Below, piece after piece: positions 1 through 47,752 of a stretch of 47,752 bases of DNA (position 1 is the stretch's first letter; each line of letters begins with the position of its first letter). Both the position numbers and the translations under genes were made by a program. The notes below the pieces were generated by a model. The model did not search any database. It was not told where the DNA came from and saw only the letters and a list, made by a program, of their open reading frames with translations. The stretch is from IMG/VR virus record IMGVR_UViG_3300034171_000124, positions 1-47,752 of that record; one strand, given 5' to 3'. The DNA is from a virus (Duplodnaviria > Caudoviricetes).

Positions 1-127
1 TAAACTTTTCTTTCCTTATCCCCTTTTCCAATCACATTTAAACTCATTTCGTAAAAATTCACATCTGACTTATTTACTCCAACTACCTCGCTCAGTCGTA
101 CACCTGAGCTCACTAAAAATTCTATTA
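1..127. repeat. Terminal direct repeat, identical to 47626-47752 (circular contig overlap)
   Basis: The first 127 nt match the last 127 nt exactly, and a CDS reads through the junction. 127 is a common assembler k-mer. Confidence 0.95.
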
Positions 128-662
128 ATGACTCCTCTCGCAACGTTTTACAGGATTGTCTTAATAATTCTATTTCCTCCCTCGTTAATGCATGACGTAA
201 GCGTTTAGGCTCTTTAGTTGCCTTTATATTGGCTAAAGGGCTTTTAAGTATATAACCCTCATTCAAAAGCCAACTAAAAAAGCTTTTAAGAATATATATT
301 TGTCCATTAACGCTCCCAGCTTTCATGTTTTTGCACCTTTGGATTAGATAAACTCGTATATCTGTAGAATCCACTGTAGCTAGAGCTTTACGAATATAAC
401 CACAAAACATTATTAAATTAAGATTATAATTGTATAAAGTTTTTTTACTTAAGCCATCAAGCTTTTTACACGCAAGGTATAAGTATAATTTATCCTCTAT
501 ATCAGAAACAACTAGTCCTTTTTCTTGTGTTACTACATCATATTTATACAGCGTTTCTTCGATTATGCTTCTTACCTTTAATTGGTCAATGTTCGGGAAT
601 TCTAATGTGAGCTTTCCAACTAATCGTATAGTTACCTCATTATTACTATTTTTGTTATACAT
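1..662 (-). CDS. Xer-like tyrosine recombinase, N-terminal part (continues at 47625-47292; about 331 aa in total)
   Basis: RBS GGAGA then ATG at 662, reading MYNKNSNNEVTIRLVGKL...LYLACKKLDGLSKKTLYNY (integrase N-terminal SAM-like). The length is in frame across the junction with the catalytic domain. Absent from the ORF track. Confidence 0.9.
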   Translation of the reverse strand, partial: MYNKNSNNEVTIRLVGKLTLEFPNIDQLKVRSIIEETLYKYDVVTQEKGLVVSDIEDKLYLYLACKKLDGLSKKTLYNYNLNLIMFCGYIRKALATVDSTDIRVYLIQRCKNMKAGSVNGQIYILKSFFSWLLNEGYILKSPLANIKATKEPKRLRHALTREEIELLRQSCKTLREESLIEFLVSSGVRLSEVVGVNKSDVNFYEMSLNVIGKGDKERKV

Positions 663-740
663 AAAATTTCTCCTTATTATTGAAAGTAAAGGAGACCAAT
701 GATACCATATAACTATGGTCCCCTTTCAAAATGGGATTAA

Positions 741-1049
741 TTATTTAGACAAGAAAGATAATACTGCTTGCCGGCGTGTATCTTTCTTTTCTTTTTTGGT
801 ACTAAAAATCCACTTATCCACTTTGCCCTGAGGATGGAATAAATTCCGCTCTGGGTACATAAAAACTTCTAGTACATTATCATCCGAAGCTTTCAGAATT
901 TGTTTATGGATTAATTCTAAATTTCTAAAGCTTCCGGCATCCATTAATTTTAATCTGACCTCTTTACCCTCCTGTAAATTCTTTGTCATATTTTTTGCGA
1001 TTGATGGATGTGTAGTTCTGTTAGTGATTTTGTAAAAAGTCTTTTTCAT
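741..1049 (-). CDS. Hypothetical protein (102 aa)
   Basis: ORF with an AGGAG RBS; no recognisable motif. Confidence 0.6.
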   Translation of the reverse strand: MKKTFYKITNRTTHPSIAKNMTKNLQEGKEVRLKLMDAGSFRNLELIHKQILKASDDNVLEVFMYPERNLFHPQGKVDKWIFSTKKEKKDTRRQAVLSFLSK

Positions 1050-1176
1050 TTCACAACAACTCCTTCTTAATTTCTACTGCACTGTTATAATAAAACATCA
1101 TTTTTTATAAAATCAAGTATTTTTTAAAATAATATTTTTGATGTCGAAACTTGCGTTATAAACATTTAATTATCTA

Positions 1177-1205
1177 TTGTGTTTATACCTACGTGGGTGT
1201 ATAAT
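1177..1205 (+). promoter_or_regulatory. Sigma-A-type promoter with a palindromic operator in the spacer
   Basis: TTGTGT-N17-TATAAT, with imperfect palindrome TATACCTACGTGGGTGTA at 1184-1201. Confidence 0.55.
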
Positions 1206-1267
1206 AATATTATAGTAAAAGTTAATCACTCACCGAGAGGGAGTTAAGATTAAAAGGAGAAAATATT

Positions 1268-1555
1268 ATGCAAGACTTAAATCAATTAATCGGAAAAACA
1301 TTTCAGGAAGGGATATATTTTTTAGGATTAAATGCTGATACTTTTAATTTTGTATATGAAAATGAAATATGCGAAGTAAACTATGAACATACCGATATGA
1401 ATTGCGATAATGAGGCAACTATTTATATAATTACTTTTACGCTTACAGAAAAGATTAAAAATGAAGGCGATGAAGATACAATAGAAGCTAATTTCTTTAT
1501 AAATCCTGAAACTTTTAACTATGCAGGATATTGGCACTTTGAAGAAGTTAAATAG
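1268..1555 (+). CDS. Small, strongly acidic protein (95 aa)
   Basis: AAGGAG RBS; about 19 D/E against 4 K and no R. Confidence 0.75.
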   Translation: MQDLNQLIGKTFQEGIYFLGLNADTFNFVYENEICEVNYEHTDMNCDNEATIYIITFTLTEKIKNEGDEDTIEANFFINPETFNYAGYWHFEEVK

Positions 1556-1556
1556 T

Positions 1557-1745
1557 ATGGAATTAAAAGATATAAAAACTTTAAGAGAAGTAGCGGAGCA
1601 ATCCGCTATATCTTATGAAACTTTAAAAGCTCGTTTAAAATTAAAAAGTTTAAATTTAGTAGAGAATGTTGACTATAAAAAACTAGGTCCTAGAATGCCT
1701 ACTATATTAGGTCCTTCAGGCATAGATAAAATAACTAAAAAATAA
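1557..1745 (+). CDS. Small HTH-like DNA-binding protein (62 aa)
   Basis: ATG just after the upstream stop; TLREVAEQSAISYETLKARLK resembles a helix-turn-helix. Confidence 0.65.
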   Translation: MELKDIKTLREVAEQSAISYETLKARLKLKSLNLVENVDYKKLGPRMPTILGPSGIDKITKK

Positions 1746-1747
1746 AT

Positions 1748-1788
1748 AAAAGCTTAGAATTAGTGTTTAAACTAGCTCTAAGCTTTTA
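1748..1788. terminator. Bidirectional intrinsic terminator
   Basis: Inverted repeat TAAAAGCTTAGA...TCTAAGCTTTTA just after the HTH gene. Confidence 0.65.
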
Positions 1789-2067
1789 ATACAATATGAT
1801 ACGAGTTGATAGGATTTGAATGGTATCAAAAGATTGTAATTAATGATTATCAGCTTTTTGAATGGTTGAAATTATATACTCACTCCCTTTATGACAAATG
1901 TGGCGAATACCTTCGCCAAAATTCAAAACAGAAAAATGAAGCAGATACCTCTGCTCAATTTAAAAAAGAATAATAGGAGAAAACAGAGGGAAAATCTACA
2001 GAGAGACTATATTCGTGCAAAAAATAGAAAAAAGCTCCAGAGATATCTCCCTGAAGCCTTAAATTAT

Positions 2068-2385
2068 TTACTCTATGCTATTATTCATTTCTCCATCGTC
2101 CGCCAGATCCTTGGCTTTATTATATAAATAATGTACTATTCTTCTCATTCTTTCTTGATTTATAAATATTGTAATTTTTTTAGGTAAAAATAGATATGCT
2201 TTTCTAATAACCCATTCTTCCTGCTTTGTTCCACTTTTAAGTATTAAGTCCTTTGCCATGCTCTTTGCTTGTAGCATTAAGGCATAGAGTATACCTTTTG
2301 TTTTCTGCCACTCGAAAACCGCAAAAATTATAGCAACCAATACTACTAAAATTACAAATCTAAATTCAAACAATTTATCTAACAT
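2068..2385 (-). CDS. Membrane protein, possible second (LL-H-like) holin
   Basis: One N-terminal TM helix then a basic amphipathic region; GGAGG RBS; last gene of the lysis operon, followed by a hairpin and T-run near 2025-2060. Confidence 0.55.
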   Translation of the reverse strand: MLDKLFEFRFVILVVLVAIIFAVFEWQKTKGILYALMLQAKSMAKDLILKSGTKQEEWVIRKAYLFLPKKITIFINQERMRRIVHYLYNKAKDLADDGEMNNSIE

Positions 2386-2402
2386 TAATAAAACCTCCTA
2401 AA

Positions 2403-2579
2403 TCATATTTTAATAGTTCTTCCTTTTTCTACATATGCCTTTTGGCCATCAATTTTAACTATCCAGTATGGGCCATCTTCCCCTATAGCTGTTATTTTTT
2501 CACTATAATTAAAAACTTTAATAGGCTTCTTATCTGTAGCAGGGGCCAAAAGGATTATCTTTAATTTTATAGGCTCCAT
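2403..2579 (-). CDS. Stand-alone SH3b-like protein (58 aa)
   Basis: RBS AAGGGGG; MEPIKLKIILLAPATDKKPIKVFNYSEKITAIGEDGPYWIVKIDGQKAYVEKGRTIKI resembles bacterial SH3. Below the ORF-track cutoff. Confidence 0.6.
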   Translation of the reverse strand: MEPIKLKIILLAPATDKKPIKVFNYSEKITAIGEDGPYWIVKIDGQKAYVEKGRTIKI

Positions 2580-2603
2580 GATAATTTCCCCCTTAAACTT
2601 TTA

Positions 2604-3521
2604 TTATCTCAATAGAGCTGCCCAAGTATTTGCTCCAACAACACCATCAGCTGAAAGTCGAAGAGCTACTTGATAGTTTTTAACTGATCCAAGAGTTCCA
2701 GTACCAAAAATACCATCTTGAAGCTTAATAGCGAGTCTCTTTTGTAACCATTTAGTGATATTACCTTGTGCTCCAAATCTTACAGTAGGGCAAGCATCAA
2801 GTGTCTTTGGGCCATAGAATCCATCAACAACTAGATGAGCTCCTTGTTTATTTAATTCCGTTTGTAATTGTGCTACAGAATTGTTAACTCTCAGAGCTGG
2901 CACTGTAACCACTGTTTTAGTAACCTCTACTATTTTAGTTACTGTAGTCTTGATAGTAGTTGCAACTATAGTTCCGGTATTAATTGCATGTCCCACGATT
3001 CCTTCGGCTATTGCCTTTCCTACTCTATCTGCTCCTACCTCTCTGTATATCCTTACATCCTCTGTAGCTTCTACAAAACAAGTTTCGATTAATACTGCTG
3101 CCATATGAGATTGTCTTATGTCGTGTAGCTTATGTTGTGTCATTCCATCCTTTAACCCTCTATTTTTAAATCCAAGGGCCTCTAAATTATTAAGTATTCT
3201 GGTACCAACTTCTATGGATTTTGCATTACCTGGATTAATCCATATTTCACTACCTATTGCTCCTACATATTTATCATAAGCCTTATTAAAATGTTCTGGG
3301 ACATATAAATCCGCTTTAGATTTATTGGCTGTGTCAGTACCAAATCTTAAGTCTACCGATTGCGTACAATTACCAGGAGTTGCATCAACTGTTATTTCTC
3401 CTGCTATTTTTAAATATTTAATTGTAGCATCTTTCACCAGTCTATCCTCTGTAACTTCATCCAGTAGAGCATGAGCTCCAGTAGATTGATAATTGTGGCC
3501 ACCTCTTATTGCATATTTCAT
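2604..3521 (-). CDS. Endolysin: N-acetylmuramoyl-L-alanine amidase (Amidase_3) with peptidoglycan-binding domains
   Basis: GGH, TED, HFN and LIETCF Zn-amidase motifs; T/V-rich linker; DGFYGPKT, DGIFG and ADGVVGANTW PG-binding motifs. Start set at the ATG following GGAGG. Confidence 0.92.
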   Translation of the reverse strand: MKYAIRGGHNYQSTGAHALLDEVTEDRLVKDATIKYLKIAGEITVDATPGNCTQSVDLRFGTDTANKSKADLYVPEHFNKAYDKYVGAIGSEIWINPGNAKSIEVGTRILNNLEALGFKNRGLKDGMTQHKLHDIRQSHMAAVLIETCFVEATEDVRIYREVGADRVGKAIAEGIVGHAINTGTIVATTIKTTVTKIVEVTKTVVTVPALRVNNSVAQLQTELNKQGAHLVVDGFYGPKTLDACPTVRFGAQGNITKWLQKRLAIKLQDGIFGTGTLGSVKNYQVALRLSADGVVGANTWAALLR

Positions 3522-3522
3522 A

Positions 3523-3942
3523 CTATTTATCCTCCTTAATTCCTTTTTTATTTCCTGCCTGTAACTGGACCAACGCATCTCTTAATCTATCTGGTATAGG
3601 TAGTCCTAGCTGAGCACAATTTTCCAATAAACTAATACCCTCATTTGCGATATAAAAGTAACATATTAGGGTCCTGAATAACCATGTACCCGCATTTAAG
3701 AGCCTATCTAATAAAACCGCAACAATGATAACTATAAGTATTAAACTTTTTCTAGCTATGCCCTTAAGTCCTATATCGCTAGATACCTCTTTATTTACAT
3801 ATGCTTTTATTACTCCTGTAATATAATCAAGTACCATAAATACGAGCAAAACTATTATAGCCGTATCCCAAACACCAAACAACCATGTTAGGCATGTCCC
3901 CATTACCGCTATTACTGATTTAATTGTAGTTCCTTTATCCAT
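3523..3942 (-). CDS. Holin (Phage_holin_4_1-type)
   Basis: DYITG...KGIARK...NEGISLLEN...GLPIP signature, directly upstream of the endolysin. Confidence 0.92.
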   Translation of the reverse strand: MDKGTTIKSVIAVMGTCLTWLFGVWDTAIIVLLVFMVLDYITGVIKAYVNKEVSSDIGLKGIARKSLILIVIIVAVLLDRLLNAGTWLFRTLICYFYIANEGISLLENCAQLGLPIPDRLRDALVQLQAGNKKGIKEDK

Positions 3943-4002
3943 TTTTATACCTTCTTTCTTTTATTTTTTTACATGAAAAAGACACCCTTTCGAGTGCCTA
4001 TA

Positions 4003-4052
4003 TTGTGTTATTAAGTTATAACGCTAATTACGTCTTATTTTCCTATGATGAC
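4003..4052 (-). repeat. Two tandem degenerate recombination-like sites just after the tail-fibre stop
   Basis: Minus strand GTCATC-ATAGGAAAATAA-GACGTA (4029-4052) matches the site at 5882-5905 at 17/24 positions; weaker GCGTT-ATAACTTAATAA-CACAA at 4003-4024. Confidence 0.5.
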
Positions 4053-4053
4053 A

Positions 4054-6621
4054 CTAAATTGTTTTAAGCACATAACCGTTTATATATGCTAATCTTCTAT
4101 TTGCAATAGCAGGAGTTAAAGCACTTGCATTTACACCAACTAATTTAATTTTAACGGTATGCTTACCATATGCCAAATCGTCCATCCTTATTGGATAAGT
4201 CGTAGTGCTTGTTGTATATAAATCATAGTTTGCCATTGTTCGTCTACCATCTAGGTAAACATCTACCTTTCCGCCACATGATTTATTACTTAACTGTATT
4301 TGACAGCCAGTACCCTCAAACTCAAATTGTAAATAATCGCCTATTGTATCACTAAACTTTGAAAAATAAGTGTTATATTGCCATGCTTCCTCGCCCCATG
4401 TTCCCACAAAATCAATAGTTTTTGGATTGATTTCTTCATTTTCTTGTACATAGAAAACAACTCCAATTATTCTCATTTGCCCACTCGTACAAACAATATT
4501 AATTCCTTGATTTGCGTAACTTGTGCCACTTATAGAGTAAGTATCAATGTCTACCAATTCTTTTAAGCCTACTCGGTTTGAAGTTCCTGAAAACGTCAAT
4601 CCACTTACTACTATAGTGTCTGATGTGCTTTTCTTCAAATCACAAGTCCATGTACTATTCATTTCATACAAAATATCTACTGCAAAAGCATTCGGATGGT
4701 TAAATCTTGCGTATTGCCCTGATGTTAGTGTTAATCTAGCATTATCAACAGTTTTTCCACCAAATGTCATGGCTGGATTATCACTCGTTACTACAGTGGT
4801 TTCAAGTGTTCCGTTAGTTTCAAAAGAATTAAAAGCTATTTCACAACTATTGGGGAATCTTGTTTTGCCTTTACTATTTACCCTTATACCACTGTTATTA
4901 AATACATAATCAGTTTCTTGATAATTGGTATGTAATAAACTTCTTATAGCATTAGCATAAGCCTTATGCCCCTCTGAGTTCATATGCGTACCATCTGCGT
5001 GAACTTCAAAACCACTATTTTGTTTATCTTCTACATAACACCATGTATCAGCAATAGCACAACCGTAAACATCAGCTAATTTTTTAAAAAACATACTATC
5101 TGAATACATAGTTAAAGGATTTATAGACACGTTGCTTTGAGTTATTATAATAACTTCTGTACCTACTTTTCTATATTTAGCAACCATGCTTTCAAGATGT
5201 TCAAGTTTATACGTTCCACCATTCATTCCATAACCGATAATTGCTAGGTCATATCTTTTATCTATTATAGGTGAATTTTTAACATTTAAATCATATTTCA
5301 TTCCTAAAGATTTTTTAAATTTAACCGCTGAATTGCCACCAATACCAGCGTTAGTACCTATTGCTTCACCCATCATCGCTAAACCATAATGGCTAGTTTG
5401 TGAGCCTTTAGCTTCGTTATCAACTGTAATATTAGCTACGCTCGGAACATTGTAACCATCAGCAGAATAAGTAGAATTAAATAATAAATCTATCCAATAT
5501 GTGCCAGTACCAGCACCTTCTACTAAGCTATCACCATTTAACACTATATTAATTTTTCCAACACCATCAATTATTTTTCGCTTTGTTCTTGGCAGTCTTG
5601 TTTTTGGTAATGTAATTATATTAGGTTGTGTAACATCTGTTATTGCACCGTTTAAGGTAGTTATGGAGGCTATTAATATACCACCATCGTGTATATTTCT
5701 TCTTAGTGCAAAATATTTTTTATTAAACACATCTAGTAAAATATAATAAGTTGCGTTGTCGGGCAAAATTACAGAACCAGCACTATAAGTTGTGTAATAA
5801 CCATCAGCATTTTTAATCTTACCGCTATCAAAATAAGCAGTTAACCCAGTACTTAAATCTGTATTATACCTAAATGATTGTTTCGTCATATTTGCCAATT
5901 CCGACTCATGGATTAACAGTCTGGCATCTAAATTTTCTTCTTCACCTCTTGCATTTGTCACCTCTTGAGCAAATTGTGCACCTTGTGAGATAACAATGTC
6001 AGCCTTTAAAGCTGCATCTGCAGCATTACCTAAAACCGTACTCGCTTTTACATTTACATCCGTAGTGTTACCTGTTTCGATACTATCTTTTAAAGTTACA
6101 TCAAGGGCATTTCCCTCAACTATATTATCATCTAAAATTGTATTAAGATTATCAATTGTGCCTATATTTGCGACTGCTGAATCTATTGAATTTAAAGCAT
6201 TTGTTAAAGCAGTAAATTCGCTCGTACTTTCTATTGCAATATCATCTCTAATATTTTCAAGTACATTAAAATTAAAAGTTACACTTGATAATACTTCATC
6301 ACTTGTACCATAAATCGTAATTTCAGACTCTACTTTTCCTATGCAACTTAATGTTTGCGTAGATAATATTACGCTTAATTTATTATTTTTTACACTATCT
6401 AATATACAATCTTCAAACACTATTGTGCCATCAGCTTTTTTAAAGTATATCCTTGAATTCGTACCAATTAAATTATAACTCGTTCCACTATTAAAGATAT
6501 TAACTATAAATTTATGACTATTGGTGTCATTTTTTTTCATATTTATAGATTTGTTTATGTTCGTTTTGTGTCCTAAATCTATATTAATATTATGATTTAT
6601 TGTTGTTATCATTATGTACAC
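4054..6621 (-). CDS. Tail fibre / receptor-binding protein: BppU-like N-terminus, SGNH/GDSL hydrolase, C-terminal beta-sandwich
   Basis: BppU-like N-terminus (KNDTNSHKF...FKKADG); GDSL (NGDSLVEG), GMN and ADGTHMN motifs; last tail gene. Confidence 0.82.
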   Translation of the reverse strand: MYIMITTINHNINIDLGHKTNINKSINMKKNDTNSHKFIVNIFNSGTSYNLIGTNSRIYFKKADGTIVFEDCILDSVKNNKLSVILSTQTLSCIGKVESEITIYGTSDEVLSSVTFNFNVLENIRDDIAIESTSEFTALTNALNSIDSAVANIGTIDNLNTILDDNIVEGNALDVTLKDSIETGNTTDVNVKASTVLGNAADAALKADIVISQGAQFAQEVTNARGEEENLDARLLIHESELANMTKQSFRYNTDLSTGLTAYFDSGKIKNADGYYTTYSAGSVILPDNATYYILLDVFNKKYFALRRNIHDGGILIASITTLNGAITDVTQPNIITLPKTRLPRTKRKIIDGVGKINIVLNGDSLVEGAGTGTYWIDLLFNSTYSADGYNVPSVANITVDNEAKGSQTSHYGLAMMGEAIGTNAGIGGNSAVKFKKSLGMKYDLNVKNSPIIDKRYDLAIIGYGMNGGTYKLEHLESMVAKYRKVGTEVIIITQSNVSINPLTMYSDSMFFKKLADVYGCAIADTWCYVEDKQNSGFEVHADGTHMNSEGHKAYANAIRSLLHTNYQETDYVFNNSGIRVNSKGKTRFPNSCEIAFNSFETNGTLETTVVTSDNPAMTFGGKTVDNARLTLTSGQYARFNHPNAFAVDILYEMNSTWTCDLKKSTSDTIVVSGLTFSGTSNRVGLKELVDIDTYSISGTSYANQGINIVCTSGQMRIIGVVFYVQENEEINPKTIDFVGTWGEEAWQYNTYFSKFSDTIGDYLQFEFEGTGCQIQLSNKSCGGKVDVYLDGRRTMANYDLYTTSTTTYPIRMDDLAYGKHTVKIKLVGVNASALTPAIANRRLAYINGYVLKTI
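5882..5905 (-). repeat. Degenerate palindromic site inside the tail-fibre gene (codons SELANMTK)
   Basis: GTCGGA-ATTGGCAAATAT-GACGAA has the same 5-12-5 geometry as the intergenic sites at 23647-25808. Confidence 0.55.
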
Positions 6622-6658
6622 CTTTCCTTTCTTTATTTGTTTGCATTAAAAAACACCT

Positions 6659-6913
6659 CTATTGAGATGCTATCGGATATTTATTTACTTGTTGTTCTAA
6701 CATTTCAAGATTTTTTGTATCGATATTAACTCTAAATTTATCCGAATTTCTTAACACAAATTCATCATAATCTATTATTATTTCGTCTAATATCAACAAA
6801 TAATCTTGTGAATGAGAACCATACATAACATCAATGTGTTGTTCACCACTGGCACATGCATATATTTCTCCATTTGATTTAAAATAATGAATAGTCATTA
6901 CAGTATCATACAT
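6659..6913 (-). CDS. Small tail-module hypothetical protein
   Basis: GGAGG RBS; lies between the Tal-like gene and the fibre. Confidence 0.7.
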   Translation of the reverse strand: MYDTVMTIHYFKSNGEIYACASGEQHIDVMYGSHSQDYLLILDEIIIDYDEFVLRNSDKFRVNIDTKNLEMLEQQVNKYPIASQ

Positions 6914-6928
6914 ACACTTAAATACCTC

Positions 6929-8650
6929 CTATGCTATTACTGTATAGCTTATGTTGTTTTTTACGTTACCTATATTGTCCCATAATGCATGTGCATATAT
7001 AGTGAATCTTGCATTCACTTTGTCATAAGTAGGTGCACCCTCAACGAATGCTCCAAATCCGTAAAACTCATGTGCATAATTATCTGCTGTTGCTGTGCCT
7101 GTAAAACTTGTTGTGACATAAAAATTTTTATTTTTAAATTCGTCTGGCAACTGTATAACCGCACTACCCATACCTGTACTTGTACTAATAATCTGTACCT
7201 GTCCAACATAAAACAAATAATGATAATCCTTCTCTGCAGTGCCTACATGTCTTTTAAAGCCACTAGCTCCCATATGAGTATAATCACCATTAGTATGATT
7301 CACCTGAATACCTGTATCGTCAATATCTACTACGTCACTAATACCATTAAAACCTATTTTTACGTTACTAGAAGTTTGTGCAATAGTGCTTGATTGTTCA
7401 GCTGTTATTTTTTCACCTAAATCATCAGTATATTCTTGTGAGCTTCTAACTGTAGCGGTTATAGCTTCTGCGGTAATTAATAACTCAGCATCATCCACTC
7501 TACCCTCCACTGCTGTAATGGCTAGTGCTTGTAGCCTTATTTCTTCATCATTCTGGAATACTGTAGTTTTCATTTCCTTAACATCTGATTTTGCTTCTTC
7601 GATATTACTTTGATTGTATGAAATTTGCTTATCCATGTCATTAAATCTATTATTAATATTATCCTTAAACTGTCCTAACTCCATCTCTAAAATAGTATCT
7701 GTAATTTCATCTTTTACTATCTTTATTACTCTAGCAGTTAAGTCCACTTCAAATATTTCATGTCGAATTATTACACTATCACCGATATTTAGCACTAGTA
7801 AAGCTTCAAACTGCTTGTACTCCTCTGTTTTTTCTAAATTAACAAACTTTATAGTATAATTACTAGAGGGTTTATCTCTTGTTCCCCACAATGCCAATGC
7901 TGCATTTTTTAACTCTGTAGCATCTTCTATATCATCAAATTTTATCTCTTTAGTAATGATAAATGGGTAGTTATTTACAAGTGGGCTTACTAGATATTTA
8001 CTTCCGCCGTTTACTAAATCTATAGTTAAACCATCTTTGCCCTTTGGCATTATTCTAGTTGCTACGTTGCTCCAATTAAGATGTTGTGCAAACCCATTTA
8101 TATCTTTACCATAACTTATTAATCGCCCAGTATCCCTTCCTACACGACTTTTAACAGATACAACATAATTATCACAATCTAACTCACCTTTCCATCGTGG
8201 CAAAATCTTATTGTAAATACCCTCTGTAGGACTTTCTTCCACAAAATAAGCGGTTCCAAGTCCTAAATCATCACATTCGCCAACACTAAATTTGGGATTG
8301 ACTGCTATTGCTATTGCAAGTGCATCAGCCACGCTCTTATTATCTGCTCTTACATCTTCATTAAAATCATTATTTAAGTCATAAAAGATGTGGTTAGCAG
8401 TTACTGATACGCTCAAACCATCAGCTTGGAAGTTATTTTGTAATGGTATTCTGTAAAGTTGACCGCCTGCTTTTATAATGTTTAATCCTTTGATTTCTAG
8501 ATATTTACCTCGTTTGTTAACTGGATATTCTAAATCTAAGCTACGAGTTTTATTTAATTCCTGTGTACTAATACAAGAGGTGGCTTCATGTAAGACAACT
8601 AAACCATTATTATTAAAATCAATAGTATTGGCATCATAAATATTAATCAC
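6929..8650 (-). CDS. Tail spike / Tal-like (prophage tail endopeptidase family) protein
   Basis: N-terminal NNGLVVL...LEYP and TRIMPKGKDG motifs plus a coiled coil; follows Dit. Confidence 0.85.
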   Translation of the reverse strand: MINIYDANTIDFNNNGLVVLHEATSCISTQELNKTRSLDLEYPVNKRGKYLEIKGLNIIKAGGQLYRIPLQNNFQADGLSVSVTANHIFYDLNNDFNEDVRADNKSVADALAIAIAVNPKFSVGECDDLGLGTAYFVEESPTEGIYNKILPRWKGELDCDNYVVSVKSRVGRDTGRLISYGKDINGFAQHLNWSNVATRIMPKGKDGLTIDLVNGGSKYLVSPLVNNYPFIITKEIKFDDIEDATELKNAALALWGTRDKPSSNYTIKFVNLEKTEEYKQFEALLVLNIGDSVIIRHEIFEVDLTARVIKIVKDEITDTILEMELGQFKDNINNRFNDMDKQISYNQSNIEEAKSDVKEMKTTVFQNDEEIRLQALAITAVEGRVDDAELLITAEAITATVRSSQEYTDDLGEKITAEQSSTIAQTSSNVKIGFNGISDVVDIDDTGIQVNHTNGDYTHMGASGFKRHVGTAEKDYHYLFYVGQVQIISTSTGMGSAVIQLPDEFKNKNFYVTTSFTGTATADNYAHEFYGFGAFVEGAPTYDKVNARFTIYAHALWDNIGNVKNNISYTVIA

Positions 8651-9331
8651 TTACAACCACCGCCAGTTAGGTGTTATTTCCACTTTGTCTACCGTACCTG
8701 TCCAAGATATATTATTATTTTCAGTTTTCAAAAGTGGAAATTTACCATTCATTTCATAATTTTTATAATCTAAACCTTTAAAAGAATCTTGTAAGTTACT
8801 ATCTAAAGTAACGTATTCGCTAACATTCGTAAGATTAATAATATTACCATTTATATTGAGATCTATATTTCCATTACCATAAACTTTTATTATTGGTTTG
8901 CTGATTGCAGTTCCACTATTAAAGATTGTCCCAGCACTTTCAAGTGTAATCAGAGGATTATCAATATTTTTTTTCTTTGGCTGACACTCAAAAGTTATTA
9001 TAAACTTATGAAACTCTCTAATGATTTTACTAAAATCTATTTGATTTATTATTGTAAATTCATATACTTTTTCTGGTTCATTTGAAAAGACTACATCTCC
9101 TGATCCGGTAAGCCATGAGCATATAAGATCTAGATTATCTAGATTCTTTATCCAACACACTACATTTTTAACTGTACTTCTATAACTTCCATGGTCATGC
9201 GTCAAAAATCCATCTCTACCGAGCACTTCTTTTTTTTCTATATCTTTAGTTGCTCTAACAATAGAGGGTAGCGTTTCTATAGTTAAATAATCAGTGCTTA
9301 TAATGTTATTTAAAATAAAATAAGGCATCAT
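8651..9331 (-). CDS. Distal tail protein (Dit)
   Basis: VLGRDG, FECQP and C-terminal ITPNWRWL; directly after the tape measure gene. Confidence 0.85.
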   Translation of the reverse strand: MMPYFILNNIISTDYLTIETLPSIVRATKDIEKKEVLGRDGFLTHDHGSYRSTVKNVVCWIKNLDNLDLICSWLTGSGDVVFSNEPEKVYEFTIINQIDFSKIIREFHKFIITFECQPKKKNIDNPLITLESAGTIFNSGTAISKPIIKVYGNGNIDLNINGNIINLTNVSEYVTLDSNLQDSFKGLDYKNYEMNGKFPLLKTENNNISWTGTVDKVEITPNWRWL

Positions 9332-12300
9332 TATCTGCTACCTCCTAAGTTATTTTGATTAATGTAAAATTGCATTTCTTCCATCATTGGCTTTGCTACA
9401 ACCTTTGCTATTTCTCTGCCATCTAAACTAACCGGCACTATTACAGTTTGAGTTACGCCATTATTTTGAGAACTGGCCATCACTTTTCTCGCAACTGCTT
9501 CTGCTGTTTTGGTTACCAAATCAAGACTCGCTTCATGATTTAAAATTTGAGATCCCTTGTTAAGATTATAAACCTCATAACCTTTCTCATGCATTGTTGT
9601 TAATCCACCCTCAAAATCGTTTGTACCGGCAGCATTTCCGGGTATACTTCTACTTCCCTTGCTCGTATAATTAGTATGCTGATTCGTAGTTACCGATACT
9701 GTTTTTTTAGCTGGGAACCAGTTGCTCCACCATGACTTAACTTTATCCCAAGCGGTTATAATATTACCTGTGGTTAAATTAACATTTTTAGAAGTGTCAC
9801 TATCCATAGAAACAACTTTATCGACTACTCCTTTTCTCATTTCCTCTGCTTTTTTAATACTTTCATCCTTTTGTCTTTTAGCTTCCCTAATTAAATTATC
9901 TGCTAACTTTTTACCTTCTGGAGTACTTTGGTCTGTTGTGGCTTTAATTGTTGCTACTGTTTTAGTATATTTTTCATTAGCCGCTTTAATAGTGCCATCC
10001 CTACTCTTATTAGCATTTTTAATTTCAGTACTTGCTTGTTCAGCCGTCATTCTTTTACCATAGCTCGTAAGTCTTTCAATTATAACTTTAGATTCGGCTT
10101 CTTGTGCAGACATTACTTTAATAGCATCGATTTTTTTCCTATCCTGTATTACCTTAATAGCCTGTTCATCTTCAAGTGTTAATGCTTCATTTTTATCTAA
10201 CCTTTTCTTGATTATTGCTAGTATCTCTGCTGTAGCTTTATCCTCTTCCGTTTTTTCTTTTTTATGTTTTTCCTGCATAGCAAGCAATGCCTTTTCTTCT
10301 TGTGTTTTAGTAAGTACATCACTTTTAGCGTAAAAAGCTACCATTGTCTTATATTCTTCAGCAAATCGCTTGTCCATAGCAGTCTTAACATTTGTATTTA
10401 TAGCATTGTATTTTAAAGTTGTATCATCAAGTATTTTTTTAGTAACGATAGTACCGTTAATGTATAAACTATCGAGAGCTTTAGTCGCTTGGTCATCAAG
10501 TTCAATATATTTACCTACCGCTACTTTAGTTGCATCACTGATTGTAGTTGTTGTTGTCTTATAACTAGTTCCCATTTGATCATTGCTTTTTTCCACACTA
10601 TCAGCAGTATATGTAACTTTATCTGCAAATAAATCCACAGAAGGAACTACTTCTTTTTCCATTGCATTTTTTATTAATAGACCTGTACCAACTACTGCAG
10701 CCCCTGCCAAAAGAAAAGGGGCTGCCGCTACTACTGCTCCACCCAAAGCAACTCCAATTCCGCCTATTCCTGCTGCTCCGGCTGCTCCGGCTGCTGCTGT
10801 TCCAACTCCTGCGGTGGCTACACTTGCTGCTCCCATTGCGGTAGATATAGCTCCAAGCCCTGTTGTCAATGCACCCCCGATAGTCACTAGTTTACCTACA
10901 ACTAATAATACTGGACCGACTGCGGCTGCAATTAGACCAAATTTAACTATATTATCTTGTTGTTCTGGTGTTAGCTTGTTAAACTTATCAGTCAAAGATT
11001 TAACACCACTAGCTATTTTTTCTATTATCGGCGACAAACTATCCCCTAATTTTATTCCTGCATTTTTAAGACTATTTAATGATTTTGTAAGTCTTTCGCC
11101 TGTAGTATCACTTACTTTTTCAAATGCGGTATCCGTTGCTCCAGCACTATTTTCCATTTCTTTAAGCATTGCGTTAAAATCTTTACCAGCATTATTGCTC
11201 AATACTAATGCAGCTTTACCAGCCTCTGCACTACCAAACATATCTGTCAAAGACTTTTCATTTTCCTTAGCGTTTTTATCCATAATGGCTAATATATCAC
11301 CTACAGATTTTCCGCTTTTAATTAATTCCGGGAATGTTTTACCAGTGCTTTCTTGCAACGCTTTATTTGCTACTGTTCCACTTTTACCAAGCTCGTTTAA
11401 CATACTATTCATGTACGTAGTTGCTTCAGCGGATTTAATACCTTTACTTGTCATTATTGCATATCCACTCGCAACCTGTTCAAGCTCTACTCCATATTGA
11501 TTCGCTGTTGGTATTATTTTACCCATACTAGAACTTAATTCTCCAACCGTTACCTTACCTTTATTTTGCGTCTGAATGAGCACATCAGATACTTTATTTA
11601 CTTCCTTGCTTTCTAGTTCGTATGAGTTCATTATTGTAGTTAGCAAATCCAAACTTTGCCCAGCTTCTGCAAATCCTGCTTTTGCAAGTTTAGTAGAATT
11701 GGTTACAAAGTTTACTGCATCCCCTGTTGATTGACCTGCACTGATTGCATCATAGACGTTATTAGCAATTTCGCTTGAAGCTATTCCACTATCATCGCTG
11801 AGATTTAAAATAGCCTTTCTTAGATCTCCAATAGGTACCTCAGCATCATTTGATATTGTACTTACTTTAGCCATACTACCCTCGAAATCCATGCTCATTT
11901 TACCCACTGCCACACCAAGCCCAACTATAGGAGCAGTAACTTTCATAGATAATTCTTTACCTACTTTAGTCATTCCTTCTCCTGCTTTTTTCATTCTTGC
12001 ACCTGCATTGTTTAAAGCAGTTCCAAGCCTGGTCCAGCTAGAAGTTTGAGTTGCTATCTGCCTATCAACATCACCTAGTTGATTTCCCATATTTGATAAA
12101 CTTGCCCTAGCTTGATTTAATCTTACTTCTAAGTCTTGCGTTGCTCTACTATCTGCACCTGTAGCTGCTACACTACGATTATAAGCAGCTTCTAATGCAT
12201 TTACCTTTTGTTGTTGTAATCCCATGCTACTAGTTAAACTTGTATGCCTTAACCTCAACCGGTCTAATGCAGTGCCATTACTTCCTATTGCCGCAGTATT

Positions 12301-12417
12301 TGCCCTGAAATCACTGTTTGCAACTCTTAATCTTCTATTTATTTGAGCAATTCCATCATTAAATCCAGAACTATCCATACCAACTCGGACTGCTAAATTG
12401 CCTATATCCTCTGCCAT
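9331..12417 (-). CDS. Tail tape measure protein (TP901-type core)
   Basis: 1028 aa, Ala/Gly-rich helical protein with a central hydrophobic stretch; synteny. Confidence 0.95.
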   Translation of the reverse strand: MAEDIGNLAVRVGMDSSGFNDGIAQINRRLRVANSDFRANTAAIGSNGTALDRLRLRHTSLTSSMGLQQQKVNALEAAYNRSVAATGADSRATQDLEVRLNQARASLSNMGNQLGDVDRQIATQTSSWTRLGTALNNAGARMKKAGEGMTKVGKELSMKVTAPIVGLGVAVGKMSMDFEGSMAKVSTISNDAEVPIGDLRKAILNLSDDSGIASSEIANNVYDAISAGQSTGDAVNFVTNSTKLAKAGFAEAGQSLDLLTTIMNSYELESKEVNKVSDVLIQTQNKGKVTVGELSSSMGKIIPTANQYGVELEQVASGYAIMTSKGIKSAEATTYMNSMLNELGKSGTVANKALQESTGKTFPELIKSGKSVGDILAIMDKNAKENEKSLTDMFGSAEAGKAALVLSNNAGKDFNAMLKEMENSAGATDTAFEKVSDTTGERLTKSLNSLKNAGIKLGDSLSPIIEKIASGVKSLTDKFNKLTPEQQDNIVKFGLIAAAVGPVLLVVGKLVTIGGALTTGLGAISTAMGAASVATAGVGTAAAGAAGAAGIGGIGVALGGAVVAAAPFLLAGAAVVGTGLLIKNAMEKEVVPSVDLFADKVTYTADSVEKSNDQMGTSYKTTTTTISDATKVAVGKYIELDDQATKALDSLYINGTIVTKKILDDTTLKYNAINTNVKTAMDKRFAEEYKTMVAFYAKSDVLTKTQEEKALLAMQEKHKKEKTEEDKATAEILAIIKKRLDKNEALTLEDEQAIKVIQDRKKIDAIKVMSAQEAESKVIIERLTSYGKRMTAEQASTEIKNANKSRDGTIKAANEKYTKTVATIKATTDQSTPEGKKLADNLIREAKRQKDESIKKAEEMRKGVVDKVVSMDSDTSKNVNLTTGNIITAWDKVKSWWSNWFPAKKTVSVTTNQHTNYTSKGSRSIPGNAAGTNDFEGGLTTMHEKGYEVYNLNKGSQILNHEASLDLVTKTAEAVARKVMASSQNNGVTQTVIVPVSLDGREIAKVVAKPMMEEMQFYINQNNLGGSR

Positions 12418-12433
12418 CTATTTACCTCCTCTC

Positions 12434-12583
12434 TTACAAGATTGCTAATATGGCTTCTACGTTACTCTTATACTCTTTATTAGCTTTATAGAGTAATAAA
12501 TCTATATAATAATAAATATCCATTTCATCAATATCGCTTAAAGTCCAATCTTTATCTAATAAATTCCAATAAGTTTCTTTCAT
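12434..12583 (-). CDS. Tail assembly chaperone, GT-like extension (49 aa from ATG; probably reached by frameshift)
   Basis: MKETYWNLLDKDWTLSDIDEMDIYYYIDLL...; no RBS; the frame stays open upstream into the end of the chaperone gene (+1 frame). Confidence 0.7.
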   Translation of the reverse strand: MKETYWNLLDKDWTLSDIDEMDIYYYIDLLLYKANKEYKSNVEAILAIL

Positions 12584-12617
12584 CCATTCAATTAGCGTAA
12601 ATTTTTCACCAGTACTA

Positions 12618-12905
12618 CTATTGCTCGGCGGGAAATCGATCCAGTTTATCTAATACACCATCTATTGTCCTATTCAAAGTGGATGCCAACGTATCTATAA
12701 GTTTATCTCCGTCTAGTCCGTCGTAAAGTTCATCCCTAGTAAATTGATTTCCATACATAGTACAAGTTAAATCCACTAATTCATCTAAATCTTTTATACT
12801 TAAATCGTCGAAATTTACCCTTGATTGCACATCTATTGCATTTCTAAGCATCCTAGATTTAATTTTTTCGACTGTAAAAACTTTATCGTTCAATAATATT
12901 TCCAT
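12618..12905 (-). CDS. Tail assembly chaperone (G-like)
   Basis: YGNQFTRDELYDGLD motif; between the major tail and tape measure genes. Confidence 0.85.
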   Translation of the reverse strand: MEILLNDKVFTVEKIKSRMLRNAIDVQSRVNFDDLSIKDLDELVDLTCTMYGNQFTRDELYDGLDGDKLIDTLASTLNRTIDGVLDKLDRFPAEQ

Positions 12906-12954
12906 ATAATTAAAACCTCCTAAAATAAAGAAGGGTATCTCTACCCCTCAATTT

Positions 12955-13521
12955 TTATACTACTACTGGTACAAAAACAGTATCTAAGAATGTTGTAAGT
13001 GGAGTTGTTGAGGAATCTTCATCCATTACAAATTTCCAATTTCCATCTGCTCTGATTACAAAAGTGCCCTTAAGCTTTGGAGTTTGGAAAGTAACTTTTT
13101 CTTCTTGAGTTTTTCCTTCCGTTGCAAGTTCTTCAAACTTGCCTTTTAAAAGCCAAACATATCTATACTTACCATTTGCTTTTTTTATTTTAAAACCCAA
13201 TGCTAAATATGGTGCTATGTCCTTATCATTGTAAATCATTACTCCATTTGATGCATCCAATGTATGCCCTAATACTAAAGCCTGTACTTCCAGTGGTAAA
13301 TCCTGCATTTCTGTCTCTACATCAATTTTTCCTACGGTTGTTACTGTTTCCACAGCTATATTGTCTGCATACAGAATATCTGTATTTGAGTTAGGTGTGA
13401 TTTTTATATTTATAAGTGGTGAAACCGGTGTAACCGCTCCATATGTTCCTAGTACTTCATCCATTATTGCTACAACTAAACTTTCTACACCAATGGGTGT
13501 ACTGTTTACTGTTCCTACCAT
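12955..13521 (-). CDS. Major tail protein (phi13 family)
   Basis: LYADN, APYLALGF and YRYVWLLKGKF motifs. Confidence 0.92.
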   Translation of the reverse strand: MVGTVNSTPIGVESLVVAIMDEVLGTYGAVTPVSPLINIKITPNSNTDILYADNIAVETVTTVGKIDVETEMQDLPLEVQALVLGHTLDASNGVMIYNDKDIAPYLALGFKIKKANGKYRYVWLLKGKFEELATEGKTQEEKVTFQTPKLKGTFVIRADGNWKFVMDEDSSTTPLTTFLDTVFVPVVV

Positions 13522-13538
13522 AATTCATCCCATCCTTT

Positions 13539-13865
13539 TTATATTATTTGTTTTAAATAAAAAACTCTTATAACCTTATGATATATTTCTGTGTCACTTT
13601 CATATAATTCAGTAACATATTTTCTGCGAAATCCCGCTTGTTTCAGGGTATCTAAGACACTGTCAACTAAAGCCCCATAATTACCACTTGACCACACATC
13701 GACTTGAATATGATAACCTAGCGAAGTTTCCTTGTTGTCTGCATAGCTTGCTACATTTTCCAACATATTAAAAAATGTAATATAAGTAGTTTCATCCCCC
13801 CTGTAAGTTTGAAATTCGACGGGAACACCCAACGGTTTTAAGGTATCAATTATTAATTTATTCAT
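13539..13865 (-). CDS. Tail terminator / completion protein
   Basis: YITFF, IQVDVWS and YESDTEIYHK; synteny. Confidence 0.8.
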   Translation of the reverse strand: MNKLIIDTLKPLGVPVEFQTYRGDETTYITFFNMLENVASYADNKETSLGYHIQVDVWSSGNYGALVDSVLDTLKQAGFRRKYVTELYESDTEIYHKVIRVFYLKQII

Positions 13866-14287
13866 AGCCCAAGTCCTTTTCGAAATTCTTCTTTCAAAAT
13901 GCTTATTGCTTCACCTTTTTTAGATTCATATGCAGGCCCAAGAAAAGGTTCAGCATTTGTTCCTGGGTGATCACGTCCTACTCCATTACGAATTATTCGA
14001 TGTGGAGAAGAACCAAATTCAATAAACTTCATATAAAATATTTCGCTCATATCAGCTTTTTCGATTCCTATCAGAACATGTTTTTCATCACCTTTGGTCT
14101 TAACTCTACTTATTGCTAATCCTGCTGCACCACCACCTGTTCTAATTGGTGCATTCATAACTGCTTCATCAAGTATTGGCTTTGCTGCCGCTAGTAATGC
14201 TTTATTTTCTATCCTTGCACCTCGTCGGCCTAATGCGGTTAATTGATCAAGTAATTCTTGCATGCCTTGGAGTTCAATTTCAGCCAT
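13862..14287 (-). CDS. HK97 gp10-like neck protein
   Basis: APIRTG, FIEFGS and AEPFLGPA motifs. Confidence 0.88.
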   Translation of the reverse strand: MAEIELQGMQELLDQLTALGRRGARIENKALLAAAKPILDEAVMNAPIRTGGGAAGLAISRVKTKGDEKHVLIGIEKADMSEIFYMKFIEFGSSPHRIIRNGVGRDHPGTNAEPFLGPAYESKKGEAISILKEEFRKGLGL

Positions 14288-14332
14288 TCATATCACCTCA
14301 ATTCTAAAAAAAATAGACACTCTATTGAGCAC

Positions 14333-14674
14333 CTATCCTTTTACATATCTTTTTACTTCGATTTCAAGCTGTTGACTTCTGTTCATTACATTGTCAGGAC
14401 TTACGACTTCAAATACTGCATTATCTTCTAATCTTATGATTCTACAAGTCGAGTCAATCCCAGGCATAAACCACATTCTCAAACTTGCTGGTTCCTTAAC
14501 TTGCTGAGCCAAATTCTTATAAGCTTCAGCACCAAATTTATTTCTCCATTCACAAAATAAATTTTCGTCTATGATATCTACCCATTCTTTGACAGGGTAT
14601 CCATCTTCATCAATCCCTGAACCGGATTCCTTTTGTATTCTGATTGCTGTTGTCATGGCATTAAATTTAAGCAT
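14333..14674 (-). CDS. Head closure / head-tail adaptor
   Basis: Size, synteny and SPP1 gp16-like pattern. Confidence 0.75.
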   Translation of the reverse strand: MLKFNAMTTAIRIQKESGSGIDEDGYPVKEWVDIIDENLFCEWRNKFGAEAYKNLAQQVKEPASLRMWFMPGIDSTCRIIRLEDNAVFEVVSPDNVMNRSQQLEIEVKRYVKG

Positions 14675-14686
14675 TTAAAACACCAC

Positions 14687-14959
14687 CTAACTCATGCTTA
14701 ATGCTTTTAATTGTGGCATCAAACACATATCAAAAGCGTAAGAAAATTTTATTTCTCCACTTGCTAAATTCCATAGATCAGTAACTCCAATTGTGAGAGT
14801 TGCAATCCCTAATTCAGTTTCAATTTGATCTTGAGTAACTCCAGCCCCTAGCATATATTGTTTTACTGCAATGGTTTTTATTCTGAGGTTACCATCATTG
14901 AACATTCCACCAATACTTAAACCAGTTTTGACCTCTTGCAATAATTCTTCATCAGTCAT
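14687..14959 (-). CDS. Head-tail connector (gp6-like)
   Basis: LLQEVK...YMLGAGV...GVTDLWN pattern; synteny. Confidence 0.78.
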   Translation of the reverse strand: MTDEELLQEVKTGLSIGGMFNDGNLRIKTIAVKQYMLGAGVTQDQIETELGIATLTIGVTDLWNLASGEIKFSYAFDMCLMPQLKALSMS

Positions 14960-14962
14960 AAA

Positions 14963-15562
14963 TTAAACCATAAGATATATGTCAATAATTTTACCTTTAA
15001 GAGCACTATTGAGATCAATTGTATTACTTTCTAAATTGGGAATACTAGTTATAACTGTTGGTGCAGTTGCTTCCTTTACATTATCAAGAAAAGTATCTCG
15101 AATTGTGTTGTGGGCAAGTTTATAAGGTAGTCCAAGCTTTTCACCAAACCCAATACTAACCGTTGCACTAACCGCATCATGAGCTGGACAAGTTATTTTA
15201 GTTACAGTTTTAAAAGCTTTATTCCCCTCTACTAACCCAGCAGTATCTACTGTGAATGCAGGAAGTGTTTCTGTAATGGCTTCATCGTTATAGTTTGTAC
15301 CTTCGATTACTACCTGTACAGCCTTTATACTTCCAGCTGTACCTCCTGCTGTTGCAGTAATATTTCTTGGTGCTCCTGGATTAGTTATTTCTGTGATAAG
15401 TTCTTGAGCTGCTCCGGTTACCACCGCATGTATACCTGTTGCACTACCTACAACTGCTACTAAAGCAGCAATTTGCAAATGTGCTACATAGGAACGGTCA
15501 ACCCTTGTTCCTCTTACATCACTAGGTATATAATTACCGAATTTCGGAAAAAATCTACTCAT
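14963..15562 (-). CDS. Putative capsid decoration / accessory virion protein (199 aa)
   Basis: Ala/Thr/Val-rich, beta-like; directly after the major capsid gene. Confidence 0.55.
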   Translation of the reverse strand: MSRFFPKFGNYIPSDVRGTRVDRSYVAHLQIAALVAVVGSATGIHAVVTGAAQELITEITNPGAPRNITATAGGTAGSIKAVQVVIEGTNYNDEAITETLPAFTVDTAGLVEGNKAFKTVTKITCPAHDAVSATVSIGFGEKLGLPYKLAHNTIRDTFLDNVKEATAPTVITSIPNLESNTIDLNSALKGKIIDIYLMV

Positions 15563-15641
15563 AATATGTGCCTCCCTATATGTTTTATATTTTATATCAT
15601 AAATTATAAATTAGAAAAAAGGGGAATTGCTCCCCTTGCTA

Positions 15642-16862
15642 CTATATTGCTAAATAAGACCAGTAAGTGAATGTTGTTTTTGCAAACAATGGCTTACCGC
15701 CTGAATAAAGTTTTCCTTTCCATACAGTTTCATCGGAAGAGAACTTCTCAGATGTATTTGACTCTATGCTGAATGCTTCTGATTCATTTACGATATAAGA
15801 AGAAAGATCTCCATAAAGAACTGAATCGACATCAGGCATTTGTGAAGTAAATATTACAGGTTGTCCAGCAATCAAATAAATTGATTCACCAGGTCCACCA
15901 ACTACAGCAGCAATTGATACTATTGGCTTTCCTGCAGCGTCAGTCATTGCAAAGAATTTCTTAAAGAATGTGCTTCTCTTCATTCCCCATGATGCATTGT
16001 CACCGTATGGGCTTTCAACCTCTGCACATATAAGAGCTATCTGCTCCCAATCCATTACTGAATATGTGTGTGCTGCTGAAGGAGCTATTTTTAGTGCTGC
16101 TATAATCCCAAGAAACGATGATGTTTCTGTTGAACCATTTAATACATAGTTCTCACAAAGAAGTCCAATGTATTTTCCAATTTCCATAGCAAGATATTGT
16201 TCAAATGCTGGAATACTGTTTTTAAGTAATAAATTTTTAACTGTAATTGTTGCAACAACTGCCTGTTGAGATATTTTAACTTCTGTCATTGTGAAATTCA
16301 ATTTAACTGTTCCATCCGCATTCACTGTAGGAGCTCCAGTTGTACCTATTGGCAATGTTACATCACCAGTAAATCCAAACTTAGTTATTGCGGTATAAAG
16401 CTTGCCATATTGCGTAACAATAGCAAATACTTTATCAAGAGTTGTCTGAGGAACTAAGTATTCTGCTCCACTAGTAACACTTCCACCATTCATATCTGTT
16501 ATTGATCTTTTACCAAACCCCATTACCTCTGAATCTGCTTCTGAAACTTTGCTAGTTAAGTAACTTCTGTAAAATGCATCTCTGTATTTTGTTGTTGATC
16601 TGAAATTTTCCTCAGTGATTTGATTGCCTTTAATATCTTTTAACATTCCCATTCCCCCTCTTTTTTCAACAACCGTGTCCTTAAGCTCTTCTCCAATTGC
16701 ATCTAATCTAGTTGATACAGTTCTTATATTTTCAGCTGCACCATTTAAATCTTCTGCTGACATGTCTCTGTGATTTTTGCATTTTTCTTTAAGCTCAGAC
16801 CTCTTTGATTCAAGCTCTGTTTGTTCCCTCTTTAATTCTGCTATTGCCTTTTGTGATAACAT
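15642..16862 (-). CDS. Major capsid protein, HK97 fold
   Basis: N-terminal coiled-coil delta domain, GAEYLVPQT and LYGDLSSY; follows the protease. Confidence 0.92.
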   Translation of the reverse strand: MLSQKAIAELKREQTELESKRSELKEKCKNHRDMSAEDLNGAAENIRTVSTRLDAIGEELKDTVVEKRGGMGMLKDIKGNQITEENFRSTTKYRDAFYRSYLTSKVSEADSEVMGFGKRSITDMNGGSVTSGAEYLVPQTTLDKVFAIVTQYGKLYTAITKFGFTGDVTLPIGTTGAPTVNADGTVKLNFTMTEVKISQQAVVATITVKNLLLKNSIPAFEQYLAMEIGKYIGLLCENYVLNGSTETSSFLGIIAALKIAPSAAHTYSVMDWEQIALICAEVESPYGDNASWGMKRSTFFKKFFAMTDAAGKPIVSIAAVVGGPGESIYLIAGQPVIFTSQMPDVDSVLYGDLSSYIVNESEAFSIESNTSEKFSSDETVWKGKLYSGGKPLFAKTTFTYWSYLAI

Positions 16863-16874
16863 TTGACATTCCTC

Positions 16875-17528
16875 CTATAATAATTCGATTAAGCTTAGTA
16901 AAGCTTGTTTTTTTGCTTCTTGAATTGCAATTTCTTCTGGCGTTGGTAATGGATCAGGTATTGGTGCTGGAATAGGTTCTGTTCCATCGGATGTAATGAC
17001 TACAGTTTCCTCATACGCCGGGAAAACTACTATACTAAATTCATATATAGCATTAATTTTAGTAACTACATCCATTTTATTTTCCCAGTCAGATGCAATC
17101 AGAGAATCATTGTCAAACCAAAACGACATTCCATCTACTATTTCTCTTTCAACTCTGTCATATACCATATTATCAAGTTCTGTATCTCCCAGAACCACGC
17201 TAATAAATACTCCAATATCATCAACGGTAACAGTCATATTCTTACCTGCTCGCGCGAGTGGCATTGATGTGTTATGGTCAAATAACAAAGGTACTTTTGA
17301 AAAATCCACTGTGGCAACTGAGGTTTTATCTATTCTTTCTACCCATTTACTACCTCGATATGGTTTTCCATAGACACCAAATAGTATTGGATATGCCTTT
17401 AGTGTTCTTACTTGCTTTCCGTCCACGACCTCAGTGACTGCTCTGAATTTAGCCTTTTCATCATCAAAACATATTTTTCTTTTGCTTTGAGCCGTTAATG
17501 GGGATATTTTATTTTCTTTATTTCCCAT
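16875..17528 (-). CDS. HK97-family prohead protease
   Basis: LLFDHN, GMSFWF and EFSIVVFPAY motifs. Confidence 0.92.
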   Translation of the reverse strand: MGNKENKISPLTAQSKRKICFDDEKAKFRAVTEVVDGKQVRTLKAYPILFGVYGKPYRGSKWVERIDKTSVATVDFSKVPLLFDHNTSMPLARAGKNMTVTVDDIGVFISVVLGDTELDNMVYDRVEREIVDGMSFWFDNDSLIASDWENKMDVVTKINAIYEFSIVVFPAYEETVVITSDGTEPIPAPIPDPLPTPEEIAIQEAKKQALLSLIELL

Positions 17529-18717
17529 TTTCTTCGATTCCTCCTTCTACTTTATAATTTCCAGCTGGTAAGGTTTGAAAGTTTTTATTTTCCAAGAACT
17601 TATCCAACTCAACTGGTCCTTTTGTCATTCCTATCCTACGTCTTATTTCATTTCTGTTCATTATCGTGCCATAAACCATCTCTTTATAAAAAGCAGTTTT
17701 GGCAGCCAGTGTACTTATTTCTAAATCAACTATCTCAGCTTGGACTTTATTATAAAATGCTATTTCCTTACTGGAAAATAATTTATAAGTTAACTCTTCC
17801 TGAATCTGATAAATTATCGGCTTCAATTTATTATCAACAAACTGTTCATACTGCAATTCATCAGCGGTACCATTTATAATTTCATAAGATGGTCCAAAAT
17901 AATTATACAATTGCTTAGTTATGTCAGTTAAAAGTTGTACATTGAGCGGATTATTTTTAAAGTTAAAAGGTAGCAGTTCATATTCTGCTCCTATCATCCC
18001 AAGCCCCGTTGTATTTTCAGAAGTTTGGAACGTATCTTTAAATTCATCAAGTTTTTTCTTCATATCGGTAGACTTTAATTGTGATTTAACTTGCAATAGT
18101 GCTGATATTCTATTACTTGTCTCACTGTCCTTAACTGCTTGATTCTGCATAGTTCCAACCATTGTTGTATAATTTCCTGTAGCTTGCTTTGAAGCTCCAC
18201 CTTTAGCTGTGGGGAACCTTTGCAAGTGAATAATATCATCATAGTAAAAGGAATACAGACTATTCCCATTGAAGGTGATTATTAATTTACCATCATCATC
18301 CTGGAAGAATTCAAACTGAGTAAATGGAAGTACATATATTGAATCTAGTGTTCCATTATTGTTCCACTCTGGCATTCCAAAAGCATTATTAGCTACAAGG
18401 TAATTTGTAATCATCTGCGTCCAAAACACCTGAGGACCTTGATATTTATTAGTCCTTATTGTTAGCACATTTTGAACACTATCATTAATCATGGCCATAT
18501 TTCCTTCGGGATCTTCCCTTATGTGATAAAAAGGAACGCTCGCTATCTTTTCAGCTACAAAATTAATGGCTGTCCGGATTTCAGGTATATCATATATTTG
18601 CCTGTTTATTTGCAGTATAGAGTACCCTTGATTGAGCATATTGATAAGTTTAGTGGCCGTTAATTTATCCTTTTGAAAATAATTTGATATATTGCTAAAC
18701 AGTCCTATGTTCATCAC
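17518..18717 (-). CDS. Portal protein (HK97 family)
   Basis: AEKIASVPF, DIIHL and MNRNEIRRRIG motifs; synteny. Confidence 0.92.
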   Translation of the reverse strand: MMNIGLFSNISNYFQKDKLTATKLINMLNQGYSILQINRQIYDIPEIRTAINFVAEKIASVPFYHIREDPEGNMAMINDSVQNVLTIRTNKYQGPQVFWTQMITNYLVANNAFGMPEWNNNGTLDSIYVLPFTQFEFFQDDDGKLIITFNGNSLYSFYYDDIIHLQRFPTAKGGASKQATGNYTTMVGTMQNQAVKDSETSNRISALLQVKSQLKSTDMKKKLDEFKDTFQTSENTTGLGMIGAEYELLPFNFKNNPLNVQLLTDITKQLYNYFGPSYEIINGTADELQYEQFVDNKLKPIIYQIQEELTYKLFSSKEIAFYNKVQAEIVDLEISTLAAKTAFYKEMVYGTIMNRNEIRRRIGMTKGPVELDKFLENKNFQTLPAGNYKVEGGIEENGK

Positions 18718-18738
18718 CTCCTCTCAGTGCCTATAAAA

Positions 18739-18900
18739 TTACTTTGAAAATTTTTCATATTTCAAACGCGAGCCTAAAAGTGATTCTATTGTCCTGGATA
18801 TTTCACAGGCCTCAGAAGCACATAAAGTTCTCTTTTCTTGGATGTCCTCTAACTTTCCAATTTGTTTATCAATAGTTTCTTGATAATCGTATTTTTCCAT
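18739..18900 (-). CDS. Small hypothetical protein between terminase and portal (53 aa)
   Basis: RBS GAGGTGGTGA before the ATG at 18900; MEKYDYQETIDKQIGKLEDIQEK... Confidence 0.55.
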   Translation of the reverse strand: MEKYDYQETIDKQIGKLEDIQEKRTLCASEACEISRTIESLLGSRLKYEKFSK

Positions 18901-18919
18901 ATAACTCACCACCTCTCCA

Positions 18920-20665
18920 TTACTGATATTCATCAAACATATCCTTACATTTTTTATAAGCAATATAAGCACATAAAAAAGACACATATCCATCGATACG
19001 TGCTTTTGATTTTGACTTATCCGGTTGTATATCATTATTCGGCATTGTTATTTTAGCGGCTGTGTTCGTGGTGCACCATCTAAACAATCCGTTATGCTTA
19101 CTAAATTGTATTATTTCATCTTTAAACAATACGCGAGTTTCTTTCATTGGTTCCGATAAACTTTTTGCACCCATTGCTACTGGAAATAAAACCCCTCTGC
19201 CTTCTTTAGTTTCTAGTGGAAATCCCTTCATGGACATATCCTCACTCCATTCATCAAAATGCCATCTATCAGCACCAATTTTCCAAAATGTAACTTGATA
19301 TTCTTCAGATAATTCTATAAACCATTCGGTTACATCGCTTTTTTTAACTAAACTTCCATTACATATTTTAAGCAATTTATTATTAAGTGGATCCAATGCA
19401 TTAGTATTGCAAAAACTTTCATAAGCCATTTTATCAGCTTTTGAATTTTGTTCTATTCTTGATTCTGCTATAAAATACTTCTGGAATAAATACAATTTTC
19501 CACCTATAGGTATTAAAGCTGATCCACAACATAAATCTGTAGTTTCTGCTAAATCCGCTCCACCTGCAGCATATTTATCCTGTATCATTTCTATATCCAT
19601 ATCAATAGCACATTTATCTACTTCAAGTAAGTTAAAATAAACAACTGACATTGAACTAGCTCTGTTTAAGTGCTTACATAAAAAAGAAGGCATCTGTGCA
19701 GGATCCTGCAATGCCTTTTGGTACTCGCCCTCCAAATAACTCATAGTTGGTCTAGCATCTACAAGTCCTGGATTAGCTTTTATCCAACACTTTCGGTCCG
19801 CAGTTTCATCAGTATCATCAACCCTGAAAATCATAGGGAATAAACGCTCTTCACTTTCGCCCTTTAACTTTTTATCACATCGTTCGAGAATACTATCAAA
19901 AATACCCTCTCTTTCAAAACCAAATGTGCTTATTGTGAATATTAGAGGCTGTGTTCTAGCTCCCATAGCGGATGAAAATACATCATATACATTTCTATCC
20001 TTTATCGCGTGTAGCTCATCAATTACAACGCAATGTGGATTTAATCCATCTTGAGAATTACTATTTTTACTTCCTGCTTTCATATAGCTATTACCGGCAG
20101 GGAATAAAAGCATTTCTGAATTATCTTTATCCCTTTTAGTTTTCACATGATACTTTAATGCTTCACTACTTAATGCGAAGTTCTTAGCAGCTTCATACAC
20201 TATACTTGCCTGTTGCTTTTGAGTAGCCAAACACCATACTTGTGCAGCCGGTTCTCTATCACACATCAACATAAAAACGGCTATTGCAGAAACAAAGGTG
20301 GATTTTCCCCATTTTCTAGCAACAAGAAGAACCATTTCTCTAAAATATCTTACAGTCATTTTTAATTCAGTATCATACATTTTAAAACCAAAAATACAAG
20401 CTGCTATATACTTCTGCTCCGTAGATAGTTCTAAAGGTTGTCCAGCCCAACGTCCTTCTCTATGTTTAACTAGTTTGCAAAAATCAATAAAGGCTTCAAC
20501 ATCTATATTCTCATAAAAAACTGTTTTACTTTTGAGCAGCTTTTCAATCATCTTCTTTAATGACTTAATGTCTTTGCCATGATTCTGCGGTTCTGCTGTA
20601 ATGTAATCATGCCAGTCTTTTATATATCCTGGAGTTTCTATTTTTTTCTTAAGCATTACCAGCAC
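18920..20665 (-). CDS. terL: Terminase large subunit
   Basis: Walker A VARKWGKS, Walker B VVIDELH, nuclease GADLA...D and RIDG. The true start may be the ATG at 20656. Confidence 0.96.
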   Translation of the reverse strand: MLVMLKKKIETPGYIKDWHDYITAEPQNHGKDIKSLKKMIEKLLKSKTVFYENIDVEAFIDFCKLVKHREGRWAGQPLELSTEQKYIAACIFGFKMYDTELKMTVRYFREMVLLVARKWGKSTFVSAIAVFMLMCDREPAAQVWCLATQKQQASIVYEAAKNFALSSEALKYHVKTKRDKDNSEMLLFPAGNSYMKAGSKNSNSQDGLNPHCVVIDELHAIKDRNVYDVFSSAMGARTQPLIFTISTFGFEREGIFDSILERCDKKLKGESEERLFPMIFRVDDTDETADRKCWIKANPGLVDARPTMSYLEGEYQKALQDPAQMPSFLCKHLNRASSMSVVYFNLLEVDKCAIDMDIEMIQDKYAAGGADLAETTDLCCGSALIPIGGKLYLFQKYFIAESRIEQNSKADKMAYESFCNTNALDPLNNKLLKICNGSLVKKSDVTEWFIELSEEYQVTFWKIGADRWHFDEWSEDMSMKGFPLETKEGRGVLFPVAMGAKSLSEPMKETRVLFKDEIIQFSKHNGLFRWCTTNTAAKITMPNNDIQPDKSKSKARIDGYVSFLCAYIAYKKCKDMFDEYQ

Positions 20666-21065
20666 GCCTTGCTATTTTAAGGAATGCATCTTCTGGCTTA
20701 GGAATAATCTTTTCAGGTGCCGGCATGAGATCAGTAAGTTGCCTCATTATTCCCATGTGATTTTTTATCATAGTATTATATACTTCAACCTCAGGACTTT
20801 TTTTAGTTCCAAACTGATTTTCACCATTTTTATACGTAGAAATCGTTCCATCTTCATTTATTGCCTCTTGCAAATCCTCCAGAGTAATGGTCATAAAAGC
20901 GGCGTTTTTAACAAGAGATAAAACACTTTCAAATGTTTTTGGAGCAATTTCTTTAAATAATTCTCTCAACTTTAATATTTCTTTTTTTATTCTTTTGTCT
21001 TTTTCTTCCTTCATCAAAGCTTTCCGTTCTCTCTCTATTTCATCGAATGAAGCGTCATCTTTCAT
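20649..21065 (-). CDS. terS: Terminase small subunit (P27-like)
   Basis: LQEAINEDG...YKNGENQFG..KSP; upstream of TerL. Confidence 0.85.
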   Translation of the reverse strand: MKDDASFDEIERERKALMKEEKDKRIKKEILKLRELFKEIAPKTFESVLSLVKNAAFMTITLEDLQEAINEDGTISTYKNGENQFGTKKSPEVEVYNTMIKNHMGIMRQLTDLMPAPEKIIPKPEDAFLKIARRAGNA

Positions 21066-21163
21066 TATATCCCACCACCTTTACCTACACCCCTTACGCA
21101 AAAAATCCCACGAGTGAGATGAAATCTTATCACTACGGTTTACACCGAACCCCCGTTCGCATC

Positions 21164-21442
21164 CTATATGGGGGGGATTAGGAACTTTTGGAGCCCTGTA
21201 GATCTATCATGTATTTCTTCATGGCAATCATTACAAACATATTGAAGGTTCTTAGTATTATAGGCAACATTCCAATCACTTTTGTTCGTATCTGTAAGCC
21301 ATATCATATGATGAACTATCTTGCCAGCCTTTACCTTTCCTTTCTTCTTGCAACGCTCACACAGTCCATTACTTCTAGTGATTACAACTTGCCTTGACTT
21401 CGGCCATTGCTTATCCTTGTATACCTCTGGATACTTTGCCAT
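21164..21442 (-). CDS. HNH endonuclease (terminase-associated)
   Basis: CERC...VHH...NLQYVCNDCHEEIH; typical of cos phages. The cos site probably lies in 21066-21163 but was not located. Confidence 0.9.
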   Translation of the reverse strand: MAKYPEVYKDKQWPKSRQVVITRSNGLCERCKKKGKVKAGKIVHHMIWLTDTNKSDWNVAYNTKNLQYVCNDCHEEIHDRSTGLQKFLIPPI

Positions 21443-21518
21443 TACATCACACCTACTTACTCAAGTTCTGCATCTCTATCATCTTAATTAGGTCCTTATC
21501 CATTACGAATACGACTCC

Positions 21519-21737
21519 TTATCTTTTCTGCTGAATAGCACCCTTACATCTTTTATAACTATGCTCGTTCATACAGTCCTTTACACTATCACTAACCTTG
21601 TCTACACCTACTCTCTTGCTGTTGCAGTAAGGACATACCAAATATCTATCTTTTGCCATTACATTAATATCTTCACTTAATAAGACAAACTCTCTACCAC
21701 ATGTTCTACACTTATGAGCTGCATACATACCTACCAT
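21519..21737 (-). CDS. Zinc-ribbon protein
   Basis: CRTC...CPYC; AGGAG RBS before MVGMY. Confidence 0.7.
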   Translation of the reverse strand: MVGMYAAHKCRTCGREFVLLSEDINVMAKDRYLVCPYCNSKRVGVDKVSDSVKDCMNEHSYKRCKGAIQQKR

Positions 21738-21849
21738 ATCCTTACTCCTTTTTAATTTTAGACATAGAAAAAGCACCTAAAATCCATTAAGAATTCTTAG
21801 GTGCTTTTTATTTGCAATTACTAATAGTATCATATTACCACACTTAATT

Positions 21850-21887
21850 TATCATGTAAATATCATCTTTTTATCATGTTATTATCA
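21850..21887 (-). promoter_or_regulatory. Late-promoter activator repeats
   Basis: TGATA (plus strand TATCA) at 21850, 21861, 21872 and 21883, spaced exactly 11 bp, at the end of the ArpU-like gene and upstream of the packaging genes. Confidence 0.6.
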
Positions 21888-22391
21888 CAGTGCATCTACA
21901 CCAAACAAATATACTCCCAAGGCCTGTACCATCTCGTTTTTCCATCTTCTTATTGTTATCTCTGAACAGTTTAATTCAACTGCTATCTTGTCAAATGGTA
22001 CATTTTGTAAATAACACATTGCAATTACTTCATACTTATTTAACTGATTTTTTCTAATGCAATCTTCTTTAAGTGCCTTTAATGCGGTTCTAATATGAGT
22101 AACCATAATCATTGTCCTGAACTTACTACGTCTTATCGATAATATGAAAAGTTTATCATTTGGCCCTATACTCTCACAAGAGAAGTTATCTTCCTCATCA
22201 AGCTTTATATAATCTAAATTATCAACTGCTTCTTCATAATGTTTACTGAGATTATTGTAATTACTTAGAAGTAATTTAGTGTTATGAAGAATTTTAGTAT
22301 TCGCTTCTTCATGTTTTTTAATATCAAACTGTTTAATCGCTTCTGTTACTGCTTTTTTTATCACTTCATCGAAGTTTGCAGAGTATCTCAT
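21885..22391 (-). CDS. ArpU/RinA-like late transcriptional regulator
   Basis: C-terminal HTH KIAVELNCSEITIRRWKN...YLFG; last early gene. Confidence 0.8.
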   Translation of the reverse strand: MRYSANFDEVIKKAVTEAIKQFDIKKHEEANTKILHNTKLLLSNYNNLSKHYEEAVDNLDYIKLDEEDNFSCESIGPNDKLFILSIRRSKFRTMIMVTHIRTALKALKEDCIRKNQLNKYEVIAMCYLQNVPFDKIAVELNCSEITIRRWKNEMVQALGVYLFGVDAL

Positions 22392-22573
22392 GTTTTATTC
22401 CCCCTAAGTTTTATTCTAACTTTTCAATACGTTCCTGCATTATTTTCTTTTCAGCCTCTAATTTAGCTTTCATAGCCCATTTTTTATCCCAAATAGCTTT
22501 TTTAATATCTATGTTAAGTTGATCTATTCTACCAATGTACATATCTTTCCAATCTATTTTCATGTAAGCCTCC

Positions 22574-22789
22574 TCATATTTTAAAACCATTTAGTAATTC
22601 TTCCTCGGTAGCTCCTTTAATTTGTTCTCCAATTTCACTAAGCTCTATAGTAATTTTATTAAACTCTGGAATATAACTTTTTTCTATCGTCTCAAGCTTT
22701 ATGTTTTTATTATTCAAATACAGGCAAGCTTTCTTTTCTCTCTGGAGAAGTAAATTGTATTTTTCTTTTAAAATATTTAAATTATTCAT
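22574..22789 (-). CDS. Hypothetical protein
   Basis: GGAGG RBS; 71 aa. Confidence 0.65.
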   Translation of the reverse strand: MNNLNILKEKYNLLLQREKKACLYLNNKNIKLETIEKSYIPEFNKITIELSEIGEQIKGATEEELLNGFKI

Positions 22790-22810
22790 AAAATACCTCC
22801 ATTTTGTACC

Positions 22811-23100
22811 GTGTAGTCTTTGTGTAGTGTTTGTGTAGTGTTTTATAAACCTTACACTAACTTCAAACCATTGGTATTACTAGCTTTTAAAAAATTCCGT
22901 GTAGTCCGTGTAGTAAAAAACACCATTGTGTCTATATTGCATATGCGTATATACATATATTTACATATATTTATACAGTATTAACTTTAGGGGTAAATAG
23001 CTACACTTACTACACCAATGAGACATACAAATGGTTTGATGGTATTATTCGTTACACTAAACCCTACACGTCACTACACTATTTTGCAATTCACTACACG
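22811..23100. repeat. Putative replication origin (oppositely oriented iterons around an AT-rich core)
   Basis: GTGTAG at 22811, 22822, 22833, 22899, 22908; CTACAC at 23001, 23010, 23064, 23074, 23094; ATAT-rich core at about 22940-22980. Confidence 0.7.
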
Positions 23101-23236
23101 AATTATAGATATTTTTAGTATTAATTCAATTTATGCCCATTATTTATTTTATCCCAATATTTGAAGTTTATAGAAGATGTAAAAATTAACCTTTGCAATT
23201 TGACAAAATTTTTAATGTTATAAAGTTTGACAAAAA

Positions 23237-23626
23237 CTAAATTGTCACAAATTCGTATTCTTTTTTGTCTTGATTCCAATTGCATTTTTCACAAATTTTA
23301 TCACCATTTCCCCATAACTCTACTCTTAATCTTCCACACTCAGTACATTCTTCACCTGTGTAGCCTATAAGTGGACCTTTTGTTTTTATACCTTGAATCA
23401 ATTCCTCTGGAACACCATACATATTGCAAATTTGCTTTCTTATTGTTTCATAAAGAGGACTTTTGCCCATACCTATAGCTCCAATGTTTATTTTTTCTAT
23501 ATAACTATCACATTTAGTTATTCCATCAGTACGACAATCTACTTCATTATGGTCATTTATATAGTTACAATCTGAACATGTATTTTTCTTATAACAGGAA
23601 TTACATATACATGATTTAACACACAT
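23237..23626 (-). CDS. Cys-rich hypothetical protein
   Basis: GGAGGTG RBS; several CxxC pairs. Confidence 0.65.
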   Translation of the reverse strand: MCVKSCICNSCYKKNTCSDCNYINDHNEVDCRTDGITKCDSYIEKINIGAIGMGKSPLYETIRKQICNMYGVPEELIQGIKTKGPLIGYTGEECTECGRLRVELWGNGDKICEKCNWNQDKKEYEFVTI

Positions 23627-23646
23627 GCTTACACCTCCATTTTAAT

Positions 23647-23668
23647 TCACAATTTATTTGAAATGCGA
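23647..23668 (-). repeat. Palindromic cassette-boundary site
   Basis: TCGCA-TTTCAAATAAAT-TGTGA between a stop codon and the next RBS. Confidence 0.65.
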
Positions 23669-23669
23669 C

Positions 23670-23930
23670 TTAACGTTCTTCTCCAAGAATAATCATATTA
23701 TTATCGTCATAATCAATTTCAAATTCCTTATCACATTTTTTACACTCCAACCATGAACATTCTGCAAGTCCAATATCACTATTATGCATACGTTTTTTAT
23801 CTGTTAATGTTCCATCCCTTGTAATATCTCGTGCTATCTCATGTGTCCGTTCTTCAATGTATTGTATTGCACCACCACACGTACATGTGGGCTTTTTATA
23901 TTTCATAATATTCTCCTTATAGATAGCCAC
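23670..23930 (-). CDS. Zinc-ribbon hypothetical protein
   Basis: CTCG...CKKC; likely start at MKYKKP after AAGGAG. Confidence 0.65.
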   Translation of the reverse strand: MAIYKENIMKYKKPTCTCGGAIQYIEERTHEIARDITRDGTLTDKKRMHNSDIGLAECSWLECKKCDKEFEIDYDDNNMIILGEER

Positions 23931-24132
23931 AATTGACTAAGCATTACCTAATTTAATATTTTTTTGTTTTAAATTACTATACATTTCATCTGTAACAACA
24001 AAACTACCTGTACAATATAAAGTTGTATTACTACGTAGTTCAATAGCCTTAGTTAAATCCTCAGTATTATTTATTGGATTGCAGATATGACCGTTTTTCA
24101 TATTAAAAACCCCTTCGTTTTATATTTTTAAG

Positions 24133-24171
24133 TCGCTATATAATCATAGTCTACATATTTTTGAAGTGTGA
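24133..24171 (-). repeat. Double cassette-boundary site
   Basis: TCACA-N12-GTAGA-N12-AGCGA; shares TCATAGTCTACATAT (15 nt, plus strand) with 25044-25082. Confidence 0.7.
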
Positions 24172-24172
24172 C

Positions 24173-24592
24173 TTAAACTGATAGCTCTTCTATATTTTGC
24201 ATTGCCCAAAAGTTAGGTTCGTATCCACGTTTTTTCATCCAAGTGTATAGTACTTCATTTAATTTTTCTTCAAGTTCATCACTATCTTCTTTTGTAACAT
24301 CATTCAAATAATCTTCTGCCACTTCTCCAAGTTCATCCCCAGTGTTTTCAGCTATATCCTCTAAAATTGAGTCTACATTTACACCACTCGCAGTTACCTT
24401 ACCAACTTGACCAACCTCAAATAACTCTATAGCTTTTATATCAAACCCATGTTCAGTATTAATTTTATTTTCTGCAAAGGCTTCTGCCCTTCCAATTTCG
24501 ATTGCTTCTTGCCTAGTTTCATAACATTCTCCCGTCCATACTTCATTTTGTCCTATATTAAACATCCATTTACCATTCTCAATATTATTCAA
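24173..24592 (-). CDS. Acidic hypothetical phage protein
   Basis: AGGAGG RBS; D/E-rich, 139 aa. Confidence 0.7.
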   Translation of the reverse strand: MNNIENGKWMFNIGQNEVWTGECYETRQEAIEIGRAEAFAENKINTEHGFDIKAIELFEVGQVGKVTASGVNVDSILEDIAENTGDELGEVAEDYLNDVTKEDSDELEEKLNEVLYTWMKKRGYEPNFWAMQNIEELSV

Positions 24593-24622
24593 TGTAAATT
24601 CCTCCTAATTTTTTATTGTGAA

Positions 24623-24817
24623 TTAATTATTTTCTATATACCACTCTTTTTCCATTAAACTTTTATTGTATGTTGGTCTAACTTTAAGATAATGCATTGC
24701 AAATTTTAATGGCATAAAGTTTGGATATGTCATGTTTTGTCCATATACCTTAATTTTCTTACCTTGTTTCCCTGCTTCTAATGCTTCTTCCCATGTAACT
24801 GCTTTTTCGTTTTGCAT
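24623..24817 (-). CDS. Hypothetical protein
   Basis: AAGGAG RBS; WEEALEAGKQGKKI...EWYI. Confidence 0.65.
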   Translation of the reverse strand: MQNEKAVTWEEALEAGKQGKKIKVYGQNMTYPNFMPLKFAMHYLKVRPTYNKSLMEKEWYIENN

Positions 24818-24847
24818 ATTAAACTCCTTCCTTACATTTTCTCGGAA

Positions 24848-25033
24848 TTAAAGCTTTCTACCACACATAGGACAAAATTTAATATCAAATGTAGCTATTG
24901 CCATACCTCTTTCATAAACTATAATTCCACAATCATCCTTTTTAGTTGTTAACATCAAATTTATTTCTCGTTTTTTATAATGAGTATTCTCAAGTCTATT
25001 TGATTGAACTTCACATATACATTTTTTATTCAT
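24848..25033 (-). CDS. Small Zn-finger protein
   Basis: CICE...IKFCPMCGRKL; GGAGG RBS. Confidence 0.7.
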   Translation of the reverse strand: MNKKCICEVQSNRLENTHYKKREINLMLTTKKDDCGIIVYERGMAIATFDIKFCPMCGRKL

Positions 25034-25043
25034 ATATCCTCCT

Positions 25044-25082
25044 TCGCATTATTTTCATAGTCTACATATATTTGCATTGCGT
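25044..25082 (-). repeat. Double cassette-boundary site
   Basis: ACGCA-N12-GTAGA-N12-TGCGA between a stop codon and the RBS. Confidence 0.7.
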
Positions 25083-25083
25083 A

Positions 25084-25449
25084 TTAATCTTTTACTTTAA
25101 ATAATGGATATTTATAATTATCTATTGTCCAATTTTTAAAACACATTGTGTTTTTTTCTGTATTTATTCCAACACAATTTAAAGCATTTCCTTTATTGCT
25201 ACCTAATGTTAATTCAACTATGCCACCTATTTCATATAACTTTTTAATAGATTCTGCTATTACTATTATTTGTTTTTCTATTTCAGCATGTTTATTTTCA
25301 CATTCTCTAGCCTCATCTATATCGGAAAATTCTCTGTTGCAGACTGAACATCTATAAAATCCTATTGGCATTTTTACACTTCCTTTAATTTGTATTATTT
25401 TTGAATTACGTACTAATCCCAATGTAATTTCTGACCACATTCTGGGCAA
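25084..25449 (-). CDS. Hypothetical protein with C2H2-like motif
   Basis: YRCSVCNREF...CENKH; likely start at MPIGF. Confidence 0.6.
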   Translation of the reverse strand: MPRMWSEITLGLVRNSKIIQIKGSVKMPIGFYRCSVCNREFSDIDEARECENKHAEIEKQIIVIAESIKKLYEIGGIVELTLGSNKGNALNCVGINTEKNTMCFKNWTIDNYKYPLFKVKD

Positions 25450-25766
25450 AATTTTAGCGTTTTCACATTATAATCCTCTGTGGTTATTTCGCAAACAGGG
25501 CAAGTAAATTCATTATCATATTCGGTAAATACTTTTAGTGGTATCTGTTTTTCAAGTGCATCCTTAACTTGTTCAGGGCTTAACCCACTATCTTCGTAAT
25601 CTGATAGCATTTGAAAACCACTTTGTACTGGACAACCGATGCAATTATGGTCTTGAAAATCTTCACAAAAATCATTGCATCCACTTTCACCACAACTTTC
25701 ACACATAGCTTTTAATGTTGGTGAATTTGTTATTTCACTTATTTTCGTCAACCTTTTATACTTCAT
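25413..25766 (-). CDS. Cys-rich Zn-ribbon phage protein
   Basis: YEDSGLSPEQV...ALEKQIP...CPVC...FCPECGQKL. Confidence 0.7.
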   Translation of the reverse strand: MKYKRLTKISEITNSPTLKAMCESCGESGCNDFCEDFQDHNCIGCPVQSGFQMLSDYEDSGLSPEQVKDALEKQIPLKVFTEYDNEFTCPVCEITTEDYNVKTLKFCPECGQKLHWD

Positions 25767-25786
25767 AATATTTAAACCTCCATCTT

Positions 25787-25808
25787 TCGCATTATAATCA
25801 GATGTTGC
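25787..25808 (-). repeat. Palindromic cassette-boundary site
   Basis: GCAAC-ATCTGATTATAA-TGCGA between the primase stop and the next RBS. Confidence 0.55.
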
Positions 25809-25810
25809 AG

Positions 25811-28147
25811 CTATTCCTTAACAAATGGATTATAAATATTATCACACTCGGTCATTTGCGATTGATGATCCTTATCTAGTAACCCAATACCTTTCCAATA
25901 GATGCCAGAATTAGTCCTACCTTTTTCAAATTCCTTTTCTGTCATTTTTCTAGTAAATTTAATAGAAGAAAGTGTATATTCTTTATTCTCTTTGCACCAT
26001 GATTCATAAGTCTTGTATAGATCAGATACATTCACCCTCACTGTTTCACTGCTAGCAACTATGCATTCCTCGGCTATAAACCTTTGGATAGGATCACTGT
26101 CAACTCTATATTCATCCACGGAAGCTTTAACAACATCTGGGATATCTTCACCCTCTTGCTGCCATTTCAAGCAACCTTCTATGGCCCAATTCAATATTCC
26201 ACTCATCTCAGGTATCAATTTGTTTTCAAAGAAGTTCACATCCTTATCACCATCAACGAATTTATATTTAAAAGGAATCTTTCTAACTCTTCTCCAAATA
26301 CCCTCATCATCATTGTTAATTTTGGGCATATGGTTAGTTGACATCCATAATTTAAAAGTAGGCTTAAGGTTAAAACTTGACTCATATAAATTTCTAACCT
26401 TTACGGTCTCGTCTGCTCCTGAAGTAAGAGATTTTAGCAATCCTTCATCAAAGGACTTGGATCCTTTCATCTCATTAACATTTACAAACCTTTTACCTAT
26501 TAATCCTGCAATTTCTTCTCTTGTTCCCTCGTCGCCCATTTTTTCCATTAAACTTTTAGCATCAAGTCCATCAGCATAATCTCCCATAAACCTCATAATA
26601 GTTTTTATAAAAGTACCCTTACCGTTTGCTCCATTACCATGAAGAATATAAAAACACTGTAAATTTGCATCACCGGTCATACTATAGCCTATAGATTTTT
26701 GAATATAATTAATTAACTCCTGGTCCTCCATGAATATTTTATTGATAAACTCGGTCCAGTTTGGACATTGTGCCTTTGGACTATATTCAACATTTACAAC
26801 CTTTGTACAAAAATTTCTTCTATCATGATTTTCTAATAGCCCAGTCCTAAGATTTAAGGTGCCATTTTTTATATTTAACAGGTAATTATCCTTATCTGTT
26901 TCGGTTATTATTAATCGGTTTTGCGTCATGGCCTGATTAACCATAGCTTTTATTTTTCCATCAGATTCACTCCTGAGAACATATTTTTTAATAGATTCTT
27001 TTAATTTCTCTTTTTTTATTTCTTCATCGAACGTTAATCCTTGCAAGGATATAGCCTCACCCTCTACTTGTAATTTCCTAAGTACTTTCCTAGCTAATCC
27101 CTCAATTTTGCCTACAAAATCAAATTCCCAGTGCTTACTGGACCATAATAACCAACTTTTTCGAATTGGATTGTATCTAATATTTTTACCGTATATGGCC
27201 ATTAATCTTTCAGCATTTCCTACATCGCTAAAATTAAGATTTATAAGGCTTTGGTCCTCTGCATCATCATACTCATAGAGGGATGAATTACTAACAATAT
27301 CTATGAGCTCCTCTTTTTCATGCCCTTGATTTATCCAGTCTGAAACATCTTCTTTTTCTTCTAGTTCTGGAATCTCAATTCTTTTTATATATTCAGCAGT
27401 TCCAAATAGTTTTGCAGCAATGTTATCTGCATGCGCTCGTCCTGGATCATCATTGTCATTTAAAATTATGACTTTGGCACCTTTAAAATAGTGGTTATAC
27501 TCTTTTCTCCATTTAGGTTTTTGAGTACTTATTGAAGCACCATCGAAATTACAAGTTGCAACTAAACCCCATTTTTTAAGGTTTTCCGCATCTTTTTCAC
27601 CCTCCACTACATAAACATTCTCACCTTTTTTAATTGCTTCTATGAGCTCTGGAAGGTTGTACACTACGGGTACACATAAAGGGAAATCTTTCATTTTAAC
27701 CTTATCCCTTTTTTTCTTACTCCAATTGTCTCCTCCTGGATAAGTTTCATAATACGTTCCTTCATCAAGGCCCCAAATTGTGCTACCATTTATAATTCTC
27801 TTTTGAGCAAAATGCTTTTTCTTTTGTTCTGTAGCTTCAAATCTTACTTTTTCAAAGAGCATATTACCGGAAGCATCTTTGTATTGGTATGAAATTTCAC
27901 TTTTATTTGTATCTTCTTTATCTTTAAGTGGCTTATCGAACAAGTCTGACATTCCAAGTCCAGCTGCTTCAACAATATCTATGGTTTCACAACCTGCGTG
28001 ACATTTAAAAATTGTGACTCCTTTAGCTCTATCGTATTTAATACTGAGGCTTGCCTCTTTGTCTAGGTGTGAGGGACACATGGCTTTGCATATATCCCCT
28101 TTATCTTCTTTTACTTTGAAATGACTCTTGATAGATTTATAGTCCAT
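25811..28147 (-). CDS. Primase-helicase: Zn finger, TOPRIM and D5/P4-type SF3 helicase
   Basis: CPSH...CHAGC; VVEGEKD and DNDDPG (TOPRIM); SDVGNAERL (D5_N); Walker A GNGANGKGT; IWRR. Confidence 0.92.
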   Translation of the reverse strand: MDYKSIKSHFKVKEDKGDICKAMCPSHLDKEASLSIKYDRAKGVTIFKCHAGCETIDIVEAAGLGMSDLFDKPLKDKEDTNKSEISYQYKDASGNMLFEKVRFEATEQKKKHFAQKRIINGSTIWGLDEGTYYETYPGGDNWSKKKRDKVKMKDFPLCVPVVYNLPELIEAIKKGENVYVVEGEKDAENLKKWGLVATCNFDGASISTQKPKWRKEYNHYFKGAKVIILNDNDDPGRAHADNIAAKLFGTAEYIKRIEIPELEEKEDVSDWINQGHEKEELIDIVSNSSLYEYDDAEDQSLINLNFSDVGNAERLMAIYGKNIRYNPIRKSWLLWSSKHWEFDFVGKIEGLARKVLRKLQVEGEAISLQGLTFDEEIKKEKLKESIKKYVLRSESDGKIKAMVNQAMTQNRLIITETDKDNYLLNIKNGTLNLRTGLLENHDRRNFCTKVVNVEYSPKAQCPNWTEFINKIFMEDQELINYIQKSIGYSMTGDANLQCFYILHGNGANGKGTFIKTIMRFMGDYADGLDAKSLMEKMGDEGTREEIAGLIGKRFVNVNEMKGSKSFDEGLLKSLTSGADETVKVRNLYESSFNLKPTFKLWMSTNHMPKINNDDEGIWRRVRKIPFKYKFVDGDKDVNFFENKLIPEMSGILNWAIEGCLKWQQEGEDIPDVVKASVDEYRVDSDPIQRFIAEECIVASSETVRVNVSDLYKTYESWCKENKEYTLSSIKFTRKMTEKEFEKGRTNSGIYWKGIGLLDKDHQSQMTECDNIYNPFVKE

Positions 28148-28165
28148 GTATCACACCTCAACCTT

Positions 28166-28831
28166 TTAGTTTTTTTGTACATCTTCCATGAATCCTCTGT
28201 GGACTAATATATTTCTAACTCCATAACGTAAGGTATTATATATTTCGCTCCCCATAAATTCCTTTGAAGTAGGTCGTATTATGGTCTTGAATTCTCTTTC
28301 CAGTGCTTTGAATCTTTTATATAATGTGCTTGCATCATATTTGCTTCTGAAATTCCCTTTTCTTATATCTGAATCAAAATCCTTACCTTCCATGAAGATA
28401 TAAAATTCTATTCCATACTTGTTGATTGAAGTTAGTTCTTGCTTCATCCTGTTGTAGTCGGTTTTTAAAACCTTGGCAAGATATTTTTCACCAAACAAAT
28501 CTATTATTTCTTTCTTAATTTCATTTATGTTTGTCATATTATCCTTTAGATTCATGGCTAATTCATCAATGCAGAACTTTCTTTCAATCACTAGTTCATC
28601 TGTAAAGTAAATATCCCTTAACTGTCCTTCAAAGCTTCCAAGTGGCAAATAACAGCCATAGTCTCCATAGTCTAGCTTCTGAACCTTATATTTTTTCTTA
28701 CTTTTATCAAACCATTCAGTGATGTGACTATTCGCCTGCTCTCTTGAGTCCACCAATATAACCATTTTGTTTAATAATTCGTTTATTTCTTTGTCAGTGA
28801 ATTTATATCGCAACATTATCTCTCCTTTCAT
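28166..28831 (-). CDS. ERCC4-domain nuclease
   Basis: VDSREQ...KLDYGDY...VIERK. Confidence 0.88.
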   Translation of the reverse strand: MKGEIMLRYKFTDKEINELLNKMVILVDSREQANSHITEWFDKSKKKYKVQKLDYGDYGCYLPLGSFEGQLRDIYFTDELVIERKFCIDELAMNLKDNMTNINEIKKEIIDLFGEKYLAKVLKTDYNRMKQELTSINKYGIEFYIFMEGKDFDSDIRKGNFRSKYDASTLYKRFKALEREFKTIIRPTSKEFMGSEIYNTLRYGVRNILVHRGFMEDVQKN

Positions 28832-28848
28832 TTGTTAGTATTATTTCA

Positions 28849-29277
28849 TCAAAACGGGATATCGCCATCATCGATTGGAGTTATATCACTATTACTCCCA
28901 AAACTATAATTATCAGTATTAGAGTTATTAGAATCATTTTGTTTTGAGGCCTGTCCATTACCTTTGCTATCAAGGAAGTCCACCTCGTCGGCTATTACTT
29001 CTGTCTTATATACTTTAATGTTCTCTTTATTCATATAATTCGATGTTTGAATACTACCAGTTACACCTACTTGAGAGCCTTTAGTCATATAGTTTGCAGT
29101 AGCCTCGGCTGTCTTACCAAATACCGTAACTGGAAGAAAATCTGCATCCGGTTGTCCCTCTTTTTTAAATCTCCTATTTACGGCAATCGTAAATTTACAA
29201 ACTGCTGTTCCTGTTCCTTGACCAAATATTAATTCAGGATCTTTTGTCATTCGACCTATTAAAGTAACTTTATTCAA
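28849..29277 (-). CDS. ssb: Single-stranded DNA-binding protein
   Basis: MNKVTLIGRMTKDPEL and acidic tail DDGDIPF. Confidence 0.95.
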   Translation of the reverse strand: MNKVTLIGRMTKDPELIFGQGTGTAVCKFTIAVNRRFKKEGQPDADFLPVTVFGKTAEATANYMTKGSQVGVTGSIQTSNYMNKENIKVYKTEVIADEVDFLDSKGNGQASKQNDSNNSNTDNYSFGSNSDITPIDDGDIPF

Positions 29278-29409
29278 ATTAATCGCCGCCTTTTATTTTT
29301 TTGTCTTTGCATTTACTGCAAGTTTCTATCTCATCGTTGCATTTTTCTGGGGAAGGAATTAATTCTTTACATTCCCCACAAACTTTAATTAAAACTCTTT
29401 TATTGCTCA

Positions 29410-29964
29410 TTATTTTTCACCATCCATAGAGTCAATGAATTTTTGAGCCATTGCTGCAACTTGAATAGATTCAGACGCTAAATTTATAGCATAGTTTTTC
29501 AAGTTTTTAATATGTGTCAATGTGTTATCGGTTTTATCTCTTTTTATATAGCCCCAAGTATTGTCTAACTCGAATTTTATATTTAACATTTCTATTTCAG
29601 CCTCTTCAACCTCTTCTTTGAGAACTGCGTAGCCCTCATGAGTAGAATTAAACAAAGGATGCTTTATCATTGATCTTTGTGATTCTTCATCTGCTAATTT
29701 TAAAACTTGTGATTTTAACTGTTCCATTTTTATAACTGGAATTGTCTCGCCGCAATTTTCACAAATCCAAATTCCTTGGCTATCACTGGAATAATATCTT
29801 GTATTACATCTTGGACATATTCTTTTTTCCACTTTAACTCCTCCGTTTCTTGGTTTTTTTACTAGACATATTTGTAAGTGTTTGCTCCCAAGTCCTGAAA
29901 AATTAAATTTTATACATTGTTCAGCAACATTAAACCTGCAATCTTCACATATATGTTTACTCAT
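29410..29964 (-). CDS. Zn-ribbon plus MazG-like helical protein
   Basis: CxxC pairs then STHEGYAVLKEEVEE...ESIQVAAMA. An internal GGAGG + GTG may be the real start. Confidence 0.55.
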   Translation of the reverse strand: MSKHICEDCRFNVAEQCIKFNFSGLGSKHLQICLVKKPRNGGVKVEKRICPRCNTRYYSSDSQGIWICENCGETIPVIKMEQLKSQVLKLADEESQRSMIKHPLFNSTHEGYAVLKEEVEEAEIEMLNIKFELDNTWGYIKRDKTDNTLTHIKNLKNYAINLASESIQVAAMAQKFIDSMDGEK

Positions 29965-29967
29965 AAT

Positions 29968-30936
29968 TTATAACCTCTCTGACATTTCATTTATTAATCT
30001 TGAAATAGCATTTTTACATTTTCCATGCATTTCAGGGTAATCTTTTTTTATTTCATCCATTACCTCAAGCTCATGCCTAAAAACATTCTGAAGTTCTTCA
30101 AAATAAATTTTAAACTTAAGAACTGGCTGAGTAGTATTCTGACCACTTTTATTTCTAAGTTCTTCAAGCTCTATTGCTATTGCATCAGGTATCTTTTCAA
30201 TAATTACTGGTTCTGCTGTTATTACATCAATAGGTTTTTTTGCTTGTTCTTCAAGTTCATCTATCCTAAGAGCTGAACTGTCCAAATCTCCTTGTGCTTC
30301 TTTAAGAGATGCCTGGAGTCTTTCAACCTCTTCATTGTTCCCAGAAGCTTTTGCTTCTCCAATAAACGTTTGAAGCTTTGCAATTTCTTCACTTGATTTT
30401 TCTTTCTCGCTTTTGAGTAAATCCTTAAGTTTCCTTATATCCTCTTTGGCATTCTCTTTTGATTCTCTTAGCAGATTTTCTGAAACAAATTGTAAGCCTT
30501 CCGCTTTTTTCATAGCACTTGAATATATATCTTTTTCATTTATCGCTTTATCTCTATCCTTGATAGCCTGTTGCAGCTCTTTTGTGGTCATTTCGTTTAC
30601 CGAGTTATTTTCTAAAAATTCTTCTCTTTGTGGTTCTTCTATTTTTGACAATGCAAGTAGCTTAACCATTCCCAAATGTCCTATTTGTGCCATCGATGTC
30701 ACATTGTATCCTTCTGATATTTCAATATATCTATAAGCATTTCGTTTTGAATAATCCAGCTCTTTTTCAACATACTCCTCAAAACTACTGCAACTCTTTT
30801 CTGTATATGTTTTGTTATCTCGGATATATTTAAGCTCATTTCCTATGTTCCACAAACCCATACCAACAAAATTCTCATTACTTTTTATTACTACTTCACT
30901 TTCTGATATTGATTTCAAAATTGCCAACTCATTCAT
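29968..30936 (-). CDS. DUF3102-like protein with coiled coil
   Basis: IGNELKYIR...FEEYV...YSKRNAYRYI...MTTKELQQAIK. Confidence 0.75.
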   Translation of the reverse strand: MNELAILKSISESEVVIKSNENFVGMGLWNIGNELKYIRDNKTYTEKSCSSFEEYVEKELDYSKRNAYRYIEISEGYNVTSMAQIGHLGMVKLLALSKIEEPQREEFLENNSVNEMTTKELQQAIKDRDKAINEKDIYSSAMKKAEGLQFVSENLLRESKENAKEDIRKLKDLLKSEKEKSSEEIAKLQTFIGEAKASGNNEEVERLQASLKEAQGDLDSSALRIDELEEQAKKPIDVITAEPVIIEKIPDAIAIELEELRNKSGQNTTQPVLKFKIYFEELQNVFRHELEVMDEIKKDYPEMHGKCKNAISRLINEMSERL

Positions 30937-30955
30937 AATATTGCCTCCTTTTAAT

Positions 30956-32518
30956 TTAAGCCGGAATAGTTGTTCTGTTTTGGATTGTAACTTTTTTCTT
31001 TTCTAATTTTTTTCTTTTAAATATATTGATAAATTGTTTTACATCTTCGCTTGGCGACCTATTATTTTTACCATGTACCTGAATGATCTTATCCTTTTGG
31101 ACCTCTATAGTGTAATAGGACTTGTCCAATTCCGATACTTTTCGAATAAAGAATATATTAGTTTCACCTTTAGCATATCTGTCTGCATAACCGCCTACGC
31201 AATGTGTAAGTGCTGCTCCCTCTTTAATCAATTCATCAGAACTTTCAGCCGGTCTTATTGATAATCCGTTACATTCAAACATATATTTAGCCAAGAGCTT
31301 AACTCTATTTTTTATTAACACATCGAGTTTTTCATCTTTTTGCATTTTAATTTGTTTAATAGTATTTTGATGAGCAGTGAAAAGGTCTCTTGGATAGATA
31401 ATTTGGTCCTTTGTAGTATCCATTTCAAGTTTAATACAATCTGATATATAATCTCTGAAAGTTGAGAGCACACTGCTTTTACCATGATAATGTTTTCCTG
31501 TTTTGTAAATGTTATAGTTATCGAATTGCTTTGAGAAATAATTTAAAAGTTTCTTCATGGAGCTATACTTTAATGCATACTGTAAAGAGTCATAGCAACA
31601 TAAATAGTCTTTTGCTACACTAATAGTCTCTTCTAGTGTCAATTTCCAGTCTCTTTTTTTAGCATCTTGAAAAATCTTTAAAAAGGAGAATGTTACATTT
31701 ATCTTTTGAGCTCTTATTTCTTTTAAATCTTGCTTATTCACTTTTAGTATCTTGAATATAGTTTTTCCTCTCCAGTTTATAGTTCTATATGTGAGGCCTC
31801 CGTCAAGCTTGTTTTGTACTAAGTCCTTGTAGCCTTCTTTTGTCAGATATTCAACAACAGGAAATTTAGTATAGAACTCGAAAAACTTAGTCATATCACC
31901 GCTGTAGTAACAATTCCATTGACTGTATTTGAAAGGAGTATCTTTAATTGCTGATTCAATACTTTCCCTTGAATAACTTACCCTAGCACCTCTTTGCTCG
32001 AATGGTCCTGCTAATGAACAGATACTGCTCGTTCGGTCAAACCTATCGCCATAGTAATTTTTTTTCAACATTGTACTTTGGCCCTTAATTGCATCAAACA
32101 CATACATAGCCATTAAAAAGTAATCCGTTTTCACCCTGGTATAATCATATCTGTAATCCCTTTGGGCTTGGATACCTCTTGCTATAAGCACGTTTGGGTC
32201 TTTAATAGACTTTTCATAGTAGACAAAATATACAGTATCAATCATATATTTCCTGCCCATTCCACCTGATTTCACCATTACCTTACTTTTACAGTTAGGA
32301 CAAGTAGTTTCTTCATTGTGCTTTAAACTATATGTCTTGAATTCCATTCCACAATGAGTGCAGAATCCATACTGTTGCTTTTTATCTTTTCTAGTAAATA
32401 TATACCTGCTAAATTTAAAAGCCTTTTCTATCGCATATTTCTTTACTCCATCACTTATATCGTTTGGAAAATGTTCGGTATATTCTTTATTTCTAGCATC
32501 TACTTCCAATACATTCAT
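30956..32518 (-). CDS. PcfJ-domain protein
   Basis: N-terminal Zn ribbon; C-terminal LIKEGAALTHCVGGY...IFFIRK...YYTIEV...QVHGKNN. Confidence 0.88.
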   Translation of the reverse strand: MNVLEVDARNKEYTEHFPNDISDGVKKYAIEKAFKFSRYIFTRKDKKQQYGFCTHCGMEFKTYSLKHNEETTCPNCKSKVMVKSGGMGRKYMIDTVYFVYYEKSIKDPNVLIARGIQAQRDYRYDYTRVKTDYFLMAMYVFDAIKGQSTMLKKNYYGDRFDRTSSICSLAGPFEQRGARVSYSRESIESAIKDTPFKYSQWNCYYSGDMTKFFEFYTKFPVVEYLTKEGYKDLVQNKLDGGLTYRTINWRGKTIFKILKVNKQDLKEIRAQKINVTFSFLKIFQDAKKRDWKLTLEETISVAKDYLCCYDSLQYALKYSSMKKLLNYFSKQFDNYNIYKTGKHYHGKSSVLSTFRDYISDCIKLEMDTTKDQIIYPRDLFTAHQNTIKQIKMQKDEKLDVLIKNRVKLLAKYMFECNGLSIRPAESSDELIKEGAALTHCVGGYADRYAKGETNIFFIRKVSELDKSYYTIEVQKDKIIQVHGKNNRSPSEDVKQFINIFKRKKLEKKKVTIQNRTTIPA

Positions 32519-32521
32519 CTC

Positions 32522-32893
32522 CTAAAAATCAAGTTCAATTTTAAATTCAATGTTAGATTTTTCTTTTTTTATGATAGGAATTTCCACTATCGGCTCTTGT
32601 ACCTTTGAAACTTTATTCGTAATGGAGGAATCAATTCCAAAATATTTTAAAACTATTCCAAATCCTTCTTCTGGATTTACCATACCGCACCTATCTATTT
32701 GTCTTTTTTGTGCAATTTTTCTCATTTCAGCAATAGATCCTTTTATTGTTTTGTCTGCAACAAGTATTTTTTCAACAGCTACAGGGTCAGTATTTAATTT
32801 TTCTATAAGAAACTCCCCAACATATTTAATGTTTATGTCATTTTTTTCTTTCTCTATTTCTGCCTTTAATTTTTCAATTGCTTTTGCTAACAT
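32522..32893 (-). CDS. PcfK-like protein
   Basis: KTIKGSIAEMRKIAQKR...EEGFGIVLKYF; directly upstream of PcfJ. Confidence 0.7.
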   Translation of the reverse strand: MLAKAIEKLKAEIEKEKNDINIKYVGEFLIEKLNTDPVAVEKILVADKTIKGSIAEMRKIAQKRQIDRCGMVNPEEGFGIVLKYFGIDSSITNKVSKVQEPIVEIPIIKKEKSNIEFKIELDF

Positions 32894-33106
32894 AATTTAA
32901 TTACCCCCTAATAAAATATTTCAATTACTAAAACTAAATAGTATGCTAGGCAGTATCCAAGCACCGCCCCAGCCACTAAACTATAAATATACCTCCCTAT
33001 TTGTCGCATCCGTTTTTCCTTTCGTACTCGCTCGTTTTCTCACTAATCATATAAAGAGTAGTTATAATCAATCCAATCCAAACTATTAATACCCCAATTA
33101 CTATTT

Positions 33107-33307
33107 TCAAAACTTCCGCCCCCTCATTCTCTTTTCCATGTAATGAGCATAATTATTAGCTTCTGTGTCCCTCAAAATTGTTAATCTTAAAGCTTCTTTT
33201 TTCTTAGATTGAATAGCTGCATACATTTCTAAAGCTTTATCGTGGTTATTCATGGTTTTTCTCAAATTCGATATTGTGTAAAAGAAACTCTTCAAAATCT
33301 GTATCAC
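33107..33307 (-). CDS. Small hypothetical protein
   Basis: Short ORF in the early operon; start uncertain (probably MNNHDK). Confidence 0.45.
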   Translation of the reverse strand: MIQILKSFFYTISNLRKTMNNHDKALEMYAAIQSKKKEALRLTILRDTEANNYAHYMEKRMRGRKF

Positions 33308-33467
33308 TAATAATTTCAGTGCGTTCAGGCATAAACCAACCTTTTAAGTTATATATTGTGGACCTACAAGCTGCGTTTATTTGTGTCTCTGTTAACTCTT
33401 CTAATTCTTTAAAAGTGTTCACTCCCAACCCCTCCAATTTATTCGTAAATTCCCAAACCTCGCTCAT
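33246..33467 (-). CDS. Hypothetical protein
   Basis: 73-aa ORF overlapping the nuclease stop. Confidence 0.55.
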   Translation of the reverse strand: MSEVWEFTNKLEGLGVNTFKELEELTETQINAACRSTIYNLKGWFMPERTEIISDTDFEEFLLHNIEFEKNHE

Positions 33468-34254
33468 ATTCCAGTATGCTTATAGGCTTTTCAATCTTCT
33501 TGATACTCCTACAATAATCACATTTGCCACAAAATATCGGTTCCAATTCTCCATCTCTTACCGCTACAATGTGCTCTAGTCTACTTTCAATTTCTGATAA
33601 TTTATCATCTATAAATGATTTTCCCATGTAGATAACTTCGTGATCAGGAACCTCTTGCTTATCCACAACTATTAAATAAGGTTCTAAATAATCCACAAGT
33701 CCTGTGTTTTGTTTTAAAATCTGTGCATAAATTGCTATTTGTGTCTGATAATCATACTTGTTTATAAAGGTTTCTTTGCTTCTAATATCATTATTCCAGT
33801 ACGTTTCGCTCAATCCCTTAGTTGTTTTTATATCAGCAAAGTATCCCTTTTCTAAGTTCAAAATATCTACTTGAATCTTAAAATCTACTCCGGCAATTTT
33901 ACCAACGAATATTTGTTCCTTTTTACCCTCTCGTATTTGTTCCACCAGAGGATCATTTCTCAGTACCTCAATCATTTTATCCCCAAGTGCATATTTTGCT
34001 AACATGGAACCATCCTTTTTAAATAGTTCTGGATGGTCTGCTGTGAACTCTCTTAATTCTTCTGAACTCCAAGCATGTACATAACTTCCAAGTAGGAAAG
34101 CTGGGTTATCTTTTTCTATCCATATACCATTACGCTTTGCAACCTCTTTGGCTTCACATCCTCCATGGAATATGTCCCAAGCCTTAAAAGATGATGAACC
34201 CATATACAAGAGTTCGGCTTCTGTGCTAAAGTAATTTTCTCTAGTTAATTCCAT
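33439..34254 (-). CDS. PD-(D/E)XK exonuclease (DUF3799/RecE-like)
   Basis: LTRENYFS, GSYVH, VDIL...ADIKT, QIAIY and CGKCDYCR. Confidence 0.85.
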   Translation of the reverse strand: MELTRENYFSTEAELLYMGSSSFKAWDIFHGGCEAKEVAKRNGIWIEKDNPAFLLGSYVHAWSSEELREFTADHPELFKKDGSMLAKYALGDKMIEVLRNDPLVEQIREGKKEQIFVGKIAGVDFKIQVDILNLEKGYFADIKTTKGLSETYWNNDIRSKETFINKYDYQTQIAIYAQILKQNTGLVDYLEPYLIVVDKQEVPDHEVIYMGKSFIDDKLSEIESRLEHIVAVRDGELEPIFCGKCDYCRSIKKIEKPISILEYERGLGIYE

Positions 34255-34579
34255 CAGTTTTCACCTCTTCTTGTGGCATTTCATAAATAAATATTGAAGA
34301 TTCATATTCATTAAGAGCTATAGTTCTTGTAAGAGAAGCTAGTTTTAATCTTTCAATCACTGTGATTCTCTTTTTCATATTGTCTAACACTTTTACAGCA
34401 CTTTCGTTGTCTTTATATACTCCAAGTTGCACTCCGCTATGCTCTTCATCACTCGTGATTGCATAAATGGAGGTACGGTCTAGTTGAATTCTATTAGCAT
34501 CAATCAGTTCAGTTTTGTCTTGACTCTCAATCCACATTACTATCACCATCCTCTGGAAACTCTTCATAATTTGTTTCAA
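34241..34579 (-). CDS. Hypothetical protein
   Basis: MWIESQDK...LGVYK...YEMPQE phage-type pattern; start likely at MWIES. Confidence 0.65.
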   Translation of the reverse strand: MKQIMKSFQRMVIVMWIESQDKTELIDANRIQLDRTSIYAITSDEEHSGVQLGVYKDNESAVKVLDNMKKRITVIERLKLASLTRTIALNEYESSIFIYEMPQEEVKTDGIN

Positions 34580-35345
34580 TTATATTTTCATCTGTTTCGA
34601 CTTTATCAGTTTTAAAGGTATCAGGTACTTCTTCATTTACCTTTTTATCTTTTTTAAAATCCATATCTGAACTTTCTTCAAATATCTTAGCTTGTTCTAT
34701 AGAGGAAAAATCCTTTTCTATCTTTTTAGTCAATCTTCTCAATACTGTTTTTTTATACATTTCCCCTGGAGTTTGCACCCAAGCCTTTGAATACTCTCCA
34801 GTTTTATAAGATTTTTGTGAGAAATTAATTTTAATGTTTTCAATTTCTTCGGTACTCATTGTTTCATATTCCATTCCATTATCTTGATACAAAACTACTG
34901 CAAAGGCTCCTATGATTTTATTATTGTTAAAACTAAGCGGCTTAAAGTTTATACTTTGTTGCCCTCTTAATATCTCTTCTTCAAACAAATCGCCCTCTTG
35001 TACTATCTTTGCGTATATGTCTTTAATGGCTCGTATACTATGTTTTTTAGCTAATTTAGTTTCTCCCTTATAATCTGTACGGAATTGCAACTCTCCTTTA
35101 ACTGGTATCGCATAGCATTCCTTTTGGAAGAAATCTAGCCCTAGGAATGCACCTTTGAGTAAAGTTCTAGCTATGCTGTTAGGCTGACAAGTTTCTATGT
35201 TGTAGGTGTCTTGCATTACTGTCATACAATTTTGTAGAAACCTAGTTTGATTAAAGTCATTCGGCATAGCATCTATTTTACTTACCAATAATCTATTTAA
35301 TTCATTTGCAGTGCCTTGCAGCACTAAGCTTTTTTTATCTGCCAT
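34527..35345 (-). CDS. recT: RecT-family single-strand annealing protein
   Basis: KGAFLGLDF, DYKGE and EMYKKTVLRRLTK; paired with an exonuclease. Confidence 0.9.
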   Translation of the reverse strand: MADKKSLVLQGTANELNRLLVSKIDAMPNDFNQTRFLQNCMTVMQDTYNIETCQPNSIARTLLKGAFLGLDFFQKECYAIPVKGELQFRTDYKGETKLAKKHSIRAIKDIYAKIVQEGDLFEEEILRGQQSINFKPLSFNNNKIIGAFAVVLYQDNGMEYETMSTEEIENIKINFSQKSYKTGEYSKAWVQTPGEMYKKTVLRRLTKKIEKDFSSIEQAKIFEESSDMDFKKDKKVNEEVPDTFKTDKVETDENIIETNYEEFPEDGDSNVD

Positions 35346-35537
35346 TTATATTTCCTCACTTTCTTGTGATACTTTCCACCATGAAGGAGTTTCTTCTGAT
35401 TCTATTAAACAAGCATAATTCCCATTGTGATCGTTATGAAATCTGCAATTTCCACAATGTAAATTTTTCTTACATTCTTCACTTAATTCTGATATAGCTT
35501 GTAATATTTCTGATTTTTTCATCCTATTTACCTCCAA
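35346..35537 (-). CDS. Small Cys-rich protein
   Basis: C...CGNCRF...C...PSWW. Confidence 0.6.
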   Translation of the reverse strand: MEVNRMKKSEILQAISELSEECKKNLHCGNCRFHNDHNGNYACLIESEETPSWWKVSQESEEI

Positions 35538-37221
35538 CTATTTCTAATTCTTTTTCCTTAACAATAGTTACAAATGCTTGAATATCGTTAACTTCGCAAA
35601 TGTCTAAAACTTTCTTTTGCTCTGATTCATTTAATCTTTCAAATCCATCCAAGCACATTATTTTAAGTTCGCCCATCCTCTGAAGAGATATATTGAATGC
35701 TACTTCTAGCTTTTCTCCATCACTCAAGCCATCCAATAGAGTTCCATGAATTCTAATCATTCCTTTTTCATCTACACCAATACCATTGATAGGTAGTTTA
35801 TGAGTTTTTAAAAGGTCCGCGGGCTTCTGTCTAGCGATATTAATCTGTTCAGTGAATAATGCACTGGAAACTTTTTTCTCTGCTAATTGTCCGTTAATGA
35901 TGCTCTGTAGCCTGTCCCATTCCCTAAGATAACCCTTCATGGTTTCTACTTCGCTGGCTTCAATTTGTAATGGCTTAATATCAATTTCTTCATGCTCCAT
36001 TAGATATTTTTTAGACTTTTCTACTTTTATAGTAGCTTCATCAATTTTGTTTTTAGATTCTTTTTCAATAGATGAAAACTCAATTTCTTTTTTCTCATTA
36101 AGTCCTGATAGCTGTGATTCTTTAACAGATATTCTGCTATATTCAACTTGTATTTTTTCTTTATTTTCATATTTTATAGTCTCTGATATTTTTTCAAAGT
36201 TCTCATTTTCATTTTTAAAATCCTTTTTAACCATAACAATTCTTTCTTTATAGCCATCCTTTAGTTGCTGCAATTTCACTTGTAATTCATTTTCTATCTC
36301 TGCTAAATCCTTTTGATGTTTAAATTCATTTCTGTCTAAATTGTCTTTTAGGTCCTCTGTACTTTTATTAGACTCTTCTGTAGCTTTTTCAATTTTACTT
36401 TTACTTAAAGTGATGATATCTTTAATATCCGATTCCATTCCCCTATATTTCAAGGTAATGGAAGATTTTTGATTGTCCGATTCTTGCCCAATAACTTCAA
36501 TTTTATTATCAAAGCCCTTTTGCAATTCCTTAGCCTTTTCAATCCATCCATTAACTTCTTTTGCTTTGTCCACTTTAGAATAATACTCCTGGAGGTTTTT
36601 ATTTTCCCATTCGCTACCCACATAATTAGCCGGCAACTCTTTCTCAATAGCATTACACTGAATTTGTAGGACTTGTATCTGCCTGTTAATCTCTGTACGT
36701 TCTGCGAAAGATTTAGTTTCTATATCTTTAAGAATCTGTAATATGTGCTTATCATAATTGATGCCAAGGACTTCACTTCCAAACCATGCTGTTATATCTT
36801 CCATGGTCCAGTTAACTTGGATCATGTTTAAGATAATTTCCGTCTGCTGCTTAATGTCCATAGTTACGAAATCTAAAGGTCTGAATATATCACCACTGAT
36901 TAACTTCCTTAACTCTTTTTCTGTAGAATTAATTGCCTTACCCTCTTGCCTAAGTTTCATGTAATCAGCCTTACCGCTTCTAATTTTTCTATCTATTTCT
37001 AAGCCGTTGTCACATTCAATGTACAATGTAGCCTCTTCCTTGCCGTGTCTTATAACTTCTGTTCTTCTCCTTGTATTACTGAATGCTGTTTCTATAGCTT
37101 CAAGTACACTTGTTTTTCCACTACCTTTTACACCTTCTAAAATATTTATTCCGGGATTTGGATTCCAATTAAGTTCTTCTAAACCCACATACCCACCAAT
37201 TTTTAATGCTTTAATTTTCAT
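35524..37221 (-). CDS. SMC/Rad50-like ABC ATPase
   Basis: Walker A GVKGSGKTS, long coiled coil, signature LSDGE, Walker B MCLDGFE. Confidence 0.88.
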   Translation of the reverse strand: MKIKALKIGGYVGLEELNWNPNPGINILEGVKGSGKTSVLEAIETAFSNTRRRTEVIRHGKEEATLYIECDNGLEIDRKIRSGKADYMKLRQEGKAINSTEKELRKLISGDIFRPLDFVTMDIKQQTEIILNMIQVNWTMEDITAWFGSEVLGINYDKHILQILKDIETKSFAERTEINRQIQVLQIQCNAIEKELPANYVGSEWENKNLQEYYSKVDKAKEVNGWIEKAKELQKGFDNKIEVIGQESDNQKSSITLKYRGMESDIKDIITLSKSKIEKATEESNKSTEDLKDNLDRNEFKHQKDLAEIENELQVKLQQLKDGYKERIVMVKKDFKNENENFEKISETIKYENKEKIQVEYSRISVKESQLSGLNEKKEIEFSSIEKESKNKIDEATIKVEKSKKYLMEHEEIDIKPLQIEASEVETMKGYLREWDRLQSIINGQLAEKKVSSALFTEQINIARQKPADLLKTHKLPINGIGVDEKGMIRIHGTLLDGLSDGEKLEVAFNISLQRMGELKIMCLDGFERLNESEQKKVLDICEVNDIQAFVTIVKEKELEIVGGK

Positions 37222-37376
37222 TGCATTACCTCCCTATATCTCAAACCCATTCTTCTTACAATTAACCTGTCAAGTTCCTCTGATACCTTTATAGTTTTTT
37301 CATCCAATAATCCATTACTTTTAATAGCTTGATAGAGAACTTCTTTTTTTATTTCAATTTCGTTATCTAAGCTCAT
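37218..37376 (-). CDS. Spo0E-family aspartyl-phosphate phosphatase-like protein (52 aa)
   Basis: RBS GGAGGA; MSLDNEIEIKKEVLYQAIKSNGLLDEKTIKVSEELDRLIVRRMGLRYREVMQ, where SEELD matches the SQELD family motif. ATGA overlap with the next gene; below the ORF-track cutoff. Confidence 0.75.
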   Translation of the reverse strand: MSLDNEIEIKKEVLYQAIKSNGLLDEKTIKVSEELDRLIVRRMGLRYREVMQ

Positions 37377-37389
37377 TTTTATCCTCCAT

Positions 37390-37521
37390 TTATTTATCTT
37401 TTAAAACCTCAACAATGATTTTTATAGAATCGTCAATATACTCATCTGCTGTATTAGGTCCATCTATTGACCTTAAATTCTTCAATACTTCTTCAAGTGC
37501 TTGTCTATATTCATTTTTCAC
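37390..37521 (-). CDS. Small hypothetical protein (43 aa)
   Basis: GAGGG RBS, GTG start, MKNEYRQALEEVLKNLRSIDG... Confidence 0.5.
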   Translation of the reverse strand: MKNEYRQALEEVLKNLRSIDGPNTADEYIDDSIKIIVEVLKDK

Positions 37522-37560
37522 CTATACACCCTCACTTTCTGTGATATAATATGTTTAAGT

Positions 37561-37683
37561 TTATTTTCTATGGACACTTTGGCGAGTGTCTATTTTTATT
37601 GGACCTAATATTGCATCTACTATTAAGGTGGTACCCACTAATAACAATATAAAAACTGCTGGTAGAATTAAAATGTAAAACAT
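37561..37683 (-). CDS. Small single-TM protein (40 aa)
   Basis: MFYILILPAVFILLLVGTTLIVDAILGPIKIDTRQSVHRK; TAATG overlap with the upstream gene. Confidence 0.5.
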   Translation of the reverse strand: MFYILILPAVFILLLVGTTLIVDAILGPIKIDTRQSVHRK

Positions 37684-38027
37684 TATCTTGTACCTCTGAA
37701 AACATAAGATTTTCTAGGGACATTATTTTTTGTACGCTCAACTTTTACAATATAAGCAAGTCCGTACCCTTCAATATAGGTTTTGATTGTTGAATGATTA
37801 CTTTTGAATATCGTTGCAAGTTCTTTGCTATCAAGTCCTTCATAAAAGAGTTTTTTTAATTTGGATTCTATCATTTTTGACTTATTTCTGTTTAAATCAA
37901 ATTTTTTAATCCAAGTATAAATCGTACTCATGGATACGAAATATTTGCCTGCTAATTCTTCAAAACTTAATCCTTTGAAATATGCTTTTTCAAAATCCTC
38001 TTTGTTGGGTACCTTTACCATAACCAT
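37683..38027 (-). CDS. Tandem-HTH DNA-binding protein
   Basis: Two repeats: GLSFEELAGKYFVSMSTIYTWI and GLDSKELATIFKSNHSTIKTYI. Confidence 0.7.
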   Translation of the reverse strand: MVMVKVPNKEDFEKAYFKGLSFEELAGKYFVSMSTIYTWIKKFDLNRNKSKMIESKLKKLFYEGLDSKELATIFKSNHSTIKTYIEGYGLAYIVKVERTKNNVPRKSYVFRGTR

Positions 38028-38205
38028 AATTATTCTCCTTTATAAATTGTCTTGCAGTTCGATATACTAAAAATGAAAAATAACATTTATTACAGGTATA
38101 ATTTTTACGTTTACTGCTTCTTTTAACATTTCTAGCTTGCTTTAAATTTTCCACCTTTATAACCTTGCTTGTCCTACATTTTGCACATTTAATTTTAACT
38201 ACCAT
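37990..38205 (-). CDS. Small Zn-binding protein
   Basis: CAKC...CNKC. Confidence 0.5.
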   Translation of the reverse strand: MVVKIKCAKCRTSKVIKVENLKQARNVKRSSKRKNYTCNKCYFSFLVYRTARQFIKENNYGYGKGTQQRGF

Positions 38206-38337
38206 TTTAAACAGTACCTAGTGGCTTTTTACCAGCTTTAATCATCTTATCCATTAATTCATTAGCTTCTTTAAAACTCTTTGCTACTGCTCTTCTTAGT
38301 CTTATTTCAGCTGCTAACTTTGTTAATCTATCCATGA

Positions 38338-38535
38338 CTATTCCCCCTGTAACTCTTTAATTTTATCTTCATATCTTTTTATATTTCTTTTTGCATCCAT
38401 TGTTGCGCTGTGTTCTACCCCATGGCTGAATTCATATAAACCCTTAAGACGTTCTTTTTCTCTTTCTAAATTTTCTTTCCAAAATGATAAATCTAATTTT
38501 AATAATTTTTCATTAAATGATGAGTTATTTTCCAT
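38338..38535 (-). CDS. Hypothetical protein
   Basis: AGGAGG RBS; 65 aa. Confidence 0.65.
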   Translation of the reverse strand: MENNSSFNEKLLKLDLSFWKENLEREKERLKGLYEFSHGVEHSATMDAKRNIKRYEDKIKELQGE

Positions 38536-38673
38536 GTTTACCTCCTATTTTTCATTTGCCCTCTGCCGGGGATATTGTATACCAGGGTGGTATAATTTTT
38601 ATTTTGAAGTGAAGGTATATTTTTTTAAGAATTGAGTATAATACAATATGAAGTATTTCTTTTTGGCAACTTG

Positions 38674-38889
38674 CTAGTTAAAAAAAATATTATAACTTGT
38701 ACCGTATTCGGACACTATTTTTTCTACTTCGTATAATTGAAAATCAGATAATCCGTTAATCTTATCCGACACAGTACCAATTGTAAGTCCTAATAATACA
38801 GCAAGATCTTCGTATTTAAGGGAATTGCCTCTTAACCATCCCTTAAAACCAGTATATGGTTCATGCACTTTTGCACGTTTTCTTTTCAT
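38674..38889 (-). CDS. Cro-like HTH regulator (71 aa)
   Basis: AGGAGG RBS before MKRKRAK; YEDLAVLLGLTIGTVSDKING; divergent from cI. Confidence 0.85.
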   Translation of the reverse strand: MKRKRAKVHEPYTGFKGWLRGNSLKYEDLAVLLGLTIGTVSDKINGLSDFQLYEVEKIVSEYGTSYNIFFN

Positions 38890-39057
38890 ATATGTCGCCT
38901 CCTTTACTTTTAGTTTCCTATCAGCAACTTTAGTGTACATCCGTAATGTCGTTTTGTCAATAGCTTTTTTCAATGAAATGTAATTCATTGTTGTAATATA
39001 CGAAACACAGTGATACAATCAATTTAATAAGTATGATATATAGAAGGAGCTAATTGT

Positions 39058-39696
39058 ATGAAAAAAGAAATTACTATGAGCTTTGGCCAAAGACTCAAAG
39101 AACTGAGACTCGAAAATGATTATTCTGGAGAGATCCTCTGTAATATATATAATCTTAAGTTTGATGCAAGTCTAAACAAAGGAACTTTATCTAAGTATGA
39201 AAATAGATTGCAAGAACCTTCATTTACTACAGTTAAAAATTTAGCAGATATGTTTAATGTAAGAATTGAATATTTAATTGGAAAAGATGACAATAGAAGT
39301 TATATAAATGACGTCGAATGTAAGATTGCTGTGCCTATTTTACAATTTACAGCTGCTGGTTCTCCGCCTGTAGTTATTGAATCGACTAGAGGATTTGAAC
39401 TTATCTCAGATGATACAATTGATTATTGTTTTAGCGTTATGGGTAATAGTATGATTGGAACGAGGATATACGATGGAGATTTAGTATATATTGACAATCA
39501 TTCTCCAATTTACAATGGTGATATTGTTTTAGTTATTCAAGAGGACGAAGGCGCAATACTTAAAAAATATTTCAAATATGGTTCTACAATAATATTAAGG
39601 ACCGAGAGCCCAGATATAAATGAAAAAGAATTTATTTCCTACAGCCTACCCTTTACACTATTTGGAAAAGTTAAATCTGTAAAATTTAACATTTGA
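39058..39696 (+). CDS. CI-like repressor (XRE HTH plus S24 peptidase)
   Basis: N-terminal HTH, Ala-Gly cleavage site (TAAGSP), catalytic GNSM and LKK. Confidence 0.92.
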   Translation: MKKEITMSFGQRLKELRLENDYSGEILCNIYNLKFDASLNKGTLSKYENRLQEPSFTTVKNLADMFNVRIEYLIGKDDNRSYINDVECKIAVPILQFTAAGSPPVVIESTRGFELISDDTIDYCFSVMGNSMIGTRIYDGDLVYIDNHSPIYNGDIVLVIQEDEGAILKKYFKYGSTIILRTESPDINEKEFISYSLPFTLFGKVKSVKFNI

Positions 39697-39707
39697 GGTG
39701 AAAACTA

Positions 39708-40751
39708 ATGGCAAATATTAAAAAAATGGAAAACGATACGTTTAAAGCCACTATTTATTTAGGGCGAGATGCAAAAGGTAAACAAATACGTAAAACACTT
39801 TATGCCACAAGTGAAAAAGAATGTAAAAATAAAGCTCGAGTAATAGAACAAGAATACCAAGACGGACTATATATTGACACTAAAAAAATGAGATTTACAA
39901 AGTGGGCAGAGGAATGGCTTGAACTTAGAAAAGATAGAATATCGCCATCAACATTACAAAGTTATGATATATATATCAATATACATTTTAAACCTCACTT
40001 TGGTAATTTAAAAATATCTCAAATAAATGAGCTTATGATTAAACGATATATCGCTGAAAAATTAAAAACATTATCATCTACAACAGTCAGAAAGCATATC
40101 TACATTCTAAGTGCAATACTTGAAGATGTGCTGAAACATAAAAACCCTTGTAAATATATCGAGATTCCAGAAGTTGCCCATTACGAATATCATATTGTGA
40201 CGGATGATGAATATAAAATCATCAGAGAGTTTTTCAGAGGAAAAGCTTACGAACCTATAATACTGTTAGGCGCATTATGTGGAATGCGTAGAGGCGAGAT
40301 ATTTGCTCTTAAGTGGGATGATATTGATGAGAAAGCCCAAACAATAAGAGTGGATCAAGCGATGTGTATCTCTAAAGAAGGCTATATAGAAAAGAAAACT
40401 AAAAGTAATAATGGATTCAGGACCATAATAGCCCCTGACGAAATATTTAACTTGCTTGAAAGAAAGAGAAAACAACAAAAAGTTATAAAAGAACGAATTT
40501 TCCCCAGCAGGCCTGATTCGTTTTCGAGTTGGTTTTCTGTATGCATGACTAAGTTAAATTTAGATATTAGATTCCACGATCTTCGGCATTATCATGCAAC
40601 TTGGCTATATAAAAATGGAATCCCAGATTTATTTGCTGCTCAAAGACTTGGAGATGATCTCAATACAATTAAGCGAATTTATCAACATATTGGAGAGGAC
40701 ACAACTAAGAAATACAATGATGAAATAATCAAGAGAATTAATACAATATAG
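39708..40751 (+). CDS. int: Phage tyrosine integrase
   Basis: N-terminal arm-binding region; GMRRGE, KTKS, HDLRH and RIY; adjacent to attP. Confidence 0.95.
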   Translation: MANIKKMENDTFKATIYLGRDAKGKQIRKTLYATSEKECKNKARVIEQEYQDGLYIDTKKMRFTKWAEEWLELRKDRISPSTLQSYDIYINIHFKPHFGNLKISQINELMIKRYIAEKLKTLSSTTVRKHIYILSAILEDVLKHKNPCKYIEIPEVAHYEYHIVTDDEYKIIREFFRGKAYEPIILLGALCGMRRGEIFALKWDDIDEKAQTIRVDQAMCISKEGYIEKKTKSNNGFRTIIAPDEIFNLLERKRKQQKVIKERIFPSRPDSFSSWFSVCMTKLNLDIRFHDLRHYHATWLYKNGIPDLFAAQRLGDDLNTIKRIYQHIGEDTTKKYNDEIIKRINTI

Positions 40752-40909
40752 CAAAAAGGTGCACAAAAAGGTGCACAAAACTTTATTAAAGAATGAAAAG
40801 TGATTTTGTTATATTGAAATGTTACCATAAAAGAAACATTTTCAAGCAATAAAGCCATTATGACAAATCGCCTAATATCAATGTAATGGCTAAAGTTATT
40901 ATATTCGCA

Positions 40910-40974
40910 ACGCGCTGGACTCAAAATCCAGTGGTAGCAATACCGTGCGGGTTCGATTCCCGCCTCCGGCACCA
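40910..40974 (+). tRNA. 3' fragment of tRNA-Leu(CAA), the attP core; not a complete tRNA
   Basis: Anticodon arm CTGGA-CTCAAAA-TCCAG, long variable arm, GCGGG-TTCGATT-CCCGC and a CCA end; the 5' acceptor and D-arm are absent. Confidence 0.9.
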
Positions 40975-40978
40975 CAAG

Positions 40979-41009
40979 GCTTTCAAGGTTTTCTTGAAAG
41001 TCTTTTTTT
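40979..41009 (+). terminator. Intrinsic terminator after the tRNA fragment
   Basis: GCTTTCAAG...CTTGAAAGT followed by a T-run. Confidence 0.75.
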
Positions 41010-41073
41010 ACGCCCTAAATGGCAAAAAGGTGCACAAAAGGTGCACAGAATATTATTTGTGTTTTTACATGCA

Positions 41074-41253
41074 TTATATGTAATTATTAAATTTAATATT
41101 ACTGTTAGAATAATTATTTAACAATCCAACAAATTTTAATAGCTCGTCCTCATCTAGCCCAATGGATTCCAAATAATTAAGCATGTTATTATGTGCTTCC
41201 GTCTTTAAATTCCACAGTTCCTCTAAATTGATTATGCTCACATTCTTTTCCAT
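41074..41253 (-). CDS. Small hypothetical protein (59 aa), probably SOS-controlled
   Basis: GGGGGG RBS; MEKNVSIINLEELWNLKTEAHNNMLNYLESIGLDEDELLKFVGLLNNY...; absent from the ORF track. Confidence 0.6.
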   Translation of the reverse strand: MEKNVSIINLEELWNLKTEAHNNMLNYLESIGLDEDELLKFVGLLNNYSNSNIKFNNYI

Positions 41254-41291
41254 TGATATTTCCCCCCATTTATTTATCTCTCGTAATTTTA

Positions 41292-41333
41292 ATGATACTC
41301 GCTTATCAGTCCTAAGTAAAGAACATTTGTTCG
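41292..41333 (-). promoter_or_regulatory. Sigma-A promoter with an adjacent Gram-positive LexA (SOS) box
   Basis: TTTACT-N17-TATCAT; CGAAC-AAAT-GTTCT at 41320-41333 abuts the -35. Confidence 0.65.
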
Positions 41334-41389
41334 TGTTTTTATTCGCATTTTGTAATATTTTTGCTTTTTTCTTGTGTTTTTATTCTGAA

Positions 41390-41460
41390 ATTGTCACTAA
41401 TTGTGACAATAAAAAGTAAAATTATTCCTCCAATGATATACTAAAATATATTATTGGAGG
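41390..41460 (+). promoter_or_regulatory. Operator-like inverted repeats upstream of the XRE gene
   Basis: ATTGTCAC-N5-GTGACAAT at 41390-41410; CCTCCAATGATATA-N6-TATATTATTGGAGG at 41427-41460 covers the extended -10 and RBS. Confidence 0.55.
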
Positions 41461-41467
41461 GGTTACA

Positions 41468-41695
41468 ATGTTTGGTAATAGACTTAAAGATTTAAGAATA
41501 GATGCTGACTTAACTCAAGAACAGTTAGCAAAACATCTTAATATAACTCGCTCGGCTCTCGCAAACTATGAAACCGGATTAAGAGAACCAGGCTATGAAA
41601 TATTGATCAAAATAGCAGATTTTTTTGAGATATCTTTAGATTATCTCTTGTGCAGAACTAATATTCCTAATCAATATCTTGCTAAACATAAATAG
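41468..41695 (+). CDS. XRE-family HTH regulator
   Basis: LTQEQLAKHLNITRSALANYETGLREP...SLDYLL. Confidence 0.92.
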   Translation: MFGNRLKDLRIDADLTQEQLAKHLNITRSALANYETGLREPGYEILIKIADFFEISLDYLLCRTNIPNQYLAKHK

Positions 41696-41862
41696 TATTA
41701 GTTACCTATATCTTAACACTATATTTTAATATACATAGGATCAATGTTCGCCTTATTGTTCACGTTCTATTTATTTTTTGTAATATAAATCTATTATTTG
41801 TATACATTACCCTTTATTTTTTGATTGCATTTAATTTAATAATAACGTTTGTTTTGTTTTTT

Positions 41863-41908
41863 AAAATAACAAGAGCTCTGGATATAATTCCAAAGCTCTT
41901 GTTATTTT
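41863..41908. terminator. Bidirectional terminator
   Basis: AAAATAACAAGAGCT...AGCTCTTGTTATTTT. Confidence 0.7.
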
Positions 41909-42404
41909 AGTTAACAGGTATTTCAAATGTAAGTATGCCACTCTTTTTATAAGCTTCACTGGAAAAAGTTATTTTTACTTTATCACTTTTATTAGCTAGC
42001 CCATAATAACCCTGAACGGTACAATTAGTACCGACTGTTATCTCCTGTGGGTGTTGTTTCGGGAACATATCTGAGCTTTCTGCCACTGCACCGGTTGAAT
42101 CTGATACCTGCAGGTCTGCAGCATGTATAAGAAGTTTACTATCATCGCCTTTGGCAATATTTTTATAAGTGTAATCAACTTCAATTATTTCTTTTGATAC
42201 TGAAAAATCACTTTTATATTCAAAGTCATTTGCTTCCTTAACACTATTGATGATAATGGAATACATCTTGTCTCCGTCATCATTAATTACAAACACTTCT
42301 TCACCTGGTCCATGTACTTTAGGTACTTTACTTTGAGTGCTTCCGCATCCTACAAATCCAAGAGATAGGATCACAATACCTAATAATATAATAATTTTTT
42401 TCAA
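41907..42404 (-). CDS. Lipoprotein, DUF4352-like Ig fold (possible superinfection exclusion)
   Basis: Signal peptide with lipobox FVGC; VDYTYKN...LQVSDSTG...EITVG pattern. Confidence 0.75.
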   Translation of the reverse strand: MKKIIILLGIVILSLGFVGCGSTQSKVPKVHGPGEEVFVINDDGDKMYSIIINSVKEANDFEYKSDFSVSKEIIEVDYTYKNIAKGDDSKLLIHAADLQVSDSTGAVAESSDMFPKQHPQEITVGTNCTVQGYYGLANKSDKVKITFSSEAYKKSGILTFEIPVN

Positions 42405-42479
42405 TTTTATTCCCCCTATTAAGTTCTATATTCCTCATTGTAATACATTTTGTAACATTTGTAAAAATATTATATCATT

Positions 42480-44921
42480 TTAGAATTCAGGTAGCTTTGT
42501 AATGAATTTTGCATATTGATTACCATAATTTACGATATTAAGACTTGTATGTGGTTTTAGGTCCAATCCATCTTGTACTGTGAATGGTGCTAATTCTTCT
42601 TTTAGTGCTTCAAGATTTTCTTTTTCTGTGCCAGCTATAAAAACATAGCTTGCACCACTACTTTTAAGTGCAGTTAATAAGTCCTTTAATTGTTTTAAGT
42701 AATGGCATGATAATATTAGTCCTAGCCTATGCCTTCTGAACTCTGTAACATGTACTGAAAGGAACCTTGCAGTAGTAGGTACTTGATGTACCTCATCGAA
42801 AATCACATTGCATAAGCGAGCGTCTTTATTATTCTCGCGCATCTGAACAGTTAACCAAATTCTACTGATAAAGAATGTTGTAAGTATGTCCCTTACCATT
42901 ACACTTGGAAATTTGTTCTGTGGAATTGATATGAATATATTTTTGCCTTCTTCTATATATTTAGTAAAATCCTGATCCATATCTATTTCAGCTCTTAGCA
43001 TAGCTTTCAAATAAGGGTTTTTTTGTAGTAGAACTATTCTATTTGTTATTCCTATTATTAGATCCTCTCTTGTGCCCACTATTTTATTATCTTTATCCCT
43101 TTTGTGCAATTCATTTAAATCATAGAAAATATCGTCATCTTCATCAAAACACTTACTATTTTTTGCATATCTAATAGCTTCGTTTCTTTTGTCCCATCTC
43201 CTCAAAATGTCAAAAACATCACTTATTTTAGCGTTGGGTTTTATAAAGATAATCATACTAGCTGCATGCAGATATCGTAACATTGGTGCGGTGAGTTCTC
43301 CCGTTGCACTATCTGTTACCGCATTAATTAGATATTCCACTTGTTCTGCTAATAAATTAGCGAGTCTTATTCTTTCCCAATGGCTCATGTCTTCAGTTAT
43401 TAATTTTGTAACCTCATTAAAGGCTAGTGCAGGTATAAAATCTTCATAGCCTAGTTTAATAATGATTTTATCCTTGTCTGGAATAACCTCGGCCACCTCT
43501 CTAGCGGTTTCACACGATTCTATGAAGTCTATTACTATGTTGCTGTACCCTGCCTTATAACAATCCTTGGCGGTCCTTTTGAGTGCGGTAGTTTTACCCG
43601 CATTTTGAGGACCAACAAAAAGCTTTGCTAGTGCCATGGTATCCTTGTTTTTGCTCCATGTAGCCATTATTTTATGACCTTGTTTTTCTGCCAAGCCTAT
43701 TCTAACTATTCCATTCCTAAGCTGTTCAGGTATCGCTACTTCCATTGTATCTATTCTTTCAATTTCATATTCGTTTTGCAGATCTCTTTGAGGAAGTTGG
43801 ATCAACTTAGCTATTTCCTTATCACTTAAAATACATTTTTTCGATGGCATAACATTCATATCAAGGACCTGACTAAATAATAATTGTTGTTCATTTTCAC
43901 TAAGAGGCTTTAAAACCAATTCATTGTCTTGGTTCAAATCTTTATAAGCACTAAATACATTTAGCATATTAATTTTTGCTTTATTTCTATTAAGACTTTC
44001 AGATAATATACTTATTTTAACTTTAAAAGACTCAGATGCTAATTTTTTTATTGTAGCTGCAGATAAACCATTATACTTTAGACTTTCCCTTACCGCGTCA
44101 ATACTATCTATTTTAATATCAAATGATTGCTTCCCATTTTCTGTTTCTCCAGGAGATACCATGCCAATTATACTTTCTAGTAGCAAAAGTTTATATTCAA
44201 TGTAAATTGAAATAGCTGCCTCTGCTCCTTGAAATCCTAATTTAAATATTTTATCTTTTGTGCTCATTTCATTATTTATTACCTTGCCATTTTTGTATGA
44301 TTCGAACTCATCCCTTGCAATGTTTATCCAATTACTTCTTTTGACCGGTTCTATTGCAATATTAACTCTTACCTGATCCCCTTGCTTAATCGACCTCAAA
44401 ACACTAAACATATTAGTAAGTGGATATAAATCAGTCTTGCTTGTAGAGAGACTTTTAAAATTATAATCTTTTAAAATCAATTCACAAACCTCTGTATTTT
44501 TTTCATTGAAATCATTTAAATTATCCCTATCATCTTTCCTTATTTCTGCTTTGCTCCATACAGTTTTCATTTTACTTTCGATTAAATTTGAATATTGGTT
44601 ATCTACCGTCATATAAAATTTAGCCTGTTTATGTGTAAATAAAATATCAAAATATATTTGTTTTGGTGTAGCATAGCTACCATTCCTAATGCTTATTCTT
44701 TCCCTTGGAGATTGATACATTCCTGACATTGCATGCGATATAGCTTCATTATTCAAATTATCAATTAAATAATCAGGAACAATTTTGAAAGTTGCTGTTG
44801 GCACGACCAATGACTTCTTTATAAATGGTTGAAGCAAGTCTAAACTTTTTAATTCTGTCATGACATTATCCTTGTTAGAGTATAAATTATTATTGAAAAA
44901 CTTGTTAATTTTGTTCCCCAT
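42480..44921 (-). CDS. Large P-loop ATPase, VirB4/TraG/HerA-FtsK superfamily-like (813 aa)
   Basis: Walker A GPQNAGKT, IVIDF, Walker B VIFDEVHQ and EFRRHRLGLILSCHYLKQL. Confidence 0.8.
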   Translation of the reverse strand: MGNKINKFFNNNLYSNKDNVMTELKSLDLLQPFIKKSLVVPTATFKIVPDYLIDNLNNEAISHAMSGMYQSPRERISIRNGSYATPKQIYFDILFTHKQAKFYMTVDNQYSNLIESKMKTVWSKAEIRKDDRDNLNDFNEKNTEVCELILKDYNFKSLSTSKTDLYPLTNMFSVLRSIKQGDQVRVNIAIEPVKRSNWINIARDEFESYKNGKVINNEMSTKDKIFKLGFQGAEAAISIYIEYKLLLLESIIGMVSPGETENGKQSFDIKIDSIDAVRESLKYNGLSAATIKKLASESFKVKISILSESLNRNKAKINMLNVFSAYKDLNQDNELVLKPLSENEQQLLFSQVLDMNVMPSKKCILSDKEIAKLIQLPQRDLQNEYEIERIDTMEVAIPEQLRNGIVRIGLAEKQGHKIMATWSKNKDTMALAKLFVGPQNAGKTTALKRTAKDCYKAGYSNIVIDFIESCETAREVAEVIPDKDKIIIKLGYEDFIPALAFNEVTKLITEDMSHWERIRLANLLAEQVEYLINAVTDSATGELTAPMLRYLHAASMIIFIKPNAKISDVFDILRRWDKRNEAIRYAKNSKCFDEDDDIFYDLNELHKRDKDNKIVGTREDLIIGITNRIVLLQKNPYLKAMLRAEIDMDQDFTKYIEEGKNIFISIPQNKFPSVMVRDILTTFFISRIWLTVQMRENNKDARLCNVIFDEVHQVPTTARFLSVHVTEFRRHRLGLILSCHYLKQLKDLLTALKSSGASYVFIAGTEKENLEALKEELAPFTVQDGLDLKPHTSLNIVNYGNQYAKFITKLPEF

Positions 44922-45070
44922 CGTTTTGCCCCAAATAATATCAAGAATACCCCTGCCATAGCTACTATTATAAATACTGGTTCAAGTTGTGTTGCAGTAT
45001 AACCTATTCCGTTCGATACAAATTGACCAAGTCCTTCCAGTAACCAATTTATACTATTTTTAATCATCAT
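44858..45070 (-). CDS. Small membrane protein (70 aa)
   Basis: GGAGGG RBS; two hydrophobic segments; overlaps the ATPase start. Confidence 0.7.
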   Translation of the reverse strand: MMIKNSINWLLEGLGQFVSNGIGYTATQLEPVFIIVAMAGVFLILFGAKRWGTKLTSFSIIIYTLTRIMS

Positions 45071-45078
45071 TATCCCTC

Positions 45079-45426
45079 CTAGAATTTAATACCTTTTAGT
45101 ATTGCAAATATTTGCGGTATGAATTGTATCCCTACAAATCCACCTATAGCACTTTTTATAGTTTTAAATCCCTTTTGCTCATCTCCACCCATTACTGACA
45201 TGAATCCTTTTATCATGAACCCATAGCTTATTGGCTCTGCTAAGTCCTTAATAACATCTATTAATGGGCTCAAGCTCTGAGCTATTGTTTTTGCATATAC
45301 TGTCTGGCCATTGAAACAATTTATTACGGTTACAACTACTATCCCAGTTTGTACTAGGCACTTATCAACGTTTATATCATACTCTTTAACTTTTCCATCT
45401 TTTACTCTAAATCCAACTATTCTCAT
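45079..45426 (-). CDS. Membrane protein, VirB2/TrbC pilin-like topology (115 aa)
   Basis: VYA processing-like site, then two hydrophobic helices separated by GGDEQKGFKTIK. Confidence 0.6.
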   Translation of the reverse strand: MRIVGFRVKDGKVKEYDINVDKCLVQTGIVVVTVINCFNGQTVYAKTIAQSLSPLIDVIKDLAEPISYGFMIKGFMSVMGGDEQKGFKTIKSAIGGFVGIQFIPQIFAILKGIKF

Positions 45427-45435
45427 GTCTACCCC

Positions 45436-45537
45436 CTATTTATTATTTTTGTAATTACTGTATAGCTTTTTAATTTGTTTGTAGCTTAATAATCCTCCAA
45501 TTACGATTCCAAGAACCAATTTAAGCAATAATGGCAT
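45436..45537 (-). CDS. Small single-TM protein (33 aa)
   Basis: GGAGG RBS; MPLLLKLVLGIVIGGLLSYKQIKKLYSNYKNNK. Confidence 0.6.
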   Translation of the reverse strand: MPLLLKLVLGIVIGGLLSYKQIKKLYSNYKNNK

Positions 45538-45750
45538 ATTTACGCCTCCAATAAAAATTATTTATATAAATTGTATAAAAAGTAGCATCTTTTCAATACT
45601 CCTTGCATAAGCTATAGCAAAGCGTTGCTTATAGCGACTTACCACAACTTCGCCAATTCAAAAACTTATATGTTTTTACTTGTATTTATGATTAAACCCT
45701 GCACTTTAGGGTAAACTATTAATAACAAAACAAATGAAGAGGTGAATTTT

Positions 45751-45801
45751 ATGGGTTGGATGTTCGCTGGAATACTTTTATACATTTGGTCTCAATCTTA
45801 A
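45751..45801 (+). CDS. Hydrophobic micropeptide (16 aa)
   Basis: GAGGTG RBS with 6-nt spacing; MGWMFAGILLYIWSQS; followed by a hairpin at 45816-45841. Confidence 0.45.
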   Translation: MGWMFAGILLYIWSQS

Positions 45802-45845
45802 TTTATATATATATTAAGTCTATCTGTTAACGGATAGGCTTATTT

Positions 45846-46052
45846 TTATAATCCATTTAAAATATCATTTATTCCCTCATCTATTTTAGTATCTTTTGAC
45901 TTTTTATCTTCTTTCGTATGCTCATTTTTAGTAAGACCTTTTAAAATATCTTTGATATACCCACTTATGCTTGAGTGATTTTTTATTTTTTCATATAATG
46001 CAATATCTTCTGGTGTATTTTTAAAGTTAACAATTACTCTTCTTCGTTCCAA
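45846..46052 (-). CDS. ParR-like ribbon-helix-helix protein
   Basis: Overlaps the 3' end of parM; beta strand RVIVNF, two helices, flexible linker and C-terminal helix. Confidence 0.7.
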   Translation of the reverse strand: MERRRVIVNFKNTPEDIALYEKIKNHSSISGYIKDILKGLTKNEHTKEDKKSKDTKIDEGINDILNGL

Positions 46053-46912
46053 AGATTATCACCTACCCTTTTGAATCCTATGGCATTAGCAAATAAATAG
46101 TTTTCTAACCTTGTAATTCTATTTATTCGCTTTTGAAGAGCACTGTATAAAAGGAATGCACCACCACCAGTTAAAAGAGTTTCTTCAATTCTGATAGGAT
46201 AATTAAGATTTAATTCATTCATAAGTTCATCTATGAGATCTTCAACAATAGGTTTTAAAAAACTCATATCTATTTTCTGGCCATCTATCCATAATCCATC
46301 TCTCAAAACATTTTCTATATTCTCTATTTTAAGATCTAATGAGTATTTTGAATTGATATTATCCCTAACGTCAGCATAGAGGTTTATCATCCCTAAGGCT
46401 TTTGAGTCTGATTTAACGATTTTCTTATTATGAAAATTTATTATATTTGTAGTTCTTCCACCAATATCAAGTACAATACAATCATTTGGTTTATCCTCTA
46501 GGCTATAATAGGCCCCCGCTCCTTCTGGGAATATTTCAATATTTTCAATTATTATAATTTTCTTTTCACCCTTGTATCTTAAAGAAGCCATTCTACTAGC
46601 AGTAATTATGCTTTTTAAATTATCCTTGTTCTGTTTGTATTGAGCTATTGGTAGTCCTAATACTATATTGACTAACGAATAATTTGTACTCCTTAAAATA
46701 GCTGTATATAGTAATGGTAGTATATTCTGTTTTTCTGCTTTATTCAGTTTTGTTTCAAAGTATCCTGATCCAATATCATAATTCATACCATCTATTTCTA
46801 ACCCTAAATTTGTTTCAAGCAAATTTTGTTTAGTAGAATACCTTGCATTGAATATTTGACCTGAGCTTGTTTTTACATTGTAATTCCCAATATCTATGCC
46901 TAATGTTGCCAC
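46034..46912 (-). CDS. ParM/StbA-family actin-like ATPase
   Basis: GIDIGNYNVK, LGLP, FPEG, LDIGGRTT, LTGGGA and FANAIG actin-fold motifs. Confidence 0.9.
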   Translation of the reverse strand: MATLGIDIGNYNVKTSSGQIFNARYSTKQNLLETNLGLEIDGMNYDIGSGYFETKLNKAEKQNILPLLYTAILRSTNYSLVNIVLGLPIAQYKQNKDNLKSIITASRMASLRYKGEKKIIIIENIEIFPEGAGAYYSLEDKPNDCIVLDIGGRTTNIINFHNKKIVKSDSKALGMINLYADVRDNINSKYSLDLKIENIENVLRDGLWIDGQKIDMSFLKPIVEDLIDELMNELNLNYPIRIEETLLTGGGAFLLYSALQKRINRITRLENYLFANAIGFKRVGDNLWNEEE

Positions 46913-47029
46913 TTATACCCCTCCAATACATTTTCTATTGCTAATTTTGTATGTCTTATATTTCCTTCTTAATACAATATATGTCTATGTATGTCTTTTA
47001 GTACCTAATTATAATAAAAAAATAAAGAG

Positions 47030-47191
47030 CTATTTAATTAGCCCTTTATTTCTCATATCCTCTAGTATTAATTTTTTAATATAAGTTGATTTCCCCTCTA
47101 TTTCTAAACTATTAATATAATTATACATATGTCTTTCCAACTCATTGTTCTTAAAGTTAACTATTAATCTTAATCTATTATCATTAACCAA
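47030..47191 (-). CDS. Second RHH-like protein (53 aa), paralogue of the ParR-like gene
   Basis: GAGGTGA RBS with TTG start; MVNDNRLRLIVNFKNNELERHMYNYINSLEIEGKSTYIKKLILEDMRNKGLIK; absent from the ORF track. Confidence 0.7.
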   Translation of the reverse strand: MVNDNRLRLIVNFKNNELERHMYNYINSLEIEGKSTYIKKLILEDMRNKGLIK

Positions 47192-47222
47192 GTTTATCAC
47201 CTCTCAATTCATTTATGTAAGT

Positions 47223-47249
47223 ATTCTCCATAACGTTTTAAATTCCTTT
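47223..47249 (-). promoter_or_regulatory. Sigma-H-type promoter
   Basis: AAAGGAATT-N14-GAAT, matching the sigma-H consensus AGGAWWT-N14-GAAT, just after a terminator hairpin at about 47258-47283. Confidence 0.65.
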
Positions 47250-47291
47250 TTATGTGAAAAAAAGCTTGGATATTCTCCAAGCTCTAATCTG

Positions 47292-47752
47292 TTAATTGCT
47301 TATTTTATATGCGTGTTGGATATTGTCTTGACTCATCTCTGCGTAGATCATTGTTGTATCTGCACACTCATGTCCCATGAGTTGCTGTAATATTGGCAAT
47401 GGCATCCCGGCGTTAATTTGGTGAGTAGCAAACGAATGTCTAAACAAATGAGGGAATATTGATTTATTAAGTGCAGCTCTTTTAGCAATGTTTTTAACTT
47501 CTCTTTCTATACTTCTACCGCTTAATCTTCCTATAGGGGCTTTACTAGTTACAAACAAAGCTTCGCAGAAATCCTTTCTTCCTTTGATATATTTTTCTAA
47601 TAATATTTTCGACTTTGTATTAAAGTAAACTTTTCTTTCCTTATCCCCTTTTCCAATCACATTTAAACTCATTTCGTAAAAATTCACATCTGACTTATTT
47701 ACTCCAACTACCTCGCTCAGTCGTACACCTGAGCTCACTAAAAATTCTATTA
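47292..47752 (-). CDS. Xer-like tyrosine recombinase, C-terminal catalytic part
   Basis: SGVRLSE, GKGDKER, HLFRH, MGH and TMIY give the full R-K-H-R-H-Y set. Confidence 0.92.
   Translation of the reverse strand, partial: IEFLVSSGVRLSEVVGVNKSDVNFYEMSLNVIGKGDKERKVYFNTKSKILLEKYIKGRKDFCEALFVTSKAPIGRLSGRSIEREVKNIAKRAALNKSIFPHLFRHSFATHQINAGMPLPILQQLMGHECADTTMIYAEMSQDNIQHAYKISN

Follow-up and report, generated by a model that had tools for sequence, protein, structure and literature searches.

Integrons are defined by IntI, attI and attC, and single-recombinase Xer systems often have their site just upstream of the recombinase gene. Systems with one recombinase that have been named are XerS/difSL, XerH/difH and XerA (PMC8138268, PMC3025954). 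The pdif/dif modules of Acinetobacter plasmids are accessory-gene modules bounded by dif-shaped sites with a 6-bp centre; a module is replaced, acquired or lost where the centres of sites match, for which a cointegrate-type two-step exchange was proposed (PMC13141974). In Streptococcus pneumoniae, the tyrosine recombinase TvrR of the tvr locus shuffles segments encoding protein domains by means of two types of direct repeat (PMC6265443). Finally, in the Rin shufflon of Bifidobacterium prophages an arm-less tyrosine recombinase is encoded beside a phage receptor-binding gene (PMC6109161), and Rci/sfx is a further shufflon (PMC8138268).

The window considered here is the whole stretch of DNA analysed, 47,752 nucleotides, which represents a circular phage genome of 47.7 kb with a 127-bp terminal repeat. 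On comparative sequence grounds we think it rather probable that the 30-bp dif-shaped sites of this genome and its relatives are exchange points for accessory genes and fibre tips of clostridial-type phages, likely through site-specific recombination whose catalyst is an Xer-like tyrosine recombinase (YR), arm-less and carried by phages, which would often be supplied in trans by a co-resident phage. No published account of this phage site system was found in the literature searched.

Sites in the accessory array and the fibre gene

An accessory array of eight small co-oriented genes encoding proteins of 54–139 aa, several of them Cys-rich and mostly without a named function, occupies positions 23237..25766 (minus strand). 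The original prediction described it as integron-like, with units of two or three genes delimited by dif-like 5-12-5 motifs. The four motif strings that it quoted occur verbatim on the minus strand, 1–2 nt past a stop codon and before an RBS, and the exact 15-mer ATATGTAGACTATGA is common to the copies at 25044 and 24133. The dif-like layout is supported by the 6-bp centre geometry: the full site consists of a 12-bp arm, a 6-bp centre and a second 12-bp arm (consensus TAGTTCGCAATW-N6-WATTGCGAACTA), and its outer left end is the stop codon of the preceding gene. Matrices for this site were made in an 11-8-11 (lox-like) register, which was later dropped for the 12-6-12 reading because positions 12 and 19 are complementary and the host site has a TGTATA-type centre.

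At the left end of the array, site S1 (25783..25812, minus strand; AGCTGCAACATC TGATTA TAATGCGAAAGA; 13.2 bits) coincides with the stop of the primase gene. Related contigs lose their match at 25815, beside S1; primase relatives vary in array content, and two of them (L001 and L004) carry a site-like sequence at the S1 position followed by different downstream genes. Site S1.5 (25386..25415, minus strand; TAGTACGTAATT CAAAAA TAATACAAATTA) scores 17.9 bits with one matrix and 19.4 bits with another, both derived from other phages. It is followed on the same strand by a stacked double site at 25040..25086, in which alignment places S2a (25057-25086; 13.8 bits) and S2b (25040-25069; 14.9 bits) at a 17-bp offset, by an uncertain, possibly degenerate remnant seen by eye past the stop of a 61-aa gene (24821..24850; <9 bits), and by a left-half site joined to the leader of a PHROG-1672 gene (24596..24625; 12.9 bits). 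In one related contig (run X1) a right-arm-like sequence precedes an identical 30-nt PHROG-1672 leader, with a loose end at 24613. A second stacked double site (24129..24175, minus strand) combines S3a (24146-24175; 15.2 bits) with the weak S3b (24129-24158; <9 bits), and the gene upstream of S3a also ends in a left arm in 4 of 7 distinct homolog contexts. The best array copy is S4 (23643..23672, minus strand; TAAGTCGCATTT CAAATA AATTGTGAATTA), with 20.2 and 22.7 bits and an arm symmetry of 9 of 12.

Two further sites bracket the tip of the BppU-type fibre gene. One, found where an in-frame copy had been predicted (5879..5908, minus strand; TGAGTCGGAATT GGCAAA TATGACGAAACA), reads ESELANMTK and at 23.0 bits is the top match of the genome; the other lies past the gene (4026..4055, minus strand; AGTGTCATCATA GGAAAA TAAGACGTAATT; 15.2 bits). 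These two direct sites, whose centres differ in one base, enclose a single exchangeable tip unit (4044..5896, minus strand) with SGNH/GDSL-like and CE2_N-like domains, both under the Pfam cut-off.

This inventory modifies the original prediction in several respects. Because the full site at 25386-25415, the left-half site at 24596-24625 and the post-fibre site at 4026-4055 had been missed, most units hold one gene rather than two or three, and the 39-bp copies, present as strings, are really stacked sites at the 17-bp offset. Copies described as related, at a constant 12-nt spacing, are likewise present as strings; those of the array are nonetheless degenerate, with arm symmetries of 3–9 of 12 and S3b below 9 bits, and may be in part inactive scars. 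The predicted motif enrichment depends on how the motif is drawn. The bare 5-12-5 core WCGCA-N12-TGCGW is unenriched in this genome (18 matches at <=2 mismatches versus 22.6 expected), whereas the full 30-bp matrix gives 10 matches of at least 12 bits against a mean of 1.7 and a maximum of 5 in 30 shuffles. A matrix from other phages flags 6 of the 9 array gene ends together with the in-frame and post-fibre copies, its independence being partial since the seed pattern was built from the sites of this window. A stricter 27-letter pattern had zero matches in IMG/VR; an arms-only pattern, which matched 10 of 30 genomes in the genus of G005, mainly as single copies, was rejected and is kept solely as a lead.

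The idea that these sites are chance AT-rich motifs plus the codons of a repeated fibre peptide could draw on the unenriched core and on the single shuffle among the 30 that attained 22.1 bits. Its probability is negligible in view of the placement of the matches, since 6 of 9 stops in the array versus 1 of 54 elsewhere, that of the fibre, score at least 12.9 bits, the next best reaching 4.9. It is also contradicted by rare codons at fibre junctions (9 of 12 peptide-selected junctions have NNG as their seventh codon, versus 0.6 expected), by identity switching inside the sites and by the site excess upstream of the YR gene.

Promoter-like matches between 22800 and 26000 are at chance level (23 versus 20.7), in agreement with the earlier remark that no promoter was visible. 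The sites are palindromic, share a single orientation and lie directly before the RBSs of a putative early operon, as would operators or 'stoperators' of a phage or host regulator. We consider this reading very improbable: the cI/cro control region (38.3-41.7 kb) contains no match of at least 12 bits, and about half of the site family is in frame at fibre domain junctions with swapping flanks.

Exchange of flanks among related phages

The site family comprises 142 loci in 130 distinct contexts in IMG/VR. Its TTAG and CTWA ends are conserved although they lie outside the search pattern, and the stop codon ends 0 nt before the pattern in 99 of the 130 contexts and 1 nt before it in 25. The site runs one way, adjacent pairs within 4 kb having the same orientation in 137 cases versus the opposite in 12, and its flanks switch partners inside it. 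Among 171 contexts, pairs with the same left flank keep their identity over the left arm and have dropped to the background level by positions 24 and 28 of the site; pairs with the same right flank give the mirror image. The flanks of in-frame sites are combinatorial, with at least two partners for 13 of the 21 left-hand clusters and 13 of the 30 right-hand ones in IMG/VR phages, related contexts in these exchange counts not being independent events. Two filled/empty pairs were found, 5 of 157 units have different neighbours on both sides, and the breakpoints of module replacement or loss fall inside the site.

The fibre of the window itself participates in such joints. Contigs from at least two other phages match it to exactly 4043, the centre/left-arm border, and continue into other left arms; phage P0002 carries the same tip (89%) after a different N-terminus, with the joint at the in-frame site. 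A run X1 joint on the 5878 side covers 28 letters only and indicates a similar in-frame site, not a common N-terminus, and record 4 of X1 and record 15 of run X2, apparently one phage, were counted once. Gene gain and loss and fibre-tip exchange break at the sites among phage relatives in IMG/VR, as had been anticipated. At the array sites no joint, circle, back-joint or deletion was seen in four contig runs, an assembly product that drops rare forms, and when the array was searched by BLAST, the 380 Clostridiaceae genomes that were scored (21 further genomes being unscored) yielded few usable homologues. Among eight cultured phages (phiCD38-2, phiC2, phi8074-B1, phiIBB_Pl23, Emery, phi3626, vB_CpeS-1181 and GBSV1), a loose pattern had no clear excess over a reversed-pattern control, the lone exception being one good match in phiC2; such near-chance levels may be why the site was overlooked.

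Two classes of direct repeat are distinguished, one in frame and one past the gene. At one centre position, 81 of 84 in-frame sites have G and 86 of 87 intergenic sites have A, and an in-frame site differs in its centre from the next intergenic site in 65 of 66 pairs, by one base in 50. These features bear on a model without a site-specific enzyme, namely the linker model (or 'boundary sequence' model) described for lambdoid phages, in which conserved gene-boundary linkers would be joined via short homology by phage RecT/exonuclease or by RecA. The phage does encode a RecT-like annealase and a PDDEXK exonuclease (33439..35345, minus strand), the majority of site-bearing phages lack the YR, and switches inside the site are expected from any common 30-mer. 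We judge it quite improbable given the dyad symmetry around a fixed asymmetric 6-bp centre, the class-specific centres, and a geometry held in common with the host xer palindrome. Moreover, unrelated tips each retain a divergent yet consensus left arm ending at the identical base, and the copies in the window are mostly too divergent from one another for homology.

In the site-specific reading that we prefer, a unit consists of centre plus right arm, RBS, gene and stop/left arm, and crossover would fall where the 6-bp centre meets the arms. Array genes would be gained or lost between sites that share a centre, and the two sites around a fibre tip, whose centres nearly always differ, would make a double-crossover swap of tips between phages, a process resembling recombinase-mediated cassette exchange, likelier than deletion of the tip. 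This bias is not assured, because pdif recombination was not blocked by a one-base spacer mismatch (PMC13141974).

The phage recombinase and the host Xer protein

The 331-aa YR is encoded across the circular join, its 5' part at 1..662 and its 3' part at 47292..47625 (both minus strand), and matches PF02899, PF13495 and PF00589. It is arm-less and free of internal stops, and alignment places intact H-x-x-R, H and Y catalytic motifs in it. A separate, ordinary integrase gene (39708..40751, plus strand) adjoins a cI-like repressor gene, and the Xer-like gene is therefore spare. The best NCBIfam match of the family is the XerA-like NF040815, with one relative above cut-off. Identity to hsdS-associated clostridial YRs is 35-38% by BLAST, the sole comparison made with these enzymes, which are not in the tree.

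The YR family is spatially linked to the sites. Around 67 dereplicated YR loci, same-strand sites number 70.7 upstream versus 5.9 downstream per about 270-296 kb (cross-validated), and 23.7 of 64 loci have a site no more than 450 bp upstream, versus 0.7 of 66 downstream (also cross-validated). In phiCp-D and TPELB_ph1 the YR gene immediately follows the post-fibre site. In this phage there is no site just upstream of the YR gene, and the array is ~23 kb away. The YR was found in 7 of 101 Clostridiaceae genomes and in none of five close relatives searched; its orthologue lies near the holin in 1 of 80 loci, although sites are present in 33 of these, and is encoded by just 4 of 49 records with sites, or 3 of the 30 near-complete ones. 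Since only these 4 of 49 records encode it, the YR likely acts in trans.

The linkage accords with the prediction's emphasis on an orphan Xer-like gene; dependence on this phage's own YR is weakened, as most site-bearing phages lack one and a site of the same shape accompanies the single Xer of the host. The main rival to the phage YR as the enzyme is accordingly the host protein: the same sites and cassettes would be recombined by the single chromosomal Xer, the sites would be true pdif/IMEX-like elements, and the YR would be redundant or an unrelated neighbour. All of 41 Clostridiaceae genomes have a single-copy Xer-like gene, and in 35 of 37 loci it is preceded by a 12-6-12 palindrome with the same TCGC-N14-GCGA spacing as in the phage. 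In one host group this site, TTCGCAAAA-TAAAAA-TTTTGCGAA, is very near the gut-phage site, and near-perfect sites persist in the complete phages G003 and G004, where a PF00589 match is absent. We nevertheless regard the host enzyme as an unlikely agent. The inner triads of the host site are invariantly AAA/TTT (35 of 35) versus ATW/WAT in the phage consensus, the two recombinases fall in separate groups at about 30-35% identity, and sites are concentrated upstream of the phage recombinase gene, which lacks the downstream site expected of a passenger cassette. The palindrome of the gut-phage hosts was not found in the loci searched, 25 more xer loci yielding one clear palindrome, of host type. 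A single-copy chromosomal site of phage type occurred in 18 of 401 Clostridia genomes at 2 mismatches, none being closer. Chromosomal site copies adjoin CAT, GNAT, NUDIX and DUF1697 genes.

Comparison with described systems

Like those of pdif modules, the phage sites are dif-shaped, with two inverted arms around a 6-bp centre as in Xer/dif-type sites, and modules are swapped or lost with breakpoints in the site. The pdif sites differ in having distinct XerC and XerD arms, alternating orientation and the host XerCD, whereas phage sites have symmetric arms (TAGTTCGCAAT / ATTGCGAACTA) and direct neighbours (137 versus 12). Distinct XerC and XerD arms, the latter TTATGTTAAAT-like, are absent from the phage sites, whose arms are unlike those in the pdif table and the Firmicutes dif rows. 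Peculiar to the phage, relative to the pdif features described there, are the stop codon within an arm, the in-frame fibre sites, and a phage carrier with its own YR family. XerS, XerH and XerA systems also have one recombinase, symmetric arms and a site often directly before the gene, but the phages have many cassette-bounding sites per genome instead of one dimer-resolution site.

The tvr arrangement, with one repeat in frame at a domain midpoint and the other past the gene, recurs in the phage, which has both classes (PMC6265443). The tvr system shuffles inside a single chromosomal locus by way of a circle carrying tvrR, and has 18- and 70-bp repeats with an 11-bp core (PMC6265443), whereas the phage exchange apparently takes place from one phage genome to another and extends to whole genes. 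Rin likewise has one site inside a receptor-binding gene and one just past its 3' end (PMC6109161), and the arm-less YR with intact catalytic residues is what a shufflon of the Rin/Rci type would have. Yet Rin uses asymmetric 11-bp sites to invert silent C-termini that are stored as a library (PMC6109161); in the window there is a single tip, with neither inverted sites nor a C-terminus library, and accessory genes elsewhere are bounded by the same site as well.

The integron likeness resides in the co-oriented, apparently promoterless arrays of small genes and the tyrosine recombinase at one end. The phage system is not an integron, and 'integron-like' fails as a statement of membership: full-length YR relatives score 65-73 bits against the IntI model TIGR02249 (cut-off 265), and nine window sites fold as ssDNA at 0 to -2.3 kcal/mol, without an attC-type hairpin, the site being a short double-strand dif-type sequence.

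Implications

A question of long standing is how phage genomes swap genes precisely where genes and domains meet; the usual answers are short-homology recombination or random joining filtered by selection. Now that a 30-bp site has been defined and there are two candidates for the enzyme, a site-specific route becomes testable, and a site at receptor-binding tip junctions would explain rapid changes of host range in clostridial phages of the gut and the environment. More tentatively, and with some doubt on our part, clostridial phages may have a plug-in system in common across the community, through which they would take up new genes and host ranges; it would be built on a single site family derived from dif and on a recombinase that is a public good, carried by about 1 in 10 phages. 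Heterospecific centres would swap tips by natural cassette exchange, and accessory genes, including CAT-family genes, would be gained or dropped between unrelated phages and pass into chromosomes, making the system an engine of site-specific mosaicism that is neither integron nor shufflon. As a by-product, the host palindrome emerges as a probable chromosomal dif site of clostridia, in which an earlier dif survey failed or placed sites far from the terminus.

The site and its setting

The genome is that of a temperate siphophage, complete and circular, with a 127-bp terminal repeat and a primase whose relatives belong to Clostridium phages and prophages. The array of eight small co-oriented genes (minus strand, 23237..25766) lies between the primase gene (25811-28147) and the late regulator/terminase block, among small minus-strand genes mostly without family assignment. 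An arm-less Xer-like tyrosine recombinase (YR) of 331 aa is encoded after the lysis genes, across the circular join and without an internal stop, and retains the R, K, HxxR, H and Y motifs in alignment; a separate integrase adjoins the repressor.

The sites are genuine, and their extent exceeds that given in the original prediction. The four strings quoted there, their stop-codon distances and the shared 15-mer are all exact in the window; the 5-12-5 core, put forward as the motif, is not enriched on its own (18 matches vs 22.6 expected). A first matrix, built from seven window copies, found its best non-training match in the copy lying in frame within the BppU-type fibre gene (5879..5908). 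A 24-letter pattern designed from the window sites and run over IMG/VR matched at least 142 loci (about 180 stretches are estimated); in 130 distinct contexts of these the palindrome continues beyond the pattern, which a stop codon precedes immediately in 99 of the 130 and with a 1-nt gap in a further 25. The site unit is TAGTTCGCAATW-N6-WATTGCGAACTA. With a refined matrix, trained on 80 YR loci from other phages and applied at a threshold of 12 bits, the window gave 10 matches against a mean of 1.7 and a maximum of 5 in 30 shuffles, and all ten are array copies (one of them counted twice, once per strand), the in-frame fibre copy (23.0 bits) or the post-fibre copy (4026..4055; 15.2 bits). One shuffled control reached 22.1 bits, so the argument rests on site position more than on score. 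At 12.9 bits or above stand 6 of the 9 array stops and 1 of the 54 other stops, namely the fibre's, the next best reaching 4.9.

Exchange of flanks

Comparisons across the family mark the sites as points of exchange. Left and right flanks pair combinatorially in 58 in-frame and 72 other contexts, and 5 and 2 left-flank pairs, respectively, show all four combinations. Across 171 contexts, pairs with only the left flank in common are similar through the left arm and at background at positions 24 and 28, and for those with only the right flank in common the left arm is close to background and similarity begins at the centre. Filled and empty states were found in 2 cases (508 sites, 295 site pairs) and neighbours differ on both sides for 5 of 157 units, counts that, like the others given in this section, show pattern and not rate because related records are not independent events. 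Recombination through linker homology we consider improbable, and an operator role for the sites hardly credible.

The idea that gene gain and loss break at the sites is supported. In the window phage itself, the divergence of primase relatives begins directly after the primase stop. A left arm ends the PHROG-1672 cassette gene in 4 of 7 distinct contexts, with differing right sides. Protein P0002 shares the fibre tip (residues 246-855) at 89% identity and has a shorter, different N-terminus, the join with the window fibre falling, in this protein-level comparison, at the site peptide. At least two other phages have contigs whose holin-side match ends exactly at 4043, where centre and left arm meet, and which go on with other left arms; in another contig a 2520-letter segment replaces 1986 letters of the tip region. 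The in-frame copies are under selection as DNA, since codon 7 is NNG in 9 of 12 fibre junctions chosen by peptide alone (0.6 expected), and since TCG, which makes up 2.3% of background Ser codons, opens 9 of 20 broader matches.

Adjacent sites are direct in 137 pairs vs 12. At one centre position of the gut-phage family, 81 of 84 in-frame copies have G, as against A in 86 of 87 intergenic ones; the centre differs between the in-frame site and the next intergenic one in 65 of 66 pairs, and is identical in 13 of 53 intergenic pairs. The window has GGCAAA in frame vs GGAAAA after the fibre. Differing centres would favour a tip swap by two crossovers over tip deletion, a reading against which we count the result of PMC13141974 that a one-base spacer mismatch did not block pdif recombination.

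Candidate recombinases

The catalyst of exchange is, we infer, probably the phage YR acting in trans, which we place ahead of host Xer, linker homology and an operator. With an earlier matrix, likewise trained on other phages, 52 sites were scored in the 80 YR loci; 40 of them lie no more than 3 kb upstream of YR, and 45 are co-oriented. Cross-validation on 67 dereplicated YR loci gave 70.7 same-strand sites upstream vs 5.9 downstream, and a site within 450 bp upstream in 23.7 of 64 cases and downstream in 0.7 of 66; this upstream-only excess means that YR closes arrays and is no cassette itself. It follows the post-fibre site in the YR-carrying phages phiCp-D and TPELB_ph1, and an accessory array elsewhere. 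Its rarity is counted against it: YR is present in 4 of 49 site-bearing records drawn from 50 of the 142 loci (3 of 30 near-complete ones), 11 further records of the 49 having only a distant YR; it is present in none of five close relatives searched, lies no more than 7 kb from the holin in 1 of 80 loci (sites in 33 of 80), and occurs in 7 of 101 Clostridiaceae genomes. The refined-matrix scan of the window placed no site adjacent to its YR.

That the host chromosomal Xer recombines the sites would fit with a chromosomal Xer-like gene in 41 of 41 Clostridiaceae and a 12-6-12 palindrome of phage-site geometry at 35 of 37 host Xer loci. The inner triads of that palindrome, however, are invariant AAA/TTT vs ATW/WAT in phage sites, and phage YR and host Xer fall into groups of their own (21 and 12 rows compared); the phage YR in trans is therefore preferred and the host enzyme considered unlikely.

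The near-perfect host palindrome, e.g. AACTTCGCTAAA TGTATA TTTAGCGAAGTT, immediately precedes the single Xer-like gene of clostridia (L415-L444, L157, L404-L410, L463-L496) and is a probable clostridial dif of xerS/difSL-like layout, mostly near mid-chromosome. The xer gene falls at 45-53% of rounded genome size, counted from record starts that may be arbitrary, in 14 of the 18 genomes in which a long contig carries it more than 1 Mb in. A description of such a palindrome upstream of clostridial xer was not found in the open-access literature; for C. perfringens 13 and C. beijerinckii Kono et al. (PMC3025954) report no dif, and their four predictions for C. botulinum lie 137-176 degrees off the skew shift.

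Relation to known systems and distribution

By sequence comparison, the system appears to be a new form of dif-site cassette exchange, in phages, spanning accessory genes and receptor-binding tips. Integron membership, implied by the earlier label 'integron-like', does not hold for the window array. The likeness to pdif modules lies in the way of working, whereas XerC/XerD arms and alternating orientation are absent from the phage sites. The layout of in-gene and post-gene sites is shared with the Rin shufflon (PMC6109161), and the two-class direct-repeat logic with tvr (PMC6265443); phages with simple YRs are described as rare and mostly interpreted as integrases (PMC8138268). The open-access literature, to which the search was confined, yielded no paper on the phage site or system.

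Outside phages, the closest relatives of YR (35-38% identity) come from 10 of 101 Clostridiaceae genomes (L452-L461), where type I R-M hsdS segments surround them in what are probably hsdS shufflons. In 130-140 kb phages (genome G001, 27564-31601; loci L079 and L084) tandem fibre-like genes each stand between site pairs, and their YR is different, distant and far from the sites.

A plasmid-like block of the window (41907-47200) encodes a ParM-like ATPase, two small PHROG-4223 proteins, an 813-aa ATPase, small membrane proteins and a lipoprotein, an ordinary integrase also being present; a similar block with ParM and TraD-like genes occurs in phiCp-D, and the window phage possibly leads a phage-plasmid lifestyle. 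TGATAA-type words repeated directly 3' of the late-regulator stop (21845-21884) and kept in relatives are a possible regulator binding site, and the early region carries Spo0E-like phosphatase and PcfJ-like genes (37218-37376 and 30956-32518).

Eight cultured phages show no clear excess of sites, and the system is thus patchy. Phage phiC2 (W02) has one good match (14614-14637, minus strand), distant from its fibre and lysis genes. CAT-family (PF00302) genes adjoin a phage-type site in two chromosomes, which differ in what lies past the site, as well as in one prophage array (L191:840-1527, L193:1501-2188, L239:8357-9106), and other chromosomal copies (L189, L194, L396) have NUDIX, GNAT and DUF1697 genes nearby. 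Genome G098 carries three chromosomal phage-type sites (L397, L411, L414), each followed by a common short sequence that looks like the terminus of a small repeated element.
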